Source: Bacillota bacterium
GTDB lineage: Bacteria > Bacillota_I > Bacilli_A > RF39 > UBA660
Assembly: GCA_023460995.1 (NCBI GenBank)
Contig: JAEWOE010000002.1
Span: 77,809-141,808 of the forward strand
Direction: 5' to 3'
Length of the DNA: 64,000 nucleotides
In this document: piece by piece, positions 1 through 64,000 of the stretch
How positions within the stretch are numbered: position 1 is the first letter of the stretch
How the letters are laid out: each line of letters begins with the position of its first letter
Position numbers and translations under genes: made by a program
The notes under the pieces: model-generated
What the model was told of the DNA's origin: nothing
Seen by the model: only the letters and a program-made list of their open reading frames with translations
Databases searched by the model: none

Positions 1-441
1 TATGATATAATGCTAGAACTTGCTATTGAACCTTTCATCCAGGCTGGTTTAGATAAGAATAAGCTGCCAGAAGAAATGCTATCTAATGATGTGATTATAG
101 TTGGCACAAAATTAAGTGATGAAAAGACTACATATGATGGAGATTTTTCTTCTTATGAGTCGTATAAAAAAATAGTTGAATCAAAAAGAAATAGTATTAA
201 GTACCATGCTGAGTTAGATCATTATGGTATTGATTTAGGTAATGGAAACTTATTTGAATGGGCAAAAGATATGAATACAAATGATAAAGATATAGTTTTT
301 GTACTTAATCCAGAACCATTTATAGATGCTGGAGTTAATCCGGAAAAAGTAGATGGCTGGGTATATGCTAAGGTTCCTACAATGAAAGATGGAAAAAAAA
401 TCGAAGTATATAAACTTTTAAAACCATTCAATTTAAAATAA
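1..441 (+). CDS. hypothetical protein, probably 5'-truncated at window edge
   Basis: Reading frame is open back to base 1 with no upstream stop; no recognisable catalytic motif. Confidence 0.35.
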   Translation, partial: YDIMLELAIEPFIQAGLDKNKLPEEMLSNDVIIVGTKLSDEKTTYDGDFSSYESYKKIVESKRNSIKYHAELDHYGIDLGNGNLFEWAKDMNTNDKDIVFVLNPEPFIDAGVNPEKVDGWVYAKVPTMKDGKKIEVYKLLKPFNLK

Positions 442-497
442 TAGAAAGTATTAATAATTCTTAACTAGTATTTTATAAAAAAGGAAGGAGGAATAAT

Positions 498-1814
498 ATG
501 GAAAAAATGTATGTCAAAATTGATGGTATAACATGCGATCACTGCAGGATGAAAATAACTAAGGCTTTAGAACAAATAAAGAATGTTAATACTATTTCAT
601 TCGATGGACATATTGCTGAAGTAACGTATAAAGGTAAATTAAATAAAAATGATATAGTAAATTCTATTATTAAAATAGATTATTACACTGATTTGAAAAT
701 GATTTCTAATAATAAAAAAGCATTAAAACGTACTATGTCGATGGGGCAGTTTTTAAAAATACTAATTATTATTATTTTATTAGCCATAACACTAAATATG
801 TTATTTGGATTTAACATATTTAATATGATTCCTGTAATAAATAGTAGGACAACTTATTCAATGCTTTTTGTTACAGGACTTTTAACTAGTGTACACTGCA
901 TTTCAATGTGTGGGGCAATTAACTTAATAGCAAGTAGTTCGATTAAGAGAAACTTTAAAAAACCATTTTTATATAATTTAGGTAGACTTGTCTCATATAC
1001 CATAATTGGTGGCTTAGTAGGATTAATAGGTAGTGTTTTTAAATTTAATTCATACATAGATGGTACTATAATTATAATAGCTTCTATATTTATGCTTTTA
1101 ATGTCACTTAATATGATGGGTATTGTAGATTTTTCTATAAAGTTTAGAACTCCTAAAATTTTTAATAAATTAAAGATAAATGGACCTTTTGCCTTAGGAT
1201 TATTAAATGGACTTATGCCATGTGGACCACTTCAAGCAATGCAAGTATATGCATTATCAACAGGTTCATTTATTTATGGTTCTTTATCTATGTTTCTATT
1301 TTGTTTAGGAACAATTCCATTAATGCTTTTAGTAGGGATTGTATCTAATTTCTTAAATAATAATCATAGGAAGATTATGAATAAAGTTTCAACGGTTATA
1401 GTTTTAATTTTATCTTTTGTAATGCTTAATCGTGGTTTATTAAGTATGGGGATAGATATTTCTAATATTTTCATACCAAATTATGATAATTATATAAAGA
1501 GTGAAATGGTTGATGATTATCAGGTTATAGAATTTGATTTATCGACTTCTGGTTACAAGGACATTGTTGTAAAACAAGGAATTCCTGTTAAGATGATTAT
1601 AAATGTAAGCGTAAATTCACTAACTGGTTGTAATAATGCTATAAAAATAAATAGTTTTAATATAGATAGAGATTTACAGGTCGGACAAAATGTAATTGAG
1701 TTTACCCCAAATAAGAAAGGCACATATACATATACATGTTGGATGGGTATGCTTAAAAACAATATTGTTGTTGTAGATGATAAGACTGTTTTTACAGGAG
1801 GTAATAATGATTAA
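498..1814 (+). CDS. polytopic membrane protein with N-terminal heavy-metal-associated (HMA) domain, DsbD_2/TauE-like core and C-terminal cupredoxin-like domain
   Basis: N-terminal GITCDHC metal-binding motif. Paired Cys motifs HCISMCG and MPCGPL lie in hydrophobic segments. C-terminal beta-rich segment ends TYTYTCWMGM. GGAGG RBS upstream. Confidence 0.6.
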   Translation: MEKMYVKIDGITCDHCRMKITKALEQIKNVNTISFDGHIAEVTYKGKLNKNDIVNSIIKIDYYTDLKMISNNKKALKRTMSMGQFLKILIIIILLAITLNMLFGFNIFNMIPVINSRTTYSMLFVTGLLTSVHCISMCGAINLIASSSIKRNFKKPFLYNLGRLVSYTIIGGLVGLIGSVFKFNSYIDGTIIIIASIFMLLMSLNMMGIVDFSIKFRTPKIFNKLKINGPFALGLLNGLMPCGPLQAMQVYALSTGSFIYGSLSMFLFCLGTIPLMLLVGIVSNFLNNNHRKIMNKVSTVIVLILSFVMLNRGLLSMGIDISNIFIPNYDNYIKSEMVDDYQVIEFDLSTSGYKDIVVKQGIPVKMIINVSVNSLTGCNNAIKINSFNIDRDLQVGQNVIEFTPNKKGTYTYTCWMGMLKNNIVVVDDKTVFTGGNND

Positions 1815-1992
1815 TACTGATAAACGAAATCTATACATAAAAAGAAATATTATAATCATCATTTTTACAATGATAATAATATTTTCTATGTTAACAGGTT
1901 GTGATGCGAAAGGAGGTAATGCAAGTGAAACAAAAGTTAGTAGAGACACGAATGAAAATAACAATACCACTAATGTTCCTGCTTGTCATTAG
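1807..1992 (+). CDS. small putative lipoprotein
   Basis: GGAGGT RBS then ATG at 1807. Signal peptide with lipobox LTGC. Overlaps the next lipoprotein gene by about 40 nt in another frame. Confidence 0.4.
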   Translation: MINTDKRNLYIKRNIIIIIFTMIIIFSMLTGCDAKGGNASETKVSRDTNENNNTTNVPACH

Positions 1993-2458
1993 TTTATTTG
2001 GACTAGCTGGGTGTAGTTCTAAGAAGGTAGAAGTTATAGAGGAAGAAATAGTTAAGCATACTATAATGACAGTAAAACAAGGTGAAGATATTATAATAAA
2101 CACTAATGATATAAATTCTAACGCAACTTACTATAATTATGAAATAGATGGATATATAATTCAAATATTTGCAGTAAAAGCATCTGATGGTACTGTAAGA
2201 ATAGCGTTTAATACATGTGGTGCATGTAACCCATCTCCTTCAGCTTATTTTGTCCAAAAAGGTGAGTATTTTGAATGCCAAAATTGTGGAAATAAATTCA
2301 AAATAGATGAGATTGGTTTAACAAATAGACCTGGATGTTTTCCAATAGGGATATTAGATGATAATAAAAATATAGATGGAGACAACATTACAATATCTAG
2401 TAGTTTTATAGAGACATATAAACAAAAATTCGAAACAATAAACATTTATGAAAACTAA
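1952..2458 (+). CDS. lipoprotein with double CxxC (zinc-ribbon / Fe-S-like) domain
   Basis: MKITIPLMFLLVISLFGLAGC lipoprotein signal. CGACN and CQNCG cysteine pairs. The track ORF starts at 1901, but the signal peptide begins at the in-frame ATG at 1952. Confidence 0.55.
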   Translation: MKITIPLMFLLVISLFGLAGCSSKKVEVIEEEIVKHTIMTVKQGEDIIINTNDINSNATYYNYEIDGYIIQIFAVKASDGTVRIAFNTCGACNPSPSAYFVQKGEYFECQNCGNKFKIDEIGLTNRPGCFPIGILDDNKNIDGDNITISSSFIETYKQKFETINIYEN

Positions 2459-2637
2459 GAATTTCTTTTTATATTAATATATTTATATTAATAAAAGATG
2501 TATAATAATCAGATATCTTAATTATCTTTAGTCTTGCAATTAGGTTTAATTTACAAAATATTAACTTATCTGAAACTAGTATTTTTCACAATTTTTGATA
2601 TTATAATACAAAAAAACCTTGTTTTACTTATTTTTTC

Positions 2638-2666
2638 TTGTACATTAACTTAAGTGGTGGTATAAT
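2638..2666 (+). promoter_or_regulatory. sigma-A type promoter for rpsU (TTGTAC-17-TGGTATAAT)
   Basis: -35 TTGTAC, 17 nt spacer, extended -10 TGGTATAAT, about 30 nt upstream of the rpsU start. Confidence 0.5.
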
Positions 2667-2695
2667 AATTCATAGTTAAGAAGGGAGGGATATTG

Positions 2696-2890
2696 ATGAC
2701 AAAAGTTCTAGTACGTAATGGTAACGTTGACGGTGCCTTGAGAATGGTTAAACAAAGAAATGCCAAAGATGGCCTCCTAAAAGCAGTTCGTGAAAGACAA
2801 GAAGGTTATATGAAACCCGGAGTTAAAAAAAGAATGGCTAAAAAAGAAGCTATTAAAAATGCTAAAAAGAATAGTAGAAAATACAGCTAA
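2696..2890 (+). CDS. rpsU: 30S ribosomal protein S21
   Basis: Small basic protein VRNGNVDGALRMVKQ...KPGVKKRMAKKEA typical of S21. GGGAGGG RBS. Confidence 0.9.
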   Translation: MTKVLVRNGNVDGALRMVKQRNAKDGLLKAVRERQEGYMKPGVKKRMAKKEAIKNAKKNSRKYS

Positions 2891-2930
2891 GAGTCATTAA
2901 GACTCTTTTTTATATAAAGGAGAATAAAAG

Positions 2931-3371
2931 ATGAGACAAACGATATTAGATGATATTATAAAAGCAATGAAGGAAAAAGATAAAGATACTTTATCAGTAC
3001 TTCGTATGGTAAAAGGTGCAATGCAATTAGAAGAAATAAATGTTAAGCATGAACTTAATGATGAAGAAATGACAAGAATTATATCTAAACAAATTAAAAC
3101 AAGAAAAGATTCTATAGTTGAGTTTGAAAAAGGAAATAGACAAGATCTTGTTGATGCTGTAAACTCTGAAATTACAATACTTGAAAAATATATGCCTGAA
3201 CAAATGAGTGAAGAAGATATATTAAAAGTAATAGATGAAGTATTCAGTAAAGTTAATCCAACTGGTCCTTCTGAAATGGGGAAAATTATGGGAATGATTT
3301 CTCCACTAGTAAAAGGAAAAGCAGATATGGGGCTTGTAAATAAATTGATAAAAGAAAGATTATCAAATTAA
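2931..3371 (+). CDS. yqeY: GatB/YqeY domain protein
   Basis: Conserved YqeY motifs (LSVLRMVKGA..., EYMPEQMSEEDI, MGKIMGMISPLVKGKADMGLVNKLIKERL). Canonical rpsU-yqeY pairing. Confidence 0.85.
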   Translation: MRQTILDDIIKAMKEKDKDTLSVLRMVKGAMQLEEINVKHELNDEEMTRIISKQIKTRKDSIVEFEKGNRQDLVDAVNSEITILEKYMPEQMSEEDILKVIDEVFSKVNPTGPSEMGKIMGMISPLVKGKADMGLVNKLIKERLSN

Positions 3372-3437
3372 AATATGTTTATACATATTTTTTTTAATTT
3401 TTTTAATGTATAATGTAAGAATAGGGTAGGGATAATT

Positions 3438-4673
3438 ATGGGCGAGCTATATGCGTTTAAACAAGATAAAAATAAATATGAATCACAAATAGGTATAGAA
3501 GAAAATGTTTTTAATAAACAAAAATTAATGAAGGAATATCAAGATAAAACTAAAAGGTATTTAGGGACGGCAATTAGTATTATCAATAAAAACTTTAATA
3601 TTAATTATTCTATGAATAAGGAAGCTGTAGGTATGACTGCAACTTTTCAGAAGATAAATACAATTGTTAGAAAAACAGATCAAGAGATCTCAATTGAAAT
3701 GGAACAATTAAGTAATCAAATACCAAATTTAGCGGTAAGCGATGATATCAAAGAAACAATTGAACTAGCTATAGAGATAGTTACAATTTATTGTACTAAC
3801 GGGGTTGAAAATTCAGCGGTTGCTTCAACTGCCGATATAAATGTTTTTGAAGATAATAAAGTAATAAATGAAACAAGGCTGAATCAAAATTCTGAAAGTG
3901 TTACCGAAAAACAAGATTCAAATATAGTTCAGGAAATTAATGAAAAAGTACCACCTTTAAAAAAAGACAGTCCCTTTATTTCATATAAAGTTAAACTAGG
4001 ATTATTAATAATACCAGTTGTATCATTATTTATGACTTTTGTGTTATTTATTATCCTAAAAGTTCTATCTAAATTGCCATTTTTCTCAAATATAATTGGT
4101 AGTGGAACTTCAAGTATGTTATATGTAATATTTTTCTATGGTTTATTATTCTTATTTTCATGGTTAGTAACCAGCTTTATCTCATCATTTATAAGTGGCA
4201 GAACAAATAATAAAATATCCTTTATGATATTGCCTTTTTCTTTGCTTATTTTATTAATAATTGTTTCAAAAATAGTTATAGATTATGTAACAGTAAAACA
4301 ATTACTAGATGTAGTATCATTATTATATATTAATGTTTATTATGCATGTGCCATTATAATACTATATACGTTTATGCCATTATTTTATATTTTATCAGTA
4401 TTCCAAAAGCATACCAAAACGAGTATAGTTGAATTTATTGATATAAGTATAATAATATATGTAGGTATTTTACCTGGAATAAAACATATATTAGAAGTCC
4501 TTAAAATAGATCAGTTTAAAGGTGTATTTAATGCATTATATAATTATCCAAAACAAAAAATTGTTTTTATTATATTAATAATTATTTGTATTTTATCTAA
4601 TATAATTTATTCTTTTATTAAATATAAAAAAGGTAGTAAAAGTAGTGAAAATATAGAAAGTAGTGAAGCATAA
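3438..4673 (+). CDS. hypothetical membrane protein (N-terminal soluble/coiled-coil region plus 6 or more TM helices)
   Basis: Long ORF with own extended -10 (TGTATAAT) and GGGTAGGGA RBS. Hydrophobic C-terminal two-thirds. Confidence 0.5.
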   Translation: MGELYAFKQDKNKYESQIGIEENVFNKQKLMKEYQDKTKRYLGTAISIINKNFNINYSMNKEAVGMTATFQKINTIVRKTDQEISIEMEQLSNQIPNLAVSDDIKETIELAIEIVTIYCTNGVENSAVASTADINVFEDNKVINETRLNQNSESVTEKQDSNIVQEINEKVPPLKKDSPFISYKVKLGLLIIPVVSLFMTFVLFIILKVLSKLPFFSNIIGSGTSSMLYVIFFYGLLFLFSWLVTSFISSFISGRTNNKISFMILPFSLLILLIIVSKIVIDYVTVKQLLDVVSLLYINVYYACAIIILYTFMPLFYILSVFQKHTKTSIVEFIDISIIIYVGILPGIKHILEVLKIDQFKGVFNALYNYPKQKIVFIILIIICILSNIIYSFIKYKKGSKSSENIESSEA

Positions 4674-4706
4674 AAGAAAGAAGTTTAACTTTCTTTTATT
4701 TTTTTA

Positions 4707-4736
4707 TTGACAAGTGTCACATACTACGCATATAAT
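4707..4736 (+). promoter_or_regulatory. promoter TTGACA-18-TATAAT overlapping an ACAAGTGT box (4710-4729)
   Basis: Consensus -35/-10 immediately upstream of the Nudix gene. Box ACAAGTGTCACATACTACGC is shared with two boxes at 5451-5520. Confidence 0.5.
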
Positions 4737-4755
4737 GTAATTGTAGGTGATAAAT

Positions 4756-5430
4756 ATGGAAGTTAAAAATCCATTATATAAAAATCAGGGTATACATGCT
4801 ATTTCTGCTATATTTACGGTAGACAAAGGAATTACTAAAGTACTACTGATAAAAAGGAATAATGAACCATTTAAAGGTATGTGGGCTTTAGTAGGCGGAG
4901 CTCTTTATAATAATGAAACTTTAGATCAAGGTATAAAAAGAGAGATAGAAGAGAAAATTGGTATTAATATTAAAAATATTGAAATGTTTGATATTTTTAG
5001 TAAGATCGATAGATCACCAGTGATGCGAATGATCGCTGTAGGATATATAGGAATTGTTGATTCATCAAAAGTTGAAGTTGTTAAAAAAACTGTAAAAACT
5101 AGTGATGCTGACTGGGTTCCAATTGATAAAATTGGAAAACTTGCTTATGACCATAATGAAATAATTAGTAAAGGAATAGAAGTTCTAAAGCAAAAAATAG
5201 TCAATACAGATATTTTGAAAAGTTTATATCCAGAAGGATTTACACTTCCAGAAATTCAAAAAACTTATGAAGCTATTTTGAGTAAGGAACTAGATAGAAG
5301 AAATTTTAGAAAGAAAATGCTTAGCTTAGATTTAATTTATGATACTGGTTTAGCAAAGAAGTTTGAGGGAACTAAACCAGCAAAAATATATAAGTTTAAA
5401 GAAAATAGAAAAAGTAAAAATGTATTTTAA
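4756..5430 (+). CDS. NUDIX hydrolase with NrtR-like C-terminal winged-helix domain (ADP-ribose pyrophosphatase / Nudix-related regulator family)
   Basis: Intact Nudix box GGALYNNETLDQGIKREIEEKIG. C-terminal FTLPEIQKTYEAIL...RRNFRKKM resembles NrtR DNA-binding domain. True start is ATG 4756 after AGGTGA (the track start 4747 is a GTG inside the RBS). Confidence 0.65.
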   Translation: MEVKNPLYKNQGIHAISAIFTVDKGITKVLLIKRNNEPFKGMWALVGGALYNNETLDQGIKREIEEKIGINIKNIEMFDIFSKIDRSPVMRMIAVGYIGIVDSSKVEVVKKTVKTSDADWVPIDKIGKLAYDHNEIISKGIEVLKQKIVNTDILKSLYPEGFTLPEIQKTYEAILSKELDRRNFRKKMLSLDLIYDTGLAKKFEGTKPAKIYKFKENRKSKNVF

Positions 5431-5447
5431 TACATTTTTATAAACTT
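5418..5447 (+). terminator. rho-independent terminator after Nudix gene
   Basis: AAAAATGTATT/AATACATTTTT hairpin overlapping the stop codon, followed by a T-rich run. Confidence 0.5.
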
Positions 5448-5450
5448 ATA

Positions 5451-5520
5451 ACAAGTGTATTATACTACACATAATAGTAATACGCTTTTATATAGATTTA
5501 ACAAGTGTATCAAATTACAC
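5451..5520 (+). promoter_or_regulatory. two ACAAGTGTAT operator-like boxes (5451-5470 palindromic GTGTATTATACTACAC; 5501-5520 GTGTA-N6-TACAC)
   Basis: Direct repeat of ACAAGTGTAT 50 nt apart, each with an inverted-repeat partner TACAC. Same motif occurs at 4710. Confidence 0.45.
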
Positions 5521-5538
5521 TTAAAGAAAGGAAAGTAT

Positions 5539-6132
5539 ATGTTTATTAATTTAAAAGAAGGAAAGTTAACGCTTTATGATTTGGTTGTAAGTAAGAAAAT
5601 GCAACCTGTTCTTGAAAGAATATCTTATGAAGGCATAAAAGAACATCATTCATTTACTGCTACACATTGGTGTAGGGAAGGAAGAAGAACAGATAATACT
5701 ATAGTAAGAAATATGTACTGGCAAAAAACAGGAAGGGTAATTGAATATAATGATTTCTATTCGCAAGATGAAGATGAGTATTTAATAAATTATGATTTAT
5801 ATAAGCTTCCTAATTTATATTTAATAATTGAAAGTTTATTAAATGAAAATTATGAAACGCTAGATGAACTATCAAAATATCAAAGAAAAGAAAATTTAAA
5901 TGCTATAGAAAAGGAAATATTTATTAAACACAAAAAGGAAATATATGATTATATATACTTAAGAAAAATCATTGAATTAGATCCGACTGCAGGCTTGGAA
6001 TTAATAAATATTTTAAAATTAAATAGCAAGGGAAAACTAAAAGCTAATTTAAAAAATATTAAGCAATATTTAAATATATATAGTCTAGATTTAGAAGGGA
6101 TAAAAGTTAAGGTGAAAGTTGATGAAAAATAA
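5539..6132 (+). CDS. hypothetical protein
   Basis: AAGGAAAG RBS then ATG at 5539 (the track ORF starts earlier at 5455). No recognisable domain. Confidence 0.5.
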   Translation: MFINLKEGKLTLYDLVVSKKMQPVLERISYEGIKEHHSFTATHWCREGRRTDNTIVRNMYWQKTGRVIEYNDFYSQDEDEYLINYDLYKLPNLYLIIESLLNENYETLDELSKYQRKENLNAIEKEIFIKHKKEIYDYIYLRKIIELDPTAGLELINILKLNSKGKLKANLKNIKQYLNIYSLDLEGIKVKVKVDEK

Positions 6133-6568
6133 TAATATTTTAGAGTTAAGTGAAATTGAAAATAAGTTTAATGAGATACAGGATGAAAGAAGTAATATTT
6201 TAAAAAGAATGCGCGAACTAGAAAAGTTGGATGTTATTAATGAGTATCAAAAGTTATGTTCTAGTAATGAGACACTATATAGGCAACAAAATAGTTTAAG
6301 AGAAAGATATACTAATTTAAAACAAAAAAACTGTTCACATCCTCTTTGGTATTTTATTAAAGAAGAGACCGATACATATGAAGGAAGAACATACTATACA
6401 TGTAGATGTTTAGAATGTAATTTAGTTGAGGAACGTAGAAGCAGAGATTTTGATGATGTTATTAGGGGTGATTATAGTAAGATTAAAGATGAGTATAATA
6501 ACAGAAAATCATCCCCATCAGTTAAAGCAGTTCAAATGATAAAAAAATATAGTGGGAGAAATAAATGA
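6122..6568 (+). CDS. hypothetical coiled-coil protein with C-terminal Cys cluster (CSHP...CRCLECN, zinc-ribbon-like)
   Basis: AAGGTGA RBS, ATG 6122 overlapping the upstream gene end; Cys/His cluster. Confidence 0.5.
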   Translation: MKNNNILELSEIENKFNEIQDERSNILKRMRELEKLDVINEYQKLCSSNETLYRQQNSLRERYTNLKQKNCSHPLWYFIKEETDTYEGRTYYTCRCLECNLVEERRSRDFDDVIRGDYSKIKDEYNNRKSSPSVKAVQMIKKYSGRNK

Positions 6569-7122
6569 TCTATTTATTAAGACATGGTCAAGATGATGAA
6601 AGTTTTATAGGAGGACATTCTGATGTTGAACTTACTCTAACAGGTATTTCACAAGTCATGGAGACTACAAATTTCCTAAAGAATAATAGTTATAAAATAG
6701 AGAGAATTATATCAAGTGATATAAAAAGAGCGAGGCAGACAACTGAAATAGTCATTGAAAGTTTAAATATACCTATAGAATATACAAGTATGTTAAGAGA
6801 ACTTGATAAAGGTAACTTAAATGGCTTACCAGTAACGCAAGCTAAAATATTATATCCAGAATTTATTAATGTAGAAGACATCTATACCAAATATCCTAAT
6901 GGCGAATCTATGCAGGATTTTTATGAACGAATTAAAGGTGATATTGATAAAATACTTGCCTTAGATAATTCATTATTAGTCACCCATCGTGGTGTAATTA
7001 ACATGTTATATTTCATTTTAAATAATTTAGAACCAAATATGGACAAGAAGCAATTTGGAGCTGAACACGCTTCACTTCATGAATTAGATCCTAAAAGTAA
7101 AGTTATTAAAAAAATAAAATAG
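6565..7122 (+). CDS. histidine phosphatase superfamily (phosphoglycerate-mutase-like) protein
   Basis: N-terminal LLRHGQ (RHG catalytic motif) and later LLVTHRGVIN second His; start overlaps upstream stop (ATGA). Confidence 0.7.
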   Translation: MIYLLRHGQDDESFIGGHSDVELTLTGISQVMETTNFLKNNSYKIERIISSDIKRARQTTEIVIESLNIPIEYTSMLRELDKGNLNGLPVTQAKILYPEFINVEDIYTKYPNGESMQDFYERIKGDIDKILALDNSLLVTHRGVINMLYFILNNLEPNMDKKQFGAEHASLHELDPKSKVIKKIK

Positions 7123-7131
7123 GAGATTAAT

Positions 7132-8268
7132 ATGGGAAAAATAGTAGGAAAAATCGTTTTAACAGGAGGGCCTTGTGCTGGAAAGACAAGTGCTCTTACA
7201 AAAATTGAAGAAGAGCTAACAGAAAAAGGCTTCAAAGTATTTATTGTTAGTGAAAGTGCAACTGAATTAATAAAAGGTGGGATTAAACCATTTGGTAGAA
7301 TGCCAATTGATTTAATCAAATTTCAAAGTTTAATATTAAAGTATCAATATGAAAAAGAAAAAATATATGAAGAGGCAGCAAAAAGTTTAGGTGATGATGA
7401 GAAATGTATTATCATTCATGATAGAGGTTTACTTGATAATAAAGCGTATATCAACCAACAAATTTTTAATCAGTTACTTAATGAACAAGGCTTAAAAGAA
7501 TTAGAAATAATGGATAACTACAATATGGTAATTCATTTAGTAACTGCGGCTGACGGAGCAGAGGAGGCCTATACTCTAGGAAATAATGTCGCTAGAACAG
7601 AGACTATCGAAGAGGCAAAAGAACTAGATAATAGAACTGTAAATGCTTGGGCTGGACATCCAAACTTAAGAATTATAGGTAATGAAAAAGATTTTGCCGC
7701 TAAACTTCAAAATGTTATTGATGAAATAAATAACCTAATTGGAGAACCTGTTTCAATTAGAAAACAAAGAAAATTTTTAATTGATTTAGAAAATTCTGAT
7801 TTATCATTTTTAACAGAAGATAATTCAACTGCTATTCATATAGAACAAACATATATAAATGATAATTCTGATGTTGAAACAAGACTTAGAAAAAGAACTT
7901 ATAATGATCAAAGCTGCTACTATTTAACAGTTCAAGTAAAAGAAAAAGACGGTAAATCAACTGTTTTAACAAATAGAAAGATTACTGAAAAAGAGTATAC
8001 TAAACAGTTATCAACTGCCGTTTCAACTACTTCGGTATCCAAAGATAGATATTCATTTTCAAAAAATAAACAGTATTTTAGATTAGATATATTTGATGCA
8101 ATGAAAAAGTATGCTTTACTTGAAATAGACCCTACTTATGAAAATTCTAGAATTAAACTACCTAAGGAAATTAAAGTTATAGAAGATGTTACTAATAGTC
8201 CTTATTACGACAATCATGTAATATCAGAAATGGTTACTCACGAAAAAAATAAAGTTTTAAATAAATAA
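7132..8268 (+). CDS. P-loop ATPase/kinase (AAA_28, NadR-RNK-like) fused to C-terminal CYTH-like domain
   Basis: Walker A GGPCAGKTS, IIHDRGLLDNKAY Walker B-like region. C-terminal segment with RKQRKFL...ETRLRKR...LLEIDPTYE resembles triphosphate-tunnel (CYTH) fold. Confidence 0.55.
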   Translation: MGKIVGKIVLTGGPCAGKTSALTKIEEELTEKGFKVFIVSESATELIKGGIKPFGRMPIDLIKFQSLILKYQYEKEKIYEEAAKSLGDDEKCIIIHDRGLLDNKAYINQQIFNQLLNEQGLKELEIMDNYNMVIHLVTAADGAEEAYTLGNNVARTETIEEAKELDNRTVNAWAGHPNLRIIGNEKDFAAKLQNVIDEINNLIGEPVSIRKQRKFLIDLENSDLSFLTEDNSTAIHIEQTYINDNSDVETRLRKRTYNDQSCYYLTVQVKEKDGKSTVLTNRKITEKEYTKQLSTAVSTTSVSKDRYSFSKNKQYFRLDIFDAMKKYALLEIDPTYENSRIKLPKEIKVIEDVTNSPYYDNHVISEMVTHEKNKVLNK

Positions 8269-8426
8269 AATCAATAAAAAAGCCAAAAAAATGTTGTTAT
8301 TCATATTTATTATGATATAATATTAATGGCTTTTTTAATACACACGACAATGATTTTTATGCCTAGTGCCTTATGGTGGTGTAAAAAGTTGATTTGTTCG
8401 GAGGAAAAACAAAAGGAGGAAATAAA

Positions 8427-9599
8427 ATGACAGTTGTTTCAATGAATTATTTATTAGAAGCAGGCGTTCACTTTGGTCATCAGACTAAAAGATGGAACCC
8501 AAAAATGAAAGAGTATATCTTTACTTCAAGAGATGATATTTATATTATCGATTTACAAAAAACTGCTAAAAAGATTGAAGAGGCTTATGCAGCTTTAAAT
8601 GCTATAGCAGCTAATGGTGGTAAAGTATTATTCGTAGGAACAAAAAAACAAGCAGTAGAGGCTGCTAAAGAAGAAGCTACTCGTTCAAATTCATTCTATG
8701 TTACAGAAAGATGGTTAGGTGGAACTTTAACAAACTTCAAAACAATTAGAAGCAGAGTTAAAAGATTAGAAGAAATCGAAAAAATGGAAAAAGATGGTAC
8801 TTTTGAAGTACTACCTAAAAAAGAAGTTATCGGTCTAAGAAAAGAGTATGCAAAACTTGATACTTTATTATCAGGAATAAGAGGAATGTATAAATTACCT
8901 AGTGCTATGGTTATAGTTGATCCTTCAAAAGAAGATATCGCTATTAAGGAAGCTAGAAAATTAAATATTCCAGTATTTGGTATCGTAGATACAAATTGTG
9001 ATCCTGATATGGTTGATTATGTAATCCCAGGTAATGATGATGCAATTAGAGCAGTTAAATTAATTTTAGGTGTTTTAGCTAATGCTATCGTTGAAGCTAA
9101 CGGTGGACAATTAGTAAATTATGTATCTGCTGATGAAAAACAACCAACTGATATTATGCAAAAAGCATTAGAAACAGTTAAGAGAAAAGAAGACAGACCA
9201 AGAAGATTTGATAATAATAGATCAAATGATAACAGATCAAATGACAGAAGAGATAACAACAGACCATTTAATAGATATAACAACAATAGACCTAATGATA
9301 ATAGATCAAATGATAGTAGACCTAGCGATAATAGATCGAATGATTATAGATCAAATGATAGAAGAGAATTTAGAAGAGAAGATAGACCAGTAGTAGAAGC
9401 TGTAAAACCTATAGTAGAAGAAAAAGTTGCTGTTAAGGAAGTTGCTCAAGTAGTAGCTCCAGTAGAAGTAAAAAAAGCCGTAGTTAAAGAAGATATGACT
9501 ACTAAAACAGTTGCAGAACTTCGTGATTTAGCAAAAGCTAAAGATGTAAAAGGTTATTCAACAATGAAAAAAGCAGAATTAATTGATGCTTTAAAATAA
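8427..9599 (+). CDS. rpsB: 30S ribosomal protein S2 with long C-terminal extension (N/D/R/S-rich linker plus Rho_N-like domain)
   Basis: [19 protein letters not shown]2 signature. GGAGGA RBS then ATG 8427. About 140 extra C-terminal residues ending [30 protein letters not shown]. Confidence 0.9.
9205..9370 (+). repeat. imperfect tandem repeat (about 15 nt unit AATAGATCAAATGAT) inside rpsB 3' region
   Basis: Repeated GATAATAGATCAAATGA(T/C)A units encode NDNRSND-type peptide repeats. Confidence 0.7.
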
Positions 9600-9608
9600 A
9601 TTATTTAT

Positions 9609-9638
9609 AGATGATTGAGAAATCATCTTTAATTTTAA
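9609..9638 (+). terminator. intergenic hairpin (partial terminator/attenuator) between rpsB and tsf
   Basis: AGATGATT-GAGA-AATCATCT stem-loop followed by TTAATTTT. Confidence 0.45.
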
Positions 9639-9653
9639 AAGGAGAAAAAATTT

Positions 9654-10529
9654 ATGATAAGTGCTAGTTTAGTAAAAGAATTAAGAGAATCTACAGGTGC
9701 TGGAATGCTTGATTGCAAAAAAGCACTAGAAGCTACTAATGGAGACATGGATGCTGCTGTAGATTGGCTAAGAGAAAAAGGTATTTCAAAAGCTGCTAAA
9801 AAAGCTGATCGTATTGCTGCTGAAGGTTTAGCTGAAATAAAAATTTCTGGAAATATTGCTGCTATAGTAGAAGTAAATTCAGAAACAGATTTTGTTGCTA
9901 AGAATGAAGAATTTACTTCAATGGTTGATGCAATTCTTACTACAATTATTGCAAATACTCCTGAAACAGTAGAAGATGTACTTGCTTTAACTTATGAAAG
10001 TGGAACAATTAATGATTTAATCGTTAATAAAACAGCTAAAATTGGAGAAAAATTATCATTAAGAAGATTCGAAAGAATTGAAAAAAATGATAATCAAGTT
10101 TTTGGTTCATACATTCATATGGGTGGAAGAATTGCTGTTTTAACATTAATTGAAAATGCTAGTGAAGAAGTTGCTAAAGATGTTTCTATGCATTCTGCAG
10201 CAATGAGACCTGCATATGTTAAATCTTCTGATGTTCCAACTGATGTACTTGACAAAGAAAAAGAAATAATGAAAGAACAATTACTAAATGAAGGTAAACC
10301 TGCTGATAGAATCGAAGGTATCCTAGTTGGTAAAGTTAAAAAATATTATGAAGATGTTTGTCTTGAAAATCAAATCTTTATTAAAGCAGAAAATAAAGAA
10401 ACAGTTGCTGAGTTCGTAGCTAATAATGGTGGAACAATTTCTACTATGGTTCGTTATGAAGTTGGTGAAGGAATGGAAAAAAGAGAAGAAAATTTTGCAG
10501 AAGAAGTTGCAAAACAAATTAACGGATAA
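9654..10529 (+). CDS. tsf: elongation factor Ts
   Basis: LVKELRESTGAGMLDCKKAL UBA-like N-terminus and conserved EF-Ts core. Confidence 0.95.
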   Translation: MISASLVKELRESTGAGMLDCKKALEATNGDMDAAVDWLREKGISKAAKKADRIAAEGLAEIKISGNIAAIVEVNSETDFVAKNEEFTSMVDAILTTIIANTPETVEDVLALTYESGTINDLIVNKTAKIGEKLSLRRFERIEKNDNQVFGSYIHMGGRIAVLTLIENASEEVAKDVSMHSAAMRPAYVKSSDVPTDVLDKEKEIMKEQLLNEGKPADRIEGILVGKVKKYYEDVCLENQIFIKAENKETVAEFVANNGGTISTMVRYEVGEGMEKREENFAEEVAKQING

Positions 10530-10601
10530 GAGATTAGTAATAATCTCTTTTTTAGTGTCAAAAAGTACAGCCAATTACATATACTAAAATAGGTGATATG
10601 C

Positions 10602-10970
10602 ATGGAAAAAGTCGCGTTATTTAAAGAGTTCGTCAAAAAAAACCCAATGTTATTAAAGTATATTAAAAATAATGAAATGACATGGCAAAAGTTTTACGAA
10701 ATATATGATATGTACGGAGAAGAAGACAGTGCTTGGAAAGATTATTTATCGGTAAAAGAAACTACCGCTGTTGCTGCAACTTCTGGTTTTGCACTTGGTG
10801 ATTTATTATCTTGGTTAAAAAACATTAATTTGGATAGTGTTCAAGAAGGTATGCAGAGTTTACAACGAGTAGTTAGCGTTATGGGCGATGTTTCAAATAA
10901 AAAGAATAATAACAATAATATGGATCCAGAATATAAACCAAGACCATTATACAAGCACTTTGATGACTAA
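10602..10970 (+). CDS. YlbD-like protein (putative coat protein family)
   Basis: Small protein with YlbD-like features; sits upstream of YlbE-like and rsmD genes as in B. subtilis ylbD-ylbE-...-ylbH. AGGTGA RBS then ATG 10602. Confidence 0.4.
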   Translation: MEKVALFKEFVKKNPMLLKYIKNNEMTWQKFYEIYDMYGEEDSAWKDYLSVKETTAVAATSGFALGDLLSWLKNINLDSVQEGMQSLQRVVSVMGDVSNKKNNNNNMDPEYKPRPLYKHFDD

Positions 10971-11191
10971 TGCAGTTAGATACACAGTTTAAATTAAAAC
11001 AAAATCCATATTATATTAATTATTTAAGAAGTAATTCATATTGGTATAAAATTCTTACGAGAGAACCTACAAAGGTAAATGACTTTATAGGAGAATTCAA
11101 AAAATACAATCGCCAAGTTAAGACAAATAAAATATCAGAAACTTTAGAATATATAGAGATGTTAGGAACTATAATGTCAAGTTTAAAATAA
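10970..11191 (+). CDS. YlbE-like small protein
   Basis: Start overlaps upstream stop (TAATG). Small conserved-type protein in ylb synteny; low sequence certainty. Confidence 0.4.
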   Translation: MQLDTQFKLKQNPYYINYLRSNSYWYKILTREPTKVNDFIGEFKKYNRQVKTNKISETLEYIEMLGTIMSSLK

Positions 11192-11219
11192 TATGATATA
11201 ATATTCCCTAGGTGATATT

Positions 11220-11759
11220 ATGCGTATAATAAGTGGTAAATATAAAGGAAGAAAAGTTGAAGGATATACCATAGATGGTACAAGACCTACTATGGATAGA
11301 GTAAAAGAATCTGTTCTTGGAATGATTCAAACTAAATTAGATGATAGTATATGTTTAGATTTATTTACTGGCAGTGGATCAGTAGGTATAGAGTTTCTTA
11401 GTAATGGTGCTAAGAAGTGTTATTTTGTTGATAATAATTATAAGGTTATAGAAACATTGAATAATAATATGAAATCATTAAAAGTTGATAATGAGTATGA
11501 AGTTATTAAAAATAATTTTGAAAATGCTCTTAAAGACTTTAATAATAGAGGGATTAAATTTGATATTGTTTTTCTCGATCCTCCATATAAATTAAATTAC
11601 ATTAATCCAGCTATTAGTTTAATAAAAGAATATGATTTACTAAATAATAATGGAATTATTATATGTGAGTATGAGAATGAAGAAATAAACACAGAAGAAT
11701 ATACGCTATTTAAAGAAAGAAAATATGGTAGTAAAAAAATTAATATATATAAAAAATAA
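11220..11759 (+). CDS. rsmD: 16S rRNA (guanine966-N2)-methyltransferase RsmD
   Basis: SGKYKGRK...RPTMDRVKES...LDLFTGSGSVGIEFLSNGA...FLDPPY motifs. Confidence 0.8.
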   Translation: MRIISGKYKGRKVEGYTIDGTRPTMDRVKESVLGMIQTKLDDSICLDLFTGSGSVGIEFLSNGAKKCYFVDNNYKVIETLNNNMKSLKVDNEYEVIKNNFENALKDFNNRGIKFDIVFLDPPYKLNYINPAISLIKEYDLLNNNGIIICEYENEEINTEEYTLFKERKYGSKKINIYKK

Positions 11760-11825
11760 TATCTTCTTGGAGATATTTTTTTGTTATTCTAATATTATTT
11801 ATGATATACTAAATTAGGTGATATT

Positions 11826-12947
11826 ATGAAAGAAAGATATAGTGCGTACTTACCAATATGGTTTGTATTAATGCTACCACCACTATCAATATTATTACTT
11901 GGTTGGAATTTTATATTATGTGGTTTAGGTTTAATGATAGGTTTATTAATAATGGGATTACCTAATGGATTTACTAAATATTCAAAAAATATTTTTAAAC
12001 TATGGGGGATAAGTATACTACTTGATTTTATTACTTTTATATTCCTATTAGCGCCTCAAATTTTAAGTAAAATAGATTTTTTTAATAATAATTTGGTTAA
12101 ACCAATAGAGTATAATCCATATTCTAAAGTTTTATCAGCTAGTTATATGACAGTTATATTTTTATTTATTTTATTTTTAGCGTATATTCTTATAAATAAG
12201 TTTGTAATAAAAGGAATAAGTGGCGATAAAATTAAAACTAGAATTATGAGATTTATAATAATTATATGTGTTTTACCATATCTTTTATTTGTTCCTAGTA
12301 CTTTTGTACTTAATGCTGAAAGAAATAATTTAGAGGATTTTAAAGGAACAATTCTTGGTAATAAATCAGAAGTAGTTACTATAATGAAGTACTTGTCTGT
12401 ATCTAATTACATTAGTTCATATGTACTTGATACTCATAAAGAACCATATTCAATGAATCTATATTTAGATCCTATTGATGTTAATTATGTTGCTAAGTTT
12501 GAAATGGATGCTGCAACCATATTTAATTTAATAGATGATGTTAATACAGTTAATTATTCAATGAATGGAATTAAATATACTTATACTATTAATAAGATTA
12601 ATAAAATTTTTAAAGATGTTAAGAATACTAAATTAAGTGAAATACTAAATAGATATACAGATGGTAAGTTTGTTAATTATATCTATTTAGATCATATAGG
12701 TAAATATGACATCTTTGATACATCAGAGTTATGTGAAGAGATAGTACAAGATTTATTTACTTATGAAGGAAACAAGTACTATTTAGTATGTAGTAGTTTA
12801 GAAAATATTAAGCTATTTCGTAATGGTGAAGAAGTTATGAGTTTAAAAGAAGCAATAAATGAAAAAATTATATCTGAAAAGGAATTAGTTGAAAGCCTTA
12901 TTCCAATAGAAACAGATCAGGAATTAGATGAAGATCCTAGTAACTGA
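11826..12947 (+). CDS. hypothetical membrane protein
   Basis: Four N-terminal TM helices then a soluble C-terminal domain; TAGGTGATATTATG start context. Confidence 0.5.
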   Translation: MKERYSAYLPIWFVLMLPPLSILLLGWNFILCGLGLMIGLLIMGLPNGFTKYSKNIFKLWGISILLDFITFIFLLAPQILSKIDFFNNNLVKPIEYNPYSKVLSASYMTVIFLFILFLAYILINKFVIKGISGDKIKTRIMRFIIIICVLPYLLFVPSTFVLNAERNNLEDFKGTILGNKSEVVTIMKYLSVSNYISSYVLDTHKEPYSMNLYLDPIDVNYVAKFEMDAATIFNLIDDVNTVNYSMNGIKYTYTINKINKIFKDVKNTKLSEILNRYTDGKFVNYIYLDHIGKYDIFDTSELCEEIVQDLFTYEGNKYYLVCSSLENIKLFRNGEEVMSLKEAINEKIISEKELVESLIPIETDQELDEDPSN

Positions 12948-13608
12948 TTTTGATAAAACATTCTTCACCAATAATTATGAAAAAAATATTGAGTTAGTAA
13001 ATGAGTTTGTTAAAAGTGGTAATGTATTTATTATAGCTACAGGAAGACCTATATATTTATTAGAACCAGATATTAATAAATATAATATAGATTATAGTTA
13101 CTTAATATGTAATGATGGGGCTGTTATATTTGACAATGGAAAAGGAAAAATATATGAAGATAATATGGATAAAGAAACCGCTGCAAATGTCTATAATGAA
13201 TTACATGATGATTTAAATTTAGAAAGAGTATTTATTGATAATACTTGCTCCTTTTCTACTGATCCTAATGATATTGTTAATGGTATTGTAGCTCTTCCTG
13301 TTGATAGACAAAAAGCTTTAGATACTATTGATTATCTTTGTAATAAATATCCTAATATTCAAGGATATTTAAGTCATAAGTGGGTAAATATTTTAACTAA
13401 GAATGCTTCAAAAGGCAATGCCATAAAATGGCTTGCTAATATAAATAGATGGGATATTAGTGAGATAATTACAGCTGGTGATAATAAAAATGATCTTTCT
13501 ATGAGTAAAGATTTCAATAGTTACGCTATTGAGGGTAATATTGAACTTATGAATCAAACAAAACATGTAGTAAAAGATTTTGCGGAAATGATGGAAGAAA
13601 TAAAATGA
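12928..13608 (+). CDS. HAD-superfamily (Cof-type) hydrolase
   Basis: DFDKTFF motif I, IIATGRP motif II, AGDNKNDLSM motif IV. Confidence 0.75.
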   Translation: MKILVTDFDKTFFTNNYEKNIELVNEFVKSGNVFIIATGRPIYLLEPDINKYNIDYSYLICNDGAVIFDNGKGKIYEDNMDKETAANVYNELHDDLNLERVFIDNTCSFSTDPNDIVNGIVALPVDRQKALDTIDYLCNKYPNIQGYLSHKWVNILTKNASKGNAIKWLANINRWDISEIITAGDNKNDLSMSKDFNSYAIEGNIELMNQTKHVVKDFAEMMEEIK

Positions 13609-13982
13609 AAGTATTAAGTATTAGACAGCCATGGGCTACTCTTATAGTAAAAGGGTATAAAAAATATGAGTTTAGAACCTGGAAAACAAAATATCGCGGA
13701 GAATTATATATTCACGCAAGTAAAGGTGTAGATAAGAATGTGCTAAAGCACTTTGAAAGTTTAGGTTTAGATTATCCGGTGGGATGTATAATTGGAAAAG
13801 TAATTTTAAGTGATTGTGTTCCAGTAACAGAAGAATTTGAAAATAATTTAATAAAAGAAAGTAGTCTTGTTTATGGATTAAGTAAGGGTAGGGGTGGTTA
13901 CGGTTTTAAAGTAACCAACCCAGAAGAAATAGATAAAATTTATGTTAATGGAAAACTTAGTATTTGGGAATATAAAAAATAG
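13605..13982 (+). CDS. ASCH (PUA-like) domain protein
   Basis: SIRQPWATLIVKGYKKYEFRTW ASCH N-terminal signature. Confidence 0.6.
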   Translation: MKVLSIRQPWATLIVKGYKKYEFRTWKTKYRGELYIHASKGVDKNVLKHFESLGLDYPVGCIIGKVILSDCVPVTEEFENNLIKESSLVYGLSKGRGGYGFKVTNPEEIDKIYVNGKLSIWEYKK

Positions 13983-13990
13983 ACTTTCGT

Positions 13991-14857
13991 CTATTTTTTT
14001 TCATATAATTTAATATCTTCTTTCGCCTTTTCAATAGGTACTAATTCTTGCCTTAATGAATTTAATTGCTCTAATTTTTCACTAATTGATAAATCATTAT
14101 TGACTTCTTTGATCTCTTTTTTATTTATTATAATTTCTTTTTTCTTTGAATATTCTTTTTCATTTTCTTCATTACTGTATAAAAAAGACTCATCACTTGG
14201 TAAATTTTTAAGTTCTTTTAATTCTTCGTCTTTTTTATAATTAGTGTAATATTTAGTGGCAGTTATAGCTTGAAGAGTACCAGTAATTGCAATCAAAGTG
14301 GCAATTATTGTTGGATTTATAAAAGTTACCATGCTGATATAGCTTATTAACATTGTTAGTGATAAGGAGCCAGTTTTGATTTTCCCGACAATTGTTGTTC
14401 TTGGTTTATTATCATTTAATCTTGAATGCATATTAATTGCTGCTATTAATGTTTCAAGTATTAGGGTTACAAGCATCACAGGATTTAAAATGCAAAGTGG
14501 TATAAGTAAACTTCCAGCAAAAAGTTTATCAGTAATAGGATCTAGTTCTCTACCAAATTCACTAGTAGCATTATATTTTCTAGCATACCAACCATCACAA
14601 AGATCAGTAAAGGCAAAGCCACCAGTAAATAACATGGTAAGAAATAAATTGCCTGACAAAGCTGAAGGAATTATAAAAAATGGAGCAAAAAGTCTAGAAG
14701 CGGTAAAAGCATTAGGAATCTGTTTATGTCTAGTTTCTTTGTTTTTGAACTCCTTAATGCATTTTTTTCCTTCCATGACAAAAACCTTCCAATTATTTAT
14801 AAAACTCTCCTTATCGTCTTTACACTTCTTTTTTAATTTAGTTATTTTATCTAACAT
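13991..14857 (-). CDS. CDP-alcohol phosphatidyltransferase (PgsA-like) with about 100-aa C-terminal charged/coiled-coil extension
   Basis: DLCDGWYARKYNATSEFGRELDPITDK (DGx2ARx8Gx3Dx3D motif). Extra C-terminal KE-rich tail. Confidence 0.7.
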   Translation of the reverse strand: MLDKITKLKKKCKDDKESFINNWKVFVMEGKKCIKEFKNKETRHKQIPNAFTASRLFAPFFIIPSALSGNLFLTMLFTGGFAFTDLCDGWYARKYNATSEFGRELDPITDKLFAGSLLIPLCILNPVMLVTLILETLIAAINMHSRLNDNKPRTTIVGKIKTGSLSLTMLISYISMVTFINPTIIATLIAITGTLQAITATKYYTNYKKDEELKELKNLPSDESFLYSNEENEKEYSKKKEIIINKKEIKEVNNDLSISEKLEQLNSLRQELVPIEKAKEDIKLYEKK

Positions 14858-15038
14858 AGTAGATCCCCCTTTAAAACGTATTAATTATTTTATCACCTTT
14901 TATTATTTTGTCAAACTGCTTTATTGCTTCATATTGCTTTATAATGCAGTATATGACAGTAGTTGACATATTTCACGCATATTGGCTTTAAAAAAGTATT
15001 AAAATTTGATATAATTTATATAGAATGGAGGAACATAA

Positions 15039-18000
15039 ATGAAGAAACTATTAAAAATAATATTATGTATGTCTATAATTCTTTCTAATTTTAGTCCTCT
15101 TTTTGTTAGTAAAGTTAAAGCAGCAGGAATTTATACTGTCGCGATTGCTTATGCTGATAAAGATGTTGATCAAGCTTCTTATGATACATATGATGCTGCA
15201 GTAACTGCTATGAATGCAATTAATTCAAATGATCAAGCGGTAGCAATTATAAAAAATAGTAGTGGACGTATAATAAATGCCAAGTATGCTATAGCTGAAA
15301 TAGATTATCATAATTATATAAAAATAACTACTAGGGATGAGGGTGATAAGTATTTATATTCTACTCCTCAAGATGCAGTAAGTGCTTCTCCAAACAATGC
15401 TAATTTCTTAGCAGCAACAGCCTCAACTTGGGGATCTGACTCAGCTTTTCTAGATTATAATAATACATATCAAGCGGTAAAAGTTAAAATAAGTGGTTTA
15501 ACTGGTTGGATTGCACTATGGGATGTAAGTATAATTCCTATATCAAGATATTATGAATTAAATAATCCTACTAATTATCCAAATAATCGTGCAACAATTA
15601 AGGCCTTAAAAGATGGTGTTAGATTAAGAGCCACTCCGTCTTTAAGTGGGGTAGAAATTGGAAAAGTTTCTGTTACTGGAGCAAGTTACAGGTATTATCC
15701 ATCTGGAACAACATTAGCAGAAGGCTATACATGGTACAAAGTACAATATGATGCTGATACAGTTGGTTATTTTGCTGATAATGGAACGTTCTTTTCAGTA
15801 ATAGATACGTTCAAAAATGATACATATTATTATGTTTATAATAATGTTTTATATCATCAAATACATATGGGTTATGCATTTCCTGAATCAAATACAACTT
15901 TAGGAGATGCACCTTATTACTATGATACAAATGGTAAACATTATCTACTTAGTAATTCTAGTGGTGAAAGAACAGCGGCAAATATTCGTTATTATAGTTT
16001 TGACAGTAACTATTTTTATTCATCTTTTACAAAAATGATTGATGATTATAGATTAGGTGTATATACAAATGCTGTTAATGCAAGTTATCCATATTATCCA
16101 TATTTTATGTATTTGCCAAGTCATGCTAAAACTAATTATGTAGCTGGAACTTTTGATAACTTAATAACAAAGGCTGGATATTCAAGTTTTCCAGTTAATC
16201 CAAAAACTTATGTTAATCCTAGTACAGGAACTTTTTATTCAGGAAGTGCACCAGCAAATCAATCAATGATGTATGGTATAGGATCAACATTAATAAGTGT
16301 TGCTAATACCTATGGTGCTAATGCGCTTACGCTTTACTCAGTAGCAAAAGTTGAGTCAGGTTTTGGAACAAGTGCTATATCATTTTATAAGAATAATTTA
16401 TATGGTATGGGAGCAAGTGATGATAATCCGTTTGGAAATGCAACAACATATAATACAGTAGGAGACTCTGTTTTAGATTATGCTAGGCAAATAGGGCAAA
16501 CTTCATATGCTAATATATTTGATTACAGGTATAGGGGTACTCATTTAGGGAACAAACTAAGTGGTCAAAATATATATTATGCAACTGATCCATATAGTGG
16601 TGAGGCTAAAGGTGGAAGTGCTTACTGGGTTGATAGTGCCAGTGGTAAAATAGATAATAATGCTAATACTTTAGGTGTTACGAGAAGTACTTCAGCGGCT
16701 ACTAAAATCTATTCTGAGCCTAACTCATCAAGTACTGTTATTTATGAAACTAAAAATTACTCTTCAAATAAGGTAATTACTAATATGCCGTTTATTGTAA
16801 CTGACAAAATTAATGTAATAGAGAATGGTCAATCAGCAGTATATTATAAAGTTTATACGGATGTTTCATTAACATCTACAAGACTTCTTACATCAGATAC
16901 AAATGTTATGTATAATTTTGAAAATTGTTATGGATATATTAAAGAAGCTGATTTATATGTAGCAAATAATCAACCTGTAATATCAGCTAGTAATAGAACT
17001 GTAAAACAATATGATACTGTTAATTTATTAACAGGTGTTACAGCTACTGACTTAGAGGATGGCATTTTAACAGGAGATGTTACTGTTTCTAATAATGGTG
17101 GTTATGATATTGAAAAACCTGGAACTTATGTAGTAACTTATACTGTTACAGACAAATCAAAATATAGTGTTTCTAAGGAGGCTACTATTACCGTTGAACC
17201 TAGTGGTAGACCAACAATAGTTGCACCAGATATTGAAACACCACAATTTAAGCCGTTTGACTCTAAAAAAGGTGTTTCTGTACAAGATATAGATGCCGCA
17301 GATCAAAATCTAATTAATAATGTGACTGTAAGTGGAACAGTCGATGTTACAAAAATAGGGGAATATACTTTAACATATACTGTAATTGATACTTATGGTT
17401 CAACTGATACTAAAACTAGAAAAGTTACGGTAGTTGCTAATGAAAAACCGGTTATTAATGCAATAAATCTAACGACATATAAAGGGCAATCATTTAATCC
17501 AATGACAGGAGTTACAGCTACTGATAAAGAAGATGGTGATGTATCAAATTCTATTTCTTACACAGGTTCAGTTGATATGTCAACAATAGGTACATATGAG
17601 CTTACTTATACTGCTAAAGATTTAGATAATCAAGAATCTACAAAAACTATTACCATAACAGTAGAAGAAAAAAAATATACATCAGCTACAGGTATGTTTT
17701 ATTTAAGTAATTTAACTTACAACGAGAACACAACAAAAATTGATTTTACTGGTTATTTAGTAATAAAAGGTATGAATAATACAGTAAGTACTGATATTTC
17801 ATATGACATAATATTTGAAAATCAAAACAACGGTAATACAACTATAAAATCTTTATCAAGATTAACTAGTAATGTTCCATTTGCCGTACCAAACTCTGGT
17901 GGTTTTGATTATTCAGGATCTTGGTTTAAAGAATCACTTAATTTAACAGATTTACCAAGTGGTGATTACACCGTTTATGTAAGAGCAAGAAGTGGTGATT

Positions 18001-18629
18001 ATGAAGCTAAAGTACTATTAAAGAATGAGTATTTTAACACTAAAGTAGCACGCAAATTCACTATTGGTACATCAGGATATCAATTTAGAATTAATTATTA
18101 TAATAGATCTTTACCACTTGAATTATTTGTTAGAAAAAATGGACTAATATCAAGTGTCAATAATCCAACAATCGATAATATGTATAACCAAGTTTATTCA
18201 ATAAGTTTAAGTGGTACAAAGCTTATATTAAAAGCATCTTCTCATAATGTTCAAGGTAATTATGCATCTAGTCAAAATATTGAAAGAGATATTTTATTTG
18301 AGAACGTTGATACATTAGAAATTGCTAAAACAGTTAATGTTGGTGCAATAACAAATGGACCATATAAAGTTAACTTAAAAGTTAGTGATGGTTATGATAA
18401 AACAAAGGTATGGTATTACACTGGTGATAATGGAATTGATTTAGCTGATCTTCCAAAAGGTAAATACTCTATTATTGTTAGAACTAAAGCTGGTTCTATT
18501 GATGATTATGGTGAACTATATGACGTATTATATATGAACATCGATCAGTCACAAAAAATTGGTGATAAAACAATATCTATAAAACGAAATAAAGATATAC
18601 GATATCGTATTGAAATAACTGTAGAATAA
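15039..18629 (+). CDS. secreted cell-wall hydrolase: SH3b-like, N-acetylglucosaminidase (LytD/FlgJ-like), three Ig-like (DUF5011-type) repeats and a C-terminal beta-rich region
   Basis: Signal peptide. AKVESGFGTSAISFYKNNLYGMGA glucosaminidase motif. Three repeats of P(V/T)I...TATD.EDG...GTY.LTYT.D pattern. Confidence 0.75.
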   Translation: MKKLLKIILCMSIILSNFSPLFVSKVKAAGIYTVAIAYADKDVDQASYDTYDAAVTAMNAINSNDQAVAIIKNSSGRIINAKYAIAEIDYHNYIKITTRDEGDKYLYSTPQDAVSASPNNANFLAATASTWGSDSAFLDYNNTYQAVKVKISGLTGWIALWDVSIIPISRYYELNNPTNYPNNRATIKALKDGVRLRATPSLSGVEIGKVSVTGASYRYYPSGTTLAEGYTWYKVQYDADTVGYFADNGTFFSVIDTFKNDTYYYVYNNVLYHQIHMGYAFPESNTTLGDAPYYYDTNGKHYLLSNSSGERTAANIRYYSFDSNYFYSSFTKMIDDYRLGVYTNAVNASYPYYPYFMYLPSHAKTNYVAGTFDNLITKAGYSSFPVNPKTYVNPSTGTFYSGSAPANQSMMYGIGSTLISVANTYGANALTLYSVAKVESGFGTSAISFYKNNLYGMGASDDNPFGNATTYNTVGDSVLDYARQIGQTSYANIFDYRYRGTHLGNKLSGQNIYYATDPYSGEAKGGSAYWVDSASGKIDNNANTLGVTRSTSAATKIYSEPNSSSTVIYETKNYSSNKVITNMPFIVTDKINVIENGQSAVYYKVYTDVSLTSTRLLTSDTNVMYNFENCYGYIKEADLYVANNQPVISASNRTVKQYDTVNLLTGVTATDLEDGILTGDVTVSNNGGYDIEKPGTYVVTYTVTDKSKYSVSKEATITVEPSGRPTIVAPDIETPQFKPFDSKKGVSVQDIDAADQNLINNVTVSGTVDVTKIGEYTLTYTVIDTYGSTDTKTRKVTVVANEKPVINAINLTTYKGQSFNPMTGVTATDKEDGDVSNSISYTGSVDMSTIGTYELTYTAKDLDNQESTKTITITVEEKKYTSATGMFYLSNLTYNENTTKIDFTGYLVIKGMNNTVSTDISYDIIFENQNNGNTTIKSLSRLTSNVPFAVPNSGGFDYSGSWFKESLNLTDLPSGDYTVYVRARSGDYEAKVLLKNEYFNTKVARKFTIGTSGYQFRINYYNRSLPLELFVRKNGLISSVNNPTIDNMYNQVYSISLSGTKLILKASSHNVQGNYASSQNIERDILFENVDTLEIAKTVNVGAITNGPYKVNLKVSDGYDKTKVWYYTGDNGIDLADLPKGKYSIIVRTKAGSIDDYGELYDVLYMNIDQSQKIGDKTISIKRNKDIRYRIEITVE

Positions 18630-18659
18630 AAGAGAATATACACATGTATACTCTCTTTT
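18628..18659 (+). terminator. rho-independent terminator
   Basis: AAAAGAGAATATACA/TGTATACTCTCTTTT 15-bp stem with one mismatch, followed by a T-run. Confidence 0.6.
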
Positions 18660-18665
18660 ACTTAC

Positions 18666-18694
18666 TTGGATAAAACTTATTGTTGTGGTATAAT
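18666..18694 (+). promoter_or_regulatory. promoter TTGGAT-17-TATAAT for lspA-rluD
   Basis: Consensus-like hexamers directly after the terminator. Confidence 0.45.
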
Positions 18695-18704
18695 GGATGA
18701 GGTG

Positions 18705-19196
18705 ATGCATGTGAAAGAATTACTTAAAAATAAAACAATATATATAATTGCTTTAATATGTATTATCTTAGATCAAATAGTAAAAGTATTATTAATAAAT
18801 AGTGTACCTTTATTTGAAAGAATTCCTATTATAAATAATTTCTTTTTCCTTACAAATGTAAGAAATGAGGGAGCAGCATGGAGTATATTAAGTGGTAATA
18901 CTTATATACTAATTTTAACAGGATTTTTAGTTATATATTTATTATATAGATTTTTTATTAAAGGAAGCAGTTTAAAGAATATTGATAAAATTATTTATGG
19001 TGTTTTATATGGAGGAATTATTGGTAATTTAATTGATCGCATTTTTAGGGGATATGTAATTGATTATCTAGATTTTATAATTTTTAAGTATGATTTTCCA
19101 GTTTTTAATTTAGCAGATATTATGATTGTTGTAGCAATGTTCTTATTTGCTATTACAATATTAAGAGGTGAAGAAAATGCAAATAGTAATAAATGA
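18705..19196 (+). CDS. lspA: lipoprotein signal peptidase II
   Basis: NEGAAWSIL, DRIFRGYVIDYLDF, FPVFNLADIMIV motifs. Start is ATG 18705 or GTG 18711 after GAGGTGA. Confidence 0.85.
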   Translation: MHVKELLKNKTIYIIALICIILDQIVKVLLINSVPLFERIPIINNFFFLTNVRNEGAAWSILSGNTYILILTGFLVIYLLYRFFIKGSSLKNIDKIIYGVLYGGIIGNLIDRIFRGYVIDYLDFIIFKYDFPVFNLADIMIVVAMFLFAITILRGEENANSNK

Positions 19197-20073
19197 GGAA
19201 TTAGCTTCAAAGCGTTTAGATGTAATCATTACTGAGAGTACAGATTATTCTAGAAGTAAAGTAGCAAAATTAATAAAAGATGGCAATATTTTGTTAAATA
19301 ATAGGCAAACTAAAGCAAGTTATGTTACAAAATTAAATGATGTTATAGAGATTAACTATGTAGAAGAAGATATGACTGCAAATCCTGAAAAAATGGATTT
19401 AGATATTGTTTATGAAGATAATGATGTTATGGTTATTAATAAAGAAAATGGCGTAGTTGTTCATCCAGCACCTGGTAATTATACAGGTACACTAGTTAAT
19501 GGACTTTTATATCATTCTAATAATTTAAGTAGTGTTAATGGTGAGTTTAGACCAGGTATTGTTCATAGAATTGATGCCGATACAACTGGTTTACTTATGG
19601 TAGCAAAAAATGATAAAGCTCATGAAAAGTTAGCTAAGCAATTAGAGGAAAAAACAACACATAGAGTATATTATGCTTTAGTATGGGGTGTAATAGAAAA
19701 TGAAACGGGAACAGTTGATGCTCCAATAGGTAGAGATACTAAGGACCGTAAAAAAATGGCTGTTACTCCAGATAATAGTAAAGATGCTATAACACACTTT
19801 ACAGTTATAGAAAGATATAAGAATGCTACTTTGATAAAGTTAAAATTAGAAACTGGTCGTACCCATCAAATAAGAGTTCATATGAAGTATATTGATCATC
19901 CAGTAGTAAATGATCAAGTTTATGGTGGCAGAAAAGTATTTGATGAAACAGGTCAGTGCTTGCATGCCAAAGAATTAGGTTTTATTCATCCAACAACAGG
20001 TAAATATATGGAATTTACCAGTGAACTTCCAGAATGTTTTATAAATATTCAAGAACAATTAAAAAGTGAATAG
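19177..20073 (+). CDS. rluD: 23S rRNA pseudouridine synthase, RluA family (RluD-like)
   Basis: S4 domain N-terminus, HRIDADTTGLLMVAKN catalytic motif. Overlaps lspA end; AGAGGTGA RBS. Confidence 0.85.
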   Translation: MQIVINEELASKRLDVIITESTDYSRSKVAKLIKDGNILLNNRQTKASYVTKLNDVIEINYVEEDMTANPEKMDLDIVYEDNDVMVINKENGVVVHPAPGNYTGTLVNGLLYHSNNLSSVNGEFRPGIVHRIDADTTGLLMVAKNDKAHEKLAKQLEEKTTHRVYYALVWGVIENETGTVDAPIGRDTKDRKKMAVTPDNSKDAITHFTVIERYKNATLIKLKLETGRTHQIRVHMKYIDHPVVNDQVYGGRKVFDETGQCLHAKELGFIHPTTGKYMEFTSELPECFINIQEQLKSE

Positions 20074-20082
20074 GAGGAAAAT

Positions 20083-21222
20083 ATGGAAAATATAGTCGTA
20101 AATGAGAATGATGAATTAATAATTAAATTACTTCATTACTTCATTACAGAAGAAAATTATAGCCCAATTGTCCTAAAAGGAGCTCAAAATGAGATATGGC
20201 TAGAAAAATTAGATGGTGACTATAAGATTGTAAGATTAGTATCTAACTATATACATAATAATGAACAATTAAATGTCGATAGTTATAGAACAGAACAAAT
20301 TATAAAAAGAATTAAGAAGAAAACCATGTCTTTTAGTATGAATGCTTTAAATATATATGTTAATTTAGGAGATAATGTTGATATAAGTAAATTTGATACA
20401 CCAAGTATTGATTATGTTAATATAAAATCAGTTGAGGAATTAAATAATTTTTCATTTGTAATAGAAGAATTTCCTTCTATTACAAGAAAAGCTGTCTATA
20501 AAGAAAAAGGTATAGAGTTATTTATGAAATTGACTAGTGATATTGGAAAAAAGAATGAAGATGATGCAAAAATGGCTGAAGATGTATTTACAAAAAAAGA
20601 TCCTATTATAACTAAATTATTATTACTAATAAATACTGTTGTATTTATACTTAGTTTTGCTATGGGACAAGATGAAATTATAAGAATATTTTCGAACTTT
20701 GGACCAGCTGTTAAATCAGGTGAGTTATATAGATTAATAACTGGAGCATTTGTTCATGTTGATGCAATTCATTTCTTATTTAATATGTATGCTTTATATA
20801 TAATAGGCCCACAATTAGAAAATTTCTTTGGTAAATGGAAGTACTTAATAATTTATATAGGTAGTGCCATAGTCGGAAGCTTTCTTTCAATTATGTTTAA
20901 CCCATCAGTAGTAAGTATTGGTGCAAGTGGAGCAATATTTGGTTTACTTGGTGCACTTGTATACTTTGGTTATCACTATCGTGTATACTTAGATAGCGTT
21001 ATTAAATCTCAAATAATACCACTTATTCTTTTAAATCTATTAATAGGATTTATGAGTACTGGCATTGACAATGCAGCACATATAGGTGGTTTAATTGGTG
21101 GGGTTTTGGTTTCTATGGCAGTAGGAGTAAGATATAAATCTACAAAAGCCGAAATAACTAACGGTATAATAATGACATTAATCTTTTTTGGATTTTTGGT
21201 ATATATGACTTTTTTTAGATAA
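20083..21222 (+). CDS. rhomboid-family intramembrane serine protease with N-terminal cytoplasmic extension
   Basis: GASGAIFGLLGA (GxSG) and AAHIGGLIGG (catalytic His) in TM helices. Confidence 0.8.
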   Translation: MENIVVNENDELIIKLLHYFITEENYSPIVLKGAQNEIWLEKLDGDYKIVRLVSNYIHNNEQLNVDSYRTEQIIKRIKKKTMSFSMNALNIYVNLGDNVDISKFDTPSIDYVNIKSVEELNNFSFVIEEFPSITRKAVYKEKGIELFMKLTSDIGKKNEDDAKMAEDVFTKKDPIITKLLLLINTVVFILSFAMGQDEIIRIFSNFGPAVKSGELYRLITGAFVHVDAIHFLFNMYALYIIGPQLENFFGKWKYLIIYIGSAIVGSFLSIMFNPSVVSIGASGAIFGLLGALVYFGYHYRVYLDSVIKSQIIPLILLNLLIGFMSTGIDNAAHIGGLIGGVLVSMAVGVRYKSTKAEITNGIIMTLIFFGFLVYMTFFR

Positions 21223-21294
21223 AACATTATGTTTTATCTTTTTAATTTGACAAAATTACTATATAAGATATAATAACTTTACGAGGTGATGATT

Positions 21295-21999
21295 ATGGGT
21301 AGATATACACTTAGCCTTCAAACCTATGATAATCAAATTATAAATTTGAGATTTAATCAACAAGGAAAGTTTGAATCAAAAGTATCTTTAAGAACAATTG
21401 ATAGTTTAACAACGCAGTTTAAGGATAAAGAGAGTTTTATTGCGAGATTAAAACAAGATTATATTATTGAAGATATAAAGATTACTTATTTAGCAAATAA
21501 AATAGTAAAGAATACTTATGTAGCTTTTGAAGATAAAAAAGATTTAACAAAGATTGCCATGATTGATAAGTCTAATATAGATGTAAACAACAGTGTTTTT
21601 AATGGTCATATGTATGATTTTTTAGATATGTTAGAAGATGAAAAATTCTTTGTTTTTGCCATTAATTCTGATTTACTTACATATAAACAAAAAGAATATA
21701 TAGAGGTAAGAATTGTTGACGGAAATTATGATAAGTTTTATGAAGATAAAATTAAAAGTTATAGTAGTTCTTATTTACAATTTAGAAATATAATATTTTT
21801 AATGGAACTATATAAAATAAAAAAGCAATTACTAAAAGTAGAAATACCTGCAGTAGAGGATATAGAATATTATGATCCTGACGAAGATAATCTATATTCA
21901 GAAGAGGAAAAAAGACAGTATCAAGAATATATGGATAATTTGCCTGATGAACTTCCTGACTATTATGATGATGATTTTGAAAAAGTAAAAAGAGTTTAA
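21295..21999 (+). CDS. hypothetical protein with highly acidic C-terminus
   Basis: GAGGTGA RBS then ATG 21295; no recognisable domain. Confidence 0.5.
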   Translation: MGRYTLSLQTYDNQIINLRFNQQGKFESKVSLRTIDSLTTQFKDKESFIARLKQDYIIEDIKITYLANKIVKNTYVAFEDKKDLTKIAMIDKSNIDVNNSVFNGHMYDFLDMLEDEKFFVFAINSDLLTYKQKEYIEVRIVDGNYDKFYEDKIKSYSSSYLQFRNIIFLMELYKIKKQLLKVEIPAVEDIEYYDPDEDNLYSEEEKRQYQEYMDNLPDELPDYYDDDFEKVKRV

Positions 22000-22058
22000 A
22001 AACTCTTTTTTTTGTTTTCAAGAACAAATGTTTGTGATATAATTTATATGGTGATAGT

Positions 22059-22958
22059 ATGGAAGGGTATATAAATGATTTTATTGAGTTTCTTGAAATA
22101 GAAAAACATTATTCTAACGAGACCACAGAAAATTATAAATTAGATTTATATTTATTTTTAGAATACTGTAAAGAAAATGAAATAAGTAATTTTAATAACA
22201 TAACTTATGATGATTTAAGAAAATACTTAGTTTATTTATCAAATATAAAAAAATATTCAAATAAATCTATATCAAGACATATAAGTTCTCTTCATAGTTT
22301 ATACAATTACTTAATTGATGAGAGAGTAATTAATAGTAATACTATGAATTTAATAAATAGTCCGAAAAAAGAAATGAGACTTCCTACATATCTTACTACA
22401 AATGAACTTGAGGATATCATTAATACCCCTGATAGAACTAAGAAAGTCGGTAAAAGAGATGTATTAATACTTGAAATGTTTTATGCAACAGGTATTAGAC
22501 TTCATGAACTTGTTAATATTAAAATAAGTGATATTGACTTTAAAAACAAAAAAATAAAGATATTAGGTAAAGGGTCAAAAGAAAGATATGTTTTATATGG
22601 AGATAAGTGTAGGGATTATTTAGAAGATTATTTAAATAATTCACGAAATTATTATTTAAAGGAAGCAAGTGATTATTTATTCTTAAATCAACATGGAAAA
22701 GTACTTACTACATCTGGAATAGAATTTTTAGTTAAGAAGGTACTAAAAGAAAGTGGCACTAATCTTAAACTTACTCCCCATGTACTAAGGCATACCTTTG
22801 CCACGCATATGCTTAATGAAGGAGCAGACTTAATGACTGTAAAAGAATTATTGGGGCACTCTAATCTATCAACAACAGGAATTTACACTCATGTATCTAA
22901 CGAACATTTAAGAAAAACATATTTAAGCGCTCATCCAAGAGCAAGGAAGGAAAAATAA
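22059..22958 (+). CDS. tyrosine recombinase, XerC/XerD family
   Basis: C-terminal LRHTFATHMLNEGADLMTVKELLGHSNLSTTGIYTHV with catalytic R..H..R..Y arrangement. Confidence 0.8.
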   Translation: MEGYINDFIEFLEIEKHYSNETTENYKLDLYLFLEYCKENEISNFNNITYDDLRKYLVYLSNIKKYSNKSISRHISSLHSLYNYLIDERVINSNTMNLINSPKKEMRLPTYLTTNELEDIINTPDRTKKVGKRDVLILEMFYATGIRLHELVNIKISDIDFKNKKIKILGKGSKERYVLYGDKCRDYLEDYLNNSRNYYLKEASDYLFLNQHGKVLTTSGIEFLVKKVLKESGTNLKLTPHVLRHTFATHMLNEGADLMTVKELLGHSNLSTTGIYTHVSNEHLRKTYLSAHPRARKEK

Positions 22959-22959
22959 T

Positions 22960-23583
22960 ATGGCAAAATTATATTTTAGATATGGCGCAATGAATTGCGG
23001 AAAGACTACTGCCCTTATACAGGTGGCTTATAATTATGAAGAAAGAGATCAAAGCATTGTCTTGATAAAACCTTCAGTAGATTTAAAGGGATCTGATCAT
23101 GTAATTACAAGAACAGGTTTAAATAGAAAAGTTGATAATTTAATAAAACCAGATGAATCTATTATAGAAACATTAAAAGGAATATTTAATAAAGTCAATT
23201 GTATTTTAGTAGATGAAGCACAGTTTCTAACTGAAAAACAAATAGAAGAGTTATTTGTTATAACTAAGATATATGAAGTTCCAGTTATTTGTTATGGACT
23301 TAGAACTGATTTTAAAACTAATTCGTTTCCAGGAAGTAATAGACTTTTAGAACTTGCGGATGAACTTACTGAGCTTGCGACTATTTGTAGATGTGGTAGT
23401 AAGGCTAGATTTAATGCTAGAAAAGTAAATGGAGAGTTTGTTTCAGAAGGGGCACAAGTTGCTATAGATGAGATGGATAATGTTACCTATGAATCTGTTT
23501 GTGGTAAGTGTTATTTAGAGAAAGTCATGAACTATGAAAAAGGCAAAGTATTAACCTTTAAAAAAAATGATAAAAAAGTGTAA
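22960..23583 (+). CDS. tdk: thymidine kinase
   Basis: MNCGKTTALIQ P-loop, VDEAQFL, C-terminal CRCG...CGKC zinc ribbon. Confidence 0.9.
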   Translation: MAKLYFRYGAMNCGKTTALIQVAYNYEERDQSIVLIKPSVDLKGSDHVITRTGLNRKVDNLIKPDESIIETLKGIFNKVNCILVDEAQFLTEKQIEELFVITKIYEVPVICYGLRTDFKTNSFPGSNRLLELADELTELATICRCGSKARFNARKVNGEFVSEGAQVAIDEMDNVTYESVCGKCYLEKVMNYEKGKVLTFKKNDKKV

Positions 23584-23660
23584 AAAAGTGACAACATCAT
23601 TTTTTTTTTATTGCATCTTTGGTATAATGAAAGCGTACAACAATAGAGGGAGAGATAAAA

Positions 23661-26291
23661 TTGGAAAAATATGTTTACGCCTTTAGTGAAGGCAACAGAG
23701 ACATGCGCAATTTATTAGGTGGTAAAGGTGCTAACTTAGCAGAAATGACTAGCATCGGGCTTCCAGTACCAAGGGGATTTACTATTACAACAGAAGCTTG
23801 TAATAAATACTATGATTCTGGAAAAAAAATTGACGAAGAAGTTGAAAAACAAATTTTTGAACACTTAGCTGATCTTGAAAAAATAAGTGGTAAAAAATTT
23901 GGTGACAAGAAAAATCCACTTCTAGTTTCAGTAAGAAGTGGGGCAAGAGCATCTATGCCAGGTATGATGGATACTGTTCTTAATTTAGGTCTTACCGATG
24001 AAGTAGCAGTAGAATTTGCCAAAGAGACAGGAAACAAAAGATTTACATACGATTCATATCGTAGATTTATTCAAATGTTTGCTGATGTTGTTAAAGGATA
24101 TCCAAAATCATCATTCGAAAGAGTTCTTGATGAATTTAAAGAATCAAAAAATGCTAAATATGATACAGATTTAGATGAAAATGATATGTATGATATTACA
24201 TTTAAATTTAAAGCAATTTATAAAGAACTAGCAAAGGAAGATTTTCCACAAGATCCTAAAGTTCAACTTATGGAAGCTGTTAAAGCAGTATTTAGATCTT
24301 GGATGAATGATAGAGCAATTTATTATAGAAAAATGAATGATATACCAGCATCTTGGGGAACAGCAGTTAATGTTCAAGAAATGGTATATGGTAACTTAGG
24401 AGATGATTCTGGTACAGGTGTTGCCTTTACAAGAAATCCATCTACAGGTGAAAATAAATTATATGGCGAATATTTAATAAATGCTCAAGGAGAAGATGTT
24501 GTTGCAGGTATAAGAACTCCACAATCTATTGAAACTCTTGAAAAAGTTATGCCTGAGGTATACAAAGAATTTGTTGAAACAGCAAATATTTTAGAAAAGC
24601 ATTATAAAGATATGCAAGACATGGAATTTACAATTGAAAAAGGTAAATTATTCATGCTTCAAACAAGAAATGGTAAAAGAACTGCGCAAGCTGCAATTAA
24701 AGTAGCTGTTGATTTATATGAAGATGGTATGTTAACAAAAGAAGAAGCTCTTCTTAAAGTTGAACCAAAACAATTAGATGGATTACTTCATCCAATGTTT
24801 GATACTAAAGCATTAAAAGAAGCTAAAGTTATTGCAACAGGACTTGCGGCATCTCCAGGAGCTGGTACAGGAGAAATCTATTTCACAGCTGAAGATGTAT
24901 CAGAAGCTAAAAAAGATGGAAAGAAATGTATTCTTGTTAGATTAGAAACATCACCAGAAGATATTCAAGGTATGAATGATGCTGAAGGTATATTAACTAT
25001 TCGTGGTGGTATGACAAGTCATGCTGCAGTAGTAGCACGTGGTATGGGTAGATGTTGTGTTTCTGGATGTGGTGAACTTACTATTAATGAAGAAGCTAAA
25101 ACTTTAAAAACAAAAGATGGTCAAGTATTTAAAGAAGGAGACTATATTTCATTAGATGGTTCAACTGGTAATGTATATGGTGTCCAAATTAAAACTGTAG
25201 AACCTGAAATAAGTGGTGATTTTGAAAAATTCATGAAATTAGTGGATGAAGTAAAAGTTCTTGGTGTAAGAGCAAATGCTGATACTCCAAAAGATGCTGC
25301 TACAGCTCATAGATATGGAGCAGAAGGAATTGGTCTATGTCGTACCGAGCATATGTTCTTTGAGGAAGATAGAATATTTGCATTCCGTCAAATGATTTCT
25401 TCAGAAACAGTAGAACAAAGAGAAGAAGCTCTTGAAAAAGTACTTCCATATCAAAGAAGTGACTTTGAAGGATTATTTAGAGAAATGGCTGGATTACCTG
25501 TTATAATTCGTTATTTGGATCCACCTTTACATGAATTTTTACCTCATACTGATGAAGAAATTAAACCACTTGCTAAAGCACTTGGTATGAGTTTTGAAGC
25601 ATTAAAGACAAGAGTTGAATCATTAAAGGAATTTAATCCAATGATGGGACATCGTGGATGCCGTTTAGCAGTTACTTATCCAGAAATTGCTAGAATGCAA
25701 ACAAGAGCAGTTATTGAAGCTGCAATCAATGTTCAAAAAGAAGGAAAGATAGTAATTCCTGAAATAATGATTCCACTTATTGGTGATGCAAATGAACTCA
25801 AATATGTAAAAGATATAGTTGTTGCAACTGCTGATGAAATAATTAAAAAAGAAAATGTTAAATTACATTATCAAGTAGGAACAATGATAGAGATACCTAG
25901 AGCTGCTCTACTTGCTGATGAAATAGCTAAAGAAGCTGAATTCTTCAGTTTTGGTACAAATGATTTAACACAAATGACATTTGGTTTTTCAAGAGATGAT
26001 GCTGGTAAATTCTTAAATGAATACTACAGCAAGGGAATTTTTGAAAACGATCCATTTGCTAAATTAGATCAAAATGGTGTAGGTAAATTAATTGAAATGT
26101 CTGCAAGACTTGGTAAGCAAGCAAGACCTGACATTCAACTTGGTATATGTGGTGAACATGGTGGGGAACCATCAAGTGTTGAATTCTGCCATAAAGTAGG
26201 ATTAAACTATGTTTCATGCTCTCCATATAGAGTACCAATCGCAAGATTAGCTGCTGCACAAGCAAAAGCAAAAGAATTATTACAAAAATAA
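23661..26291 (+). CDS. ppdK: pyruvate, phosphate dikinase
   Basis: LLGGKGANLAEM, GGMTSHAAVVARGMG (phosphohistidine), C-terminal PEP-utilising domain CGEHGG. TTG start after GAGGGAG. Confidence 0.95.
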   Translation: MEKYVYAFSEGNRDMRNLLGGKGANLAEMTSIGLPVPRGFTITTEACNKYYDSGKKIDEEVEKQIFEHLADLEKISGKKFGDKKNPLLVSVRSGARASMPGMMDTVLNLGLTDEVAVEFAKETGNKRFTYDSYRRFIQMFADVVKGYPKSSFERVLDEFKESKNAKYDTDLDENDMYDITFKFKAIYKELAKEDFPQDPKVQLMEAVKAVFRSWMNDRAIYYRKMNDIPASWGTAVNVQEMVYGNLGDDSGTGVAFTRNPSTGENKLYGEYLINAQGEDVVAGIRTPQSIETLEKVMPEVYKEFVETANILEKHYKDMQDMEFTIEKGKLFMLQTRNGKRTAQAAIKVAVDLYEDGMLTKEEALLKVEPKQLDGLLHPMFDTKALKEAKVIATGLAASPGAGTGEIYFTAEDVSEAKKDGKKCILVRLETSPEDIQGMNDAEGILTIRGGMTSHAAVVARGMGRCCVSGCGELTINEEAKTLKTKDGQVFKEGDYISLDGSTGNVYGVQIKTVEPEISGDFEKFMKLVDEVKVLGVRANADTPKDAATAHRYGAEGIGLCRTEHMFFEEDRIFAFRQMISSETVEQREEALEKVLPYQRSDFEGLFREMAGLPVIIRYLDPPLHEFLPHTDEEIKPLAKALGMSFEALKTRVESLKEFNPMMGHRGCRLAVTYPEIARMQTRAVIEAAINVQKEGKIVIPEIMIPLIGDANELKYVKDIVVATADEIIKKENVKLHYQVGTMIEIPRAALLADEIAKEAEFFSFGTNDLTQMTFGFSRDDAGKFLNEYYSKGIFENDPFAKLDQNGVGKLIEMSARLGKQARPDIQLGICGEHGGEPSSVEFCHKVGLNYVSCSPYRVPIARLAAAQAKAKELLQK

Positions 26292-26316
26292 GAGAGTCGA
26301 AAAAACTCTCTTTTTC
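26291..26316 (+). terminator. rho-independent terminator after ppdK
   Basis: AGAGAGT-CGAAAAA-ACTCTCT then TTTT. Confidence 0.65.
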
Positions 26317-26375
26317 TTGACTATTTTTTTAACTTGTTATATTATATTATTAGATGATATGGGAGGGTATAACAT

Positions 26376-27128
26376 ATGAAATTTAAAAACGGAAAGAAAT
26401 TTTTAATGGTTTTATGTGCAGCTTTTATTCTAACGGGATGTGCTTCAAAAGATTTGAAAAATGCATATAATAAAATGAGTGTTGGGGATGGGAAGGACCA
26501 AATAAACGGTTATTCATTAAGTATTAGACTATTTGGTTTATATAACGATGAAAAGGTTAATCAATCAATAAGAATTCAAAATTATTTAGGTGATAATTAT
26601 AAAGTAGTTGATTCAAGTAATGAAGAAATTACATATTATGTAGTTGATGGTAAGAAATTTAAATCAGTTGCTAAGGAAGCAAAAAATGTTGATGATGATT
26701 ATAACACAAATGGATTTCAAACAGGTTTTGATACTACTAAAACAGTTACTACTTATGAAGAAACTGATGATGTACCATTTGTTGATACTGATTTATACTT
26801 AACTAGTTTAAAATCAGCCAAAAAAATAAGTGATTCTTCAGAAGAAAAAATAGGTGATTTATCATATACTACTTATGAATATACAGTAGCTAAAAAGACA
26901 ATGGTTAAGATTTTAACTGGATCTGTTTTAAAAGATATAGAATTTAAAACTGATATTCCAGCAAAAGTATGGATTGATAGTGATGGATATGTATATAAAA
27001 TAGAATATGATTTAGCAAAAGGTATAGAATCTGAAAGTACTTTATCTTTGAATGTTTACTATAATGCTGTTAATAATTCAAATGAGATTAGTATTGATGA
27101 AGTAAATTTACAAAATAGTGATAAATAA
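26376..27128 (+). CDS. hypothetical lipoprotein
   Basis: Signal peptide with lipobox LTGC. Confidence 0.6.
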   Translation: MKFKNGKKFLMVLCAAFILTGCASKDLKNAYNKMSVGDGKDQINGYSLSIRLFGLYNDEKVNQSIRIQNYLGDNYKVVDSSNEEITYYVVDGKKFKSVAKEAKNVDDDYNTNGFQTGFDTTKTVTTYEETDDVPFVDTDLYLTSLKSAKKISDSSEEKIGDLSYTTYEYTVAKKTMVKILTGSVLKDIEFKTDIPAKVWIDSDGYVYKIEYDLAKGIESESTLSLNVYYNAVNNSNEISIDEVNLQNSDK

Positions 27129-27154
27129 AATTGTATGAAAATACAATTTTTTTG
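27128..27154 (+). terminator. rho-independent terminator
   Basis: AAATTGTAT-GAAA-ATACAATTT then TTTTT. Confidence 0.6.
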
Positions 27155-27228
27155 TTTAATACGACAAATATTGACTATTTTTTCTATTTGTTATATCCTA
27201 AATATAGATTAGAATAGTAGGTATAAAT

Positions 27229-28917
27229 ATGAAAAATAAAATAGGTTTTACATTAATTGAATTACTTGCAATTATAGTTTTAATTGGTTTGATAGCGTTA
27301 GTTATAACTCCAAAAATAAAAGAAACTTTAACTAAACAAGAGATGAAATCGTTTGAAACAGGTGTTGAAGGAATAATAAAAGCAGTAAAACAAGATATTG
27401 TTAATAATTCTAGCTTTAATTCATCAACTTCTAACTATAGAGCATACTCTTATGGTGCAGATGGATTATATTTAACTGTCTCAGGAAATCAAGCGGTTGA
27501 ATCTAGTGTAAGTATATCAGGTAATATAAAAAATGGTTTTGGCACAGTAATTGCCACAAATAATTCTGATATTATTTTGGCTGTACATGACGATAAATTT
27601 TGTGCTAAAAAAAGTGCTGATGATACAAATATTACAGTTGAAGAGTATACAGGGAGTTGCATAAATGACGAAATTAGTATTCCTGAAGTAACTTCATGTT
27701 ATATTTATGATACTAACCCAGATGATACACTAACTATAACTGGATATAAATATGAGGATAGTACATGTTCAAAGGATCTAATCATTCCTAATAAAATTAA
27801 TGGTAAAAAGGTATCGAAAATTGCGAATTTTGCTTTTGTTGATGCTGAAGTTATATTAGCTAGTTATATAGACTATGATGCTGAAGGAAATGAACATTGG
27901 TATGACGAATTTTTAGACAATATTCCTGATGGTAAAGATATTGTTTGGTTTGAGACTACGAATTTAGCTAATATTAATAGTAAATATTGTTATACTGATA
28001 TGGATGAAGAAAATGAAGCTGATGTTGGATTAAGTTATATTCATACTGAAGGTGATGGATATTATGGTTGTGAATATGATTTTGCCCAGTTAGGTGATTT
28101 AGGAAAAAATAATTACAATATTCAAAGTATTGATTTTTCTCATGCTACGGAGTTAACAGAGATACCTTTAGGTCTTGCTTTTAGTTCAACTATTTCTTCT
28201 ATAAATATAGGTAGTTATATTTATAGCGTTAATTCCTTTGCTTTTGCAGATAATTTCATATCAAGTTTATCTATTCCAGCCAATATAACTTCAATAGGTA
28301 CTTTTGCATTTTATGAAAATAATATTAATAGTTTAGATCTATCTTTGGCAACTTCCTTAAAAGATATAAAGGCCGGAGTTTTTGCTGGAAATATGTTAAA
28401 TAACTTAACCATAAAAAATTTAAATAATTTAGAAAGCATATCTGGTGGTGAATGGGGATCATTTGAAGAAAATTTTCTAACATCAGTTACGCTTGAAAAC
28501 TTGCCCAATTTAACTAATATTGGTCAGTTTGGTGACTCATACGGACCATTTAATTATAATTCTATAACTTCGCTAACTCTTTCTAACTTACCTAATTTAA
28601 CTACAATTGGTGCATGGGCATTTTATGATAATAAAATAGCTAGTTTGAACCTAGTAAATTCTCTTACTTCAATTGGGGAAGGCGCGTTTGCCGCCAATAA
28701 TTTAACTAGTGTTACTATTCCATCTAATGTTACTGTAATCGATGATAAAGCTTTTGCTAAGTGTGGTTGTGGTGAAGGCTCAGATAATGCTGATTTAGTT
28801 GCAATTCAAAATAAAACAGGAAGAAGTTTTGACTGGTCAAAAATTATAGGAGTTGGTAGTACAGCTACATGTTCATTTATAACTGGAACATGCAGTACTG
28901 TAAATATAACTGGATAA
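27229..28917 (+). CDS. prepilin-type (type IV pilin-like N-terminus) protein fused to BspA-like leucine-rich-repeat surface domain
   Basis: MKNKIG/FTLIELLAIIVLIGLIAL class III signal with Glu+5. Repeated IPxNxTSIGxxAF LRR units in the C-terminal half. Confidence 0.65.
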   Translation: MKNKIGFTLIELLAIIVLIGLIALVITPKIKETLTKQEMKSFETGVEGIIKAVKQDIVNNSSFNSSTSNYRAYSYGADGLYLTVSGNQAVESSVSISGNIKNGFGTVIATNNSDIILAVHDDKFCAKKSADDTNITVEEYTGSCINDEISIPEVTSCYIYDTNPDDTLTITGYKYEDSTCSKDLIIPNKINGKKVSKIANFAFVDAEVILASYIDYDAEGNEHWYDEFLDNIPDGKDIVWFETTNLANINSKYCYTDMDEENEADVGLSYIHTEGDGYYGCEYDFAQLGDLGKNNYNIQSIDFSHATELTEIPLGLAFSSTISSINIGSYIYSVNSFAFADNFISSLSIPANITSIGTFAFYENNINSLDLSLATSLKDIKAGVFAGNMLNNLTIKNLNNLESISGGEWGSFEENFLTSVTLENLPNLTNIGQFGDSYGPFNYNSITSLTLSNLPNLTTIGAWAFYDNKIASLNLVNSLTSIGEGAFAANNLTSVTIPSNVTVIDDKAFAKCGCGEGSDNADLVAIQNKTGRSFDWSKIIGVGSTATCSFITGTCSTVNITG

Positions 28918-28932
28918 TAAAAAAAGAAGAAA

Positions 28933-29523
28933 TTATTCTTCAATTAATATATCATTAGAAATATTAAATTCTATACAGTTAGAATTTAGTATTTCTTTTA
29001 TTTTAGCCAGTTTTTCATTATTTATATCAAAAGAATATTTTATGTTTTGATCATATGTTTTATCCTTGATTTGAACATCTTTTAGTGTATTATCAATTAA
29101 TTTTATTTTTTCATAATTAAAAACTATTGTAACTGTTTTACCACTTACTATCTTCTTAATTTTGGTTATTTTTATACATTCAGAAGCACTTTTTGAATAA
29201 GCTCTAACTAGACCACCAGCACCTAATTTAATTCCACCAAAATATCTAATAACAATACATAATACATAATTTAAGTTATTATTTTCTAGTACGTTAAGTA
29301 TCGGTAATCCAGCTGTACCACTAGGTTCACCATCATCACTAAATCTTTTTATATTATTTATTATATAACTATAGCAGTAGTGAGTAGCGTATTTGTATTC
29401 ATGTTTTATGCTATCTAAGTATGTATATATATCATCTTCGTTATATATTTTTTTATATACACATATAAATTTTGATTTGCTTATTATTATTTCATTTTTA
29501 ATATTTTCACTTATAGTGTACAT
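28933..29523 (-). CDS. yigZ: IMPACT/YigZ family protein (UPF0029)
   Basis: GEPSGTAGLPILNVLE and RYFGGIKLGAGGLVRAY motifs. Hairpin GAAGAA-ATTA-TTCTTC at 28926-28941 overlaps the 3' end. Confidence 0.8.
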   Translation of the reverse strand: MYTISENIKNEIIISKSKFICVYKKIYNEDDIYTYLDSIKHEYKYATHYCYSYIINNIKRFSDDGEPSGTAGLPILNVLENNNLNYVLCIVIRYFGGIKLGAGGLVRAYSKSASECIKITKIKKIVSGKTVTIVFNYEKIKLIDNTLKDVQIKDKTYDQNIKYSFDINNEKLAKIKEILNSNCIEFNISNDILIEE

Positions 29524-29600
29524 AAAATCACCTAAGTAGATTATACATTATTAATATTTGAAAAACAAATAGATATGATATAATATCCCTAGGTGATATC

Positions 29601-30215
29601 ATGAAATATGGAATAAAAGGTTATGGAGATAATGAAGTAATAAAAAGTTTTAATGAAGCAAATAATAAAATTGAAGCCCTTATGTTAGATGGTAGTATTA
29701 AAACATATCCAATAGATTCTAAAGAAGATATCAAGAATAAGCAAAGAGAACAGTCTATAGATTTTTCTTCTAATTATGAGTCTTACACACTTAGTTTAAT
29801 ATTTAGTATGATGCTTATTGTATTAACTATTATTATAATTATAATGAGAGTTAGTATTATAGCTTTCGATGTTGCTATAAAGAATTTAGGACTAATTGGT
29901 ATATCCCCATGGCTACTAGGTATGTATGCTATTGGTAATCCAATAATTAAAGTATGTAATAAGAAGTTAGTTAAAATTTATAAACCCAAAATTGAAAAAG
30001 CAGAAGAAAAAGGAAAACATGGTACATATTTAAAATATGAAAAGGAATATAAAAAAAGTGAAGTTAGTTTAAATAATATTGATAATTATTCAATAGAAGA
30101 ATTAATAGAAATTAAAGAAAAACTTTTGCAACTATCTAGTGAAATAGTAGTAGAGCAAAAAGATATAGAAAAACCAAAAGTTAAGGGATTAACTAGTAAT
30201 AACAAACTTCGCTGA
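29601..30215 (+). CDS. hypothetical membrane protein
   Basis: Two central TM helices and a KE-rich C-terminus. Start context CCCTAGGTGATATCATG duplicates that of rsmD. Confidence 0.5.
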   Translation: MKYGIKGYGDNEVIKSFNEANNKIEALMLDGSIKTYPIDSKEDIKNKQREQSIDFSSNYESYTLSLIFSMMLIVLTIIIIIMRVSIIAFDVAIKNLGLIGISPWLLGMYAIGNPIIKVCNKKLVKIYKPKIEKAEEKGKHGTYLKYEKEYKKSEVSLNNIDNYSIEELIEIKEKLLQLSSEIVVEQKDIEKPKVKGLTSNNKLR

Positions 30216-30229
30216 AAGAGGTGATTTAT

Positions 30230-31999
30230 ATGGATTATATTAAGAAGAAATTAGCACTTGTTCCAAATGAACCAGGATGCTATCAAATGAAAAATAAAGA
30301 TGGAATAATAATATATGTAGGTAAAGCTAAAAAACTTAAGAATAGATTATCTTCATATTTTAGAGGTACACATACTGGCAAAACAGCTAAACTTGTTAGT
30401 GAAATAGTCAACTTTGAATATATTGTGGTTGGTACTGAAACAGAGTCACTAGTATTAGAACTTAATTTAATTAAAAAATATGATCCAAAATATAATATAT
30501 TACTTCGTGATGACAAAACTTATCCATATATAGAATTAACTAATGAGAAAGTGCCTAAATTAGCAGTAGTTAGAAATGTTAATCGCAAGAGAAAAAATCA
30601 AACAAGATTATTTGGACCTTATCCAAATGTTACAGCGGCAAGATACACAGTTAATTTACTTAATAGAATATATCCTTTAAAAAAATGTAATACTTTTCCT
30701 AAAAAACCATGTCTATATTATCATATAGGGCAGTGTTTAGGTTACTGTGCTATTGAGATACCTAGAGAACAAATAGTAGCCATGGAAAATGAGATACTTA
30801 GTTTCTTAAGAGGCAATGATGATATTGTTATAAAGAAACTCGAAAATGAAATGTATTTAGAAAGTAGTAAAATGAATTATGAAAAAGCAAAAGAGTTAAA
30901 GGAAATGCTTGATTATATTAAAGTTACTATGGCAAGACAAAAAGTAGAAATTAATGATGTAACTGATCGTGACATTTTTGGATATTATACAAATAAAGGT
31001 TATATAAGTATAACCGTTTTATTCATTCGTGGTGGTAAAATACTTGAAAGGCATTCTAAAATAATGCCTATGATAGATGAAGTTGAAGAAGAATTTAATA
31101 GATATATAGCTAAGTTTTATGAAAAAGATATTATTATGCCAAAAGAAATTTTAGGGCCTTCTATTACAGATTCAGAATTACTTGAGAATTATTTAGAATT
31201 GCCTGTTAGAATACCTTTAAAGGGTACAAAGAAAAATTTAGTAGATATGGCAAGTGATAATGCTAAAGTTGTATTAAATGAAAAGTTTGAACTTATTAAA
31301 AGAGATGAAGATAGAACTTCAAGTGCTAATGATGAACTTAAAAAGATACTAAATTTAGATACTCTAGATCGTATTGAGTTATTTGATAATTCTAATCTAT
31401 TTGGTAGTTATAATGTTTCAGGTATGGTTGTATTTGTTGATGGTAAGCCTAGTAAAAACGATTATCGTAAATTTAAAATTAGTATTGATAAGAATGATGA
31501 CTATGGAACGATGAGGGAAGTTATTTATCGTAGATATTATAGAGTTCTCGTAGATGACTTAAAGAAACCCGATTTAATTATTGTAGATGGTGGTTTAGGA
31601 CAGATTAATATAGCTAGAAGTGTAGTTGATAGTCTAGGTCTTAATATCCCTGTAGTAGGGCTTAAAAAAGATAATAAGCATACAACTGAAAGTCTTCTTG
31701 CAAAAGATCCTATAATAGAAATTCCTATAGATAAAAAGAGTAATGTTTTCTATTATCTAGAAAGAATGCAAGATGAGGTTCATAATTTCACTATTAATTA
31801 TCATAAGCAGTTAAGAAGTAAAGGTTCACTTGAAAGTATACTTGATAGTATTGATGGTATTGGTACTAAAAGAAGAAATGAGCTATTAAAAAAATACAAA
31901 ACAATAACCAAACTTAAAGAATTAACTAAAGTGCAGTTAGAAGAAATAATTCCTTCTAAAGTTGCTGAAAATTTAATAGAATTTTTAAATAATTATTAA
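30230..31999 (+). CDS. uvrC: excinuclease ABC subunit C
   Basis: GIY-YIG N-terminus (GCYQMKNKDGIIIYVGKAKKLKNRLSSYF), UvrBC and RNaseH-like/HhH C-terminal regions. AGAGGTGA RBS. Confidence 0.95.
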   Translation: MDYIKKKLALVPNEPGCYQMKNKDGIIIYVGKAKKLKNRLSSYFRGTHTGKTAKLVSEIVNFEYIVVGTETESLVLELNLIKKYDPKYNILLRDDKTYPYIELTNEKVPKLAVVRNVNRKRKNQTRLFGPYPNVTAARYTVNLLNRIYPLKKCNTFPKKPCLYYHIGQCLGYCAIEIPREQIVAMENEILSFLRGNDDIVIKKLENEMYLESSKMNYEKAKELKEMLDYIKVTMARQKVEINDVTDRDIFGYYTNKGYISITVLFIRGGKILERHSKIMPMIDEVEEEFNRYIAKFYEKDIIMPKEILGPSITDSELLENYLELPVRIPLKGTKKNLVDMASDNAKVVLNEKFELIKRDEDRTSSANDELKKILNLDTLDRIELFDNSNLFGSYNVSGMVVFVDGKPSKNDYRKFKISIDKNDDYGTMREVIYRRYYRVLVDDLKKPDLIIVDGGLGQINIARSVVDSLGLNIPVVGLKKDNKHTTESLLAKDPIIEIPIDKKSNVFYYLERMQDEVHNFTINYHKQLRSKGSLESILDSIDGIGTKRRNELLKKYKTITKLKELTKVQLEEIIPSKVAENLIEFLNNY

Positions 32000-32028
32000 A
32001 AGAAGCAAAATGATAATGCTTCTTTTTC
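32000..32028 (+). terminator. rho-independent terminator after uvrC
   Basis: AGAAGCA-loop-TGCTTCT then TTTT. Confidence 0.6.
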
Positions 32029-32119
32029 CTTTAGAATATGTGAAAATATGAAAATTTCATTATTCGTTTGAATATAAACATTTTAAAATGGTATACTGTT
32101 TTAATTTGGAGGTGTTTTA

Positions 32120-32590
32120 ATGAAAAGAATGAAAGAAATAAGTGCTGATCAAGTATTAAGTTTACTATTTATTAGTCTTGGCAGTGATGCTTTGATAAAC
32201 TTTAAAGATATAGATAAGTTTTTTGACTTATTAAAAGAAATTAATGATAAATATAATTGTAATTGTAACTATTATTTTGGAATAAATATGCCTATGAATG
32301 GTAATTTTGATGAAACATTATTTGAGGAAATAAATAGTGGTGAAAATGAAGGTAAATTAAAATTAGTTAAAATAGATAGATCTAAAAGAAGTGAAATTAT
32401 TAAAGAAAAAATGACTAAGCATATTATATCTTTAGCAGGAAAAGATAAGGAATTTATGAAAAGTATTAAATTAGCTATGAAGATTTATAATGAACAGTAT
32501 AACCAAAACAAACCATATCTTATTAATTCACAGAAGAATAATAAAAATCCCTTTTTAGAAAAGATAAAAGGGCTAGTTAAAACTAAGTGA
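32120..32590 (+). CDS. hypothetical protein
   Basis: GGAGGTG RBS; no recognisable domain. Confidence 0.45.
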   Translation: MKRMKEISADQVLSLLFISLGSDALINFKDIDKFFDLLKEINDKYNCNCNYYFGINMPMNGNFDETLFEEINSGENEGKLKLVKIDRSKRSEIIKEKMTKHIISLAGKDKEFMKSIKLAMKIYNEQYNQNKPYLINSQKNNKNPFLEKIKGLVKTK

Positions 32591-32618
32591 ATCATGTTAT
32601 AATTAGTTAGGTGATAAT

Positions 32619-34433
32619 ATGGCAAACATAAAAGTAATGGATGAAATACTAGCAAATAAAATAGCGGCAGGAGAAGTTGTTGAAAGATGCTCTTCTGTTG
32701 TAAAAGAATTAGTAGAAAATAGTATTGATGCTGGTTCTACGGAAATATTAGTTGAACTAGAAGATGCTGGTACTAAGATGATACGTGTAGTAGATAACGG
32801 TAAAGGGATGGATCAAACAGATGCTCTTTTAGCTTTCCAAAGACATGCTACTAGTAAATTATTATCAGAAGATGATTTATATCGTATAAATACATTAGGT
32901 TTTAGAGGTGAAGCACTTCCTTCTATCGCCAGCGTTAGTGATATAATTTTAAAAACTTCTACTGGTGATGTTGGGACAATTGTTCATATTCAAGGTGGAA
33001 AATTGATAAGTAATGGTAATGGTGATGCAAGACGTGGAACTATTATGGCAGTTAATGACTTATTTTATAATACACCGGCAAGATTAAAACACTTAAAAAG
33101 TTTATATAGTGAGCTTGCTAATGTATCTGAATATATGAATAAAATTGCTTTATCTCACCCAAATATAAAATTCACATTAACTAATAATGAACAGGTCTTA
33201 TTAGGAACAGATGGTAGAGGAGACTTGCTAAAAACTATTAAAGATATATATGGTCTTGAAGTAGTTAAAAAGATGTTTCCTATTAAGGCAGAAGATGATG
33301 ATTATTTAGTAGAGGGTTATATAAGTTATCCTGAAATTAATAGATCAAGTAGAAATCATATGATTACTATAGTAAATGGTAGAGTAGTAAGAAATATGGA
33401 CATAAATAGAATTATTAATGATAGTTATCATTCCTATAAACCAGATACTAGATATCCTATTGTAGTACTTGAAATAACAGTTGATCCTTCTTTAATAGAT
33501 GTTAATATACATCCTACTAAAATGGATATTAAATTTAGTAAAATAGAAAATTTAATGGAATTAATAAGTACATCTATAAAAAATATACTTAGTAAAAAAA
33601 ATCTAATTCCTCAAATAGAAGTAGAAAAAACAAAGGAAGAAGAATTTGACTTAGATACAATAAAATATGAAAAACCAAAGTATCAAGAGATGACTTTAAA
33701 TCTTACAAGAACTCAGGAAGAGGAAGAACCATATATTCTAATTAATGAAGATTTAATTGTAAAAGATTATTCCGATAAAACAAGTACCGAAGAGAAAGAG
33801 AAGCAAAAAGAAGTAAATGAAGACCATATAGATAGACTTCCAGAAATTTATCCTGTTGGTCTTGTCCATGGAACATATATTATCTGTCAAAACGAGACAG
33901 GTATGTATATGATAGATCAACATGCTGCTAAAGAAAGAATTAATTATGAAAAATTCAAAAAAGAACTAGGTAATCCTAATTCTAATGAAATAACTATGCT
34001 TTTCCCATTAACTATTGAGTTTACTAATAATGAATTTATTATTCTAAAAGAACATTTTGATTTATTAAAGAGTATAAATATTGATATAGAAGAATTTGGT
34101 TATAACTCAGTAGTTATAAAGGCTCATCCTACATGGCTTCCAAAAGGCTATGAAGAACAAGCTCTAAGAAAGATTATTGAAGTAGTTATTACTACTGAAA
34201 AAGACTTTAATATAGAAAAATTTAATGAAAAGGCAGCAACTATGTTAAGTTGTAAAATGGCAATTAAAGCTAATATGAATTTAACTATGTTAGAAATGGA
34301 AAAACTAATTAATGATTTAAGAAAATGTGATAATCCATTTAACTGTCCTCATGGTAGGCCAACGACTATTTTCTATACCAACTATGATTTAGAGAAGTTA
34401 TTTAAGCGTAGTGGTTTTGAATTACTAGATTAA
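32619..34433 (+). CDS. mutL: DNA mismatch repair protein MutL
   Basis: GHKL ATPase N-terminus (IAAGEVVERCSSVVKELVENSIDAG, NGKGM), C-terminal dimerisation domain with NCPHGRP motif. Confidence 0.95.
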   Translation: MANIKVMDEILANKIAAGEVVERCSSVVKELVENSIDAGSTEILVELEDAGTKMIRVVDNGKGMDQTDALLAFQRHATSKLLSEDDLYRINTLGFRGEALPSIASVSDIILKTSTGDVGTIVHIQGGKLISNGNGDARRGTIMAVNDLFYNTPARLKHLKSLYSELANVSEYMNKIALSHPNIKFTLTNNEQVLLGTDGRGDLLKTIKDIYGLEVVKKMFPIKAEDDDYLVEGYISYPEINRSSRNHMITIVNGRVVRNMDINRIINDSYHSYKPDTRYPIVVLEITVDPSLIDVNIHPTKMDIKFSKIENLMELISTSIKNILSKKNLIPQIEVEKTKEEEFDLDTIKYEKPKYQEMTLNLTRTQEEEEPYILINEDLIVKDYSDKTSTEEKEKQKEVNEDHIDRLPEIYPVGLVHGTYIICQNETGMYMIDQHAAKERINYEKFKKELGNPNSNEITMLFPLTIEFTNNEFIILKEHFDLLKSINIDIEEFGYNSVVIKAHPTWLPKGYEEQALRKIIEVVITTEKDFNIEKFNEKAATMLSCKMAIKANMNLTMLEMEKLINDLRKCDNPFNCPHGRPTTIFYTNYDLEKLFKRSGFELLD

Positions 34434-34445
34434 AATAATTAGAGA

Positions 34446-34478
34446 AAAGAGAATACTTTATTTGTATTCTCTTTTTGT
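34446..34478. terminator. bidirectional terminator between mutL and convergent lipoprotein gene
   Basis: AAAGAGAATAC-loop-GTATTCTCTTT with flanking A and T runs. Confidence 0.6.
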
Positions 34479-35104
34479 TATTTATATTTATCTTTAAACT
34501 CTTTCTGTAATACTTTACAATCTATCAAACCACATTCATTTGTTGTATGTTTTTCAGTACAATTAGTATTATGTATTAGATAAGCAAGTACTAAATATGT
34601 ATCTTGTAAACTTTCTTGTTCATTTAATGTAGATACTAAATTACCAAAATTTAATAACCATTCATCTTCATCCATACTTCTTGGTAATAATTGTTCAACT
34701 ATCATGTTATTTAGCTCTTTCAAAAATACTTCTTTATTAATGCTAGAATTTAATAATTTTTGATAAGCATATGATGCTACAAATAATTCTTCATCTGTTA
34801 CAGCGTCGTCTGTAGCGTTTATTCTATCCATATTATCTAACATATATTCGGTTGTATTTTCAACAACAGCTTCTTTATCATCTAAACTATTAAGTAATTT
34901 ATCACAATTACTTTCAGTAACAGGTGTTACCTCATTACTAATTATGCTTGTGTTACCAGAAGATGCTACAGATGCCTTTACAACAATACTAATATCCTTA
35001 TTATTACATATAGTGCATCCTGTAAATGTAGCACTTGTGATAACGATTAAACCAGTAGCTATAATTCTTTTAATAACTGTATTATTAATTGTTTTTACTT
35101 TCAT
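34478..35104 (-). CDS. hypothetical lipoprotein
   Basis: Signal peptide with lipobox FTGC. Confidence 0.55.
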   Translation of the reverse strand: MKVKTINNTVIKRIIATGLIVITSATFTGCTICNNKDISIVVKASVASSGNTSIISNEVTPVTESNCDKLLNSLDDKEAVVENTTEYMLDNMDRINATDDAVTDEELFVASYAYQKLLNSSINKEVFLKELNNMIVEQLLPRSMDEDEWLLNFGNLVSTLNEQESLQDTYLVLAYLIHNTNCTEKHTTNECGLIDCKVLQKEFKDKYK

Positions 35105-35242
35105 TTTTCTCCTCTTATCTGTACAACTTGCTATATTATATATTTACTAATATAAATTGTCAATTTGATAATTATTTATTATTTTATGATTAATCGACAA
35201 TTTTTTTAAAACTAGTATGAAATAATGTTAATAGGTGATTTT

Positions 35243-35704
35243 ATGAAAAAATACTTATTTCCAATTATTTCTTCGCTAGTAATAGGATATATTTTAGCGA
35301 ATTTGCTTTTTAAACAATATCAATATGATAAAAATATTAAAACTGTATTTAATAATGGAGTTACAATTTATTTTTTACAACAAGGTGTTTATTCATCGAT
35401 TGATAGTATGAAAGAAAATATGGGGAGCTTTAATTACTATATTTATAGTTTTGAAAATGATAAGTACTATGCTTATATAGGTATCACAAAAAGCAAGGAT
35501 AACTTAACTAAATTAAAAGGATATTATGAAAGTAAAGGATATACTATTTATGTGAAAGAAGTAAGTGTTAATAATAATTCATTTATTACTATATTAGAGC
35601 AATATGATAATCTACTAGCTACTACTGATAATGAAGACACTATAAACGCTATTATGATGCAGGCTTTAGCTAAATATGAGGAGCTGATTACAAATGCCAG
35701 TTAA
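35243..35704 (+). CDS. membrane-anchored protein with SPOR-like domain
   Basis: N-terminal TM helix. C-terminal YFLQQGVYSS...YAYIGITKSKDNLTKLKGYYESKGYTIYVKEV resembles SPOR repeat. Confidence 0.45.
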   Translation: MKKYLFPIISSLVIGYILANLLFKQYQYDKNIKTVFNNGVTIYFLQQGVYSSIDSMKENMGSFNYYIYSFENDKYYAYIGITKSKDNLTKLKGYYESKGYTIYVKEVSVNNNSFITILEQYDNLLATTDNEDTINAIMMQALAKYEELITNAS

Positions 35705-36377
35705 GATAAAAGATTTACCTATTTTAGAGCGCCCTAGAGAAAGATTGATGATTAATGGGGTAAATAATTTATCTAACGAAGAATTGCTCGCTATTATCCT
35801 TAAAACAGGAAGTAGAGGAGAATCATCAAAGATAATTGCTTCTAATATTTTGTCATATATAAAGAATATAAATAGTTTAAGAAATATTACTATAAAAGAG
35901 TTAACTACTATAAAGGGTATTGGGAAAGCAAAAGCTTGTGATATTCAAGCAGCCATAGAACTAGGTAAACGTATATATAGTAGTAATATTGTACTTAATA
36001 ATATCAAATTTAATAGTCCAGATATAATATTTGAATATTATAAAGAAAAACTTCAAGATAAGAAACAAGAGTGTTTTTACGCAGTATATTTAGATGCTTC
36101 AAAAAAGGTTATTGAGGATAAACTACTTTTTATTGGAACCGTTAATCAAAGTATTGTCCATCCAAGAAATATATTTAAAGAAGCATGTATCTTAGATGCA
36201 TCATGTATAATTTGTGTTCATAATCATCCTAGCAACAATGTTGTTCCTAGTAAAGAAGATATTAATTTAACTAATAACTTAATAGAGATAGGTAAAATAT
36301 TTGGTATTCCTATAATTGATCACATAATAGTTGGACCAACTAAGTATTATAGTTTTTTTGAAAATGGTGATATATAA
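35694..36377 (+). CDS. radC: RadC-like JAB-domain protein (UPF0758)
   Basis: LPILERPRERL, HhH region, HNHPS JAMM-like motif. Confidence 0.85.
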   Translation: MPVKIKDLPILERPRERLMINGVNNLSNEELLAIILKTGSRGESSKIIASNILSYIKNINSLRNITIKELTTIKGIGKAKACDIQAAIELGKRIYSSNIVLNNIKFNSPDIIFEYYKEKLQDKKQECFYAVYLDASKKVIEDKLLFIGTVNQSIVHPRNIFKEACILDASCIICVHNHPSNNVVPSKEDINLTNNLIEIGKIFGIPIIDHIIVGPTKYYSFFENGDI

Positions 36378-37117
36378 TGAAGCAAAAAATATTGATTTTT
36401 ATTCTTGGAATTATTTTACTTATATGTTTTAATTATTTTATAAATAGGACAACATCATTAGAAGGATTATCAAAAGATATAAGTTATAAAGTTACTAGAT
36501 TATTTAGTAACACTAAAGAAATAAATTTATCTAAGGATATGCTTGTAAGTAAAAATATAGCTTTAGAAAAAGAATTAGTGGAGTTGAAAAATTTATTAAA
36601 ACTAAATGAAATAACTGCGACTTACAATATAATAAACGCTACTGTAATAAATAGAAATATGAAAGAGTTTTATGATATAGTTGTTATTGATAAGGGCTAC
36701 AATGATGGTGTTGATATAGGCTATGCTGTTGTTACTAATGAAGGATTAATAGGTAAAGTAATAAAGCTAGGTAAAGAAACTAGTACAATTAAACTACTTA
36801 CTAGTAGTGATTTATATAATATGCTTTCTGTTAATATTCATACTAGTAATGGTGATATTTATGGAATACTATCTGATTATGATGAACAAACCAATTCTTT
36901 TATCATTGAAGGAATAGATGAATTAACAAAAATAGAAGTAGGTGATGTTGTTTCAACAACAGGACTTGAAAATAACTATCCTAATGGAATTAATATAGGA
37001 AAAGTAGTTAGAATAAGCAAAGATAATTTTGATTTAGCATATATTCTTAAAGTAGAATCATACATAGATTTTAATAATTTTCATTATGTGGCGGTATTAA
37101 ATAGAAATGATTCTTAG
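36377..37117 (+). CDS. mreC: rod shape-determining protein MreC
   Basis: N-terminal TM, coiled coil, C-terminal GxxS-rich beta domain (GLIGKVIKLGKETSTIKLLT). No mreB between radC and mreC. Confidence 0.8.
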   Translation: MKQKILIFILGIILLICFNYFINRTTSLEGLSKDISYKVTRLFSNTKEINLSKDMLVSKNIALEKELVELKNLLKLNEITATYNIINATVINRNMKEFYDIVVIDKGYNDGVDIGYAVVTNEGLIGKVIKLGKETSTIKLLTSSDLYNMLSVNIHTSNGDIYGILSDYDEQTNSFIIEGIDELTKIEVGDVVSTTGLENNYPNGINIGKVVRISKDNFDLAYILKVESYIDFNNFHYVAVLNRNDS

Positions 37118-37520
37118 TTTACCTTTTTTTCTACTTGATTTAATATTAGGAATATATATAAATAGTTATTTTAATTTATCTTTGTTAATATGTATTAGTT
37201 ACTATACTAGGTATAAATATAAAAGAAATATACCATATGTAATACTATTAGGTTTTATATATGATCTTGTTTTTTCTGGAGTACTATTTTTAAATACATT
37301 TATTTATTTGATTATATATATTGTAACTAATAAAATTAAAGAGATAAATATTTACTTGGTTTATTTAATAAATATGCTTATATATGTTGTTTTAAATTAT
37401 TTACTTTTATATATATATACAAATACTTATATAAATTTTCTATTTATATTTAAAATAATAATCTTTAATGTAATAGTTTTTTATATATCAAACTGGTTAT
37501 ATATGAAATTGACAAAATAA
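37107..37520 (+). CDS. mreD: rod shape-determining protein MreD
   Basis: Small polytopic membrane protein overlapping mreC, in canonical position. Confidence 0.6.
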   Translation: MILSLPFFLLDLILGIYINSYFNLSLLICISYYTRYKYKRNIPYVILLGFIYDLVFSGVLFLNTFIYLIIYIVTNKIKEINIYLVYLINMLIYVVLNYLLLYIYTNTYINFLFIFKIIIFNVIVFYISNWLYMKLTK

Positions 37521-37563
37521 TATAAAAATGTTAGTATATACCTCATTCAAAGGGGGAATATAC

Positions 37564-38022
37564 ATGAAAGATATTAAAGGAACTATTAAATTTTATAATA
37601 AAAATGTAATTAAAAAATGTTTAGGTACAGGTGCTTTAATTTTAGTAGCTGATGTTAGTCCGCTTAAATCAATAACAATTATTAGTTCAATTGGTGCTGG
37701 TTTTATGATTGCAAACATTGCTTCTAAATTAAAAGAAATAAAAGAAAATAATGATCCTTCTCTATCAAAAAAAAATAAAAGAAGCATTATTATTGAAAAA
37801 TTAAAAGAATTAAAAGCAGAACTTGTTACTGAAATAGAAAAAGAGAAAAGTTCAAAAAAGAAAGTTGAAACTTCAACTAAAAAAGAAATTAGTACAAAAA
37901 AAGAATTAAGTATTAGTAACTATGCTCATTTAGATAATAAACCTAAAGAGACAGTAGTTATTCCGGTTACTTCTGATCTTCTTGGCGATTATATCGCAAG
38001 GCAAAATACACTTAAAAAGTAG
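37564..38022 (+). CDS. hypothetical membrane protein
   Basis: AAGGGGG RBS then ATG 37564; one TM region, K-rich tail. Confidence 0.45.
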   Translation: MKDIKGTIKFYNKNVIKKCLGTGALILVADVSPLKSITIISSIGAGFMIANIASKLKEIKENNDPSLSKKNKRSIIIEKLKELKAELVTEIEKEKSSKKKVETSTKKEISTKKELSISNYAHLDNKPKETVVIPVTSDLLGDYIARQNTLKK

Positions 38023-38065
38023 TATAATTACTACTTTTTTTCATATATTTTAATAGGTGATATGA

Positions 38066-38671
38066 GTGAGCGAATTAGAGAGGATACGTAGGAAAAAGAA
38101 ATCAAGACAAAGTTATACAAATGTGACACCCAAAAAAGGTTGCAAGTATTTTATGTTTTTGACAAAAATTCTTTTAGTTATAATAATAACTTTAATACTT
38201 ATGATTTTAATGAAATGTAATAAATCTTTTAAAGAAAAATTTTATGTTGAGGTATTTGAAAAGAACTTCTCTTTTGCAAGCGTAAATAACTTATATCAAA
38301 AGTATTTAGGATCATTTTTGCCATTTGATGGAATTGCGGATACTGACACCGTTTTTAATGAAAAGTTAACCTATACTGAGGTTAATAAATATTTAGATGG
38401 AGCGAAACTTACTGTAAAAGATTCATATTTAGTACCTTCAGTTCAAAGTGGTTTAGTTGTATATATAGGCGAAAAAGAAGGATACGGTAATACTGTCACT
38501 ATTCAAGGTGTTGATGGAATAGATATATGGTATGGTAATATTGAAAATGTTTCAGTTGAACTATATGATTATGTTGACTTAGGTACATTAATAGGTAATA
38601 CTATAGATACGAATTTATATTTAGTGTATAAAAAAGAAGGAAAAGTGCTTAATTATGAAGATTATCTCTAA
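38066..38671 (+). CDS. SpoIVFA-like membrane protein with degenerate M23/LytM domain
   Basis: Basic N-terminus, TM helix, C-terminal SGLVVYIGEKEGYGNTVTIQGVDGIDIWYGNI LytM-like fold. Directly upstream of an S2P protease gene, as with B. subtilis spoIVFA-spoIVFB. Start uncertain (an alternative ATG at 38153). Confidence 0.5.
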   Translation: MSELERIRRKKKSRQSYTNVTPKKGCKYFMFLTKILLVIIITLILMILMKCNKSFKEKFYVEVFEKNFSFASVNNLYQKYLGSFLPFDGIADTDTVFNEKLTYTEVNKYLDGAKLTVKDSYLVPSVQSGLVVYIGEKEGYGNTVTIQGVDGIDIWYGNIENVSVELYDYVDLGTLIGNTIDTNLYLVYKKEGKVLNYEDYL

Positions 38672-39392
38672 GATTAAGATTCATTTCTTTTTTTATGTAG
38701 TTTTATTTCTTTCAATATTAACTGGTCACTTTAAAACTTTTTTTGCTATGACAATAATAACCATATTCCATGAATTAGGTCATATTATAACAAGCCTTAT
38801 TTTTAAATGGAACATAGATAAAGTAGTAGTTATGCCAATAAGTTTATTAACTATATACAATGTTAAAATTAATACAAAAAAGTATCAAGAATTAATAGTT
38901 ACAATAATGGGGCCAATAGCTCAAATATTTCTTTTTTTCGTTATAAATGATGAAGAAATACTTAGATATAACTTAATGTTGCTTTTATTTAATTTACTTC
39001 CTATATACCCCTTAGATGGTTCAAAAATATTTAAAATAGTATTATATGATTACCTTCCTTTTAAATATGTTGAGAGTATAAATATCTATGTTTCTGTTAT
39101 TACAATAATTTTATTATTATTTGTATCCAAATGGAATTTGATAATTATATTTGTATGTGTACTATTTGTATTTAAGGCAGTAGAGGAGTATAAAAAAAGA
39201 AAATTTATATTTAATAAGTTTTTATTTGAAAGATATTTATATAAGATTAAGTACAAGAAAAATAAAATTATAAATGGACTAAAAAAAGATGATTTTTATA
39301 AAAATTATCATCATAATTTCATTACTAAAAATAAAATAGTTACTGAGGAAGAATTTTTAAGCAAAATGTTTGACAATACAGGGGTTTTATGA
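38655..39392 (+). CDS. site-2 protease (M50 metalloprotease), SpoIVFB-like
   Basis: HELGH zinc motif in TM helix, LLPIYPLDGSKI second motif. Confidence 0.7.
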   Translation: MKIISKIKIHFFFYVVLFLSILTGHFKTFFAMTIITIFHELGHIITSLIFKWNIDKVVVMPISLLTIYNVKINTKKYQELIVTIMGPIAQIFLFFVINDEEILRYNLMLLLFNLLPIYPLDGSKIFKIVLYDYLPFKYVESINIYVSVITIILLLFVSKWNLIIIFVCVLFVFKAVEEYKKRKFIFNKFLFERYLYKIKYKKNKIINGLKKDDFYKNYHHNFITKNKIVTEEEFLSKMFDNTGVL

Positions 39393-39399
39393 TAAAATT

Positions 39400-39490
39400 T
39401 ATAACTGTGTAGAGCCTTACTCTACAACCGCGCAGAGAAGGTTTTAAGCTATATTAGCACCTTAATGGCGAGTCTTAGAGGAACGGAGGA
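39400..39490 (+). ncRNA. ribosomal protein L21 leader (cis-regulatory RNA upstream of rplU)
   Basis: Locally GC-rich structured segment (GTAGAGCCTTACTCTAC, CGCGCAGAG...) in the canonical position upstream of rplU in Firmicutes. Confidence 0.55.
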
Positions 39491-39496
39491 AAAAAA

Positions 39497-39793
39497 ATGA
39501 AAGCTATATTCGAAACAGGTGGAAAACAATATTACGCTGAAGAAGGAACAATATTATATGTTGAAAAGCTAGATGCTGCTGACGGAGAAGAAGTTTCTTT
39601 TGATAGAGTTTTAATGGCTAATGGTGTTGTTGGACGCCCATATGTTAGTGGAACAGTTGTGAAAGCTAAAGTTTTAAAACATGGTAAAAACAAAAAGATT
39701 AAAGTATTTAAATATAATCCAAAGAAAAATTACCATAAAACTCAAGGTCATCGTCAACCTTATACTAAAATTGAAGTTATTAGTGTTAAATAA
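39497..39793 (+). CDS. rplU: 50S ribosomal protein L21
   Basis: [12 protein letters not shown]...[21 protein letters not shown]. Confidence 0.95.
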   Translation: [98 protein letters not shown]

Positions 39794-39795
39794 TA

Positions 39796-40098
39796 ATGAT
39801 TAAAGTAAATGTTATTAGAAAAGCAGCTAAAATTGATAAAATTATTATAAGTGGGCATGCTATGTATGCTGACTATGGTAAAGATATCGTTTGTGCTTCT
39901 GTATCTAGTATTGTTATTACATCAATTAATGCTATATTAAAAATTAATAAAGATGCAATAACTTATCATCAAGGCGATGATTTAGAAATAACTGTAAAGT
40001 TGCATAATGATGTAACTGAAAAATTGCTTGAGAACATGTTAGATTTATTAACTGAATTATCAACGCAGTACAAAAAAAATATAAATATTAATATATAG
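39796..40098 (+). CDS. prp: ribosomal-processing cysteine protease Prp (YsxB)
   Basis: [21 protein letters not shown] motif (His/Cys dyad), located between rplU and rpmA. Confidence 0.85.
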
Positions 40099-40111
40099 GG
40101 AGGTGCCAATA

Positions 40112-40405
40112 GTGAAATTTTTAGAATTAAATATACAATTATTTGCCCACAAAAAAGGACAAGGTTCAACTAGAAATGGTCGTGACTCTATATCTAAAAG
40201 ATTAGGAGCAAAGGCTGCTGACGGTGAATTTGTTACTGGTGGTTCAATATTATATCGTCAACGTGGAACAAAAATTTACCCAGGTACTAACGCAGGAATT
40301 GGATCAGATGATACAGTTTATGCTAAAGTTCCAGGATATGTAAAATTTGAACGTGTTGGAAGAGATAAAAAACAAGTTAGTATTTATCCTGAAAGACAAA
40401 ACTAA
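40112..40405 (+). CDS. rpmA: 50S ribosomal protein L27 with N-terminal Prp-cleaved propeptide
   Basis: [29 protein letters not shown] start 40112 five to six nt after GGGAGG (the track start at 40103 abuts the RBS). Confidence 0.95.
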
Positions 40406-40423
40406 TTTAATATTAAGCAGTAA

Positions 40424-40452
40424 AAGAGTTAATGCATATTAATTCTTTTTTT
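40424..40452 (+). terminator. rho-independent terminator after rpmA
   Basis: AAGAGTTAAT-GCAT-ATTAATTCTT then TTTTT. Confidence 0.55.
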
Positions 40453-40560
40453 GTTTATAATTTTATGTTTATATTTGCAAAATAAACAAATCTTTACATT
40501 TTTTTAAACAACAAATAATATTTGTGATATAATTATTTTAATAGAAGAGGATGTGTTAAG

Positions 40561-41352
40561 ATGAGGGATGTAAACATATTAACTAATAATGGTGTTAATG
40601 TAGCGGCTAGTCTTGAACTTTTTGGGGACATGGCAACATATGATGAAACAGTAGTAGACTTCTTAAATGGAGTAGAAGAAAAGATATCTGGTATTAAAAA
40701 ATATAAAGAAAATGGCGATATGCCTAATTATGCAATATTAGTTCACTCTTTAAAAAGTGATGCTAAATACTTAGGATTAACAGCTTTAGCAGAGATTTCA
40801 TTTCAACACGAAATGGATAGCAAGGCTAACAATATTAATGCTGTATATAATAATTACGATGCTTTAATGGCTGAAGCAAATAGATCTATTGCTTTACTAA
40901 AAGCTTATGTAGGTGATATGTCACCAGTTCCTACTGTAGTAGCGCCTGTCGCAGCTCCAGTAATTAAAGATAAAACAATTTTAGTTGTTGATGATTCAGA
41001 TATTATAAGAACATTTATTCAAAAAATATTTAATGATAATTATCATGTTATGATGGCGCATGATGGCAAAGAAGCAATAGATGTCATTGGTACTAGTGCT
41101 TATGACAATATCGTAGGTGTGTTACTTGATTTAAATATGCCTAATATAAATGGTTTTGAAGTATTGGAGTATTTTAAAGAGAATAATTTATTTTCAAAAA
41201 TTCCAGTATCAATAATAACAGGTGATGATTCTCGCGATTCTATTGATAGAGCGTTTAATTATCCGATAACTGATGTATTACAAAAACCATTTAATGAAAG
41301 AGATGTTAAAAGAATTCTTGATAAGATGTTAGCTTTAAGTAATTTAATATAA
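40561..41352 (+). CDS. Hpt (histidine phosphotransfer) domain fused to response-regulator receiver domain
   Basis: N-terminal Hpt motif ILVHSLKSDAKYLGL. C-terminal REC with VVDDSD, LLDLNMP, and QKPF. Own extended -10 (TGATATAAT) upstream. Confidence 0.75.
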   Translation: MRDVNILTNNGVNVAASLELFGDMATYDETVVDFLNGVEEKISGIKKYKENGDMPNYAILVHSLKSDAKYLGLTALAEISFQHEMDSKANNINAVYNNYDALMAEANRSIALLKAYVGDMSPVPTVVAPVAAPVIKDKTILVVDDSDIIRTFIQKIFNDNYHVMMAHDGKEAIDVIGTSAYDNIVGVLLDLNMPNINGFEVLEYFKENNLFSKIPVSIITGDDSRDSIDRAFNYPITDVLQKPFNERDVKRILDKMLALSNLI

Positions 41353-41363
41353 TATATTTAATA

Positions 41364-41393
41364 AAATCCTTAATTTATTATTAAGGATTTTTT
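41364..41393 (+). terminator. rho-independent terminator
   Basis: AAATCCTTAAT-loop-ATTAAGGATTT then TTT. Confidence 0.65.
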
Positions 41394-41639
41394 ATACAAA
41401 AATTGTGATTGATTTTTAATATCAATATTGTTATAATTATATAGAAAGTATGGTACAAGTTAGCTTATAAATTATTATCACATCATTAGTATCATGTTTT
41501 TTATTGTCTATTTAATCTTGTTATTTACTAATATAGTTTAGGTTCTATTTACATAACTTACTATTTTTATAGTTATAGTAATTATGGTTATACTATTAAC
41601 AAACATTATATTAATAACTCGAAGAAGAAAAGGTGAATT

Positions 41640-42155
41640 ATGGAAATTTTATTATTATGCGTTAAGATATTTTTTGTGAGGATACTAGATGTATCATTAG
41701 GTACAGTAAGAACTATAATAACAGTAAAAGGTAAAAAAGTTATTGCGAGCGCAGTTGGATTTGTTGAAGTTTTGATATGGTTCTCAGTTGTTAAAGAAGC
41801 TTTAAATACTGATATTCAAAGTATATGGATTGCAATTAGTTATGCCTTAGGTTTTGCAACAGGTACTTTTGTTGGTGGATTTTTATCAGATAAATTTATA
41901 AGTGGAAATTTGACAGTACAAGTTATTTTAAGTAATCGTAATGATGAAATAGTAACTTCTATTAGAAAAGCAGGTTATGCAACCACTGTTATAGATGTTA
42001 AGGGACAAGATCAAGACCAACTAAAATATATGCTTCTTATGGAAATTAATAAAAAACGTGTTGATCATTTAAAAAAACTTATTAAAAGTTTAGATGAAAA
42101 AGCATTTATAGTTATTAGTGAAACGAAAACAGTTCAAAATGGGTATTTTAGATAA
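41640..42155 (+). CDS. UPF0316 (DUF2179) membrane protein
   Basis: VRILDVSLGTVRTIITVKGKK N-terminal signature of UPF0316 family. Confidence 0.65.
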   Translation: MEILLLCVKIFFVRILDVSLGTVRTIITVKGKKVIASAVGFVEVLIWFSVVKEALNTDIQSIWIAISYALGFATGTFVGGFLSDKFISGNLTVQVILSNRNDEIVTSIRKAGYATTVIDVKGQDQDQLKYMLLMEINKKRVDHLKKLIKSLDEKAFIVISETKTVQNGYFR

Positions 42156-42198
42156 TATCCATTTTGTTTTATATAGTAAAATAGAAAGGAAGAACGAA

Positions 42199-43422
42199 AT
42201 GATAGATAATTACAATAAATATGCTAATTTATTACTGTCTAAATGTTTAAACATAAAAGAAGGAGAACCTTTACTTATTCAGGCACCTATAGAAAATATT
42301 GATTTTGTAAGAATAGTTGCTAAAAGAGCTTATGAACTAGGAGTTAATGATATATATTTTGATTTTGATGATGATATTTTAAAGCATGATCAACTCTTAA
42401 GTTTAGACGTAGAAAGTTTAAAAAAAAGTAGGTTTTGGAATAAAAAAATATTTGATGAGTATGCAAATAAAGGGGCTGCTTTTTTGATGCTTTATGGTGA
42501 TAATCCAGACTTAACAAATGATATAGATCCTATTAAAGTAGGTGAAGTAGCCAAAGTAAATAGACTATCTAGACCCATTTATAAAGCAAAACAGTCTATA
42601 AATGAGGTGTCTTGGTGCATTGCTTCAGTAGCAACCGAAGCATGGGCAAGAAAAATATTTCCAAATAGTATAAATCCTAAATCAGAACTTTGGAATAAAA
42701 TATTTGAAATGTGCCTTATTAATAGTGAAAATCCATTAATAGAATGGGATAAAAAAGTTGCTATTAATAGTAAAAGGTGTGAATTATTAAATAATAATGT
42801 TTTTAAAGAACTACATTATACCAATAGCTTAGGAACTGATTTATTAATAAAACTATCAGATGATGCCATATGGTGTGGTGGTGATGAAGAAACTGTTGAT
42901 GGAAGAAAAGTAATTATGAATATGCCAACAGAAGAAGTATTTACAACTCCAATAATGACAGGAACAAGTGGTGTTGTCTATAGTTCAAAGCCTCTTGTAT
43001 ATAGTGGAGCACTAATTGAAAATTTTATGCTAAAATTTGAAGATGGAAAAGTTGTTGGTTTTGAGGCCGAAAAAGGTTATGAAGTACTTAAAAGTATAAT
43101 TGAAGGTGATGAACATTCATGTATGTTAGGTGAGGTTGCTTTAGTAGATTATAATTCCCCTATATCTAATTCAGGATTAATATTTTATGAAACTTTATTT
43201 GATGAAAATGCATCATGTCATTTAGCTTTTGGTAATGGGTTTCCAACCTGCATAAAAAATACTAGTGGTAAAAGCCGTGAAGACTTAATTAAGATGGGAA
43301 TTAATCAGTCTAGTGTTCATGTTGATTTCATGATAGGCACTAAAGACTTAACAATAAAAGGTATTAATAAAGATAATGAAGAAGTGCTTATTTTTGATAA
43401 TGGAAACTTTATTTTAAGATAA
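42199..43422 (+). CDS. M29-family aminopeptidase (AmpS/PepS-like)
   Basis: PTEEVFTTP, FDENASCHLAFG, HVDFMIG conserved M29 motifs. AAAGGAAG RBS then ATG 42199 (the track start 42118 is upstream). Confidence 0.85.
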   Translation: MIDNYNKYANLLLSKCLNIKEGEPLLIQAPIENIDFVRIVAKRAYELGVNDIYFDFDDDILKHDQLLSLDVESLKKSRFWNKKIFDEYANKGAAFLMLYGDNPDLTNDIDPIKVGEVAKVNRLSRPIYKAKQSINEVSWCIASVATEAWARKIFPNSINPKSELWNKIFEMCLINSENPLIEWDKKVAINSKRCELLNNNVFKELHYTNSLGTDLLIKLSDDAIWCGGDEETVDGRKVIMNMPTEEVFTTPIMTGTSGVVYSSKPLVYSGALIENFMLKFEDGKVVGFEAEKGYEVLKSIIEGDEHSCMLGEVALVDYNSPISNSGLIFYETLFDENASCHLAFGNGFPTCIKNTSGKSREDLIKMGINQSSVHVDFMIGTKDLTIKGINKDNEEVLIFDNGNFILR

Positions 43423-43509
43423 TAAATTAAGACGTTTTATTAATGTCTTTTTTCTTGTTTAAATTATGTTAATAGTGTATAATACTTCTAGGAAAAGGGG
43501 CGTGGTAAT

Positions 43510-44784
43510 ATGTTCGTAGATGAAGTTACGCTTGAGTTACAGGCCGGTGATGGCGGTAATGGTTGTCTAGCATTTAGACGAGAAAAATTTGTAGAAATGG
43601 GTGGACCATTTGGTGGTAGTGGTGGTAAAGGATCAAACATCATTTTTAAAGTTGATGAAGGATTAAATACACTACTTGATTTAAGATATAAAAGAGTTAT
43701 AAAAGGCAATAAAGGTGAAAACGGAGAAGGTAAAGGGAAACATGGAGCAGCTGCAACAGATGTTGTTGTTAAAGTTCCCCAAGGTACTATAATTACTGAT
43801 TATGAATCAGGTTTAGTTATAGCGGATCTTACTAATAAAAATGAAGAGGTTATAGCTGCTTATGGTGGCCGTGGTGGTAGAGGAAACATTGCTTTCGCAA
43901 CTCGTGCTAATCCAGCGCCTGCATATGCTGAAAATGGTGAACCTGGTGAGTATAGAAAAATAAAAGTAGAACTTAAACTACTTGCTGATGTTGGTCTTGT
44001 TGGACTTCCTAGTGTAGGAAAATCAACTTTTATTTCTAAAATTAGTGCCGCTAAACCAAAAATTGCAGCTTATCATTTTACGACATTATCACCTAATTTA
44101 GGTGTTGTAAGAACAATTGATAATAGAAGTTTTGTTGTTGCAGATTTACCTGGATTAATAAAAGGAGCTTCTTTAGGAGAAGGTCTTGGTGATAAATTCT
44201 TAAGACATATTGAAAGAACAAGAGTTATTGCCCATATTATAGATATGAGTGGTTTTGAAGGTAGAGATCCTTATGATGACTATTTAGTTATTAATAAAGA
44301 ACTTGATGATTTTAGTAAAAAGATATTAAAGAAACCACAAGTAGTAATAGCTAATAAAATGGATATAGACGGTGCTGAATTAAATCTTGAAATTTTTCGT
44401 AAGAAAGTAAAAGATGTTGAAGTATATCCTATATCAGCAGCTACTGGTAAAGGAATTGATGAAGTTCTTATAAAGATAGCTGATATGCTTGATACTATTG
44501 AAAGACAACCATTATATGAAGAAGATGAAATAGAAAGTCATGTTCTATATAAGTTTGAAAGAGAAAAACCATTTACAATTAATCATGAAGGACGTACTTG
44601 GGTTGTTCGTGGTAAAGAAGTAGAAAAAATGCTTCGTATGACAAGCTTTAGAACAGATGAAGCTGCTAATAGATTTGCTAATAAATTACGCAAAATGGGT
44701 ATTGATGCTAAGTTAAAAGAACTTGGCGCTGTTGAAGGCGATACAATAAGAATATTAGATTTAGAATTTGAATACAAGGACTAA
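43510..44784 (+). CDS. obg: GTPase Obg
   Basis: Gly-rich Obg fold (GDGGNGCLAFRREKF), G1 GLPSVGKST, G3 DLPG, C-terminal OCT domain. Confidence 0.95.
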   Translation: MFVDEVTLELQAGDGGNGCLAFRREKFVEMGGPFGGSGGKGSNIIFKVDEGLNTLLDLRYKRVIKGNKGENGEGKGKHGAAATDVVVKVPQGTIITDYESGLVIADLTNKNEEVIAAYGGRGGRGNIAFATRANPAPAYAENGEPGEYRKIKVELKLLADVGLVGLPSVGKSTFISKISAAKPKIAAYHFTTLSPNLGVVRTIDNRSFVVADLPGLIKGASLGEGLGDKFLRHIERTRVIAHIIDMSGFEGRDPYDDYLVINKELDDFSKKILKKPQVVIANKMDIDGAELNLEIFRKKVKDVEVYPISAATGKGIDEVLIKIADMLDTIERQPLYEEDEIESHVLYKFEREKPFTINHEGRTWVVRGKEVEKMLRMTSFRTDEAANRFANKLRKMGIDAKLKELGAVEGDTIRILDLEFEYKD

Positions 44785-44811
44785 AAAGATAGATTTAAAT
44801 CTATCTTTTTA
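44785..44811 (+). terminator. rho-independent terminator after obg
   Basis: Perfect palindrome AAGATAGATTT/AAATCTATCTT then TTT. Confidence 0.7.
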
Positions 44812-44843
44812 TGTTATAATTATTATAGAGTAGGTGAAGCAGC

Positions 44844-45587
44844 ATGAAGGTAGTTTATCATGGCAGTAGTTTTTCTAAATTAGAAACAATTACACCGCAT
44901 CAAAGTATTCATGGAAATTATGTATATGCAACAAATAATAAAGTTATTGCTATTATAATGGCTCATAAATATGGTTCAGATTTCACTTATAGTTTTGGTA
45001 GAGAAAATAGGAAAGAACCATATAATTTAGTTGAAAGAATTCCTGGTGCTTTTGATATAATGTATAAAAGTTCAGCTTCTATTTATAGTTTAGACGGTAG
45101 TAATTTTACAAAAATCAACACAAGTTTTAACGAAATAGTAAGTACTGAAGAAGAAAAAGTTTTAGGAGAAGAAAAAATAACTAATTTATTAAAAGTAATT
45201 AATAATTTAGAAAAAGAAAACGTAATTAAAGTATATAGATATCCAAATAAACCAGAAGGTTTTAAAAGAGATGGTTCAGATTTAATAGAAAAACTGGCAG
45301 CAGGGCAAGATTTTGAAACGATAAGAAGTAGGTATATATCTTTGCTTAGTTATTATCCTGAACTACTTGATAAAGTAAATGATAAATTATTTAGTATTAA
45401 CAAATCTTTTCCAGGGTTTAATACAAGTGATTTATTTAATATATTAGATTATTGTATTGCAAGATATAATCAAGATCCTAAAAATGAACCTTTCTTAAAA
45501 TTAAAACTTAATAAGTTTACAAAGTTATATCCAATATATTTTAAGGATATTAATTTAGTTGATATATGTAATAAAAAAACAATTTAA
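44844..45587 (+). CDS. hypothetical protein
   Basis: GTAGGTGAAG RBS; no recognisable domain. Confidence 0.5.
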   Translation: MKVVYHGSSFSKLETITPHQSIHGNYVYATNNKVIAIIMAHKYGSDFTYSFGRENRKEPYNLVERIPGAFDIMYKSSASIYSLDGSNFTKINTSFNEIVSTEEEKVLGEEKITNLLKVINNLEKENVIKVYRYPNKPEGFKRDGSDLIEKLAAGQDFETIRSRYISLLSYYPELLDKVNDKLFSINKSFPGFNTSDLFNILDYCIARYNQDPKNEPFLKLKLNKFTKLYPIYFKDINLVDICNKKTI

Positions 45588-45603
45588 TATGTATTAAATT
45601 GTT

Positions 45604-45906
45604 TTATTTTATATAATCGCCAACTTTATAGTTGTAGTAATTAACTGGAGACTCGTATGCATAATACACATTTTTTTTAGGTAATATTACCTTATATGGT
45701 TTTATATTTTTATATATATATAATATCTTATTATTTTTATCTGTCATATGAACATCTATATTAATAAACATGAACATAGTATGAATACTATTACATCTTG
45801 GAAAGCACAATATATAATTAACTTTTCTTTTAAACATTAGTCCAAAGAATCTTGAAAAAAAACTTTTACAAATAATAACATCTAACTTATTCATATTCTT
45901 CACCAA
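45604..45906 (-). CDS. DUF192-family protein
   Basis: FFGLMFKRK...CFPRCNSIHTMFMFINIDV matches conserved DUF192 core (GLMF...CNSIHTFFM...IDV). Divergent from the flp operon. Confidence 0.55.
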   Translation of the reverse strand: MVKNMNKLDVIICKSFFSRFFGLMFKRKVNYILCFPRCNSIHTMFMFINIDVHMTDKNNKILYIYKNIKPYKVILPKKNVYYAYESPVNYYNYKVGDYIK

Positions 45907-45929
45907 TCATATTATAACATAAAAAGTAA

Positions 45930-45958
45930 TTGACAAAAATATATAAAAAGTATAAAAT
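45930..45958 (+). promoter_or_regulatory. promoter TTGACA-17-TAAAAT for flp/tad operon
   Basis: Consensus -35 with A/T-rich -10 about 40 nt upstream of flp ATG; GGTAGGAGG RBS follows. Confidence 0.45.
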
Positions 45959-45996
45959 TGAAGTATAAAAGGGTAGTAATTGGGTAGGAGGATTTT

Positions 45997-46191
45997 ATGA
46001 ATAATAAAGGACAAGCTTTAGTAGAGTATTTATTAATAATTGCTTTAATTAGTGTTATTGTAGTAAGTCTAGTTAAGTTACTAGGAGGATACTTACAAGA
46101 TTCTGTTACCAAGTCATCTTGTAATTTAATTGACAAAGTTTATGTAGCAGGGGAAAAACCAGGCGAAGGTTACTGCGCAGAATCAGAATAG
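45997..46191 (+). CDS. flp: Flp/Fap-family type IVb (Tad) pilin
   Basis: 64-aa protein, MNNKG/QALVEYLLIIALISVIVV Flp motif (G-x4-EY) then hydrophobic helix. Confidence 0.7.
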   Translation: MNNKGQALVEYLLIIALISVIVVSLVKLLGGYLQDSVTKSSCNLIDKVYVAGEKPGEGYCAESE

Positions 46192-46201
46192 AATAGTTTT
46201 T

Positions 46202-46236
46202 AAAAGAAGAAATATTTATGTACTTCTTCTTTTTTA
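46202..46236 (+). terminator. intra-operon hairpin/terminator immediately after flp pilin gene
   Basis: AAAAGAAGAA-loop-TTCTTCTTTT then TTT. Confidence 0.55.
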
Positions 46237-46292
46237 TTGTTTAATTAGTCGTTTTTTGGTATAATCTTATTAAGATATGCGAGTGTGATTAT

Positions 46293-46667
46293 ATGATAAA
46301 AGATATAAGGAATAGCAAAGGGCAAGCTTTAGTAGAATTTGTTCTTGTAATGCCTATTTTTATCTTTATTATTATGGCTATGATAGATTTAGGAAATATT
46401 ATATATAAAAAGTATAATCTAGAAAATACACTTGATACGGTAGTAGAATTATATAGGCAAGGAGAAAGTCAAAAGATGGCAGCCTATGCATCAGTTGAAA
46501 ATATTGATTTGGATATTTCTTCTGTTAGTACTGATTTAACTAAAGTATCTGTTACGAAAACTATAAATATAATAACACCAGGATTAAATAATATACTCGG
46601 CAAAGATTATACCTTATCAGTAGATAGAACTATTTTTTTTGAAAAGGAAACGTCTATAAATGAATGA
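46293..46667 (+). CDS. TadE-like pseudopilin
   Basis: KGQALVEFVLVMPIFIFIIMAMIDLGNII TadE N-terminal signature. Confidence 0.65.
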   Translation: MIKDIRNSKGQALVEFVLVMPIFIFIIMAMIDLGNIIYKKYNLENTLDTVVELYRQGESQKMAAYASVENIDLDISSVSTDLTKVSVTKTINIITPGLNNILGKDYTLSVDRTIFFEKETSINE

Positions 46668-47052
46668 TAGAAAAGGACAAGTTTTAGTTGCCTTTGTCTT
46701 ATTAATACCAGTAATAATAATGCTGCTGGCGTTAATAGTAGATGTTGGTTTTCTATATGTAGAAAAAAGAAATACTGATAATGTGGTAAGGGATATAACA
46801 AATTATGGGCTTGATAACTTAAATTTAGAAAAAGATATATTACAAGGAAAGATAACTGAGTTAATTAATGCTAATTTAGACGATATACAAAATCTTAATA
46901 TAAATATTGATACTAACAGTGTTGAAATAGATATAACAAGAAATAAGCAAAGTATATTTTCAAATGTATATAAAAAAGCAAGTTATAAAATAACTTCAAA
47001 TTATATTGGTAACATTAATAATTCTGTAAATGATGTAAGGAAGGAGTCATAG
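46660..47052 (+). CDS. TadE/TadF-like pseudopilin
   Basis: KGQVLVAFVLLIPVIIMLLALIVDVG; overlaps the previous gene. Confidence 0.6.
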   Translation: MNDRKGQVLVAFVLLIPVIIMLLALIVDVGFLYVEKRNTDNVVRDITNYGLDNLNLEKDILQGKITELINANLDDIQNLNINIDTNSVEIDITRNKQSIFSNVYKKASYKITSNYIGNINNSVNDVRKES

Positions 47053-47053
47053 T

Positions 47054-47881
47054 ATGGCATTAAAAAAGGCTAAAATATTAACAATAACATCTGTAAGTGG
47101 AGGAACTGGAAAGACAACTACTGCTCTTTGCGTAGCAGGAACTTACTCAACTCTTGGAAAAAAAGTTTTAGTAATAGATTTAGATTTATATACAGGGACT
47201 ATTGCTGCTGCTTTAAACTTAGATGTTAAATCAGACATGTTTATCTTAGTTAATGATTTAAATAATAATAAATTTAAAGGATTAGATGAATATGTAACAA
47301 GTTACAGCGAAAATATTGATATTTTACCAGCTACTAAAGATCCTAGATATGCTAATAAAATTAATGCTAGTTATTTACAACTGGTTTTTGATAAATACTG
47401 TAATAAATATGATTTGATTGTAGTTGATACAGCTGATGATTTTTCACCTTTTAATTTAGTTACTTTCGATTATAGTGACTTAATTATATACGTTATTAAT
47501 AACGATGCAGTAAATTTAAAAAACATGCGTACTATGGTGTCAATATTTAAAGATATGGGTCTTACTAAATATAGAATATTCCTTAATGAGGCAAATAGTA
47601 TTCATAAAAATTATTTCACAAAAAATGATATGAAGAATATTATGAAAGCTAATATAGATTATACTGTTACAAACAGATTCTTTATTAAAAATATAGATAA
47701 ATATTTCTTAGATGGAGTAATTTTGACTTTAGATAAAACAATTAGATCAAAGTATAAAAAAGATATTAAAGAGTTTGAAGAAATTGCTAAGGTTATTATT
47801 GGTGAAACTGAGAAGAATGATAAAAAAGTTGAAAAAGTAAGAGTTTCTAATGACAAAGTAATGAAAGGGGAAAATGAATAG
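47054..47881 (+). CDS. TadZ/CpaE-like ParA/MinD-family ATPase (pilus assembly localisation factor)
   Basis: ILTITSVSGGTGKTTTALCVA degenerate deviant Walker A, VIDLDL, DLIVVDTADD Walker B. Confidence 0.7.
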   Translation: MALKKAKILTITSVSGGTGKTTTALCVAGTYSTLGKKVLVIDLDLYTGTIAAALNLDVKSDMFILVNDLNNNKFKGLDEYVTSYSENIDILPATKDPRYANKINASYLQLVFDKYCNKYDLIVVDTADDFSPFNLVTFDYSDLIIYVINNDAVNLKNMRTMVSIFKDMGLTKYRIFLNEANSIHKNYFTKNDMKNIMKANIDYTVTNRFFIKNIDKYFLDGVILTLDKTIRSKYKKDIKEFEEIAKVIIGETEKNDKKVEKVRVSNDKVMKGENE

Positions 47882-49205
47882 TATGAAGAGTTTTACAGAA
47901 GAATTCCAAGTAAGTATTAAAAAGAATAATTATGTTGAAACTTCCGATTACGAAACATTTCCTAACAAAGTATTACTTGACGAACTTAGAAATAAAATTA
48001 TTCAAAATTTAATTGATAATCGTACCTCATCAAGTGGTGCTCTAGATACTTTTATCAAAAGACAAATAGATGCTACTATTGAAGGATATGATTTAACAGG
48101 AGTTGAGATATCTTATATCTATAACATGATAGATAATGAGATTAATGGATGTGGACCATTAACGGAACTTATGGAAGATCCTAATATAACTGAAATAATG
48201 GTTAATGGAATAGACCAAATTTATATTGAAATTGATGGACGAGTTAGTAAAGATGATAGTGTTTCTTTTATAAATGATGATCATATTATAAGAACAATAC
48301 AGAGAATGATTCAGCCTATCGGTAGAACAATTGATGCTGCTAATCCTATGGTTGACGCAAGACTTTCTGATGGTTCTAGACTTAATGCTATTATAGCGCC
48401 ACTTGCTATTAATGGACCAACTATTACTATTCGTAAGTTTAAGGAAGATTTAGTTTCTATAGATGATTTTTTAAGAACAGGAACATTAACTCCTTATATG
48501 GCTAGATTCTTGGAAGCATGTGTTAAAGCTAAATTAAATATTATTATATGTGGTGGTACTGGTTCTGGTAAAACAACACTTCTTAATGTTTTATCCTCAT
48601 TTATCGGGCAAGATGAACGTATTGTAACAATAGAGGATGCAGCTGAACTTAGATTAAAACAACCACATGTTGTTTCGCTAGAAACAAGACTTGCAAATTA
48701 TGAAGGACAAGGTGCTATAACAATTAGGGATTTAGTTATTAATTCCCTTCGTATGAGACCTGATCGTATTATAGTTGGCGAGTGTCGTGGTGGTGAGGCT
48801 TTTGATATGCTTCAGGCCATGAATACAGGACATTCAGGTAGTTTAACAACTATGCATGCTAATGGGCCTATTGACACTTTAAATAGGCTAGAAACATTAA
48901 TTTTAATGTCTGGTATGGAAATACCAGTTAAAGCTATTCGTGAATATATTGAGAAAGCAATAAATGTCGTGGTTCAAACTGAAAGATTTTCTGATGGACG
49001 TAGAAGAGTAGTGGATATTTCTGAGGTTGTTGGATTTAAAGATGATATGATTGAATTAAAACAAATATTTGGATTTAAGCAAACAGGAAGACTTGATAAC
49101 GGTGATGTTGACGGTGAGTTTATTCAATCTAAACATGTGCCAAAAGTATATGAAACAATGAAAGCCTTTGGTGTAGACAGTATAAAAGTTATTTTTGAAA
49201 AATAG
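47874..49205 (+). CDS. tadA: TadA/CpaF-family secretion ATPase
   Basis: IIICGGTGSGKTTLLNVL Walker A, ERIVTIEDAAEL, GHSGSLTTMHAN His-box. Confidence 0.9.
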   Translation: MNSMKSFTEEFQVSIKKNNYVETSDYETFPNKVLLDELRNKIIQNLIDNRTSSSGALDTFIKRQIDATIEGYDLTGVEISYIYNMIDNEINGCGPLTELMEDPNITEIMVNGIDQIYIEIDGRVSKDDSVSFINDDHIIRTIQRMIQPIGRTIDAANPMVDARLSDGSRLNAIIAPLAINGPTITIRKFKEDLVSIDDFLRTGTLTPYMARFLEACVKAKLNIIICGGTGSGKTTLLNVLSSFIGQDERIVTIEDAAELRLKQPHVVSLETRLANYEGQGAITIRDLVINSLRMRPDRIIVGECRGGEAFDMLQAMNTGHSGSLTTMHANGPIDTLNRLETLILMSGMEIPVKAIREYIEKAINVVVQTERFSDGRRRVVDISEVVGFKDDMIELKQIFGFKQTGRLDNGDVDGEFIQSKHVPKVYETMKAFGVDSIKVIFEK

Positions 49206-49213
49206 GTGATAGT

Positions 49214-50707
49214 ATGATGAATAATAATGGTTTTAGTCTGTATGGAACTTTGACTAATCAGGATATAAATCTTACCTTTACACCTCCTATAAACTTATAT
49301 TCTTTTGAATATACGGTATATAAGAACGGTGGTATATATATAAAAGGAACAGGTTCTAATAACCCAATTGGTTTTAATTTTACTGCTACAGGTACATACA
49401 CTGTCATAGTTACAATGACAGATATTACAGGACATAATACTGTAACTAGTCCTCAATATATTGTTGATAAAGAGAGTCCTATTATTACAGTTTCAAAAGA
49501 TAATATTCAAATAGAAGAAGGAAAAAGCTTAAATGCACTTTCAAATATAGTAGTAACTGATAATTATGATAAAGATTTAAGTAAAGAAGTAACAACAAAT
49601 TATGATGAACTAGATTTTGCTACTATAGGTGAAAAAAAGTTGATATATTCTGTAAGTGATAAAGCAGGCAATAATACTTCTAAAACCATCTATGTTAATG
49701 TTGTAAACGGTGTAGATCCTTATGTAGTATTTATTCAGTGTGGGATAGTAATAGGTTTAATTATATTTATAATTGCTATATTAAAATACAGACATTCAGT
49801 TAAAATAGAAAACCGCATTGCTAAATTTTCTGTAGAATCACTTGAGGATGACCAAATTTCATTATTTGATAAGCTATCACTAGTATTGACTAAATATATT
49901 AAAAAGGGAAGTAATTTATTTAATAAATCGGCTTTTTTAAAAAACTACTCAAAACATTTTGAAAAATATACTTCATTATATAATAGTGAATTAACTAGTA
50001 TGGACCTTGTTTCTATAAAGATTACATTTGGTTTGATTTTCGTGCTTGTTTGTATCTTATCACTGGCAATTAAATCAAGAGTATTACCAGTATATGAATG
50101 GATAATACCTTTCTTTGCCGGGATATTTATAGTTGATATATATTATATAATAAAGTATAAATTTTATCGTAGTAAGATTGAGAATGACTTATTGCAGGCA
50201 ATTATTATAATGAATAATGCTTTTAAATCTGGACGAAGTATTAGTCAAGCTATTGACCTTGTAACTACTGAACTAGAAGGACCTATAGCGAAAGAATTCA
50301 AGAAAATATATGTAGAATTATCCTTTGGTTTAGATTTAAATACTGTATTTAAGAGGTTTGCTGATAGAGTTAATGTTGAAGAAGCATCATATTTAACAGC
50401 GTCACTTACTATTTTAAATAAAACAGGTGGTAACATAGTAAAAGTATTTGATGCTATAGAAAAGTCATTATTTAGTAAAAAGAAATTAAAATTAGAACTA
50501 AATGCATTAACAAGTTCTTCAAAAGTAATAAAGAATATTTTATCAATAGTTCCACTAATTTTCTTTCTTTTAATTAGTTTTATTGATTCAAACTATTTTA
50601 CTGTTTTCTTTAATACACAAATAGGTATTATATTATTTATTCTTATATTAATACTTTATGTATCATATATATTAGTAGTAAATAAAATTATGAAAGTTAG
50701 GATGTGA
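49214..50707 (+). CDS. tadB: TadB-like platform protein (T2SS-F domain) with about 170-aa N-terminal Ig-like (DUF5011-type) domain
   Basis: N-terminal PIITVSKDNIQIEEGKS...VTDNYDKDL...IGEKKLIYSVSDKAGN Ig-like repeat like those in the 15039 hydrolase. TM helix. T2SSF-like LLQAIIIMNNAFKSGRSISQAI...LEGPIAKEF. Confidence 0.75.
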   Translation: MMNNNGFSLYGTLTNQDINLTFTPPINLYSFEYTVYKNGGIYIKGTGSNNPIGFNFTATGTYTVIVTMTDITGHNTVTSPQYIVDKESPIITVSKDNIQIEEGKSLNALSNIVVTDNYDKDLSKEVTTNYDELDFATIGEKKLIYSVSDKAGNNTSKTIYVNVVNGVDPYVVFIQCGIVIGLIIFIIAILKYRHSVKIENRIAKFSVESLEDDQISLFDKLSLVLTKYIKKGSNLFNKSAFLKNYSKHFEKYTSLYNSELTSMDLVSIKITFGLIFVLVCILSLAIKSRVLPVYEWIIPFFAGIFIVDIYYIIKYKFYRSKIENDLLQAIIIMNNAFKSGRSISQAIDLVTTELEGPIAKEFKKIYVELSFGLDLNTVFKRFADRVNVEEASYLTASLTILNKTGGNIVKVFDAIEKSLFSKKKLKLELNALTSSSKVIKNILSIVPLIFFLLISFIDSNYFTVFFNTQIGIILFILILILYVSYILVVNKIMKVRM

Positions 50708-50711
50708 TAAA

Positions 50712-51488
50712 GTGAGTAAGACTAGAATTAATTATAATTACAATGAGGAAAAGATAAGAAACTTACGTGAAAGAAATAAGAAAACAGCAGTAGAATTTGA
50801 TAACAGTATTGTTAATAAAGTTTTTAGAAAAAGTGATATAAAATTAGTAGCAAATAGAATAGCTATGATGGGAAGAACTAAACTTACTGTTAGCTCTTTC
50901 TTAAATTTTAGAATTATGTTAAGCATGTGTGTATTTGTCTTGACACTAACTTTTTCAAAATATAGTTACGTTTTAGCGCCACTTTCAGCAATTGCTGTTT
51001 ATTATGGTAGTTATTATGTTCTAATTTCTAATCCTATAAAAAAAAGAATTTCAAAGTTAGATCATGAAGCACTAAATTTTTTTGAAATTCTTACCCTTAC
51101 TTTAGAATCAGGACGTAATTTAGAAAATTCACTTGAAATAACAGTAGACAATGTTGAATCTGAATTATCGGATGAATTTAGAAAAACTCTATTAGAAATT
51201 AAATTTGGTAAATCACTAATTGAATCATTAGATGGGATGAAACAAAGAATACCATCTGAAACAATTAATAATATTATATTAAATATGACTCAAACAAGCA
51301 TCTTTGGTAGTAATATTTTGGATACTATGAATAATCAAATAGATTTTTTAAGAGATAAACAATTATTAGAAGTAAAAGAAAGAATGAATAGATTACCCAA
51401 TAGAATTAGTATTATATCGGTGTTATTTATTGTTCCACTTATATTACTTTTGGTTTTAGGACCTTTTCTAGTAAACTTTTTGGGTTGA
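50712..51488 (+). CDS. tadC: TadC-like platform protein (T2SS-F domain)
   Basis: FEILTLTLESGRNLENSLEITV...FGKSLIESL T2SSF motifs, 3 TM helices. Confidence 0.7.
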   Translation: MSKTRINYNYNEEKIRNLRERNKKTAVEFDNSIVNKVFRKSDIKLVANRIAMMGRTKLTVSSFLNFRIMLSMCVFVLTLTFSKYSYVLAPLSAIAVYYGSYYVLISNPIKKRISKLDHEALNFFEILTLTLESGRNLENSLEITVDNVESELSDEFRKTLLEIKFGKSLIESLDGMKQRIPSETINNIILNMTQTSIFGSNILDTMNNQIDFLRDKQLLEVKERMNRLPNRISIISVLFIVPLILLLVLGPFLVNFLG

Positions 51489-51541
51489 AATTACAAAATT
51501 TAGTGTATAATATGTATGAATGTTAAGAAAGAAGGATACGA

Positions 51542-52849
51542 ATGAAATATTATTTAGTTGGAATAAAAGGGGCTGGAATGAGTGCGCTGGCACTTATTTT
51601 AAATGATTTAGGTTATGAAGTAATTGGATATGATGATGATAAAAATCATGAATTTACTGAAGACAAATTAGACGAACGTGGTATTAAAATTTTTACTGAC
51701 GAAAATAATATTATTGATAAAAATACTATAGTTATAAGAAGTACGGCTATAAAAGAAAGTCATAGAGAGATAGTAAAAGCTAAATCACTAGATTTAAAAA
51801 TATATGAATATAATGAGATGCTTGGTAAAGTAGCAAATATGTTTGAACTAATTACTGTAGCGGGCTGCCATGGTAAAACAACAACTACTTCTTTATTGGC
51901 ACATGTTCTTAAAAATATGGGTGGTTGTAATTATTTAATAGGTGATGGTACTGGTTATGCTAGTAAAGAAAACAAGAAATTTGTTATAGAAGCATGTGAA
52001 TACTATAGACATTTTCTTGTTTATGAGCCAAATTACGCAATAATAACTAATATTGAACTTGATCATGTCGATTATTTTAAGGATATGCAGGACGTTATTG
52101 ATGCTTATTCAGAGTACGCTAATAATGCAGAAAAAATGGTTATTGCTTGTGGTGATGATCCTTATACGAGAATGTTAGAACTTAATAAACCGATATTCTA
52201 TTATGGAATTGATGAAGATAATGATATAGTAGCAAAGAATATTGAGTACACTTCTGATGGTGTAGAATTCGATGTCTTTGTAGAAGAGAACTATTATGGA
52301 CATTTTGATTTACCATTCTATGGTAAACATATGGTACTTAATACTTTAGCGGTTATTAGTGTTTGTTATTATGAAAGAATGGATGCAAAAGAAGTTTCTA
52401 AAAATTTAAAAACTTTTGGTGGAGCTGAAAGAAGATTTGAAGAAACTATTATAGGTGATACTATCTTAGTTGATGATTATGCACATCATCCAACAGAAGT
52501 TAAAGCTGTTATTAAAGCAGCAAGACAAAAGTATCCTAATAAGAAAGTTGTTGCGGTTTTTCAACCTCATACTTTTTCTAGAACACAAGCTTTCGCTGAA
52601 GATTTAATAAAAGTACTTAATTTAGCTGACAAAGCCTTTGTTTTAGACATATTCCCATCACGTGAAAAACAAGAAGATTTTCCAGGAATAAATTCTGATA
52701 TTATTGTTGGAAAATTAAATAATGGAGAATTAATAACTGATGAAAGTTGGGATAAATTAAAGGAATATAAAGGTGCGATTGTACTTTTCCTTAGTCCAAA
52801 ACAAATTCAAAATTTAATGGAAAAATTTACGGAATACTTAAATTGTTAA
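51542..52849 (+). CDS. murC: UDP-N-acetylmuramate--L-alanine ligase
   Basis: GIKGAGMSALALIL, ITVAGCHGKTTTTSLLAHVL, NIELDHVDYF, GGAERRFE, DDYAHHPTE Mur ligase motifs. Confidence 0.85.
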   Translation: MKYYLVGIKGAGMSALALILNDLGYEVIGYDDDKNHEFTEDKLDERGIKIFTDENNIIDKNTIVIRSTAIKESHREIVKAKSLDLKIYEYNEMLGKVANMFELITVAGCHGKTTTTSLLAHVLKNMGGCNYLIGDGTGYASKENKKFVIEACEYYRHFLVYEPNYAIITNIELDHVDYFKDMQDVIDAYSEYANNAEKMVIACGDDPYTRMLELNKPIFYYGIDEDNDIVAKNIEYTSDGVEFDVFVEENYYGHFDLPFYGKHMVLNTLAVISVCYYERMDAKEVSKNLKTFGGAERRFEETIIGDTILVDDYAHHPTEVKAVIKAARQKYPNKKVVAVFQPHTFSRTQAFAEDLIKVLNLADKAFVLDIFPSREKQEDFPGINSDIIVGKLNNGELITDESWDKLKEYKGAIVLFLSPKQIQNLMEKFTEYLNC

Positions 52850-52913
52850 GTATTCTTTTATTTACTTAAAATTAATAATATTGTATAATAATTATAGGAT
52901 GATAGGTGAATGT

Positions 52914-54002
52914 ATGATGTATGTTTTTAGAAACGAAAAAGGATTTACATTAGCGGAACTGTTAGGTGTTATTACAATTTTGGCGATAATAGCATTAATA
53001 ACAGTACCGCTTGTTAATAAATATGTATTAAGTAGTAGGCAAAAAGCCTATGATGTAGAAATTACTACATTAAAAAAAGCTGCACAACAGTGGTTTACAA
53101 GAAATTCTACTTCCGTTGTTTTCGATGGAAACAGTTTTTATGCACTAGATTTAGAAGAATTGAAACAGAGTGAGTTTTTATCTGATCAACCAATATATAA
53201 TCCATTAAACCCTGATGAAGAAATAACCGGATGTGTTATGATTAAAAAAAATGATAGTATTTATAGTTATGAATATAGTGCAACATGCACTGGCACATTT
53301 AATGTATATGTTAATGGTACAGCAGTATATTTTAATCCTGTAACTGGAGCAAAATGTACAGTAGGTGAAGCTGTGAGCACAACCGGAACAAAAACAGGAT
53401 GCATGAAATGGTATACATTTAATGATAGTTCAGAAAAAGATACTGTTAATTTAATATTAGATCATAATACTACGGCATTAGTAGCATGGAATTCTACTGG
53501 AAGTAATATAAGTGGTCCAACAAATGGGCTTACGCAACTTCAAACTGACACTAGTGCTTGGGTAGGAGTACCAACAAGAACAGATAGTTATAGTGTAAGT
53601 AATGGAACAGCTACATATACTATAAACTATAATACTTATAAAGCACGACTAATAACGGCAGCAGAAATTGCGACAATAACAGGAAACAGTAGTTTTAATG
53701 AGTCAAATAGTGGAGCACTTACTTGGTTTTATTTAGATAGTAATAATCAAACTCAAACAGCCACTTCAACTGGAACTAGTAATTATGATTGGTTATTTGA
53801 TTATACATACTACTGTACAGATTATGGGTGTAGTATTGCTGATTCAAGTACAAGTGGTTACTGGACAGCCACATCTGTTCCATTTTCTTCAAGAAGTACT
53901 TGGATTGTACGTCGTAACGGGTACTTGCATAACCTTGAAGTAGAAAATACAATTAACTACGGTATTCGCCCAGTTATAACTATTTCAAAATCTAGTCTTT
54001 AA
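52914..54002 (+). CDS. prepilin-type (type IVa-like) pseudopilin/minor pilin, Ser/Thr-rich
   Basis: MMYVFRNEKG/FTLAELLGVITILAIIALI class III signal (Gly-1, Glu+5). AGGTGA RBS; track ORF start 52881 is upstream. Confidence 0.65.
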   Translation: MMYVFRNEKGFTLAELLGVITILAIIALITVPLVNKYVLSSRQKAYDVEITTLKKAAQQWFTRNSTSVVFDGNSFYALDLEELKQSEFLSDQPIYNPLNPDEEITGCVMIKKNDSIYSYEYSATCTGTFNVYVNGTAVYFNPVTGAKCTVGEAVSTTGTKTGCMKWYTFNDSSEKDTVNLILDHNTTALVAWNSTGSNISGPTNGLTQLQTDTSAWVGVPTRTDSYSVSNGTATYTINYNTYKARLITAAEIATITGNSSFNESNSGALTWFYLDSNNQTQTATSTGTSNYDWLFDYTYYCTDYGCSIADSSTSGYWTATSVPFSSRSTWIVRRNGYLHNLEVENTINYGIRPVITISKSSL

Positions 54003-54028
54003 AAAAAGCAATTAATGAGGTGTTTAGT

Positions 54029-54418
54029 ATGAAAAATAAGGGATTTACATTAACTGAGTTAATAGCGGTAATTGTCCTACTTGGAATCATTGCTTTAATT
54101 GCTATTCCAGTTATAAATGGAACAATAGTTAATTCAAAAAATAAGGCATATAATACACAAGTAAGTACAATTGAAAACACAGCCAAAAAGTGGGGAGTAG
54201 AGAATACGGCATTACTACCTAATGATGAAAATGAGTGTAAAGTTTCAATCGTAGAGTTAATAGCGCAAGGATTTATAGAAGATGATGAAATTATAGATCC
54301 ACGAGATGATTCTAAAATGAATGGTAGTATTGAAGTAAGTTATTCTGTCACTAGTAAAACATATCATTATGTTTATAATGAAACAGTTGATGTGGCTGTA
54401 CCTAATTGTATAAAATAA
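54029..54418 (+). CDS. type IV pilin-like protein (PilA/ComGC-like)
   Basis: MKNKG/FTLTELIAVIVLLGIIALIAIPV prepilin N-terminus, about 125 aa. GAGGTG RBS. Confidence 0.75.
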   Translation: MKNKGFTLTELIAVIVLLGIIALIAIPVINGTIVNSKNKAYNTQVSTIENTAKKWGVENTALLPNDENECKVSIVELIAQGFIEDDEIIDPRDDSKMNGSIEVSYSVTSKTYHYVYNETVDVAVPNCIK

Positions 54419-54440
54419 ATCTCTAAATAGAGATTTTTTT
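54419..54440 (+). terminator. rho-independent terminator after pilin gene
   Basis: ATCTCTA-AA-TAGAGAT then TTTTTT. Confidence 0.65.
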
Positions 54441-54526
54441 GTGAAAAAACATTTGATAATATTGATAAATGTATATATATGTTATATAATAAATATAGAA
54501 TAGAAATAGTATGTGCAGGTGAGATA

Positions 54527-55426
54527 ATGAAAATTTTATGTATTGGTCATGCGGCTTATGATATAACAATTCCAGTAGATGGGTTTCCTAAAGAAAACAC
54601 AAAAAATCGTGTTAGTAATCGTGTTGAATGTGGTGGTGGACCTGCTTCTAATGCAGCTTATTTACTTGCTAAATGGGGAATTGAAACATATTTTGCTGGT
54701 GTTGTGGGTAAAGATTTATATGGCGACAGAATTAAAGAAGAATTATCAAATATTGGCGTTAATATAAAATATTTAGAACAAAATTCTGATTACGAAACAA
54801 CTTCAAGTTTTATTCTTGCTAATAGTGATAATGGTTCTAGAACAATATTTACTTATAGACCAAGTAGTATTCATATGCATGATATAGATATTGATTTTGA
54901 ACCTGATATTATTTTATTAGATGGTCAAGAACCAAAAATATCAGAAGATTTAATATTTAAATATAAAAATGCAATAAGTGTTATTGACGCAGGTAGACCT
55001 AAGGAAGAAATTATAAAGCTTGCTGGTTTTGTAAACTACCTGATATGTTCAAAAGAATTTGCTGAAACAGTATCAGAAAAAAAAGTGAACTATAATGATT
55101 TAAGTACAGTAGCAGATGTTTATAATACTTTAAAAGAAAAGTTTAATAATAATATAATCATTACTTTAGAAGATAGAGGCTGTGTTTACCAAGATGGAAA
55201 TATTATTAAAGTAATGCCTTCTATCAAAGTGAAAGCTGTAGATTCTACAGGAGCTGGTGATATTTTTCACGGAGCTTTTGTATATGGCTTAGCTAAACAT
55301 TTTGAATTAGAAAAAACAATAAAGTATGCTAATCTAGCTGGTGCTATATCAGTAACGCGCATAGGTGGTAGATATTCTGTGCCGAGTTTAACTGAAATGG
55401 AAGAAAAGTATAATGCACTTAAATAA
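54527..55426 (+). CDS. PfkB-family carbohydrate kinase (ribokinase-like)
   Basis: GGGPASNAA, DSTGAGDIFHGAFVYGL (DTxGAGD) motifs. AGGTGA RBS then ATG 54527. Confidence 0.8.
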   Translation: MKILCIGHAAYDITIPVDGFPKENTKNRVSNRVECGGGPASNAAYLLAKWGIETYFAGVVGKDLYGDRIKEELSNIGVNIKYLEQNSDYETTSSFILANSDNGSRTIFTYRPSSIHMHDIDIDFEPDIILLDGQEPKISEDLIFKYKNAISVIDAGRPKEEIIKLAGFVNYLICSKEFAETVSEKKVNYNDLSTVADVYNTLKEKFNNNIIITLEDRGCVYQDGNIIKVMPSIKVKAVDSTGAGDIFHGAFVYGLAKHFELEKTIKYANLAGAISVTRIGGRYSVPSLTEMEEKYNALK

Positions 55427-55679
55427 TGTCATTTTTATTGAAAACCTTCCTAAGTTAGATTTACATGGAGAAAATAGTGAAACAGCACGAGTATTAATAA
55501 ATGATTTTGTTAGAGATAACATAAAGCAAAAAAGAAACATAGTATGTATTGTACATGGAGTAGGATCTGGAATTCTAAGAAAAGCAACGAATGATACTTT
55601 ATCAAAAAATAAAAAAGTAGTTGATTTTAAAACCTATTACTATAATCAGGGTTGTACTATTGTTGAGATTGAAATATGA
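55413..55679 (+). CDS. Smr-domain protein
   Basis: LDLHGENSETAR...IVCIVHGVGSGILRKAT Smr signature. Confidence 0.6.
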   Translation: MHLNNVIFIENLPKLDLHGENSETARVLINDFVRDNIKQKRNIVCIVHGVGSGILRKATNDTLSKNKKVVDFKTYYYNQGCTIVEIEI

Positions 55680-55767
55680 TATAGAAAGACCTTTATTATT
55701 GACATGGTGGGTTAAGTGTGGTAAACTTATAAATACCGTGTGTACAATCAAGAGGGGGTAAAATTTT

Positions 55768-56187
55768 ATGAAAGAGGCTTATTTATTCGATTATATAAAC
55801 GAGAATGAATTTAAGAAACTTGAACGCTCACTAAAAAAATATAATATGCTTGCATATAAGCGTTTATATTTTGAATACTATCCATCCCTAAAAGAAGGAA
55901 ATTTCTTAGGGGAATTGGTAGCAACAAATAGTACACAAGGATCTAAAACATATGAATTAAAACTTCCAACAGATATGATGTTTTCTAAAGTTCATGGTGA
56001 TATAAAATTGCATTATTTGGTTTATGAAGAAAATAAAGTAGTTATGCTAGATAAATTAACGCCAGAAAATATTTTATCTGAGGGACATCAATCAGAATTA
56101 GTAACATATAAAGGTGTAATGGTATCAAAGCAACACTCTGAAAAAGATATGTTTAAAATAAACTTATTAAATATGATTCAAAAATAA
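55768..56187 (+). CDS. hypothetical protein
   Basis: AGAGGGGG RBS; no recognisable domain. Confidence 0.5.
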   Translation: MKEAYLFDYINENEFKKLERSLKKYNMLAYKRLYFEYYPSLKEGNFLGELVATNSTQGSKTYELKLPTDMMFSKVHGDIKLHYLVYEENKVVMLDKLTPENILSEGHQSELVTYKGVMVSKQHSEKDMFKINLLNMIQK

Positions 56188-56201
56188 TCATATTTTTTTT
56201 A

Positions 56202-56230
56202 TTGACAAATTAGCTGAAATGTTGTATAAC
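56202..56230 (+). promoter_or_regulatory. promoter TTGACA-17-TATAAC for GntR-ABC operon
   Basis: Consensus hexamers 34 nt upstream of gntR ATG. Confidence 0.5.
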
Positions 56231-56263
56231 TGTATTAGTTAATTAACACAAAGGGGATGGAAT

Positions 56264-56626
56264 ATGAATTTTATTTTTGATGATGATAAACCAATATATA
56301 AACAATTAGTAGATCAATTGAAGGTTATGATTGCTAGTTGTATTTATAAAAAGGGTGAAAAACTACCATCAGTGAGAGATTTTGCTATTTCTATTAAAGT
56401 GAATCCTAACACTATCCAAAGAGCTCTAACAGAATTAGAAGATGAGGGATTGATAATTACTCAAAGAACTTCTGGTAAATTTATAACTGAAGATGAACAA
56501 ACTATTAAAAATTTAAGAAATAGTTTAGCTCATGAGACAATAAAAAAATTCTTAATTGATATGGATAAACTGGATATATCTCTGGAAGAATTAATAGAAT
56601 TAATTAAAAGTGAAGGAAGGAATTAA
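56264..56626 (+). CDS. GntR-family transcriptional regulator, YtrA subfamily
   Basis: N-terminal wHTH (KLPSVRDFAISIKVNPNTIQRALTELEDEGLI), short C-terminal domain, followed by ABC ATPase and permease. Confidence 0.8.
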   Translation: MNFIFDDDKPIYKQLVDQLKVMIASCIYKKGEKLPSVRDFAISIKVNPNTIQRALTELEDEGLIITQRTSGKFITEDEQTIKNLRNSLAHETIKKFLIDMDKLDISLEELIELIKSEGRN

Positions 56627-56629
56627 TAA

Positions 56630-57325
56630 ATGAGTTTAGTGGAATTAAAAGATCTAAATAAATCTTATGGTATAAAAAAGGTATTAAAGAATGTTAATTT
56701 GAACATTGAAGAGGGAAAAATATATGGTTTATTAGGGCCAAATGGTTCTGGTAAAACAACCATAATAAAACTAATCAATGGGTTACTACAACCTACTAGT
56801 GGGTCTGTTCTTATAAAAGGTAAAAATCCTGGTATAGACAGTAAAAAAACTATATCGTATTTACCAGAAAGAACCTATTTGAATATGAATTTTAAAGTAA
56901 CAGAGATAATAGATTTATTTATAGATTTTTATGAGGATTTTGACAGTAAAAAGGCTTTAAAACAATTAAAAAAATTAAATATTAATCCAAATGACAAACT
57001 AAAAACTATGTCTAAAGGTACTAAAGAAAAAGTCCAATTAGTTTTAGTTATGAGTAGAAAAGCGGATTTATATATATTAGACGAACCAATAGGTGGGGTA
57101 GATCCAGCTAGTAGGGATTATATATTAGAAACCATTCTCAATAATTTTAATGAAGGCTCAAGTATAATTATTTGTACGCATTTAATATCAGATATCGAAA
57201 AGATACTAGACGATGTAATCTTCATAAATAAAGGTGAGATTGCTTTAAACTCTTCGGCAGAAGATATTAGAAATAATAAAAAAATGACTATTGATAAGTT
57301 ATTTAGGGAGGAATTTAAATGTTAA
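56630..57325 (+). CDS. ABC transporter ATP-binding protein
   Basis: GLLGPNGSGKTT Walker A, MSKGTKEKV signature-like, YILDEPIGGVD Walker B. Confidence 0.9.
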   Translation: MSLVELKDLNKSYGIKKVLKNVNLNIEEGKIYGLLGPNGSGKTTIIKLINGLLQPTSGSVLIKGKNPGIDSKKTISYLPERTYLNMNFKVTEIIDLFIDFYEDFDSKKALKQLKKLNINPNDKLKTMSKGTKEKVQLVLVMSRKADLYILDEPIGGVDPASRDYILETILNNFNEGSSIIICTHLISDIEKILDDVIFINKGEIALNSSAEDIRNNKKMTIDKLFREEFKC

Positions 57326-58101
57326 AAAAGTTACTAAAATATGATTTTAAGTCATTGTTTAATGTCTTATTACCTGTCTATGCTATCTTAATATTCTTAT
57401 CATTATTTAATCGATTTGCAGAAGTTTTATCTGATAAAATTTCAATATTAAGAGTTCCAGCTGGTTTTATTTTAATGATTTATGTTATTGTTTTAATAGC
57501 AGCACCAGTAGGAACTTTTATAATAGCTATTACAAAATATTATAAAAATTTAGCAGGTGATGAAGGATATTTAATGCATACTCTTCCGGTTACCAAAAAG
57601 GATTTAGTTTTATCAAAATTGATATCTTATTTTGTTATGTTAATCATATCTATATGCGTTTCAATAATTGGACTCTCTATTGGTGAGTATGGAATTAAAT
57701 TTGACTGGGCAGTAATAGAAAGTCTAATAAATATCATTAAGTCATTAGATACTATAACAGTTGTATTAATGGTAATAACTATTATTTTATCAGTGATATT
57801 TCAGCAACTATTAATGTATACATCTATAGCCTTAGGACAAAAACAAAATGCTAATAAAGTAGTATATTCTGTTATATTTGGAATAGTTTTATATAATATA
57901 AATCAAATTATTTCAGCTGCTATACTACTTATACCTGTATTATTTAATAGAGAATTATGGGAAAAATTAAATCAAAATAACATAGCTCCAAATGTGTTAA
58001 ATGGATATTTAGGTGCCTCAATTTTCATATCAATAATATTTATAGCTGCATACTTTTTTCTAGCAACAAGAACATTAGAAAAACATTTGAATTTAGAATA
58101 G
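57319..58101 (+). CDS. ABC-2 type transporter permease
   Basis: Six hydrophobic helices, overlaps ATPase gene; terminator hairpin GGAGAGAATATCTCC plus T-run at 58101-58123. Confidence 0.6.
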   Translation: MLKKLLKYDFKSLFNVLLPVYAILIFLSLFNRFAEVLSDKISILRVPAGFILMIYVIVLIAAPVGTFIIAITKYYKNLAGDEGYLMHTLPVTKKDLVLSKLISYFVMLIISICVSIIGLSIGEYGIKFDWAVIESLINIIKSLDTITVVLMVITIILSVIFQQLLMYTSIALGQKQNANKVVYSVIFGIVLYNINQIISAAILLIPVLFNRELWEKLNQNNIAPNVLNGYLGASIFISIIFIAAYFFLATRTLEKHLNLE

Positions 58102-58136
58102 GAGAGAATATCTCCTTTTTTTATTAAATTGAATAA

Positions 58137-58162
58137 CAAAAAAAGTAGCTGTAAGCTACTTT
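58137..58162 (-). terminator. rho-independent terminator for the minus-strand arylsulfotransferase-like gene
   Basis: AAAGTAGCT-GTAA-GCTACTTT with A-run on the plus strand (T-run on the minus strand). Confidence 0.55.
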
Positions 58163-60095
58163 AATTATAATCTACATATGAATCAAAATCGTATATTTCG
58201 CCATTTATCTTCATATACAAATAGTATTTACCAGATAAACCAACATCATTAATATATTTAGTTACTGTAATACCATCTTCTTCTTCTTCTTCAGTAAATA
58301 AGTCAACACATAATGCAGTATAAGGTTTTTTAGATATTATCATATTATAAGTTTTTTTACTAAAGACATTATCTAAAACAACATACACCTCATCACTTTT
58401 TAAAAATTTACCAGTTACAATTAATCTATCTTCTTCTTTAGTAAAAGATAAATTATATTTTTTTATTATATCTTTAGCATCTTTATTAAATAATAGTATT
58501 GTGTTATTTTTTACTGTTTCAGTTTCACCTAAAGTACCTAAATTAACACCCTTGTTTATAGAGTATGTATCATTAGCGTATAAAGATAACTTTTCAGCTC
58601 TATATGTATTAGTCGGAAGTTCCATTTTAAAGATCTGCTTATCGTTTAATAATTCTACAGTTGTACTTTTTAAAGTATCAAATTTTGTAAGTCCAGCAGG
58701 TTCGTTATTAATTTTACCTTCGTACTGGCTATTTCCTCCAGAACTTATTAAATAATGATCTTTGTTTATATAATCAACATCGGAAATATATGGAGAATAG
58801 AAACTACTTCCTAATTCTTTACCATACTCCCAAACTTCTTCAATTGTTTTTTTGTTAGTGTTTATATTAAATATAACACCACGACTATAATTATCGCTTG
58901 CTTCTACTTTATTATCATTAGTTTTACTTTTGTTATTACCATTATCGAAGACAAATACATCGCCGTTAGGTAATATCATTGCAGCATGCTGAGCATATTG
59001 CCAAGTGAACTTATCTTTTGTAGGAACAAAGAAATACTTTTCCATATCCTCATTCCAGTTAGTAGGATCACCAATTATCCAATTTATTTCTTCAGTACTA
59101 TAATCTATATTAACTATAGCGTCTTGATGTCTTCCAGATAATGTTATTGAATTTGTTTTTTCATCATACCATACAGAGTTATTATGAAACCAGTCATATT
59201 CGGTATAATAATCTTCATTAATACCTTGATCAATTGGGAGAATTTTACTTAAATCTATTGTTTTAATAATATCTCCAGTTTCACGGTCAATTTCAACTAT
59301 ATAGTCTTCAACAGTGCCATTTTCAAAATTATTACTTGCGACTAATAAATCACCATCAGGCATTTCATAAACGTCATGATGGTAGCCACCAGCTAAATTA
59401 TATTCATAATATATTTTACCAAGCAAATCTATTTCAACTAGTCCTGTCATATAGTATGGATTATTAATAAGTCTGTTTGAACTAAGCATAATATGACCAT
59501 TACTTAGTCTTTGTATATCCCAAACAAAGTTTTCATTTAAGTACCATCTTACATCACCATTTATATCATAAGCTGCTGTATATCCTTTAGAAGAAGGTGT
59601 TACAAAATACATTTCATTACTTAACTCTTCTTTATTTGCTTCAACCGTTGTTGGTAAAACAAAATCTTTAGGTAAGGCTTCTGTTTTAATACGAATTGTT
59701 TTTGACTCTCCATTAACAGTAAGTATTACTTCATTATCACTATCAGGATATAATCCATATACAGGTAGGTAATGAACCTTACCTGGTTTAAATGTGTTAG
59801 TTATAGTAGTATCTTCATCTTTTCCAACAACTTTTATTGTTGGTGTAGTTAAATCTTTTGTTTCAAAAATAATTAAAGCTGTAAGAGGAGAAATGTCGTA
59901 TGGGTCTAAAATAACTTTTGGATCTTCAAAAGTATAATTAGAACTTGCCAAAGAAGTTGCCTCTATCTCAGCTTGCTTTGTTAAAAGACTAGTTTCCTTA
60001 TTAACAGGATTAGCTTTTTCACAAAAATAATAAATATATATTGAACAAAGGCACGCAATTACAACAAGTAAAACAAACTTATATTTAGTTCTCAT
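58161..60095 (-). CDS. membrane-anchored arylsulfotransferase (ASST) family protein
   Basis: N-terminal TM anchor then beta-propeller-like domain with GGYHHDVYEMPDGDLLV and WFHNNSVWYD motifs reminiscent of the ASST family. Confidence 0.5.
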   Translation of the reverse strand: MRTKYKFVLLVVIACLCSIYIYYFCEKANPVNKETSLLTKQAEIEATSLASSNYTFEDPKVILDPYDISPLTALIIFETKDLTTPTIKVVGKDEDTTITNTFKPGKVHYLPVYGLYPDSDNEVILTVNGESKTIRIKTEALPKDFVLPTTVEANKEELSNEMYFVTPSSKGYTAAYDINGDVRWYLNENFVWDIQRLSNGHIMLSSNRLINNPYYMTGLVEIDLLGKIYYEYNLAGGYHHDVYEMPDGDLLVASNNFENGTVEDYIVEIDRETGDIIKTIDLSKILPIDQGINEDYYTEYDWFHNNSVWYDEKTNSITLSGRHQDAIVNIDYSTEEINWIIGDPTNWNEDMEKYFFVPTKDKFTWQYAQHAAMILPNGDVFVFDNGNNKSKTNDNKVEASDNYSRGVIFNINTNKKTIEEVWEYGKELGSSFYSPYISDVDYINKDHYLISSGGNSQYEGKINNEPAGLTKFDTLKSTTVELLNDKQIFKMELPTNTYRAEKLSLYANDTYSINKGVNLGTLGETETVKNNTILLFNKDAKDIIKKYNLSFTKEEDRLIVTGKFLKSDEVYVVLDNVFSKKTYNMIISKKPYTALCVDLFTEEEEEDGITVTKYINDVGLSGKYYLYMKINGEIYDFDSYVDYN

Positions 60096-60107
60096 AATGT
60101 CTCCAAT

Positions 60108-60656
60108 CTATATTAATCTAATTTCATTTTCTTTAAAGAAAGGTTTTTTAGGATTAATCCTATCATAAAATAAAATACCATCTAAGTGATCTATTTCATG
60201 CTGGAATGCTATTGATAAGTCTTCTCTAGCCCTTATTTTTATTGGATTACCATCTAAGTCTAAACCAGTAATTGTTGTTCTAGCAAATCTAGGAACATGG
60301 CCTTCAACTTCACGATTGACACTAAGACATCCTTCACCTGCATCAGCAGCTATTTTTTCTTCTGAATGACTTACTATTTTAGGATTAACTACTACATAAT
60401 TATCAAATTTGCCTTTTTGATATTCATTAACAATAACAATTAATCGCTTATTTATACCTACTTGAGGGAAAGCTAGTCCCATACCAGGTCTTAAATCATA
60501 TCTTTTTTCATATTCATCTATTTGACTGTATGTTAAGTGTTTGATCATCTGTTTTACTAATTCTTTTTCTTCTTCAGTAACAGGACCATCAAACGGTTTA
60601 CTCTTCATACGCAAATGTTTATCTTTTTCGTCTAATATTTTACATTTCACGAACAT
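60108..60656 (-). CDS. def: peptide deformylase
   Basis: GLAFPQVG, EGCLSV, HEIDHLDG motifs. Confidence 0.9.
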   Translation of the reverse strand: MFVKCKILDEKDKHLRMKSKPFDGPVTEEEKELVKQMIKHLTYSQIDEYEKRYDLRPGMGLAFPQVGINKRLIVIVNEYQKGKFDNYVVVNPKIVSHSEEKIAADAGEGCLSVNREVEGHVPRFARTTITGLDLDGNPIKIRAREDLSIAFQHEIDHLDGILFYDRINPKKPFFKENEIRLI

Positions 60657-60787
60657 AATTCATCACCACATATATATTCTATCATAAAAACGCCTAATTT
60701 AGTCAAAAATTAGATGCTTTTTTACACAAAGTACTTAGTTTACAACAAATTTTTAATATGATATAATGTCAAAGCAAAAGGAGTAAT

Positions 60788-61135
60788 ATGAGATATAAAA
60801 TGAAATTAAACTCAGGGGAGTTTTTAAGAATGAAAACAGGGGAAAAAACTTTAGAGTATCGTTTATATGATGAAAAAAGAAGAGAAATAAAGATTGGCGA
60901 TGAAATAGAATTTCTAAGGTTGCCATATCTTGATGAAACTATTTTAACAAAAGTAGATGAATTACATATTTATAAAACATGGTTAGAATGTTATAAAAAG
61001 TTTTTTAAAGAAGATTTAGTTAAATTTTATAAAAATACAAAAGAAGTAGTAGATGACACATATAATAAACTTTATTCAAAAGAAGAAGAACAAAAATATG
61101 GTTGCGTAGCTATAAGAATTAGAAGAGTAAAATAA
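60788..61135 (+). CDS. ASCH/DUF3850-like small protein
   Basis: MKLNSGEFLRMKTGEKTLEYRLYDEKRREIKIGDEIEF resembles ASCH beta-barrel N-terminus. AAAGGAG RBS. Confidence 0.4.
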   Translation: MRYKMKLNSGEFLRMKTGEKTLEYRLYDEKRREIKIGDEIEFLRLPYLDETILTKVDELHIYKTWLECYKKFFKEDLVKFYKNTKEVVDDTYNKLYSKEEEQKYGCVAIRIRRVK

Positions 61136-61158
61136 AAGAAGTCAAATGACTTCTTTTA
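61135..61158. terminator. bidirectional terminator
   Basis: AAAGAAGTCA-AAT-GACTTCTTT between convergent genes. Confidence 0.6.
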
Positions 61159-61326
61159 TTATTGAACCCAAGTTCTAGCTCCAATAATTATAACAAGTAA
61201 TATAAATAATACTAATACAATTGCAGCACCGTATCCTGTTCCGTAACCTGGACCGCCACCGCAGCAACCGCCGCCGTATCCTGGTTGACCACATCCGTAT
61301 CCTTGGTATCCACCATAATAATACAT
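61159..61326 (-). CDS. YjcZ-like tiny membrane protein (Gly/Tyr/Cys-rich N-terminus, hydrophobic C-terminus)
   Basis: Not in the ORF track. Minus-strand ORF MYYYGGYQGYGCGQPGYGGGCCGGGPGYGTGYGAAIVLVLFILLVIIIGARTWVQ with a perfect AAGGAGG RBS 6 nt upstream. Locally GC-rich; matches the sporulation-associated YjcZ family pattern. Confidence 0.6.
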   Translation of the reverse strand: MYYYGGYQGYGCGQPGYGGGCCGGGPGYGTGYGAAIVLVLFILLVIIIGARTWVQ

Positions 61327-61459
61327 ATAATAACCTCCTTCTAGTCTAATATATGATATTAGTTTAATGTAAAGTTGGTTATTAAAAACTCCTATTTTTT
61401 TGTTTTACATTTAAAAAAAATCATAATTATGCTATTATTATATGGTAAGGTGATAAAAT

Positions 61460-62650
61460 ATGAATACTGGAAGTGGCAAAAGCAACAAAAAACACATTAT
61501 AAGAGACATGGATAAACCACTATTAATAGTTACGGGTCTACTAATATTAATAGGCACATTAAGTATTGTTAGTGCATCAGCTAATGAATCAATATCAAGG
61601 TATAGTAATTCGTCTGTTTATTATTATTTTTATAGACATGCTTTTATGATTACAGCCGGGCTTACTGGTGCATTTATTATTCATAGATTACCAACAAAAT
61701 ATTATAAAATTATAGCTCCTGTTTTATGGATAGGCGTAGCTAGTTTATTAATAGGACTATTTATATATGGTAGTGTTCATCGTGGAGCATTAAACTGGAT
61801 TTCTATAGCTGGTATAAAAGTACAACCTAGTGAATTTGCTAAACCAGTTATTATTGTGATGCTTTCCTTACTTTTTGAAAAAATGAACAAGAAACTTACT
61901 AGTAGTGATTTCGTTCCGTGGATATATACTGCTTTATGGATAGCGGTAGGTATTATTATACCTGTTATAGTATTCTTTCAAGATGATTTAGGAACAGCAT
62001 CTATCATACTATTTATTAGTGGTTTTATGTATTTAGCTGGGCCACTTGATAGAAAAATTCGTAATAAACATATATTAATACTAGCCGCTGGAGCTATATT
62101 ATGTATTGGTTCTTATGGAATGGCTAAAGGAAAGATTTTTTCAACTGAACAAGTAGAAAGACTTACACAGTTTTATAATCCATGTAGTTATTATGATGAT
62201 AGTGGGTATCAAATATGCAACTGTTTTATAGCAATAAATGATGGTGGCCTAACAGGTCTTGGAATAGGCAAGAGTAAGCAAAAATATTCTTATATACCTG
62301 AAGCATATACTGACAGTATCTTTGCTATAATTGTTGAAGAAGATGGCTTAATTATTGGTCTTATCATACTAACTTTATTTGCGATACTAGTTTGTAGAAT
62401 TATTAATATTTCTAGAAAAGCTTCTACTATAAGAGGTAGATATATTGCTTTTGGTGTAGCAATATACTTTATGACTCACATGATATTTAATTTAGGTGGA
62501 TTACTTGGTATATTACCACTTACTGGAGTACCACTTCCACTAATAAGTTATGGTGGATCATTTACTGTATCTTTTCTAGCAGCTATTGCTTTAGTACAGA
62601 GAGTTAATATTGAAACAAAGAATCAAAGGATAAAAATTGACAAAATTTAG
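61460..62650 (+). CDS. SEDS-family peptidoglycan glycosyltransferase (FtsW/RodA/SpoVE)
   Basis: 10-TM protein with conserved SEFAKP and PLPLISYGGS motifs. Confidence 0.85.
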   Translation: MNTGSGKSNKKHIIRDMDKPLLIVTGLLILIGTLSIVSASANESISRYSNSSVYYYFYRHAFMITAGLTGAFIIHRLPTKYYKIIAPVLWIGVASLLIGLFIYGSVHRGALNWISIAGIKVQPSEFAKPVIIVMLSLLFEKMNKKLTSSDFVPWIYTALWIAVGIIIPVIVFFQDDLGTASIILFISGFMYLAGPLDRKIRNKHILILAAGAILCIGSYGMAKGKIFSTEQVERLTQFYNPCSYYDDSGYQICNCFIAINDGGLTGLGIGKSKQKYSYIPEAYTDSIFAIIVEEDGLIIGLIILTLFAILVCRIINISRKASTIRGRYIAFGVAIYFMTHMIFNLGGLLGILPLTGVPLPLISYGGSFTVSFLAAIALVQRVNIETKNQRIKIDKI

Positions 62651-62661
62651 CATATAACTAG

Positions 62662-62697
62662 AACCTAATCATATATTTTAGTATGATTAGGTTTTTA
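62662..62697 (+). terminator. rho-independent terminator
   Basis: AACCTAATCATA-loop-TATGATTAGGTT 12-bp stem then TTT. Confidence 0.6.
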
Positions 62698-62928
62698 ATT
62701 TGGTTACTGTTTGTCTTTATATTATATCTATGGTATAGAAAGTACAAATTTACTTGGTATTTTAATTACAGAGTTATTAATAAAAAATATAATCTAGTTA
62801 CAGTTGAGTTCTTATATTATGATAAAAGCAATATTATAAGAAAAGGAAAACTAGTTGTAGAAAAAATGGATAGTCAAGATATAATAAATATCTTACAAGA
62901 ATGCTTTATAGAGAAAATTTCTCTATAA
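62683..62928 (+). CDS. questionable small membrane ORF
   Basis: One TM helix, but the ATG lies inside the terminator stem and there is no RBS. Confidence 0.2.
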   Translation: MIRFLIWLLFVFILYLWYRKYKFTWYFNYRVINKKYNLVTVEFLYYDKSNIIRKGKLVVEKMDSQDIINILQECFIEKISL

Positions 62929-62973
62929 AAGGATATAAGTATCTTTTATATTATCATATTAATAGGTGATAAT

Positions 62974-63567
62974 ATGAAGGATATTTTTATTTATGCATTA
63001 ATAATAGTTAATTTACTTGTTTTAACAATAATAAATTATAAAAGTGATAACCAAACTAATTTAATAAGTGTTGAAGTTAAGGGGTATGTAAATGAACCGG
63101 GAGTATATGAAATTGAGGATGGTTCAGTAGTAAATGATTTAATTATTAAAGCTGGTGGACTTAGTAGTAATGCTGATATTAGTGTCATTAATCTAGCTAG
63201 AAATTTATCTGATGAAGATGTGGTAATTATATATTCTAATGAAGAAATTTCTGAAATGAAAGAGGGTAGTACTAGTGTAAAATACATTGACAAAGAGTGT
63301 GTATGCCCTGTTATAGATAATAGTGCTTTATTTGATAAAGTTATTACTAATGCTGAAGGAATAATTATAGATACAGGTAAAGTATCACTAAATAGCGCGA
63401 CTATAAAAGAACTGATGACTTTACCAGGAATAGGTGAGTCTAAAGCTAAGTTAATAATAGAATATCGTAATAACAATAAAGGATTTAAAGAGATAGAAGA
63501 AATAAAGAACGTTAAAGGAATAGGTAGTTCTATTTATGAAAAAATTAAAGATTATCTTACTCTTTAG
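62974..63567 (+). CDS. comEA: competence protein ComEA (SLBB plus helix-hairpin-helix DNA-binding domains)
   Basis: N-terminal TM anchor, VNEPGVYEIEDGSVVNDLIIKAGG SLBB, VSLNSATIKELMTLPGIGESKAKLIIEYR HhH. Confidence 0.85.
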   Translation: MKDIFIYALIIVNLLVLTIINYKSDNQTNLISVEVKGYVNEPGVYEIEDGSVVNDLIIKAGGLSSNADISVINLARNLSDEDVVIIYSNEEISEMKEGSTSVKYIDKECVCPVIDNSALFDKVITNAEGIIIDTGKVSLNSATIKELMTLPGIGESKAKLIIEYRNNNKGFKEIEEIKNVKGIGSSIYEKIKDYLTL

Positions 63568-64000
63568 TACTCTTATAATTACTTTTATTTATGTTTATTA
63601 TAAAAACAATAATATTGTTTCTTTGTATGATGAAAATGTAACAAGTATTGAAGGTATAGTTACAGATATAAATTATTTTGATGATAAAATAAGTTTTATT
63701 GTAAAAGATAAAGAAAACATTCTTGTTAATGATTATAATTTAATAAGCAATATAAAGTTAGGTGATTATATATTAGCAGAAGGTATTATGAAAAAACCTA
63801 AAACTAATACTAATTTTAACTTATTTAATTATAAAAACTATTTACTTAGTAAGAATATTCATTATACTTTTACTTTAGATAAGATAAGCGTGACTAGTAA
63901 TAGTAATTTATTTTATAAATTTAAAAATCTAATATTAAAAAGACTAGATAGTATTAATAATTCTTATTTATACACCCTTATTTTAGCCGATAATAGAATA
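63536..64000 (+). CDS. comEC: ComEC/Rec2 N-terminal region (partial, runs off window)
   Basis: Not in the ORF track (no stop). ATG 63536 overlapping comEA end. N-terminal TM then DUF4131-like domain (SIEGIVTD...ISFIVKDK...LGDYILAEG). Confidence 0.5.
   Translation, partial: MKKLKIILLFSTLIITFIYVYYKNNNIVSLYDENVTSIEGIVTDINYFDDKISFIVKDKENILVNDYNLISNIKLGDYILAEGIMKKPKTNTNFNLFNYKNYLLSKNIHYTFTLDKISVTSNSNLFYKFKNLILKRLDSINNSYLYTLILADNRI

Follow-up and report, generated by a model that had tools for sequence, protein, structure and literature searches.

A predicted NrtR-family repressor operon that pairs a histidine phosphatase with a kinase-CYTH protein in an uncultured Bacilli lineage

In the window (the whole 64 kb stretch of DNA analysed here, from an uncultured gut bacterium), five successive genes form a cluster that is one regulatory unit. 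We read it, with a probability of roughly one half, as an autoregulated NrtR-family repressor operon in which a kinase/phosphatase pair sets the phosphorylation of a nucleoside-type metabolite. The wiring can be read from the sequence; the metabolite handled cannot. The cluster contains the following features:

4707-4736, + strand: nrtR promoter (TTGACA, 18-nt spacer, TATAAT; 12 of 12 consensus positions)
4712-4731, unstranded: operator O1, AAGTGTCACATACTACGCAT, in the -35/-10 spacer of the nrtR promoter, a GTGTA-N6-TACAC palindrome that has diverged
4756-5430, + strand: nrtR, ORF of 224 aa
5414-5441, + strand: A/U-rich 12-bp hairpin that includes the stop codon of nrtR, with a U run after it
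5448-5475, + strand: second promoter-like site (ATAACA, 16-nt spacer, CATAAT), for g2-g3-hisPhos-kinase
5453-5472, unstranded: operator O2, AAGTGTATTATACTACACAT, core exact
5503-5522, unstranded: operator O3, AAGTGTATCAAATTACACTT, a perfect 7+7 palindrome
5539-6132, + strand: g2, ORF of 197 aa, occupying the variable slot
6122-6568, + strand: g3, ORF of 148 aa
6565-7122, + strand: histidine phosphatase of branch 1 (hisPhos), ORF of 185 aa
7132-8268, + strand: kinase-CYTH gene, ORF of 378 aa
7132-7740, + strand: kinase domain (aa 1-203), a P-loop small-molecule kinase with the NadR-RNK / thymidylate-kinase fold
7747-8268, + strand: CYTH/TTM-fold domain (aa 206-378), EXEXK catalytic glutamates replaced (R-K-Q-R-K)

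Genes called independently on a metagenome contig of identical sequence (224, 197, 148, 185 and 378 aa) agree with these ORFs and with the initial annotation, which had described five successive + strand genes with tight or overlapping junctions. The lengths that it gave for the two small genes (198 and 149 aa) become 197 and 148 aa from the ATG starts, while the genes themselves are retained. There is an 11-nt overlap between g2 and g3 (6122/6132) and an ATGA overlap between the g3 stop and the phosphatase start (6565/6568), and a 9-nt spacer lies between the phosphatase stop (7122) and the kinase start (7132). On the upstream side lie rpsU, yqeY and a gene for a membrane protein of 411 aa, and on the downstream side rpsB-tsf, in agreement with the location previously given, between rpsU-yqeY and rpsB.

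Judged by its domains, the product of the first gene is an NrtR-family regulator consisting of a Nudix domain and an NrtR winged helix (Pfam NUDIX, 1.6e-14; NrtR_WHD, 3e-20). The NrtR-type C-terminal DNA-binding domain proposed earlier was found again, but the Nudix box described as intact was not: it reads G-x5-E-x7-R-E-I-E-E-K-I-G-I, with Lys for the second Glu of the EE pair of REUXEE, as in 26 of 26 NrtR orthologues. This diphosphate-binding box appears to be nearly complete and catalytically compromised. The nearest solved structures are BtAraR (5bs6, 6e-35) and Shewanella NrtR (3gz5, 7.5e-25), and the Arg, Arg and His residues with which AraR contacts the sugar are kept. Like the window protein, known NrtR and AraR regulators combine a Nudix-like effector domain with an NrtR-type winged helix and carry a Nudix signature changed at a catalytic position. 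They also share palindromic operators with a GT...AC core in the promoters of the regulator and its targets, and AraR sometimes has them in tandem, as does the window system. The targets differ: the kinase-CYTH protein, the histidine phosphatase and variable small genes are predicted here, as opposed to the NAD, pentose or ADP-ribosylation genes of known NrtR and AraR.

O1 has two mismatches in its 10-nt core, and orthologous positions elsewhere carry better copies; of 16 related loci inspected ahead of nrtR, most show the order TTGACA-operator-TATAAT. O1 is a predicted autorepression site of nrtR. The second promoter-like site has the geometry of the nrtR promoter, with an operator within its spacer, and O3 is located 50 bp from O2, immediately before the g2 ribosome-binding site. 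The hairpin (fold energy -9.2 kcal/mol, z -4.1) is kept at the nrtR end in L004, L059 and L073 with differing stem sequences and may act as a weak terminator, or an attenuator, separating nrtR from the genes that follow. Exact GTGTA-N6-TACAC sites occur twice in the 64 kb, where 0.02 would be expected, and none of 100 shuffles reached two; both sites lie in the nrtR-g2 spacer. Across 27 related loci, GTGTA-N5/6-TACAC was 46-fold enriched in the nrtR-to-kinase zones (44 matches in 49 kb versus 20 in 1,022 kb elsewhere). These operators precede nrtR and whichever gene comes next (hisPhos, TK, kinase or g2), and in L069 the same promoter-operator is located directly ahead of the kinase gene, with no nrtR nearby. 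The spacer is N6 in the window lineage and N5 in its relatives, and only the N5 form fits the published NrtR operator core GT-N7-AC (PMC2330246). The arrangement of the cluster exceeds chance, given the operator count relative to expectation and the recurrence of the trio of NrtR, phosphatase and kinase-CYTH in 21 other loci.

The kinase-CYTH protein matched Pfam AAA_28 (1.1e-18), and CYTH was not found in this search even at E<=10. Its C-terminal domain is nevertheless assigned the CYTH/TTM fold because the family profile matches the NE1496 TTM (5e-9) and because of the fold predicted using AF2 (pLDDT 88.7, pTM 0.88), the best Foldseek match of the model being the AtTTM1 tandem (7z67, 2.6e-8). 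An AAA_28-CYTH ATPase had been proposed initially; AAA_28 was recovered as such and CYTH through profile and model, not as a Pfam match. The kinase domain matched thymidylate kinases in Foldseek, and its best structural match was the RNK domain of NadR. It carries a thymidylate-kinase-like DRx...AY motif and matches the PHROG 'thymidylate kinase'; its score with the dTMP kinase model TIGR00041 is 15.6 bits (cut-off 83 bits). In thymidylate kinases, thymine is read by the Gln of the AYQ motif, and in these kinases this residue is I, V or M. Compared with the TMK and TK1 salvage route, the window kinase has an extra CYTH domain and no AYQ Gln. The kinship with NadR (HTH, NMN adenylyltransferase, ribosylnicotinamide kinase) is remote, as a PDB search with the family profile yields no NadR chain at E<=1. 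The window protein has neither the adenylyltransferase domain nor a pnuC partner, its kinase is followed by a CYTH domain, and the regulator of its clade is a separate NrtR, unlike the fused HTH of NadR.

Like the window protein, AtTTM1 and AtTTM2 consist of an N-terminal small-molecule kinase and a TTM tunnel domain in which the metal-binding EXEXK glutamates are replaced and the basic tunnel residues are kept. However, the plant kinases belong to the uridine-cytidine kinase (PRK) family instead of AAA_28, and a coiled coil and a membrane anchor set the plant proteins apart. Over the whole chain, AtTTM1 and the window protein reach a TM-score of only 0.27, which indicates a different domain packing. 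The TTM of AtTTM1 is catalytically dead (Glu to Gln) and was proposed to regulate the kinase, and the tandem was termed plant-unique (PMC9582702). An older record of CYTH fused to a 'nucleotidyl kinase' is, as cited in PMC8233210, silent on function. By analogy with what was proposed for AtTTM1/2, the window CYTH domain would be a sensor of a phosphate ligand and not a hydrolase.

The third component, described initially as a PGAM-like histidine phosphatase, was identified as such (Pfam His_Phos_1, 4.7e-32) and retains RHG, the conserved acidic Glu and the second His. Among solved structures it is most closely related to CobC and to the FBPase-2 domains of PFKFB. With PFK-2/FBPase-2 and CobC it shares the branch-1 fold and the complete catalytic core, and, as in PFK-2/FBPase-2, it is paired with a P-loop kinase. 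It falls below every equivalog cut-off, including that of the CobC-type alpha-ribazole phosphatase, its best NCBIfam match (89 bits; cut-off 163). The orthologue adjoins the kinase gene in 21 NrtR-linked loci and in L013.

The trio was found in 21 related loci, and NrtR with kinase-CYTH but without an adjoining phosphatase in 6 more, all in MAGs of uncultured Bacilli/Mycoplasmatota, at kinase identities of 41-94%. With this co-location in relatives, and with the NrtR, His_Phos_1, AAA_28 and CYTH-fold assignments surviving domain and fold searches, the core of the initial annotation is retained. The first EXEXK Glu is lost in 26 of 26 NrtR-linked kinase-CYTH members, whereas E-x-E-x-K is kept in 50 of 53 NrtR-less relatives, and the members without these glutamates are monophyletic. 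Motif loss, NrtR linkage and phosphatase linkage represent one evolutionary event and not many independent ones, because all three map to one clade. About half of the NrtR-less relatives that keep EXEXK have an N-terminal XRE-type HTH, a NadR-like architecture, and three-domain HTH_3 + AAA_28 + CYTH relatives were confirmed. Since this sister polypeptide joins an XRE-type HTH, a kinase and a CYTH domain with an intact signature, it could be the unsplit form of a regulator/kinase/phosphohydrolase triad. The window operon would then be the split form, NrtR replacing the in-cis HTH and the separate phosphatase replacing CYTH catalysis, although the 6 NrtR-linked loci without an adjoining phosphatase weaken the latter idea. 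Four points are additions to the earlier description: the operators, the missing CYTH catalytic residues, the Nudix Glu-to-Lys change and the HTH-fused sister subfamily.

According to the proposed mechanism, NrtR dimers would bind GTGTA-N5/6-TACAC at one site between -35 and -10 of the nrtR promoter and at two more, 50 bp apart, at the second promoter, past the weak terminator hairpin. As in characterised NrtR and AraR, NrtR may be freed when its Nudix pocket takes up a ligand with a ribose or pentose moiety, whereupon g2-g3-hisPhos-kinase would be transcribed. The conserved cargo is a pair of enzymes: the histidine phosphatase, which is cytosolic and of branch 1, and the P-loop kinase for a small molecule. 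Together they most probably adjust how far a nucleoside-type metabolite is phosphorylated, for salvage or pool control. The neighbours favour the pyrimidine deoxynucleotide branch, beside thymidine kinase, over NAD. In 12 NrtR-linked loci, thymidine kinase (PF00265, 1e-34) is part of the operon or adjoins it, with at least 3 different arrangements, and dCTP deaminases recur in the neighbourhoods of a sister lineage. Against this branch, the thymidine kinase gene of the window genome is located apart, at 22927-23580, with no operator, and the window kinase lacks the AYQ Gln.

Family ties, on the other hand, favour NAD or nicotinamide riboside as the substrate class. It is possible, if doubtful, that ADP-ribose from NAD consumption lifts NrtR repression, that the AAA_28 kinase, like the RNK domain of NadR, makes a mononucleotide by phosphorylating the riboside of nicotinamide or nicotinic acid, and that the phosphatase, as a CobC-like enzyme, trims a pyridine ribotide or phospho-ADP-ribose species. 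Of 62 nrtR genes analysed, 42 have NAD genes linked to them, and the tested effector is ADP-ribose (PMC2330246). Consistent with this, the sister subfamily has the NadR-like HTH_3 + AAA_28 layout, the best NCBIfam match of the phosphatase is alpha-ribazole phosphatase, and an ECF vitamin-type S component adjoins the kinase in 6 Clostridia loci. However, none of 80 neighbourhoods contained pnuC, NMN adenylyltransferase, nadD/E, pncA/B or nadV, and the recurring neighbours are thymidine kinase and dCTP deaminases. In addition, the nearest solved relative of the regulator is the arabinose sensor AraR and not an ADP-ribose-responsive NrtR, and its score with the NCBIfam NrtR equivalog is 122.6 bits (cut-off 400 bits). 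The nucleotide or NAD salvage or signalling module suggested initially is kept as a general class; the neighbourhoods give its NAD-specific part no direct support. Against the deoxypyrimidine reading, most characterised NrtR regulons are NAD-related, the kinase is NadR-RNK-like and the phosphatase CobC-like. CobC, the best named phosphatase relative, acts on a ribotide.

It is unlikely that the kinase and the phosphatase oppose each other on one low-abundance regulatory phosphometabolite, as in PFK-2/FBPase-2, possibly a new nucleotide-like signal whose level the CYTH domain and NrtR would sense and set. The FBPase-2 relatives of the phosphatase point this way, as does the gene order, in which the phosphatase immediately precedes the kinase and the two genes overlap or are a short distance apart. 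Regulator fusion (HTH) or linkage (NrtR) is the rule in the kinase-CYTH family, and the developmental switch of AtTTM1/2 needs both the kinase and the TTM module (PMC9582702). However, the FBPase-2 likeness is at superfamily level only (E about 1e-12), PFK-2/FBPase-2 is a fusion with its P-loop kinase whereas the window phosphatase is a separate polypeptide, the kinase lacks an adjoining phosphatase in 6 NrtR-linked loci, and neither a candidate metabolite nor a receptor can be named.

The only variable part of the cluster is the slot filled by g2 and g3, which is lineage-variable. No known family or fold was matched by g2. The N-terminal half of the g3 protein is coiled-coil-like, and C71, H73, C94, C96 and C99 are invariant (alignment A2), a set that is probably a zinc ribbon; 129 cluster representatives are retrieved by its family profile. 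Genes like g3 adjoin the kinase in L059, L056 and, as two copies, L037; in L097/L098 one is directly 3' of an nrtR. Since g3 recurs beside the kinase under both regulator types, the two genes are regarded as recurrent partners. In sister lineages the slot holds a thymidine kinase or a cassette of a small P-loop protein, a radical SAM protein and two dCTP deaminases (TIGR02274, 98 bits).

NrtR proteins respond to products of NAD breakdown, which increase during some phage defences, the nrtR-hisPhos slot is polymorphic among very close lineages, and the cassette radical SAM protein weakly resembles prokaryotic viperin (PADLOC pVip, 4.6e-11), although its MoaA match (54 bits) is better. A mobile accessory island or anti-phage system inserted among ribosomal protein genes is nonetheless very improbable: PADLOC matches none of g2, g3, phosphatase and kinase and, in NrtR, only the Nudix domain (PDC-S07, 1.6e-9), kinase-CYTH matches 0 of 50,697 phage records and one chromid-like entry among 72,556 plasmids, no integrase, repeat or tRNA was found bordering the cluster, and its GC and skew match the flanks. 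The accessory island suggested initially fails for the whole cluster, in which just the inner g2-g3 slot varies. The same rpsU-yqeY ... rpsB-tsf position is kept in L008, L009 and L062, with kinases 43-47% identical, and in L023, where the kinase is 70% identical over a partial gene.

Five open reading frames follow one another on the + strand of the window (GC content about 27%), which comes from an uncultured gut Bacillota/Bacilli genome. Their coordinates and the independent gene calls on a matching contig reproduced the five genes and the overlaps reported in the initial annotation:

4756–5430, + strand: nrtR, 224 aa in the gene calls on the matching contig, Pfam NUDIX and NrtR_WHD
5539–6132, + strand: g2, 197 aa, no Pfam match
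6122–6568, + strand: g3, 148 aa, no Pfam match
6565–7122, + strand: hisPhos (histidine phosphatase), 185 aa, Pfam His_Phos_1
7132–8268, + strand: kinase-CYTH, 378 aa, Pfam AAA_28

The GC content and skew of the cluster are the same as those of its flanks, and no RNA family (Rfam) or tRNA (ARAGORN) was found within it. An ENA metagenome contains an identical contig, and 'MAG: Bacillota bacterium OH_PBB_246' encodes a kinase with 94% identity.

A scan of one genome per species for relatives of kinase-CYTH revealed at least 573 encoding stretches, the best 80 of which were analysed as loci (L numbers); more than 3,800 proteins scored as relatives. Conservation of the gene neighbourhood was confirmed, since NrtR is encoded upstream of the kinase in 27 of the 80 analysed loci, 21 with the phosphatase and 6 without it. 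All NrtR-linked loci belong to Bacilli/Mycoplasmatota-type MAGs, with kinase identities of 41–94%. The position between rpsU-yqeY and rpsB-tsf is retained in L002, L003 and L008; in L009, L023 and L062 rpsU-yqeY lies upstream, and on the downstream side either no rpsB-tsf was recovered or the contig stops earlier. This retained position indicates an old resident of the chromosome, and the earlier suggestion of an accessory island did not hold for the cluster as a whole. A tblastn search with the kinase-CYTH protein gave no match among phages and a single match among plasmids, on a Miltoncostaea chromid with uninformative neighbours. Membership of a known anti-phage defence system was not supported: PADLOC had no match for g2, g3, the phosphatase or the kinase; its sole match among the five proteins was PDC-S07 (1.6e-9), over the Nudix domain of NrtR. 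The PHROGs scan of the five proteins returned generic phage families only.

The N-terminal domain of NrtR, with a Nudix fold, matched the Pfam NUDIX profile (1.6e-14; 54.5 bits against a cut-off of 21.1), and its C-terminal winged helix matched PF21906, NrtR_WHD (3e-20; 72.6 bits against a cut-off of 27), in agreement with the Nudix and NrtR-type DNA-binding domains first assigned to this gene. Both domains align with Bacteroides AraR (5bs6; 6e-35) and with Shewanella NrtR (SoNrtR, 3gz5; 7.5e-25). The Nudix box, described initially as intact, was found to be nearly complete: Lys replaces the second Glu of REUXEE (the motif reading RE-I-x-E-K), and this Lys is invariant in 26/26 orthologues. 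A non-catalytic Nudix domain is the usual pattern in NrtR (PMC2330246), and with this Lys the window protein fits it. AraR has three sugar-contacting residues that are spatially common to SoNrtR (PMC4666351), and these (Arg/Arg/His) are conserved in the window NrtR. The NCBIfam NrtR equivalog gave 122.6 bits for the window protein, below its cut-off of 400. Judged by architecture and operator type, the first gene is a member of the NrtR family. No NAD or pentose genes were recognised in the operon or flanks of the 27 NrtR loci, and the gene content of the operon matches no described NrtR regulon.

The following regulatory features were located around nrtR:

4707–4736: sigma-70-like promoter of nrtR, perfect TTGACA and TATAAT with an 18-nt spacer that holds a diverged palindrome
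5414–5441: A/U hairpin of 12 bp spanning the nrtR stop codon, −9.2 kcal/mol, z −4.1, followed by a U run
5453–5472: exact GTGTA-N6-TACAC (predicted operator O2), within a second promoter-like site
5503–5522: exact GTGTA-N6-TACAC (predicted operator O3), just 5' of the g2 ribosome-binding site and 50 bp from O2

Two exact copies of GTGTA-N6-TACAC were observed in the window against 0.02 expected, and none of 100 shuffles reached two. In most of the 16 related loci that were read upstream, a palindrome with N5 or N6 lies between the TTGACA and TATAAT of nrtR; it recurs 5' of the next gene, which in related loci is hisPhos, a thymidine kinase gene, the kinase or a g2-like gene. Across the 27 NrtR loci, 44 operator matches fell within 49 kb of nrtR-to-kinase zones and 20 within 1,022 kb elsewhere (46-fold enrichment). 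In L069, with no nrtR nearby, the whole promoter-operator stands immediately 5' of the kinase. The N5 form is identical to the published core of the NrtR operator, GT-N7-AC (PMC2330246), whereas the window sites have N6. The predicted regulatory logic, well supported by the sequence, is that NrtR would repress its own promoter and the second promoter, and a ligand of the Nudix pocket would relieve both.

A palindrome at 5418 was considered as a fourth operator and rejected. Its stem sequence changes among relatives while the hairpin at the nrtR stop and the U run persist, and therefore it was read as a terminator-like hairpin, probably a weak terminator. L008 has a perfect GTGTA-N6-TACAC as well, located after the stop codon of the kinase and before rpsB (9026–9041); it could be due to chance or indicate an additional contact of NrtR with the rpsB-tsf promoter in that locus.

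The kinase domain of the last gene matched the AAA_28 profile (68.4 bits against a cut-off of 27) and structurally matched the RNK domain of NadR, which confirmed the proposed P-loop assignment of AAA_28/NadR-RNK type. Walker A, Walker B and the lid region were recognised, with GGPCAGKT, D97-R98 and R155 invariant. A single-sequence search of the whole protein against the PDB gave nothing useful. NMN adenylyltransferase and PnuC are absent from the neighbour families that recur across the 80 loci and from the Pfam-scanned flanking genes. The kinase is only a distant relative of RNK.

The CYTH-like domain proposed for the C-terminal half stood as a family profile and a predicted fold but not as a Pfam match: PF01928 did not match the window protein at E ≤ 10, and it matched 4 of 25 close homologues. 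[quoted passage not shown] The basic tunnel residues are common to the window protein and NE1496 (R251, R253/R255, K304 and R306, invariant or nearly so, align with R39, R41, K85 and R87), whereas the glutamates of EXEXK are missing, the strand reading R-K-Q-R-K, and the catalytic K52 corresponds to Gln268. The C-terminal acidic pair is retained. The top Foldseek match was AtTTM1 (7z67), in which the TTM glutamates are replaced and a sensor role has been proposed for the TTM domain (PMC9582702). Like AtTTM1/2, the window protein consists of an N-terminal P-loop kinase followed by a TTM domain with substituted catalytic glutamates. However, its kinase is AAA_28/TMK-like without a PRK match, whereas the plant kinase is of the uridine-cytidine kinase family; and it stops after the plug helix, its model containing no membrane segment, whereas the plant proteins have a C-terminal coiled coil and a membrane anchor. 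Defining features of NadR and of canonical TTMs were looked for and not found; thus, kinase-CYTH is neither.

All parts of the operon belong to known superfamilies. The kinase-TTM tandem has been treated as unique to plants (PMC9582702), and fusion of CYTH to a 'nucleotidyl kinase' has been mentioned in general terms (PMC8233210). The literature search found no paper on bacterial kinase-CYTH members or on NrtR with a histidine phosphatase, and the RefSeq/GenBank names of two relatives read just 'AAA family ATPase'.

A comparison of the 80 tabulated loci revealed a clear division of the family. The first Glu of EXEXK is absent from every one of the 26 NrtR-linked proteins that could be evaluated and the second from 21 of them, while E-x-E-x-K is retained in 50 of the 53 NrtR-less proteins. 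The three exceptions are L013 (phosphatase-linked, on a 3-kb contig), L054 (on a 2.7-kb contig) and L069, with its upstream NrtR operator. In a neighbour-joining tree, the 29 glutamate-less proteins (26 and the three exceptions) form a single clade, which points to one transition for motif loss, NrtR linkage and phosphatase linkage. At least 26 NrtR-less proteins, about half of these relatives, carry an N-terminal XRE-type HTH and an intact EIERK motif (L029 7776–9110, L035, L020, L033 and about 22 other loci). Pfam recognised HTH_3 and AAA_28 in all four HTH-type relatives analysed and CYTH in three, above threshold in two. The palindrome TCTAC-N5-GTAGA has 21 matches in 1.07 Mb, 13 of which lie closely upstream of 12 HTH-type genes. 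The HTH fusion and the palindrome suggest that in the wider family the enzyme is often also a DNA-binding protein, as NadR is; the HTH-type relatives have a NadR-like enzyme/regulator architecture. No description of the XRE-HTH, AAA_28 and CYTH architecture was found.

The histidine phosphatase scored 111.7 bits with His_Phos_1 (cut-off 21.7) and has a complete branch-1 catalytic core, with LLRHGQ at residues 4–9 and THRG near residue 141; the RHG motif, the second catalytic His and the profile uphold its first assignment as a histidine phosphatase. It fell below all named equivalogs, the best being CobC, alpha-ribazole phosphatase (TIGR03162; 89.4 bits against a cut-off of 162.9), and among solved structures it is closest to FBPase-2 domains and CobC. 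Close orthologues were found only beside kinases of the glutamate-less clade; the sole other match, in L063, is a distant branch-1 member on the opposite strand (3e-9).

By analogy with the plant and HTH-fused proteins, we infer that the window operon would be a split form of the triad, with NrtR in trans replacing the in-cis HTH. The histidine phosphatase would then make up for the lost hydrolytic activity of the CYTH domain, which itself would remain as a sensor of a phosphate ligand, as proposed for AtTTM1. The six NrtR loci without an adjacent phosphatase weaken the idea that the phosphatase replaces the CYTH activity.

The genes between nrtR and hisPhos vary. The g2 protein has no family, no assignable fold and only 15 close relatives; L011, L062 and L017 have a g2-like gene in the equivalent operon. 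A 278-aa gene before the kinase in L034 and L050 looked g2-like by eye, but its HMM score was not significant and homology is not claimed. In the g3 protein the N-terminal half is helical and C71, H73, C94, C96 and C99 are invariant; its profile gathers 129 cluster representatives. One g3-like gene adjoins the kinase in L059 and in L056, and two do so in L037, those of L037 and L056 being under the HTH-type operator; thus, g3 is a recurrent partner under both regulators. In L097 (1421–2710) and L098 (946–2235) a g3-like gene directly follows an orthologous nrtR, with no kinase downstream, and tandem g3-like paralogues were found in L096 (3406–4504, near SASP, EzrA and ThiI genes) and L037 (4814–5934). 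Among lineages with at least 90% identity in NrtR, the slot between nrtR and hisPhos contains g2 and g3 in the window, L002 and L092, and an alternative cassette in L003 (4667–7434, corresponding to window 5539–6568), L082–L091 and L093. This cassette encodes a 181-aa P-loop protein, a 405-aa MoaA/viperin-like radical SAM protein (MoaA, 54 bits; PADLOC pVip, 4.6e-11; C-terminal half unmatched) and two dCTP deaminases. The flanks are identical whichever cassette is present. In L087 no gene was called at the position that the radical SAM and first deaminase genes have in other loci. The variable part of the operon also includes, in L031 (7292–7951), a gene between hisPhos and the kinase that encodes a 220-aa Cys-rich protein without a family match, with RHSPIRRG and FVRHHEG motifs and a CxxCGGC cluster.

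Three roles were considered for the operon, whose enzymology we infer, and the weights given to them are rough. A role outside pyrimidine and NAD metabolism, for example control of a signal metabolite by the kinase and phosphatase as a pair, is quite conceivable though short of probable. Salvage or pool control of pyrimidine deoxynucleotides can be proposed tentatively. It is consistent with the dCTP deaminase neighbours, with the thymidine kinase found within or beside the operon in 12 more distant relatives (at least three arrangements), and with the thymidylate-kinase-like fold and DRx...AY motif of the kinase. However, the Gln of AYQ, which reads thymine in thymidylate kinases, is missing, and the window's own thymidine kinase is unlinked to the operon. 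A nicotinamide riboside or NAD role seems unlikely: the usual role of the NrtR family, the AAA_28/NadR kinship, the NadR-like HTH fusion in relatives, the CobC-like phosphatase and an adjoining ECF S component favour it, but NAD genes are absent from every neighbourhood examined, including the flanks of NrtR loci.

The ECF S component (PF07155, 3e-13) lies directly beside kinase-CYTH, on either side, in six Clostridia loci (L020 355–924, L024 7219–7782, L043 7081–7707, L045 9149–9682, L049 8883–9431 and L071), and this pairing hints at uptake followed by phosphorylation. Rfam revealed no riboswitch 5' of these pairs; an FMN riboswitch in L043 is 4 kb distant. In three NrtR loci a MYG1/UPF0160 gene (2e-57) lies 3' of the kinase (L014 9117–10121, L018 10701–11699, L019 2659–3600), and in L006 a second Nudix gene (9576–10139), whose Nudix box looks complete on inspection, is located about 500 bp 3' of the kinase. 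The window thymidine kinase gene (22927–23580) is of TK1 type and located 15 kb downstream of the operon, with no NrtR operator nearby; its frame overlaps the end of a 306-aa ORF that, judged by eye, is possibly a Xer-type recombinase.

A joint reading of these results, to which we assign a probability of about 15% for all its parts together, is that the triad would exist in two interchangeable builds, an HTH-kinase-TTM polypeptide and a split operon of NrtR, histidine phosphatase and kinase with a dead TTM, as in the window. In either build it would control the level of a novel phosphorylated nucleoside-type metabolite, and the effector of NrtR would not be ADP-ribose. The operon would also offer an NrtR-gated slot for cassettes of nucleotide-modifying genes, exchanged between lineages (thymidine kinase; radical SAM protein, kinase and dCTP deaminases; g2 and g3) and possibly serving to produce or process non-canonical nucleotides.

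The locus makes the kinase-CYTH family accessible to experiment: it has a defined repressor whose operators can be read from the sequence, and a phosphatase gene is tightly linked. CYTH domains with the EXEXK glutamates can be compared with natural counterparts that lost them, and there is a sister form whose DNA-binding domain is within the enzyme. If the substrate is a pyrimidine deoxynucleotide, the operon would represent a salvage step under regulation in gut Bacilli that are uncultured, at least one of them with a small genome (L004, 1.49-Mb chromosome). If it is nicotinamide riboside, the route would be independent of NadR. With either substrate, the regulons of the NrtR family, so far of the NAD and pentose kinds, would be joined by a third.

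Several other features of the window were recorded. No tRNA genes were found in the 64 kb, and the ribosomal protein L21 leader (RF00559, 39416–39485, 51 bits) is the sole Rfam family above threshold. A 411-aa multi-pass membrane protein without a Pfam or NCBIfam family is encoded between yqeY and nrtR (3438–4673); it has the same position in L002, L003 and L023 and is absent in L008, L009 and L062. Ribosomal protein S2 (8427–9599) is 390 aa long, about 140 aa longer than usual; the C-terminal extension, which L002 and L003 share, contains repeats rich in Asn, Asp and Arg (NDNRSND...) and ends with a Rho_N-like domain. Upstream of rpsU, a metal-handling cluster (10–2458) encodes an HMA and DsbD-like membrane protein (498–1814) and an FtrD-like lipoprotein (1901–2458), and on the matching contig these genes are preceded by an HMA-domain P-type ATPase.

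Follow-up and report, generated by a model that had tools for sequence, protein, structure and literature searches.

Ribosomal proteins are usually regarded as invariant. Among them, uS2 lies between the head and the body of the 30S subunit, on its solvent side and with its C-terminus directed outward, and it adjoins both the docking site of bS1 and the region of the mRNA exit and anti-Shine-Dalgarno sequence. Small modules of the HeH, SAP and Rho_N kind typically contact nucleic-acid backbones, and the SAP, HeH and LEM families are known mostly from eukaryotic chromatin proteins. In the termination factor Rho, the N-terminal helix bundle is positively charged and assists in the binding and loading of RNA (PMC11347177). 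No description of an S2-Rho_N or L20-Rho_N fusion was found in full-text searches of the literature, and no Rho_N-tailed S2 was found among the solved ribosome structures searched. The S2-Rho_N architecture is not invisible to databases, because precomputed Pfam annotations show both domains; the name given by the same sources is plain '30S ribosomal protein S2'.

Here we describe an rpsB gene from a 64-kb window (the whole stretch of DNA that was analysed, 64,000 nucleotides), the product of which, according to a sequence-only reading of the locus, continues beyond the S2 core through a repeat-encoded linker into a Rho_N-like domain. The gene at 8427..9599 is a genuine, and probably also essential, rpsB (uS2); its host is an uncultured gut bacterium from the Bacilli/'Tenericutes' group, probably of the GTDB order RF39.

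Results

The rpsB gene and its surroundings

The list of open reading frames gave the rpsB frame as 8394-9599, with a TTG start at 8394. This start was dropped in favour of the ATG at 8427, because the latter lies downstream of a predicted ribosome-binding site (AAAGGAGG, 8412..8419, + strand, 7 nt ahead of the ATG, read from the sequence) and because the protein translated from it exactly matches a protein in public assemblies, P0001 (390 aa, 100% identity). The coding sequence so defined spans 8427..9599 (+) and comprises 390 aa plus the stop codon. Further upstream, a promoter-like site at 8294..8321 (+) consists of TTGTTA, a 16-nt spacer and TATAAT, with a TG preceding the -10 hexamer; recognised purely by its match to the consensus (10 of 12 positions), it was the best such site in the scanned region. 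On the other side of rpsB, tsf, encoding EF-Ts (PF00889), lies at 9654-10529, 55 nt 3' of the gene, in the canonical rpsB-tsf order. Rfam searches, of the whole window at the gathering threshold and of 8230-9700 at E <= 1, detected no RNA element in the leader of rpsB or between rpsB and tsf. Two overlapping ORFs, 9208-9393 (+) and 9119-9286 (-), were dismissed as by-products of the repeat described below.

Among the other genes of the window are ylbD/ylbE-type genes, mreC/mreD and one for a glucosaminidase; they suggest that the host is a walled Firmicute and not a mycoplasma. In motif scans, neither rho nor rplT nor rpsA turned up inside the 64-kb window, and no second tail-bearing gene was recovered when a profile of the tails was compared with the six-frame translation of the window. 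Ribosomal proteins L21, L27 and S21, which are encoded in the window as well, are of ordinary length.

The S2 core and the post-core segment

Residues 9-223 (8451..9095, +) form a canonical S2 core. This region matched Pfam Ribosomal_S2 (PF00318) at 328 bits, against a cut-off of 26.1, and TIGR01011 (rpsB_bact) at 339.2 bits, against a cut-off of 76.3 and over profile positions 1-223 of 225; the top match among solved structures was the B. subtilis-type uS2 chain 3j9w_AB, at 339 bits. The core is followed by a conserved segment at residues 226-260 (9102..9206, +), which contains a helix and a KRKEDRPRR motif; column conservation in this segment is ~0.8, and the helix, at residues 240-250, was predicted by AlphaFold at low pLDDT. 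Firmicute S2 chains in solved structures align to query residue ~234-251 at most, with chains of the S. aureus type reaching residue 251, and none of the solved S2 chains of any organism aligned beyond query residue ~261. Because the solved Firmicute chains stop at ~234-251, the remaining ~130-140 aa can be taken as a lineage-specific extension. A core of about 250 aa followed by about 140 further residues had been described in the sequence-only reading, and the ORF and its parts were indeed located where that reading had put them.

A repeat-encoded, disordered linker of variable length

The first part of the linker, residues 261-320 (9207..9386, +), is of low complexity, rich in R, N, D and S, and encoded by imperfect 15-nt tandem repeats. 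Tandem Repeats Finder reported two arrays of period 15, at 9214-9244 (2.1 copies, 93% matches) and at 9285-9360 (5.1 copies, 75% matches), the latter with the consensus AATAGATCAAATGAT, together with a period-30 reading over 9269-9336 and weaker 12-nt periodicities at 9357-9386 and 9440-9465; nine repeat rows in the entire 64-kb window reached a score of at least 50, and three of these fall within the rpsB linker. Translated, the repeat gives N-D-N-R-S-like pentapeptides. An imperfect 15-nt tandem repeat encoding an N/D/R/S stretch had been proposed beforehand, and the consensus of the 9285-9360 array is exactly the unit quoted at the time. The second half of the linker, residues 321-357 (9387..9497, +), corresponds to the V/E/K-rich segment that had been said to follow the repeat stretch; it is a V/E/K polyampholyte with a PVVExxK unit, which is duplicated in some strains. 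Residues ~252 to ~357, which include both parts of the linker, are predicted to be disordered because their AlphaFold pLDDT is below 50.

Among 90 distinct linkers, lengths ranged from 55 to 110 aa, the linker of this window being near the maximum with its 108 residues. The composition of these linkers is mostly K, E, R, N, V and D, and their net charge has a median of +7 and a minimum of 0, with +6 of the median residing in the first half.

Strains that are 91-95% identical differ at two sites by whole 5-aa (15-nt) units, in frame. One copy of an NRSND unit near residue 266 is present in some strains and missing in others, and one additional SRPSD unit was found solely in the rpsB of this window as assembled; the 7-aa unit PVVE[TA]A[KR], in turn, has one or two more copies in some strains. 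In-frame indels of whole units are as expected from slippage in 15-nt and 21-nt repeats, and the gain and loss of units between close strains bears out the suggestion that the repeat makes the locus prone to length variation. The length of the repeat-encoded linker can serve as a marker to tell strains apart, and the linker is also likely to give rise to errors in assemblies.

A C-terminal Rho_N module

The final 33 residues, 358-390 (9498..9596, +), constitute a Rho_N/HeH (SAP-like) module. Pfam Rho_N (PF07498) matched at 35.7 bits in the full protein and at 40.8 bits for the tail alone, against a gathering score of 24.9, with the match spanning HMM positions 3-34 of 43. SAP (PF02037; 20.9 against a gathering score of 23.9) and HeH-LEM (PF12949; 17.3 against 28.9) were also detected below their thresholds, and because these two models match too, 'Rho_N' is to be read here as a fold label. 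In an AlphaFold model made with 40 homologs, the tail was predicted to adopt a helix-extended loop-helix arrangement with pLDDT of 88-91, the helices covering tail-model residues 38-47 and 58-65. When this model was compared with the PDB by Foldseek, 1a8v_B, the N-terminal domain of E. coli Rho, ranked first with a probability of 0.90 and an rmsd of 0.9 A over 34 residues, and the SAP domains of FAN1, Ku70 and MKL1 came next; the E-values, ~1.5 and above, are not significant taken singly, which is explained by the tiny size of the domain, and the ranking obtained with the predicted model agrees with the HMM result. No PDB sequence matched the 66-aa tail at E <= 1. The claim that the last segment fits the Rho_N consensus was thereby sustained, with an HMM score above the curated threshold and with a predicted fold, and a likeness to the Rho N-terminal bundle, that agree with it.

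The invariant tail residues include a hydrophobic core (V362, L365, L385 and L389) and two loop positions (G376 and T379), as well as five basic residues, R366, K370, K375, K381 and K382; the net charge of the module alone is +3 only. Neither a Rho RNA-binding (OB/CSD) domain nor a Rho ATPase domain was found in the S2 protein with Pfam or NCBIfam, and the Rho model TIGR00767, which has a cut-off of 509, aligned only at profile positions 4-38, with 14.9 bits.

Conservation of the tailed S2 across the lineage

Four contigs carry the identical 390-aa protein, the cluster representative of which is found in NCBI, Logan and ENA. Among the 120 best homologs (identity 63-100%), PF00318 occurs together with PF07498 in 117; the three homologs lacking PF07498 are shorter entries of 296-327 aa, of which at least two are visibly truncated. 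Two further entries, P0006 (524 aa) and P0013 (452 aa), were considered as giant variants and rejected as probable mis-assemblies, since they carry duplicated S2-core segments.

Related genomes were scanned, one per GTDB species, and 80 loci were returned. A single uninterrupted S2 ORF ending in the tail was found in 78 of these 80 species genomes, the two exceptions being L017, in which the gene runs off the contig end, and L020, in which a lysine/valine/alanine-rich tail replaces Rho_N. The L020 tail has a weak histone H1/HC2 likeness that is below threshold (19.1 bits against the Pfam HC2 cut-off of 40). All genomes with a tailed S2 are gut or rumen MAGs, labelled as Bacilli, Tenericutes, Mycoplasmatota, 'Acholeplasma sp. 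CAG:878', Ca. Fimihabitans or Ca. Coprosoma, labels which we take to belong, probably, to the GTDB order RF39.

Because the architecture recurs on four contigs, in 117/120 homologs and in 78/80 species genomes, it is not an assembly artefact, and the fusion of S2 to a neighbouring gene by frameshift, which the sequence-only reading had named as a possible refutation, is excluded by the same observations. Neither of the refuting outcomes that this reading had proposed, a frameshift fusion and a missing Rho_N match, was borne out. The earlier statement that a Rho_N module on S2 is not standard therefore stands relative to characterised ribosomes, but not within the lineage, where such a module is the rule.

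In an alignment of 40 sequences, column conservation was 0.83-1.0 in the S2 core, ~0.8 in the post-core helix and KRKEDR motif, 0.5-0.8 with 13-81% gaps in the linker, and 0.89-0.92, on par with the S2 core, in the tail. The module was always positioned at the extreme C-terminus of S2. Judged from these alignments, the S2 appendage appears to have been acquired in the lineage and kept under selection, with the module conserved and the linker evolving freely.

The same tail on L20 and other proteins

Of the 80 related loci, 23 have rplT directly upstream of rpsB, and the L20 that it encodes is also tail-bearing. In these relatives the tailed L20 has a K/E-rich linker and a Rho_N module at the C-terminus, the core scoring 158-162 bits and the module 42-46 bits with Pfam; some relatives have lysine-rich L20 tails without the Rho_N module. 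When the tail alone was searched against 1.84 billion representative proteins, 579 matches were obtained at E <= 0.001. Pfam identified Rho_N in 149 of the best 150 of these 579, many of them multi-copy Rho_N proteins, and the best 150 include fragments with S2-, L20-, S16- and Jag/KhpB-like N-terminal parts. S16 and Jag/KhpB as carriers of the tail are a hint only, because many of the entries are short, from contig edges, or possibly chimeric.

For the 23 genomes with both proteins, the identity between S2 and L20 tails averaged 0.70 within the same genome and 0.58 between different genomes, and the observed value was reached in 0 of 20,000 permutations, in a test that ignores the relatedness of the genomes. 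Lineage-specific tail variants (...EGYTTMKKAELVEALNK, ...SVTGLKKAEII... and ...ATTGMKKADII...) are often common to both proteins of a genome, although their coding DNA is unlike at many synonymous sites; in L072, the S2 and L20 tails are identical at 25 of 29 residues, with 11 codons synonymously different. In six genomes the tail types of S2 and L20 are mismatched. The concerted effect is real but partial, because genome relatedness is uncorrected and because of these six genomes. As far as the compared sequences go, the within-genome likeness indicates either repeated gene conversion with subsequent purifying selection, or co-adaptation to a common ligand.

Discussion

A proposed flexible tether on the 30S subunit

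We favour, with moderate confidence, the reading that this is a genuine rpsB whose product bears a selected disordered linker and a Rho_N module, which together would act as a flexible tether that binds nucleic acid at the solvent-facing side of the 30S subunit. Since the C-terminus of uS2 emerges beside the bS1 site and the mRNA exit, the module would serve as a flexible 'fishing line' that adds nucleic-acid binding without sequence specificity, and the ~100-residue disordered linker would let it sweep much of the 30S surface and beyond. Among the structure matches was 4toi, a crystallised S2-S1 chimera in which S1 is fused to the C-terminus of S2 and which makes use of this same geometry. 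R366, K370, K375, K381 and K382, together with the basic first half of the linker, would provide the contacts; the likeliest targets would be mRNA leaders or nascent transcripts, and AT-rich DNA would also be possible.

We infer that the S2 module binds nucleic acid from its fold family, from its five invariant basic residues and from the basic linker. Binding to polyanions is further suggested by the S2 of L020 and several L20 tails, because these are lysine-rich in place of Rho_N, and by the recurrence of the tail on RNA-associated proteins (L20, and in fragmentary entries S16 and Jag). Several points count against a nucleic-acid tether: HeH/SAP modules can also mediate protein-protein contacts, S2 and L20 could have a shared protein partner, given the similarity of their tails within a genome, the module by itself has a net charge of only +3, the Foldseek E-values lack significance when taken singly, and neither a solved S2 chain beyond query residue ~261 nor a PDB sequence match to the tail was found. 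The tail of L20, moreover, is on the far, 50S side, a position that speaks for a general role at the ribosome surface and against one tied to the mRNA exit.

Alternative explanations

Protein docking is the main rival to the tether. On this view, S2, and L20 in the relatives, would carry their HeH modules as handles that recruit a shared partner to the ribosome surface, candidates being RNA polymerase or NusA, for the coupling of transcription to translation, or else a factor for hibernation, dimerisation or assembly; we regard this as possible, though rather unlikely. The elevated likeness of the two tails within a genome (0.70 against 0.58), which no permutation of the 20,000 reached, is the kind of pattern that co-adaptation to one partner would yield, the more so as it exists despite the synonymous codon differences of L072 and as lineage-specific types such as VTGLKKAEII are often common to S2 and L20. 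An equal pattern would, however, result if the neighbouring rplT and rpsB underwent gene conversion from time to time; six genomes have mismatched tail types, the permutation test ignores how the genomes are related, and the lysine-rich replacement tails of some relatives fit charge-based binding better.

More speculatively, and in our estimate improbably, the ribosome of RF39-like gut Bacilli may bear a lineage-specific set of identical HeH/Rho_N 'hooks', each on a long flexible tether, on uS2, bL20, possibly bS16 and other RNA-associated proteins; evolving in concert in each genome, the hooks would make up an as yet undescribed system of the ribosome surface, by which ribosomes are attached to transcripts as they emerge, to the nucleoid or to a common partner. 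If such a system were true, it could compensate for losses in reduced genomes, such as those of ribosome-bound S1 or of coupling of the Rho/NusG type.

That the extension is largely neutral, a tolerated stretch of low complexity that grew through slippage of repeats in an AT-rich genome and is perhaps useful as an entropic bristle or solubility aid, is unlikely. The linker is hypervariable in length (55-110 aa) and in sequence, its repeat units change between strains, and other kinds of C-terminal extension exist on S2, for example the 'sunset domain variant' NF051451. The module, on the other hand, is conserved like the S2 core across proteins that are 63-95% identical, is kept in 78/80 species, and is always at the extreme C-terminus; nor did the net charge of the 90 linkers, with its median of +7, fall below 0. 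Neutrality is therefore unlikely for the module, but the linker may plausibly be neutral in its exact repeat content.

A termination role related to Rho, in which the tail would mimic or compete with the N-terminus of Rho or replace a lost Rho, is very unlikely. Such a role could be argued from the closest matches in both sequence and fold, which are to the Rho N-terminal helix bundle, and from the absence of Rho from all Mycoplasmatota and from 30% of the Bacillota surveyed (PMC11347177). Only the 33-residue hairpin is present, however, without the OB/CSD and ATPase domains, and a Rho-like termination function is for this reason improbable; Rho_N modules are found on many unrelated proteins, with very varied partner domains among the 149 carriers in the best 150 representatives, and the tail is matched, with sub-threshold scores, by the SAP and HeH models too.

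The suspicion that a frameshift fused S2 to a small downstream Rho_N gene, or that the repeat was collapsed or expanded, draws on the error-proneness of short-read assemblies at repeats and on chimeric or truncated database entries (the duplicated cores of P0006 and P0013 and the broken tails of P0125-P0127), but its probability is negligible as far as the architecture is concerned, since the identical 390-aa protein is found on four contigs with a representative in three sources, the one-ORF architecture recurs in 78/80 species genomes and 117/120 homologs, every difference between strains is an in-frame multiple of the repeat unit, and tsf lies at a normal distance downstream.

Significance and comparison with known systems

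The carriers of the tailed S2 are abundant yet uncultured gut bacteria. In the preferred reading as a tether, a selected appendage of uS2 would place a mobile module, able to bind nucleic acid or a partner, beside the mRNA exit and the S1 site. Should the S2 and L20 tails act jointly, they would represent a new link of the ribosome to transcripts, DNA or a partner in organisms with reduced genomes, and the case would be more interesting still if a multi-protein, concertedly evolving set of hooks were real. In annotation pipelines, the tailed S2 goes by its plain name, and the version on L20 is called an 'unknown domain'.

Compared with uS2 in the 70S ribosomes of B. subtilis and S. aureus, the S2 protein described here is alike over residues 1 to ~250, and its gene is followed by tsf as usual. 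The difference lies beyond this point; the solved uS2 chains end by query residue ~251-261, whereas the present protein has ~130-140 more residues, made up of a disordered linker and a folded module. Long S2 proteins are known to NCBIfam, in which NF051451 ('30S_S2_sunset') and NF008966 likewise describe lineage-specific C-terminal extensions. Assignment of our S2 to either was rejected, as only the cores match (290 against a cut-off of 710 for NF051451 and 268 against 526 for NF008966, in both cases over profile positions 1-225 only).

The module itself resembles the N-terminal bundle of Rho, with an HMM score above threshold and a predicted helix-loop-helix that superposes at 0.9 A over 34 residues; it differs in being placed at the C-terminus rather than the N-terminus and in having no RNA-binding or ATPase domains after it. 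The S2 protein carries a bona fide module of the Rho_N family, and is not a Rho. With SAP, HeH and LEM domains the module has its two-helix fold class in common, and Ku70 likewise carries a terminal module on a flexible linker, but the HMM scores of the S2 tail for SAP and HeH are sub-threshold and the resemblance is at the level of fold only.

A related fusion, with the same appendage on another ribosomal protein, is the 'L20/unknown domain fusion protein' (NF011109/PRK14537), to whose C-terminal positions 166-224 the S2 tail aligns weakly, with E = 2.4e-5. Its carrier is L20, a protein of the other subunit, and the S2 protein scores 24.1 bits against its cut-off of 187; the tailed L20 of the relatives corresponds to PRK14537, whose extra domain NCBIfam leaves unnamed. 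Set beside these systems, the tailed S2 is a lineage-specific extension of a ribosomal protein that has been built from a known small domain.

A Rho_N module on neighbouring ribosomal proteins

Among the 80 related genomes there are 23 in which rplT adjoins rpsB and its product, ribosomal protein L20, bears an appendage of the S2 type: a K/E-rich linker followed by a Rho_N tail, which scores 42-46 bits against the Pfam model. Examples of tailed rplT lying directly upstream of rpsB are found at 2530-3108 of locus L076, 2164-2709 of L029, 2530-3108 of L044 and 2476-3108 of L059.

When the L20 tails were compared with the S2 tails, identity was higher within one genome than between genomes (0.70 versus 0.58, with genomes treated as independent), and none of 20,000 permutations, in which the relatedness of genomes was ignored, attained the within-genome value; the loci cited for this likeness of the rplT and rpsB tails are L040, L044, L047, L053, L069-L072 and L076. 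Despite this likeness, the paired tails within a genome differ at many synonymous sites. The sequence comparison points to concerted evolution of the two tails, which may have proceeded via gene conversion or via a common ligand.

Lysine-rich C-terminal ends (K/A/V/T/P) take the place of the Rho_N module in S2 of one relative (L020, 3001-4161) and in the L20 ORFs of L032, L041, L045 and L065. In L020 the S2 tail shows a weak likeness to histone H1/HC2, scoring 19.1 bits where Pfam requires 40. These ends look like an alternative polycationic appendage.

Other possible carriers of the tail

Among the hits of a search with the tail alone are five short proteins (P0155, P0167, P0191, P0208 and P0220) in which a near-identical tail follows other N-terminal pieces; these pieces resemble S16, Jag/KhpB, and possibly IF2, Ffh and ScpA, with Pfam confirmation limited to S16, Jag_N and SRP54_N, in one member each. 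The five are either additional fusion partners or assembly chimeras arising from the common tail sequence. Two over-long entries from the S2 homolog search, P0006 (524 aa) and P0013 (452 aa), contain part of the S2 core twice ahead of the tail and were set aside as probable metagenome mis-assemblies, not genuine variants.

Sequence around rpsB and elsewhere in the window

A promoter-like site with an extended -10 (8294-8321) leaves a leader of about 100 nt (8322-8426) before the rpsB start; for this leader, conceivably an S2 autoregulatory structure, Rfam yielded nothing at a limit as loose as E <= 1. The spacer that separates the end of rpsB from tsf contains an AT-rich hairpin, AGATGATT-GAGA-AATCATCT followed by TTTAATTTT (9609-9637), which might serve as a weak terminator or as an attenuator; it was not picked up by the consensus scan because its stem has too few G-C pairs.

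The sole Rfam match in the window was an L21 leader (RF00559, 51 bits, 39416-39485), followed by rplU, a 100-aa ORF (39796-40098) and rpmA; L21 (98 aa) and L27 (100 aa) are of ordinary size and carry no tails. The strongest tandem repeat of the window is a 50-nt duplication (5428-5524, 1.9 copies, TRF score 124), located at or just past the end of the ORF at 4747-5427.

Comparison with a known family

The relatives' L20, with its linker and Rho_N tail, has its counterpart in the NCBIfam entry 'L20/unknown domain fusion protein'.

Follow-up and report, generated by a model that had tools for sequence, protein, structure and literature searches.

Modular pilins were defined by Raynaud et al. (2021) and include Streptococcus sanguinis PilB, which carries a vWA module, and PilC, which carries a lectin module; for PilB, the scheme of a processed, filament-loaded modular pilin adhesin was shown experimentally (PMC8179133). 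The architecture IPR012902-IPR026906, in which IPR012902 is the class III signal of type IV pilins and IPR026906 the BspA-type leucine-rich-repeat (LRR) region, is the seventh most frequent modular-pilin type, with 18 proteins and 6 more that have two LRR matches (Dataset S1, PMC8179133), and the LRR module was grouped under the domains with "no clear function" (PMC8179133). A full-text literature search returned no paper pairing "modular pilin" with "leucine-rich repeat." The design of a pilin bearing LRRs is already catalogued, and, as far as this search showed, no member has been characterized experimentally. The repeats themselves are familiar from BspA-like LRR proteins, namely, Tannerella BspA, S. 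pneumoniae PcpA (4cp6), T. pallidum TpLRR (6mlx), and the gut-bacterial proteins 4h09, 4gt6, and 4fs7. BspA-like LRR surface proteins have Sec signals, and their anchors are lipid, choline-binding, LPXTG, or T9SS tails. A further system for comparison is the Kil pilus of Myxococcus, a Tad/Flp pilus with TadE/F/G tip complexes, in which the tip is customized by large modular minor pilins whose genes, the scattered KilL/M/N sets, lie outside the main locus (PMC12075869).

The protein described in this study (hereafter the LRR pilin) is encoded in a stretch of 64,000 nucleotides, which was analyzed as a whole and is called the window. Its gene and the parts of the protein are as follows.

27229–28917, forward strand: gene for a predicted 562-residue modular type IV pilin with a BspA-like LRR module (open reading frame; Pfam LRR_5 and N_methyl; AlphaFold2)
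27229–27246, forward strand: leader peptide MKNKIG, predicted to be cut after Gly6 by a prepilin peptidase (conservation in 24 homologues; register against mature pilins)
27247–27648, forward strand: predicted pilin module, an α1 helix (residues 9–59 in the model) and an antiparallel β-sheet head (residues 70–139)
27700–28764, forward strand: BspA-type LRR solenoid, residues 158–512 (repeat list, Pfam LRR_5, PDB profile matches, and Foldseek)
28765–28914, forward strand: C-terminal tail, 50 residues, Cys512/514/548/555, low-confidence model

The order of a pilin module followed by LRR_5 is that of the modular pilins of Raynaud et al. 2021, with which the protein also shares a class III signal, a small pilin module, a short linker, and a bulky ligand-binding module. 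It differs from them in that its gene is an orphan rather than part of a pil operon and in that its host belongs to the uncultured low-GC gut Bacilli rather than to the streptococci. With the BspA-like proteins it has the LRR_5 family and the solenoid fold in common, whereas its predicted anchor is a prepilin N-terminus with a pilin head. As in Myxococcus, a Tad operon is at hand, in this case in the window, but the signal of the LRR pilin is of the N_methyl type and not of the TadE/TadG type, and the protein has no TadE or Tad match in Pfam; its association with the Tad machine is a purely synteny-based hypothesis. The gene product probably serves an uncultured low-GC gut bacterium as an adhesin on its surface.

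The N-terminus of the 562-residue protein is MKNKIG|FTLIELLAIIVLIGLIALVITP; a basic leader, Gly(−1), Phe(+1), Glu(+5), and approximately 20 hydrophobic residues make up a class III signal. A loose regular expression for prepilins, applied to all six frames of the window (27.3% GC), matched only at 27229, 52914, and 54029, each time directly 3′ of the start codon of a long open reading frame; in 200 shuffles, which approximately kept the dinucleotide content, the mean was 0.13 matches and the maximum 2. A preliminary description of this DNA had named these three prepilin-type open reading frames, and their coordinates and N-termini proved to be as claimed. The two partners of the LRR pilin are the following.

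52914–54002, forward strand: 362-residue prepilin with the leader MMYVFRNEKG (MMYVFRNEKG/FTLAELL; N_methyl 26.7 bits; TIGR02532 above cut-off)
54029–54418, forward strand: 129-residue prepilin with the leader MKNKG (MKNKG/FTLTELI), as large as a classical pilin subunit (N_methyl 28.2 bits; TIGR02532 31.2 bits)

The 362-residue prepilin has an alternative in-frame TTG start upstream at 52881, its residue 11 aligned to residue 1 of mature pilins, and its C-terminal domain of approximately 230 residues, unassigned to a family, recurs in other N_methyl proteins. For the 129-residue prepilin, residue 6 aligned to residue 1 of mature pilins and of GspG. We rejected this small protein as a strongly conserved major subunit, its best match showing 47% identity as against 62 to 85% for the Flp pilin described below. 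The signals of the three proteins had been called near-identical, which was an overstatement: approximately 16 of the first 30 mature residues are identical between the 562- and 129-residue proteins, and this corresponds to the general pilin consensus (F1, E5, G14, P22). The suggested Pfam analysis bore out the assignment for LRR_5 (91.5 bits against a cut-off of 27.7) and, at the N_methyl (PF07963) cut-off of 21.2 bits, for the 362- and 129-residue prepilins, which also passed TIGR02532. The 562-residue protein scored 19.7 bits, just under the N_methyl cut-off, and TIGR02532 of NCBIfam was not reported for it, whereas a precomputed PF07963 match is present in most of its orthologues.

We aligned 24 homologues of the LRR pilin with overall identities down to 28%. 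F7, T8, L9, E11, L12, A14, I16, and P28 were invariant, and G6 and G20 were conserved in at least 90%; in mature numbering, the conserved residues include F1, E5, G14, and P22. These four are hallmarks of polymerizing pilins, as known from type IVa pilus structures. In profile searches, the N-terminal part matched S. sanguinis PilE1 (8pfb, E = 8.5e-8), the P. aeruginosa PAK pilin (1oqw), and PilA (8tum), and position 7 of the family profile aligned to residue 1 of these mature, filament-assembled pilins; the cleavage site is therefore predicted at G6|F7. AlphaFold2 modeled the full protein with a mean pLDDT of 85: a helix at residues 9 to 59 is followed by seven strands (within 70 to 139) and by a solenoid predicted with confidence, and pLDDT is below 50 for residues 550 to 562. 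The structure prediction proposed in the preliminary description thus yielded both a pilin-like module and an LRR solenoid. Residues 1 to 156 modeled alone reached a pLDDT of 83, and the predicted structure is a pilin fold, that is, a long α1 helix packed on an antiparallel β sheet. A Foldseek search of this N-terminal module (residues 1–156) against the PDB gave no pilin and no significant match. We count this result, like the N_methyl score of 19.7 bits against 21.2, against the pilin reading.

One could suppose that the hydrophobic N-terminus resembles a prepilin signal only by chance and that the protein is an ordinary LRR surface protein secreted by the Sec pathway. The N_methyl score slightly below the curated cut-off and the lack of a peptidase gene nearby would fit this explanation, but a Glu lies inside the hydrophobic segment, the G-F-T-L-x-E motif is invariant, the helix runs continuously for 50 residues into a pilin-like head, and the alignment to mature pilins is exact in register. 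In addition, relatives encode stand-alone pilins of approximately 130 residues that are homologous to residues 1 to 140 of the LRR pilin. A fortuitous Sec signal was accordingly rejected on motif conservation, helix, pilin-like head, and register, and we regard it as extremely improbable.

The LRR part contains approximately 10 repeat units, one at residues 182 to 205 and nine between 298 and 512, in agreement with the "at least eight" counted before; an insertion of approximately 90 residues (206–297) follows the first unit. Its LRR_5 score and solenoid fold are those of BspA-type LRRs. Profile searches of the PDB matched 4h09 (E = 4.7e-50), 4fs7, 4gt6, PcpA (4cp6), and TpLRR (6mlx), with E-values from 1e-33 to 5e-50 for BspA-like surface proteins and the adhesin PcpA, and Foldseek matched the same solved proteins, with 4fdw also among them. 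In NCBIfam, the streptococcal LRR adhesin HupY/LrrG was matched in part. The tail had been described as Cys-rich; the last 51 residues of the protein contain four Cys (512, 514, 548, and 555).

NCBIfam also reported sub-threshold N-terminal matches to GspG, ComGC, and ComGD. These bear on the idea that the N_methyl proteins form a Com-like DNA-uptake filament acting with ComEA and ComEC, in which the LRR protein would be an accessory minor pilin. The end of the window provides some context for such a role:

62974–64000, forward strand: comEA and the start of comEC, for DNA uptake (Pfam SLBB/HHH_3; ComEC domains Competence and Lactamase_B)

In relatives, moreover, the pilC-pilD(-pilB) genes lie in the comEA-comEC-dnaG-sigA neighborhood. 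However, the LRR pilin scored only 22.3 bits for ComGC and 20.4 bits for ComGD, far below the NCBIfam equivalog cut-offs of 75 and 70, and is therefore not a ComG protein. It is also hard to see what an LRR module would contribute to DNA capture, and the gene lies 34 kb from comEA. We consider a competence pseudopilus very unlikely.

The gene of the LRR pilin is monocistronic, stands among housekeeping genes, and lies outside any pilus operon. Its upstream neighbor, a lipoprotein gene, is conserved:

26376–27128, forward strand: 250-residue lipoprotein gene upstream of the LRR pilin gene (signal ending in LTGC)

A lipoprotein with 73% identity occupies the same position in a congener (locus L006), and at locus L029 a homologue with 27% identity adjoins an LRR-family protein with an N_methyl signal. 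L006 is the closest locus and is fully syntenic, in the order xerC-tdk-ppdK-lipoprotein-LRR pilin-Impact_N(−)-uvrC-...-mutL. Between the window and L006, the LRR pilin is 56% identical, whereas the flanking PPDK, UvrC, and MutL are 91 to 95% identical. The best conserved part of the LRR pilin is its first 30 residues (73–97% among closer orthologues), and the least conserved parts are the insertion at 206 to 297 and the tail. Among the orthologues, the C-terminal ending comes in two alternatives: the tail of this protein recurs only in P0002, P0005, and P0017, and the others close in extra LRRs. Such a pattern of divergence would be expected if a constrained assembly module carried a binding module that is exposed and evolves fast. 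The monocistronic position among housekeeping genes and the absence of a four-member set of priming minor pilins from the loci seen are points that we count against assignment to a pilus.

An identical protein (P0001) is present in public assemblies, and approximately 18 orthologues have identities of 48 to 82%, one at 82% and approximately 16 at 48 to 57%; many further, more distant proteins pair PF07963 with PF13306 (LRR_5). These relatives are uncultured metagenome-assembled genomes labeled "Bacilli," "Mycoplasmatota," or "Tenericutes," and they carry many N_methyl proteins of 120 to 1900 residues. One locus (L019) has five LRR pilins in tandem, each of approximately 675 residues, and at other related loci vWA or pectate-lyase modules are found on N_methyl proteins. 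A 22-kb locus from the same ENA sample (L168), whose GC content is 27.7% and whose tetranucleotide frequencies correlate at 0.992 with those of the window, encodes another two LRR pilins and has two additional N_methyl genes; it may belong to the same genome. For uncultured gut Bacilli with reduced genomes, LRR pilins may be a main means of attachment to host or microbial surfaces, and the tandem arrays in relatives, together with divergence much faster than that of neighboring genes, suggest selection on binding or antigenicity. The expansion of LRR pilins in these gut lineages is worth following.

The preliminary description had stated that no cognate prepilin peptidase is encoded in the window, and this was confirmed: neither a Peptidase_A24 gene nor a PilB or PilC gene was found in the window with 10 kb on either side (approximately 84 kb) or in L168. 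The 10 kb beyond each window end contained no type IV filament genes, regular expressions for the GxGDxK motif of peptidases and for Walker A of T2SSE gave nothing new in the window, and the canonical set of four priming minor pilins was not seen. Such genes are present in relatives. At locus L009, pilC-pilD lies 3 kb upstream of a 345-residue LRR pilin. In two others (L172 and L174), whose SigA and DnaG are 87 to 88% and 50 to 58% identical to those of this genome, pilC-pilD directly follows trmK-yqfQ, downstream of comEA-comEC-dnaG-sigA, and L174 also has a PilB-type ATPase there. The same neighborhood is conserved in this genome, but yqfQ is followed by rpsO and pnp, so that rpsO occupies the slot of the relatives' pilC-pilD; the cluster would thus have been moved or lost here. 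The occupied slot and the failure to find Peptidase_A24, PilB, or PilC in the window, its 10-kb flanks, or L168 are counted against the reading preferred below. Database searches seeded with the L009 PilD and with P0186 did not let us recognize the peptidase of this genome among the best 120 matches. This is no evidence against a peptidase, since the family has thousands of members; it is very well conserved in uncultured Bacilli, with more than 120 clusters at 63 to 71% identity to P0186. With Flp, two TadE-like, and three N_methyl proteins, the window has six prepilin-type substrates in all, and because they keep G(−1) and E(+5), we infer that a prepilin peptidase is encoded elsewhere in the genome.

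These observations make it reasonably likely, in our view, that the LRR pilin is cleaved at G6|F7, inserted by α1 into the membrane, and loaded into a type IV filament, at the tip or close to it, with its LRR module as an adhesin. The reading rests on the motif, matched three times where 0.13 matches were expected; on the near-invariant G6, F7, T8, L9, E11, L12, A14, I16, and P28 in the 24 homologues; on the alignment in cleavage register to mature PilE1, PAK pilin, and PilA; on the LRR_5 score with the profile matches to BspA-like proteins and PcpA; on the known IPR012902-IPR026906 architecture (Dataset S1, PMC8179133); on the fast divergence (56% as against 91–95% in the neighbors) with conservation of the N-terminal 30 residues; and on the two relatives with pilC-pilD, one of them with pilB as well, together with the conservation of the peptidase family in uncultured Bacilli. 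A prepilin peptidase encoded elsewhere would remove the basic leader MKNKIG after Gly6. The hydrophobic α1, with F1, E5, G14, and P22, would serve first as a membrane anchor and would then dock into the helical core of the filament. Placement at or near the tip would be the most likely because a module of approximately 45 kDa hangs from a small pilin head. Adhesion would then come from the solenoid, through binding of a surface ligand of host, dietary, or microbial origin. As the machine, we favor one of the PilB/PilC/PilD type, as in relatives, since these have one and the LRR pilin has the hallmarks of type IVa pilins. The earlier suggestion of a tip adhesin or minor pilin is upheld in part, as to the motif, the LRR fold and family, and the predicted pilin fold, while cleavage, polymerization, tip location, adhesin function, and assembly machine are what we infer. 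The protein is a compact, well-modeled candidate for ligand screening.

The class III signal might instead serve export and anchoring without polymerization, so that, after cleavage, the LRR module would be displayed at the cell surface on an α1 tethered in the membrane or on no more than a short pseudopilus, as in archaeal bindosome proteins with class III signals. The large N_methyl proteins of relatives (300–1900 residues, with LRR, vWA, or pectate-lyase modules) are scattered among housekeeping genes or stand in tandem arrays, a set that resembles a general surface-protein repertoire more than the subunits of a pilus, and a PilB/PilC-type ATPase or platform was not found near any of approximately 75 such loci in uncultured Bacilli. 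However, mere anchoring does not need the conserved F1, E5, G14, and P22; in assembled type IVa filaments, cryo-EM has shown that α1 melts between G14 and P22. Relatives also encode PilB, PilC, and PilD. We regard surface display of this kind as unlikely, and a filament-borne LRR pilin is the reading that we retain.

A complete Tad/Flp (type IVc) operon, which the preliminary description had overlooked, spans 45997 to 51488 of the window and is followed by murC and then by the 362- and 129-residue prepilins.

45997–46191, forward strand: Flp-type (type IVc) pilin, MNNKG/QALVEY (Pfam Flp_Fap 21 bits, below the cut-off of 32.2)
46293–47052, forward strand: two TadE/TadF-like minor pilin genes, 46293–46667 and 46660–47052 (Pfam TadE 42.8 and 27.0 bits; Tad 22.6 bits)
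47054–47881, forward strand: TadZ/CpaE-like ATPase (Pfam AAA_31, CbiA, and MipZ)
47874–49205, forward strand: TadA/CpaF ATPase (TIGR03819 331 bits, below the cut-off of 373, against 58 for ComGA and 44 for PilB; Pfam T2SSE 200.9 bits)
49214–50707, forward strand: TadB with an N-terminal Ig-like domain (Pfam T2SSF 44.8 bits)
50712–51488, forward strand: TadC (Pfam T2SSF 59.6 bits)

The Flp pilin is 62 to 85% identical in eight related Tad loci. This is the sole type IV filament machine in view, and its Tad class counts against the preferred reading. To our knowledge, the known subunits of Tad machines are of the Flp/TadE type and not of the N_methyl type.

By analogy with the Kil pilus of Myxococcus, the Tad machine of the window might build an Flp filament onto which the N_methyl modular pilins, including the LRR pilin, are loaded as interchangeable tips. 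The complete operon with murC and two N_methyl pilins behind it fits this proposal, as does locus L030, where two N_methyl pilins begin 2 bp after tadC and the Tad and N_methyl block sits between Impact_N and uvrC, genes that neighbor the LRR pilin in the window. In a sample of Tad loci drawn through TadA, and so unbiased as to the pilin motif, three (L088, L089, and L115) have an N_methyl gene approximately 1 to 2 kb or less downstream of tadC. The leaders of the Flp, TadE, and N_methyl proteins are alike, each short and with KG at its end; a large TadG-like pilin is absent from the operon; and exchangeable, separately encoded tips of Tad pili are documented (PMC12075869). Nevertheless, most loci with a TadA identity of 60 to 67% have no N_methyl gene nearby; the linkage of Tad and N_methyl genes, though real, is thus limited to the nearest sub-lineage. 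The LRR pilin itself matched none of Flp_Fap, TadE, and Tad in Pfam, unlike the Flp and TadE genes of the window, and is not a member of the Flp/TadE/TadG class; it has the hallmarks of a type IVa pilin. We know of no case in which a Tad machine polymerizes N_methyl-type pilins. Tips loaded in this way seem distinctly unlikely to us, and we attach an equally low probability to the broader proposition that, in a sub-lineage of wall-bearing, low-GC gut Bacilli, the Tad machine rather than PilB/PilC handles N_methyl modular pilins from scattered genes, which would mean two pilin classes on one machine. The linkage in the closest relatives is worth following and poses a testable question about the specificity of machines for their pilins.

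In Rfam searches, neither a riboswitch nor any other RNA element was found close to a pilin gene. A scan for promoters and terminators was near background, with 43 promoter-like sites against 33.5 expected in DNA of 27% GC. One such site precedes the LRR pilin gene.

27171–27226, forward strand: promoter-like 5′ region, TTGACT-17-TATCCT, with AGTAGGT just ahead of the ATG (consensus matches only)

A counterpart with 71% identity (repeat D1) lies 5′ of the upstream lipoprotein gene, at 26317–26372.

The 562-aa modular type IV pilin with a BspA-type LRR module (hereafter the LRR pilin) has a conserved neighbor, a gene for a 250-aa lipoprotein (26376-27128), whose counterpart in L006, the closest syntenic locus, lies at 9138-9890. 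A 27% identical homologue of this lipoprotein in a different genome (L029 12503-13159) also adjoins an N_methyl (PF07963, prepilin-type N-terminus) protein of the LRR family, and the lipoprotein and the LRR pilin may therefore be functional partners. The 5' regions of the two genes (26317-26372 for the lipoprotein and 27171-27226 for the LRR pilin) share 71% identity over 56 nt, and both start with TTGACT and end with GGTATAA ahead of the ATG, which hints at a common promoter design and co-regulation.

The region 45604-51488 contains a complete Tad/Flp (type IVc pilus) operon, which the preliminary description did not mention. At its N-terminus, the TadB encoded in the window bears an extracellular Ig-like domain (Bact_surface_Ig-like, 24.5 bits), which is unusual. 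The gene next to the operon is as follows:
Upstream of the Tad/Flp operon, divergent: DUF192 gene.
Homologues of the DUF192 gene are found upstream of flp in L030, a locus from a relative; L060 carries homologues as well. In L030 (3461-14668), the Tad operon and two pilins are flanked by Impact_N and uvrC, the same genes that adjoin the LRR pilin in the window (28933-31999). This arrangement suggests that the Tad locus and the pilin locus used to be contiguous before a rearrangement split them.

In two relatives, pilC-pilD is located directly 3' of trmK-yqfQ and near comEA-comEC-dnaG-sigA (L172 7598-10771 and L174 7396-12309), with pilB additionally included in the L174 cluster. The equivalent slot after trmK-yqfQ in the genome of the window (L087 19537-20594) is occupied by rpsO and pnp, indicating that its pilC-pilD cluster has been relocated or lost. 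No comG genes were visible in the window. Two features concern the pair of further N_methyl prepilins (362 and 129 aa) and the region downstream of it:
53300-54002: C-terminal domain of the 362-aa pilin, residues ~130-362.
62974-64000: comEA and comEC; the pilin pair lies ~9 kb upstream.

The C-terminal domain of the 362-aa pilin gave no Pfam match. Relatives encode many N_methyl proteins that share it, with 50% identity in L029 and several copies in L058; the domain is thus an undescribed pilin cargo module. Related genomes encode five tandem LRR pilins of ~675 aa each (L019 4171-14932), N_methyl proteins of ~1100 and ~1900 aa, and proteins in which N_methyl is fused with vWA or with a pectate-lyase domain. 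Their surface proteins with a class III signal, as seen at the L019 array, L079 4901-15334, L173 1-317, and L169 15562-17337, form a big and diverse repertoire.

A predicted surface protein of 1196 aa with glucosaminidase, Big_3, and Ig-like domains (15039-18629) is probably a large autolysin. The only Rfam match in the window was a ribosomal protein L21 leader (RF00559, 51 bits) upstream of rplU (39416-39485).

Follow-up and report, generated by a model that had tools for sequence, protein, structure and literature searches.

The window, by which we mean the whole 64-kb stretch of DNA analysed here (27% G+C), carries directly downstream of rpmA a gene for a protein in which an N-terminal Hpt domain is fused to a C-terminal CheY-like receiver (REC), hereafter Hpt-REC (Table 1). 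Hpt-REC is separated from obg by two genes, one for a DUF5698/DUF2179 membrane protein and one for an M29 aminopeptidase, and the overall order, radC-mreC-mreD-?-M23-M50-rplU-prp-rpmA-(Hpt-REC)-...-obg, mirrors that of B. subtilis; the rest of the window consists of housekeeping genes and a Tad pilus locus. The preliminary description had assigned the gene to the spo0B slot of the rplU-prp-rpmA-obg operon. The location after rpmA agrees with this slot and the rpmA-obg placement recurs in other species (see below), but two additional genes precede obg in the window.

Table 1. Features of the Hpt-REC locus (positions in the window unless residues or another locus are given)
Feature	Position	Strand	Details
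L21 leader	39416-39485	+	Rfam RF00559, 51 bits
rplU	39497-39793	+	
prp	39796-40098	+	
rpmA	40103-40405	+	
Candidate intrinsic terminator after rpmA	40412-40462	+	12-bp hairpin and U-run (40421-40452), -14.8 kcal/mol, z = -4.8
Sigma-70-like promoter candidate	40505-40533	+	TAAACA-17-TGnTATAAT, extended -10 TG; consensus match only
Shine-Dalgarno sequence	about 40548	+	GAGGA, read from sequence
Hpt-REC gene	40561-41352	+	open ORF, 263 aa
Hpt four-helix bundle	residues about 24-117		phospho-His H62
Disordered linker in Hpt-REC protein	residues 121-133		13 residues
CheY-like receiver of Hpt-REC protein	residues 138-262		D144/D145, phospho-Asp D190, T220, K242
Candidate intrinsic terminator after Hpt-REC gene	41356-41400	+	hairpin and U-run (41363-41395), -11 kcal/mol, z = -4.7
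DUF5698/DUF2179 membrane protein gene	41640-42155	+	
M29 aminopeptidase gene	42118-43422	+	
obg	43510-44784	+	
rel near the kinase/Hpt-REC block	L010 2584-5013; L211 3533-4978		also in L019 and L068

Candidate intrinsic terminators flank Hpt-REC on both sides, the one after rpmA having been missed by a consensus terminator scan because its stem is AT-rich, and a promoter candidate is located 28 nt before the ATG, so that the terminator/promoter pair previously ascribed to the gene can be recognized. Owing to these terminators, Hpt-REC is probably transcribed apart from rplU-prp-rpmA, a unit headed by an L21 leader of its own, and its proposed membership of that operon is not upheld; the gene looks monocistronic.

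The L21 leader is the sole Rfam hit at the gathering threshold across the 64 kb, and an Rfam E-value scan of positions 40380-41680 returned only a chance snoRNA hit. An unusually long intergenic leader of 288 nt (41353-41639) precedes the DUF5698/DUF2179 gene; it contains a promoter-like site (TTGATT-17-TGnTATAAT, 41409-41437), matches no Rfam family and may represent an unrecognized cis-regulatory RNA. Read as its longest possible ORF, from a GTG at 42118, the M29 aminopeptidase gene encodes 434 aa, and its first codons overlap both the last part of the DUF2179 gene and a 13-bp hairpin (42135-42166). Public gene calls give a later start and a protein of 407 aa; the true start is probably at about 42199. 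Two sets of the sporulation-associated neighbours mentioned in the preliminary description are present: an M23 peptidase and M50 metalloprotease pair (38066-39392) sits directly before rplU, placed like spoIVFA/spoIVFB of B. subtilis, and homologues of YlbD_coat and YlbE, which are sporulation-associated by name only, follow tsf (10593-11190). However, NCBIfam does not recognize the M50 protein (245 aa) as SpoIVFB, and its match to Pfam M50 is only partial. Core spo genes are absent from the window.

Domain architecture, fold and conservation

The receiver half of Hpt-REC is readily recognized, with a Pfam Response_reg (PF00072) match over residues 140-252 (E = 6.5e-21, 75 bits against a cut-off of 30.2). 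In the AlphaFold2 model of the full-length protein (pLDDT 87.2), it adopts a (beta/alpha)5 fold, five strands alternating with helices, and its top Foldseek hits are Spo0F, RR468 and CheY, with target TM-scores of 0.8-0.9. Foldseek with the full-length model returned receiver hits only, and the Hpt half was then modelled on its own. On the window protein, the Pfam Hpt model (PF01627) scores 21.1 bits over residues 31-85, below the curated cut-off of 24.6. The Hpt assignment is settled by other lines of evidence. First, a precomputed PF01627 hit is present on most orthologues, and an Hpt-REC paralogue in locus L009 reaches 31.5 bits. Second, a family profile of the N-terminal 120 residues searched against the PDB retrieved CheA-P1 (E = 1.3e-5) as well as HptB, LuxU and plant and fungal HPt proteins, with H62 aligned with the phospho-His of CheA and HptB. 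Third, the AlphaFold2 model contains four helices (residues 24-50, 54-71, 74-88 and 92-117) that form the monomeric four-helix bundle characteristic of HPt domains, including an H-x-x-K motif with the phospho-accepting His. The N-terminal domain is therefore an Hpt domain, and the 263-aa Hpt-receiver fusion described earlier is confirmed, as are all of the motifs quoted for it (ILVHSLKSDAKYLGL, VVDDSD, LLDLNMP and QKPF). In line with the assignment, the N-terminal 118 residues also align with the C-termini of many large proteins; those sampled turned out to be hybrid kinases that end in an Hpt domain.

The residues expected to take part in phosphotransfer are strictly conserved. H62, D144, D145, D190 and K242 are invariant in 83 of 83 orthologues, each from a different species, position 220 is either T or S across the same set, and even in a more divergent set H62 is missing from only 4 of 30 sequences; the conservation of the Hpt histidine, which the preliminary description had named as a check on its reading, is complete among the 83 orthologues. 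The dN/dS values of the gene relative to the two closest species (loci L007 and L008) are 0.057 and 0.064. Invariant phospho-sites and a dN/dS of about 0.06 argue that both halves are functional phosphotransfer domains under strong constraint and, judged by its sequence, Hpt-REC is a genuine single-polypeptide phosphotransfer module.

The arrangement of the two domains sets Hpt-REC apart from characterized systems. Known HPt domains, such as P. aeruginosa HptB (7C1I), the Shewanella hybrid-kinase domain (3MYF), ArcB (1A0B), Ypd1 (1C03), LuxU and plant AHPs, stand alone or are located C-terminally to a kinase, whereas the Hpt domain described here is fused N-terminally to a terminal receiver; it carries the motif HSLKSD in place of the usual HxLKGS and is only 11%-18% identical in sequence to solved HPts. 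Like the single-domain receivers CheY, Spo0F, DivK and CpdR, the receiver half lacks an effector domain and has the canonical DD/D/T/K residues but, unlike them, it is joined to its phosphodonor in a single polypeptide. The only result of a literature search for fusions of this kind was an unrelated paper on an HptB structure.

Close homologues (55%-96% identity) were detected in at least 532 GTDB species by a scan of genome contigs built from 10 closer sequences. All of these species are represented by uncultured gut MAGs labelled Bacilli, Tenericutes, Mollicutes or Firmicutes. One homologue carrier, Candidatus Faecisoma merdavium, belongs to the GTDB order RF39, family CAG-822 (PMC8035907), and the host clade, part of which is placed by this one named member, appears to be the order RF39.

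A hybrid-kinase partner and the putative phosphorelay

Gene context was compared across loci from 79 GTDB species, 35 of which have at least 9 kb on both sides. In 51 of the 79 loci a hybrid histidine kinase (HK) gene is located immediately upstream of Hpt-REC, adjacency being defined as a gap of less than 700 nt; most of the 51 gaps measure about 20-100 nt. The adjacent kinase is about 610 aa long and consists of a polytopic N-terminus followed by HisKA-HATPase_c-Response_reg. In at least 29 of these 51 loci the kinase gene is preceded by one for an AMP-binding enzyme (AMPb), and genes for a PlsC-type acyltransferase, HAD or DegV proteins are sometimes found near the block. Furthermore, two family proteins of about 931 aa (P0274 and P0289) have the architecture HK-REC-REC-Hpt, with a C-terminal Hpt that is 46% identical to that of the window protein; these fusions provide a Rosetta-stone link between the kinase and the Hpt of Hpt-REC.

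Two loci show variations of the block. In L009 (8279-15383), the arrangement HK-HptREC-HK-HK-HptREC, that is, three tandem kinases and two Hpt-REC paralogues, directly precedes DUF2179-M29-obg, a local expansion of the module. In L006 (6128-7967), the hybrid kinase is divided between two ORFs of 441 aa and 186 aa, whereas the near-identical copy in L211 is intact (611 aa); the split probably reflects a frameshift in the assembly.

Kinase and Hpt-REC need not be paired in cis, as 28 of the 79 loci have no adjacent kinase. The lineage of the window (the window itself, L007 and L008) belongs to this group, whereas its sister lineages L009, L010 and L016 have an adjacent kinase. A tblastn search of the 64-kb window with kinase, AMP-binding, receiver and B. 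subtilis Spo0A queries recovered only the Hpt-REC gene itself. Nevertheless, a partner kinase, which the preliminary description had called for, appears to exist in the same genome. A family kinase, P0310 (779 aa, HisKA-HATPase-REC-REC with 6-7 hydrophobic TM segments within residues 4-217 and without Hpt), is encoded after a DegV and an AMP-binding gene on a contig of 514,713 bp (LEMO22-1 scaffold_4), which is also the size of the longest contig recorded for the window protein (P0001), a match in size rather than in sequence overlap. Consequently, the P0310 partner kinase appears to sit at a remote site on the window organism's own 515-kb contig.

The adjacency of the kinase and the existence of fusion relatives point to an H1-D1-H2-D2 relay in which the window protein would supply H2 and D2. 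We consider it likely that Hpt-REC is the terminal H2-D2 module of a hybrid-kinase His-Asp-His-Asp phosphorelay, and one of a new form, in which the HPt is fused to the terminal receiver. The order of the phosphotransfer steps follows from domain logic. The polytopic membrane hybrid kinase, whose sensor of 6-7 TM helices is nearly devoid of loops and precedes HisKA-HATPase and one or two REC domains, would autophosphorylate on its H-box His and pass the phosphoryl group to the Asp of its own receiver. From there it would be accepted by His62 of the monomeric Hpt bundle and handed on to Asp190 of the receiver tethered by the flexible 13-residue linker, and possibly to other receivers too. Since this receiver has no effector domain, it must presumably work through protein-protein contacts, like CheY, DivK and Spo0F, or serve as a phosphate sink or gate. 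The H1-D1-H2-D2 logic is shared with the unorthodox kinases ArcB, BvgS, TorS and BarA, which the HK-REC-REC-Hpt proteins P0274 and P0289 resemble, but in Hpt-REC the H2 domain is separate from the kinase and joined instead to D2, which lacks a DNA-binding output domain.

The input of the relay would most likely be a membrane or lipid signal, as suggested by the intramembrane sensor and by the conserved acyl-activating enzyme, PlsC-type acyltransferase and DegV neighbours. In the lineage of the window, the kinase and its AMP-binding-enzyme partner would have become separated to another site, leaving Hpt-REC as a monocistronic gene after rpmA. The two-component parts from which Hpt-REC is built are textbook and the protein itself is unsurprising. 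Its interest lies rather in the fact that a very large, wholly uncultured gut clade shares one conserved hybrid-kinase/Hpt-REC relay, and that this relay is found repeatedly in the rpmA-obg interval, which marks spo0B across Firmicutes.

The rpmA-obg interval and the relation to Spo0B

The L21-L27-Spo0B-Obg neighbourhood has been used as a diagnostic of Spo0B across Firmicutes (Davidson et al.; PMC6136694). This is where Hpt-REC is found in the window, separated from obg by two extra genes, and in about 23 of the 79 species loci, which have rpmA and/or obg within 10 kb of it. Among the 35 loci flanked by 9 kb or more in both directions, rpmA or obg is found within 10 kb in 9 and neither in 26. 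Roughly a quarter of the species have Hpt-REC between these two genes, either by itself or as a block with the kinase. In eight species obg starts less than 500 nt (71-471 nt) downstream of the matched region, the exact position of spo0B. Orthologues thus do occur at the obg locus, as the preliminary description had anticipated. The chance of a random gene lying so near rpmA or obg, estimated from a 20-kb target and assumed genome sizes of 1.5-2 Mb, is about 1%; measured against this estimate, the observed frequency indicates that the association is real.

Cases linked to rpmA-obg are distributed among deep branches of a neighbour-joining tree, which was built from the Hpt-REC protein itself and is not a species tree. 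Because the linked species are scattered in this way, the placement rpmA...AMP-binding enzyme-hybrid HK-Hpt-REC...obg is probably ancestral for the RF39-like clade and has been retained. The typical linked order is rpmA-(0-4 variable genes, sometimes including rel)-AMPb-HK-HptREC-(0-2 genes)-obg, and in L021 and L036 it is shortened to rpmA-HptREC-obg, with one additional ORF after rpmA in L021. Inspected by eye, the cargo of the interval includes genes for a NUDIX hydrolase, GrpB, a phosphotransferase, an acyltransferase and membrane proteins. In other lineages Hpt-REC adjoins rplS or spoU-rimM-trmD. A gene for a RelA/SpoT-family (p)ppGpp synthetase-hydrolase recurs in or near the block (rpmA...rel...HK-HptREC...obg; Table 1), a placement that unites stringent-response, Obg and phosphorelay genes.

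The recurrence of this location raises the alternative proposed in the preliminary description, namely that Hpt-REC functionally replaces Spo0B. The receiver of the kinase would then act as Spo0F and the Hpt as Spo0B, the phosphorylated Hpt would pass its phosphoryl group to Spo0A, and the fused receiver would be a sink or gate. Spo0B (1IXM/1F51) is a dimeric protein with a DHp-like helical hairpin and a degenerate ATP-binding-like domain. Hpt-REC, built of a monomeric HPt bundle and a receiver, does not have the Spo0B-type fold. In sequence searches the protein showed no match to SPOB_a (PF14689) or SPOB_ab (PF14682) at E ≤ 0.01, and no Spo0B chain was among the PDB hits of the N-terminal 120-residue profile at E ≤ 10. 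With no sequence or fold match, the two proteins would be analogous at most, sharing the rpmA-obg slot, a His-to-Asp phosphotransfer role and a place in a four-step relay. Any replacement would accordingly be non-orthologous.

The positional evidence for such a replacement is better than the preliminary description could know. In addition to the scattered rpmA-obg-linked lineages and the eight species in which obg follows closely, no Spo0B-like ORF was recognized by eye among the other genes of the interval in 11 loci, and the one interval ORF scanned against Pfam, of 253 aa in L010, had no hit. The order RF39 has been predicted to form spores (PMC10868615); entries for spo0A, spo0B and spo0F are absent from the supplement of that study, and the HiFi RF39 paper (PMC9606305) contains nothing on sporulation. 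Precedents for unusual routes to sporulation exist as well: Turicibacter, a gut spore-former outside Bacillus/Clostridium, sporulates without Spo0F, Spo0B and KinA-E (PMC13492147), and in C. beijerinckii and A. thermocellus hybrid HK-receiver proteins have an effect on sporulation (PMC11210211).

The Spo0A C-terminal domain was not detected in any of the 20-kb loci around Hpt-REC, and an AT-biased Spo0A motif scan of metagenomes did not match the window organism. The scan did yield L124, from a metagenome shared with L004, and L124 used as a query led to a case of co-occurrence. On the 1.05-Mb contig CBFFOQ010017277.1, Spo0A is encoded at about 0.96 Mb (L219) and the HK/Hpt-REC block at about 0.33 Mb (L211), in the order SpoIVB-Rel-AMPb-acyltransferase-HK-HptREC. 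The relay and Spo0A coexist, therefore, in at least one member of the clade, and an identical contig size (487,445 bp) for the kinase P0340 and the Spo0A locus L217 suggests a second case. The module also stands beside spoIVB and rel in both L006 and L211.

The genes spoIVB and spo0A, which are adjacent in Bacillus, as in the B. subtilis gene order, are far apart in this relative. On CBFFOQ010017277.1 spoIVB adjoins rel and AMPb-acyltransferase-HK-HptREC rather than spo0A (L211 1522-12652; L219 6001-6771), and spo0A is located about 600 kb from spoIVB, after pgk-...-tpiA.

Against the replacement, the relay already terminates in its own receiver, the adjacent hybrid kinase completing it without Spo0A or Spo0F. 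Most of the well-flanked loci (26 of 35) are located away from rpmA and obg, the rpmA-obg interval carries miscellaneous cargo in the clade, and the conserved partner genes (AMP-binding enzyme, acyltransferase, DegV) are lipid-related rather than spo genes. Moreover, the window gene is insulated by terminators and not co-transcribed with obg, and homology to Spo0B is lacking. Because the relay is self-contained, its location variable and its conserved partners lipid-related, the Spo0B stand-in is outweighed at present and is a minority hypothesis that we regard as rather unlikely. In its fuller form, it would hold that RF39-like gut Bacilli, keeping spo0A and many spo genes while lacking recognized Spo0F, Spo0B and KinA-E, rebuilt the sporulation phosphorelay at the old chromosomal site and displaced Spo0B in situ, with the kinase (H1-D1) and the HPt (H2) feeding Spo0A and the fused receiver competing as a sink, a scenario to which we give little credence.

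Nevertheless, with spo0A on the contig of the relay in at least one member and without a recognized Spo0B-like gene in the interval, the Hpt-REC module offers a concrete candidate for Spo0A activation in spore-formers outside Bacillus/Clostridium, to be compared with Turicibacter. If the sporulation link is false, the self-contained relay favoured here would still serve to mark an ancestral gene order and would be a candidate system for sensing membrane or lipid signals in reduced-genome bacteria.

Two further readings fare worse. Hpt-REC might regulate the neighbouring Flp/Tad pilus locus in the manner of CheY/PilG-like single-domain receivers, given that the Tad locus starts about 4.6 kb downstream in the window and is also present in L007, L008, L037 and L038. 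However, all loci with Tad genes also have obg nearby, and the roughly 55 loci with the module elsewhere lack them; this reading is highly improbable and was rejected, as the Tad locus tracks obg rather than Hpt-REC. The view that Hpt-REC is a decaying, non-functional remnant orphaned after rpmA when its kinase moved away, to which a window devoid of any kinase, other receiver or AMP-binding gene could lend some colour, is likewise highly improbable; it was rejected on the dN/dS of about 0.06 inside the very lineage without an adjacent kinase and is made still less credible by the intact catalytic residues, the gene's own promoter-like site, Shine-Dalgarno sequence and terminator, and the family kinase P0310 on a contig of the same size as the longest of the window protein.

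The Flp/Tad-type pilus locus itself (45997-54418) is complete, and the gut Bacilli genome that carries it is small and AT-rich. The locus encodes a Flp-like pilin, two TadE proteins, a TadZ/CpaE ATPase, TadA, TadB/C and, after a Mur ligase, two N-methyl pseudopilins, and it follows obg in the window and in the four other loci in which it was found.
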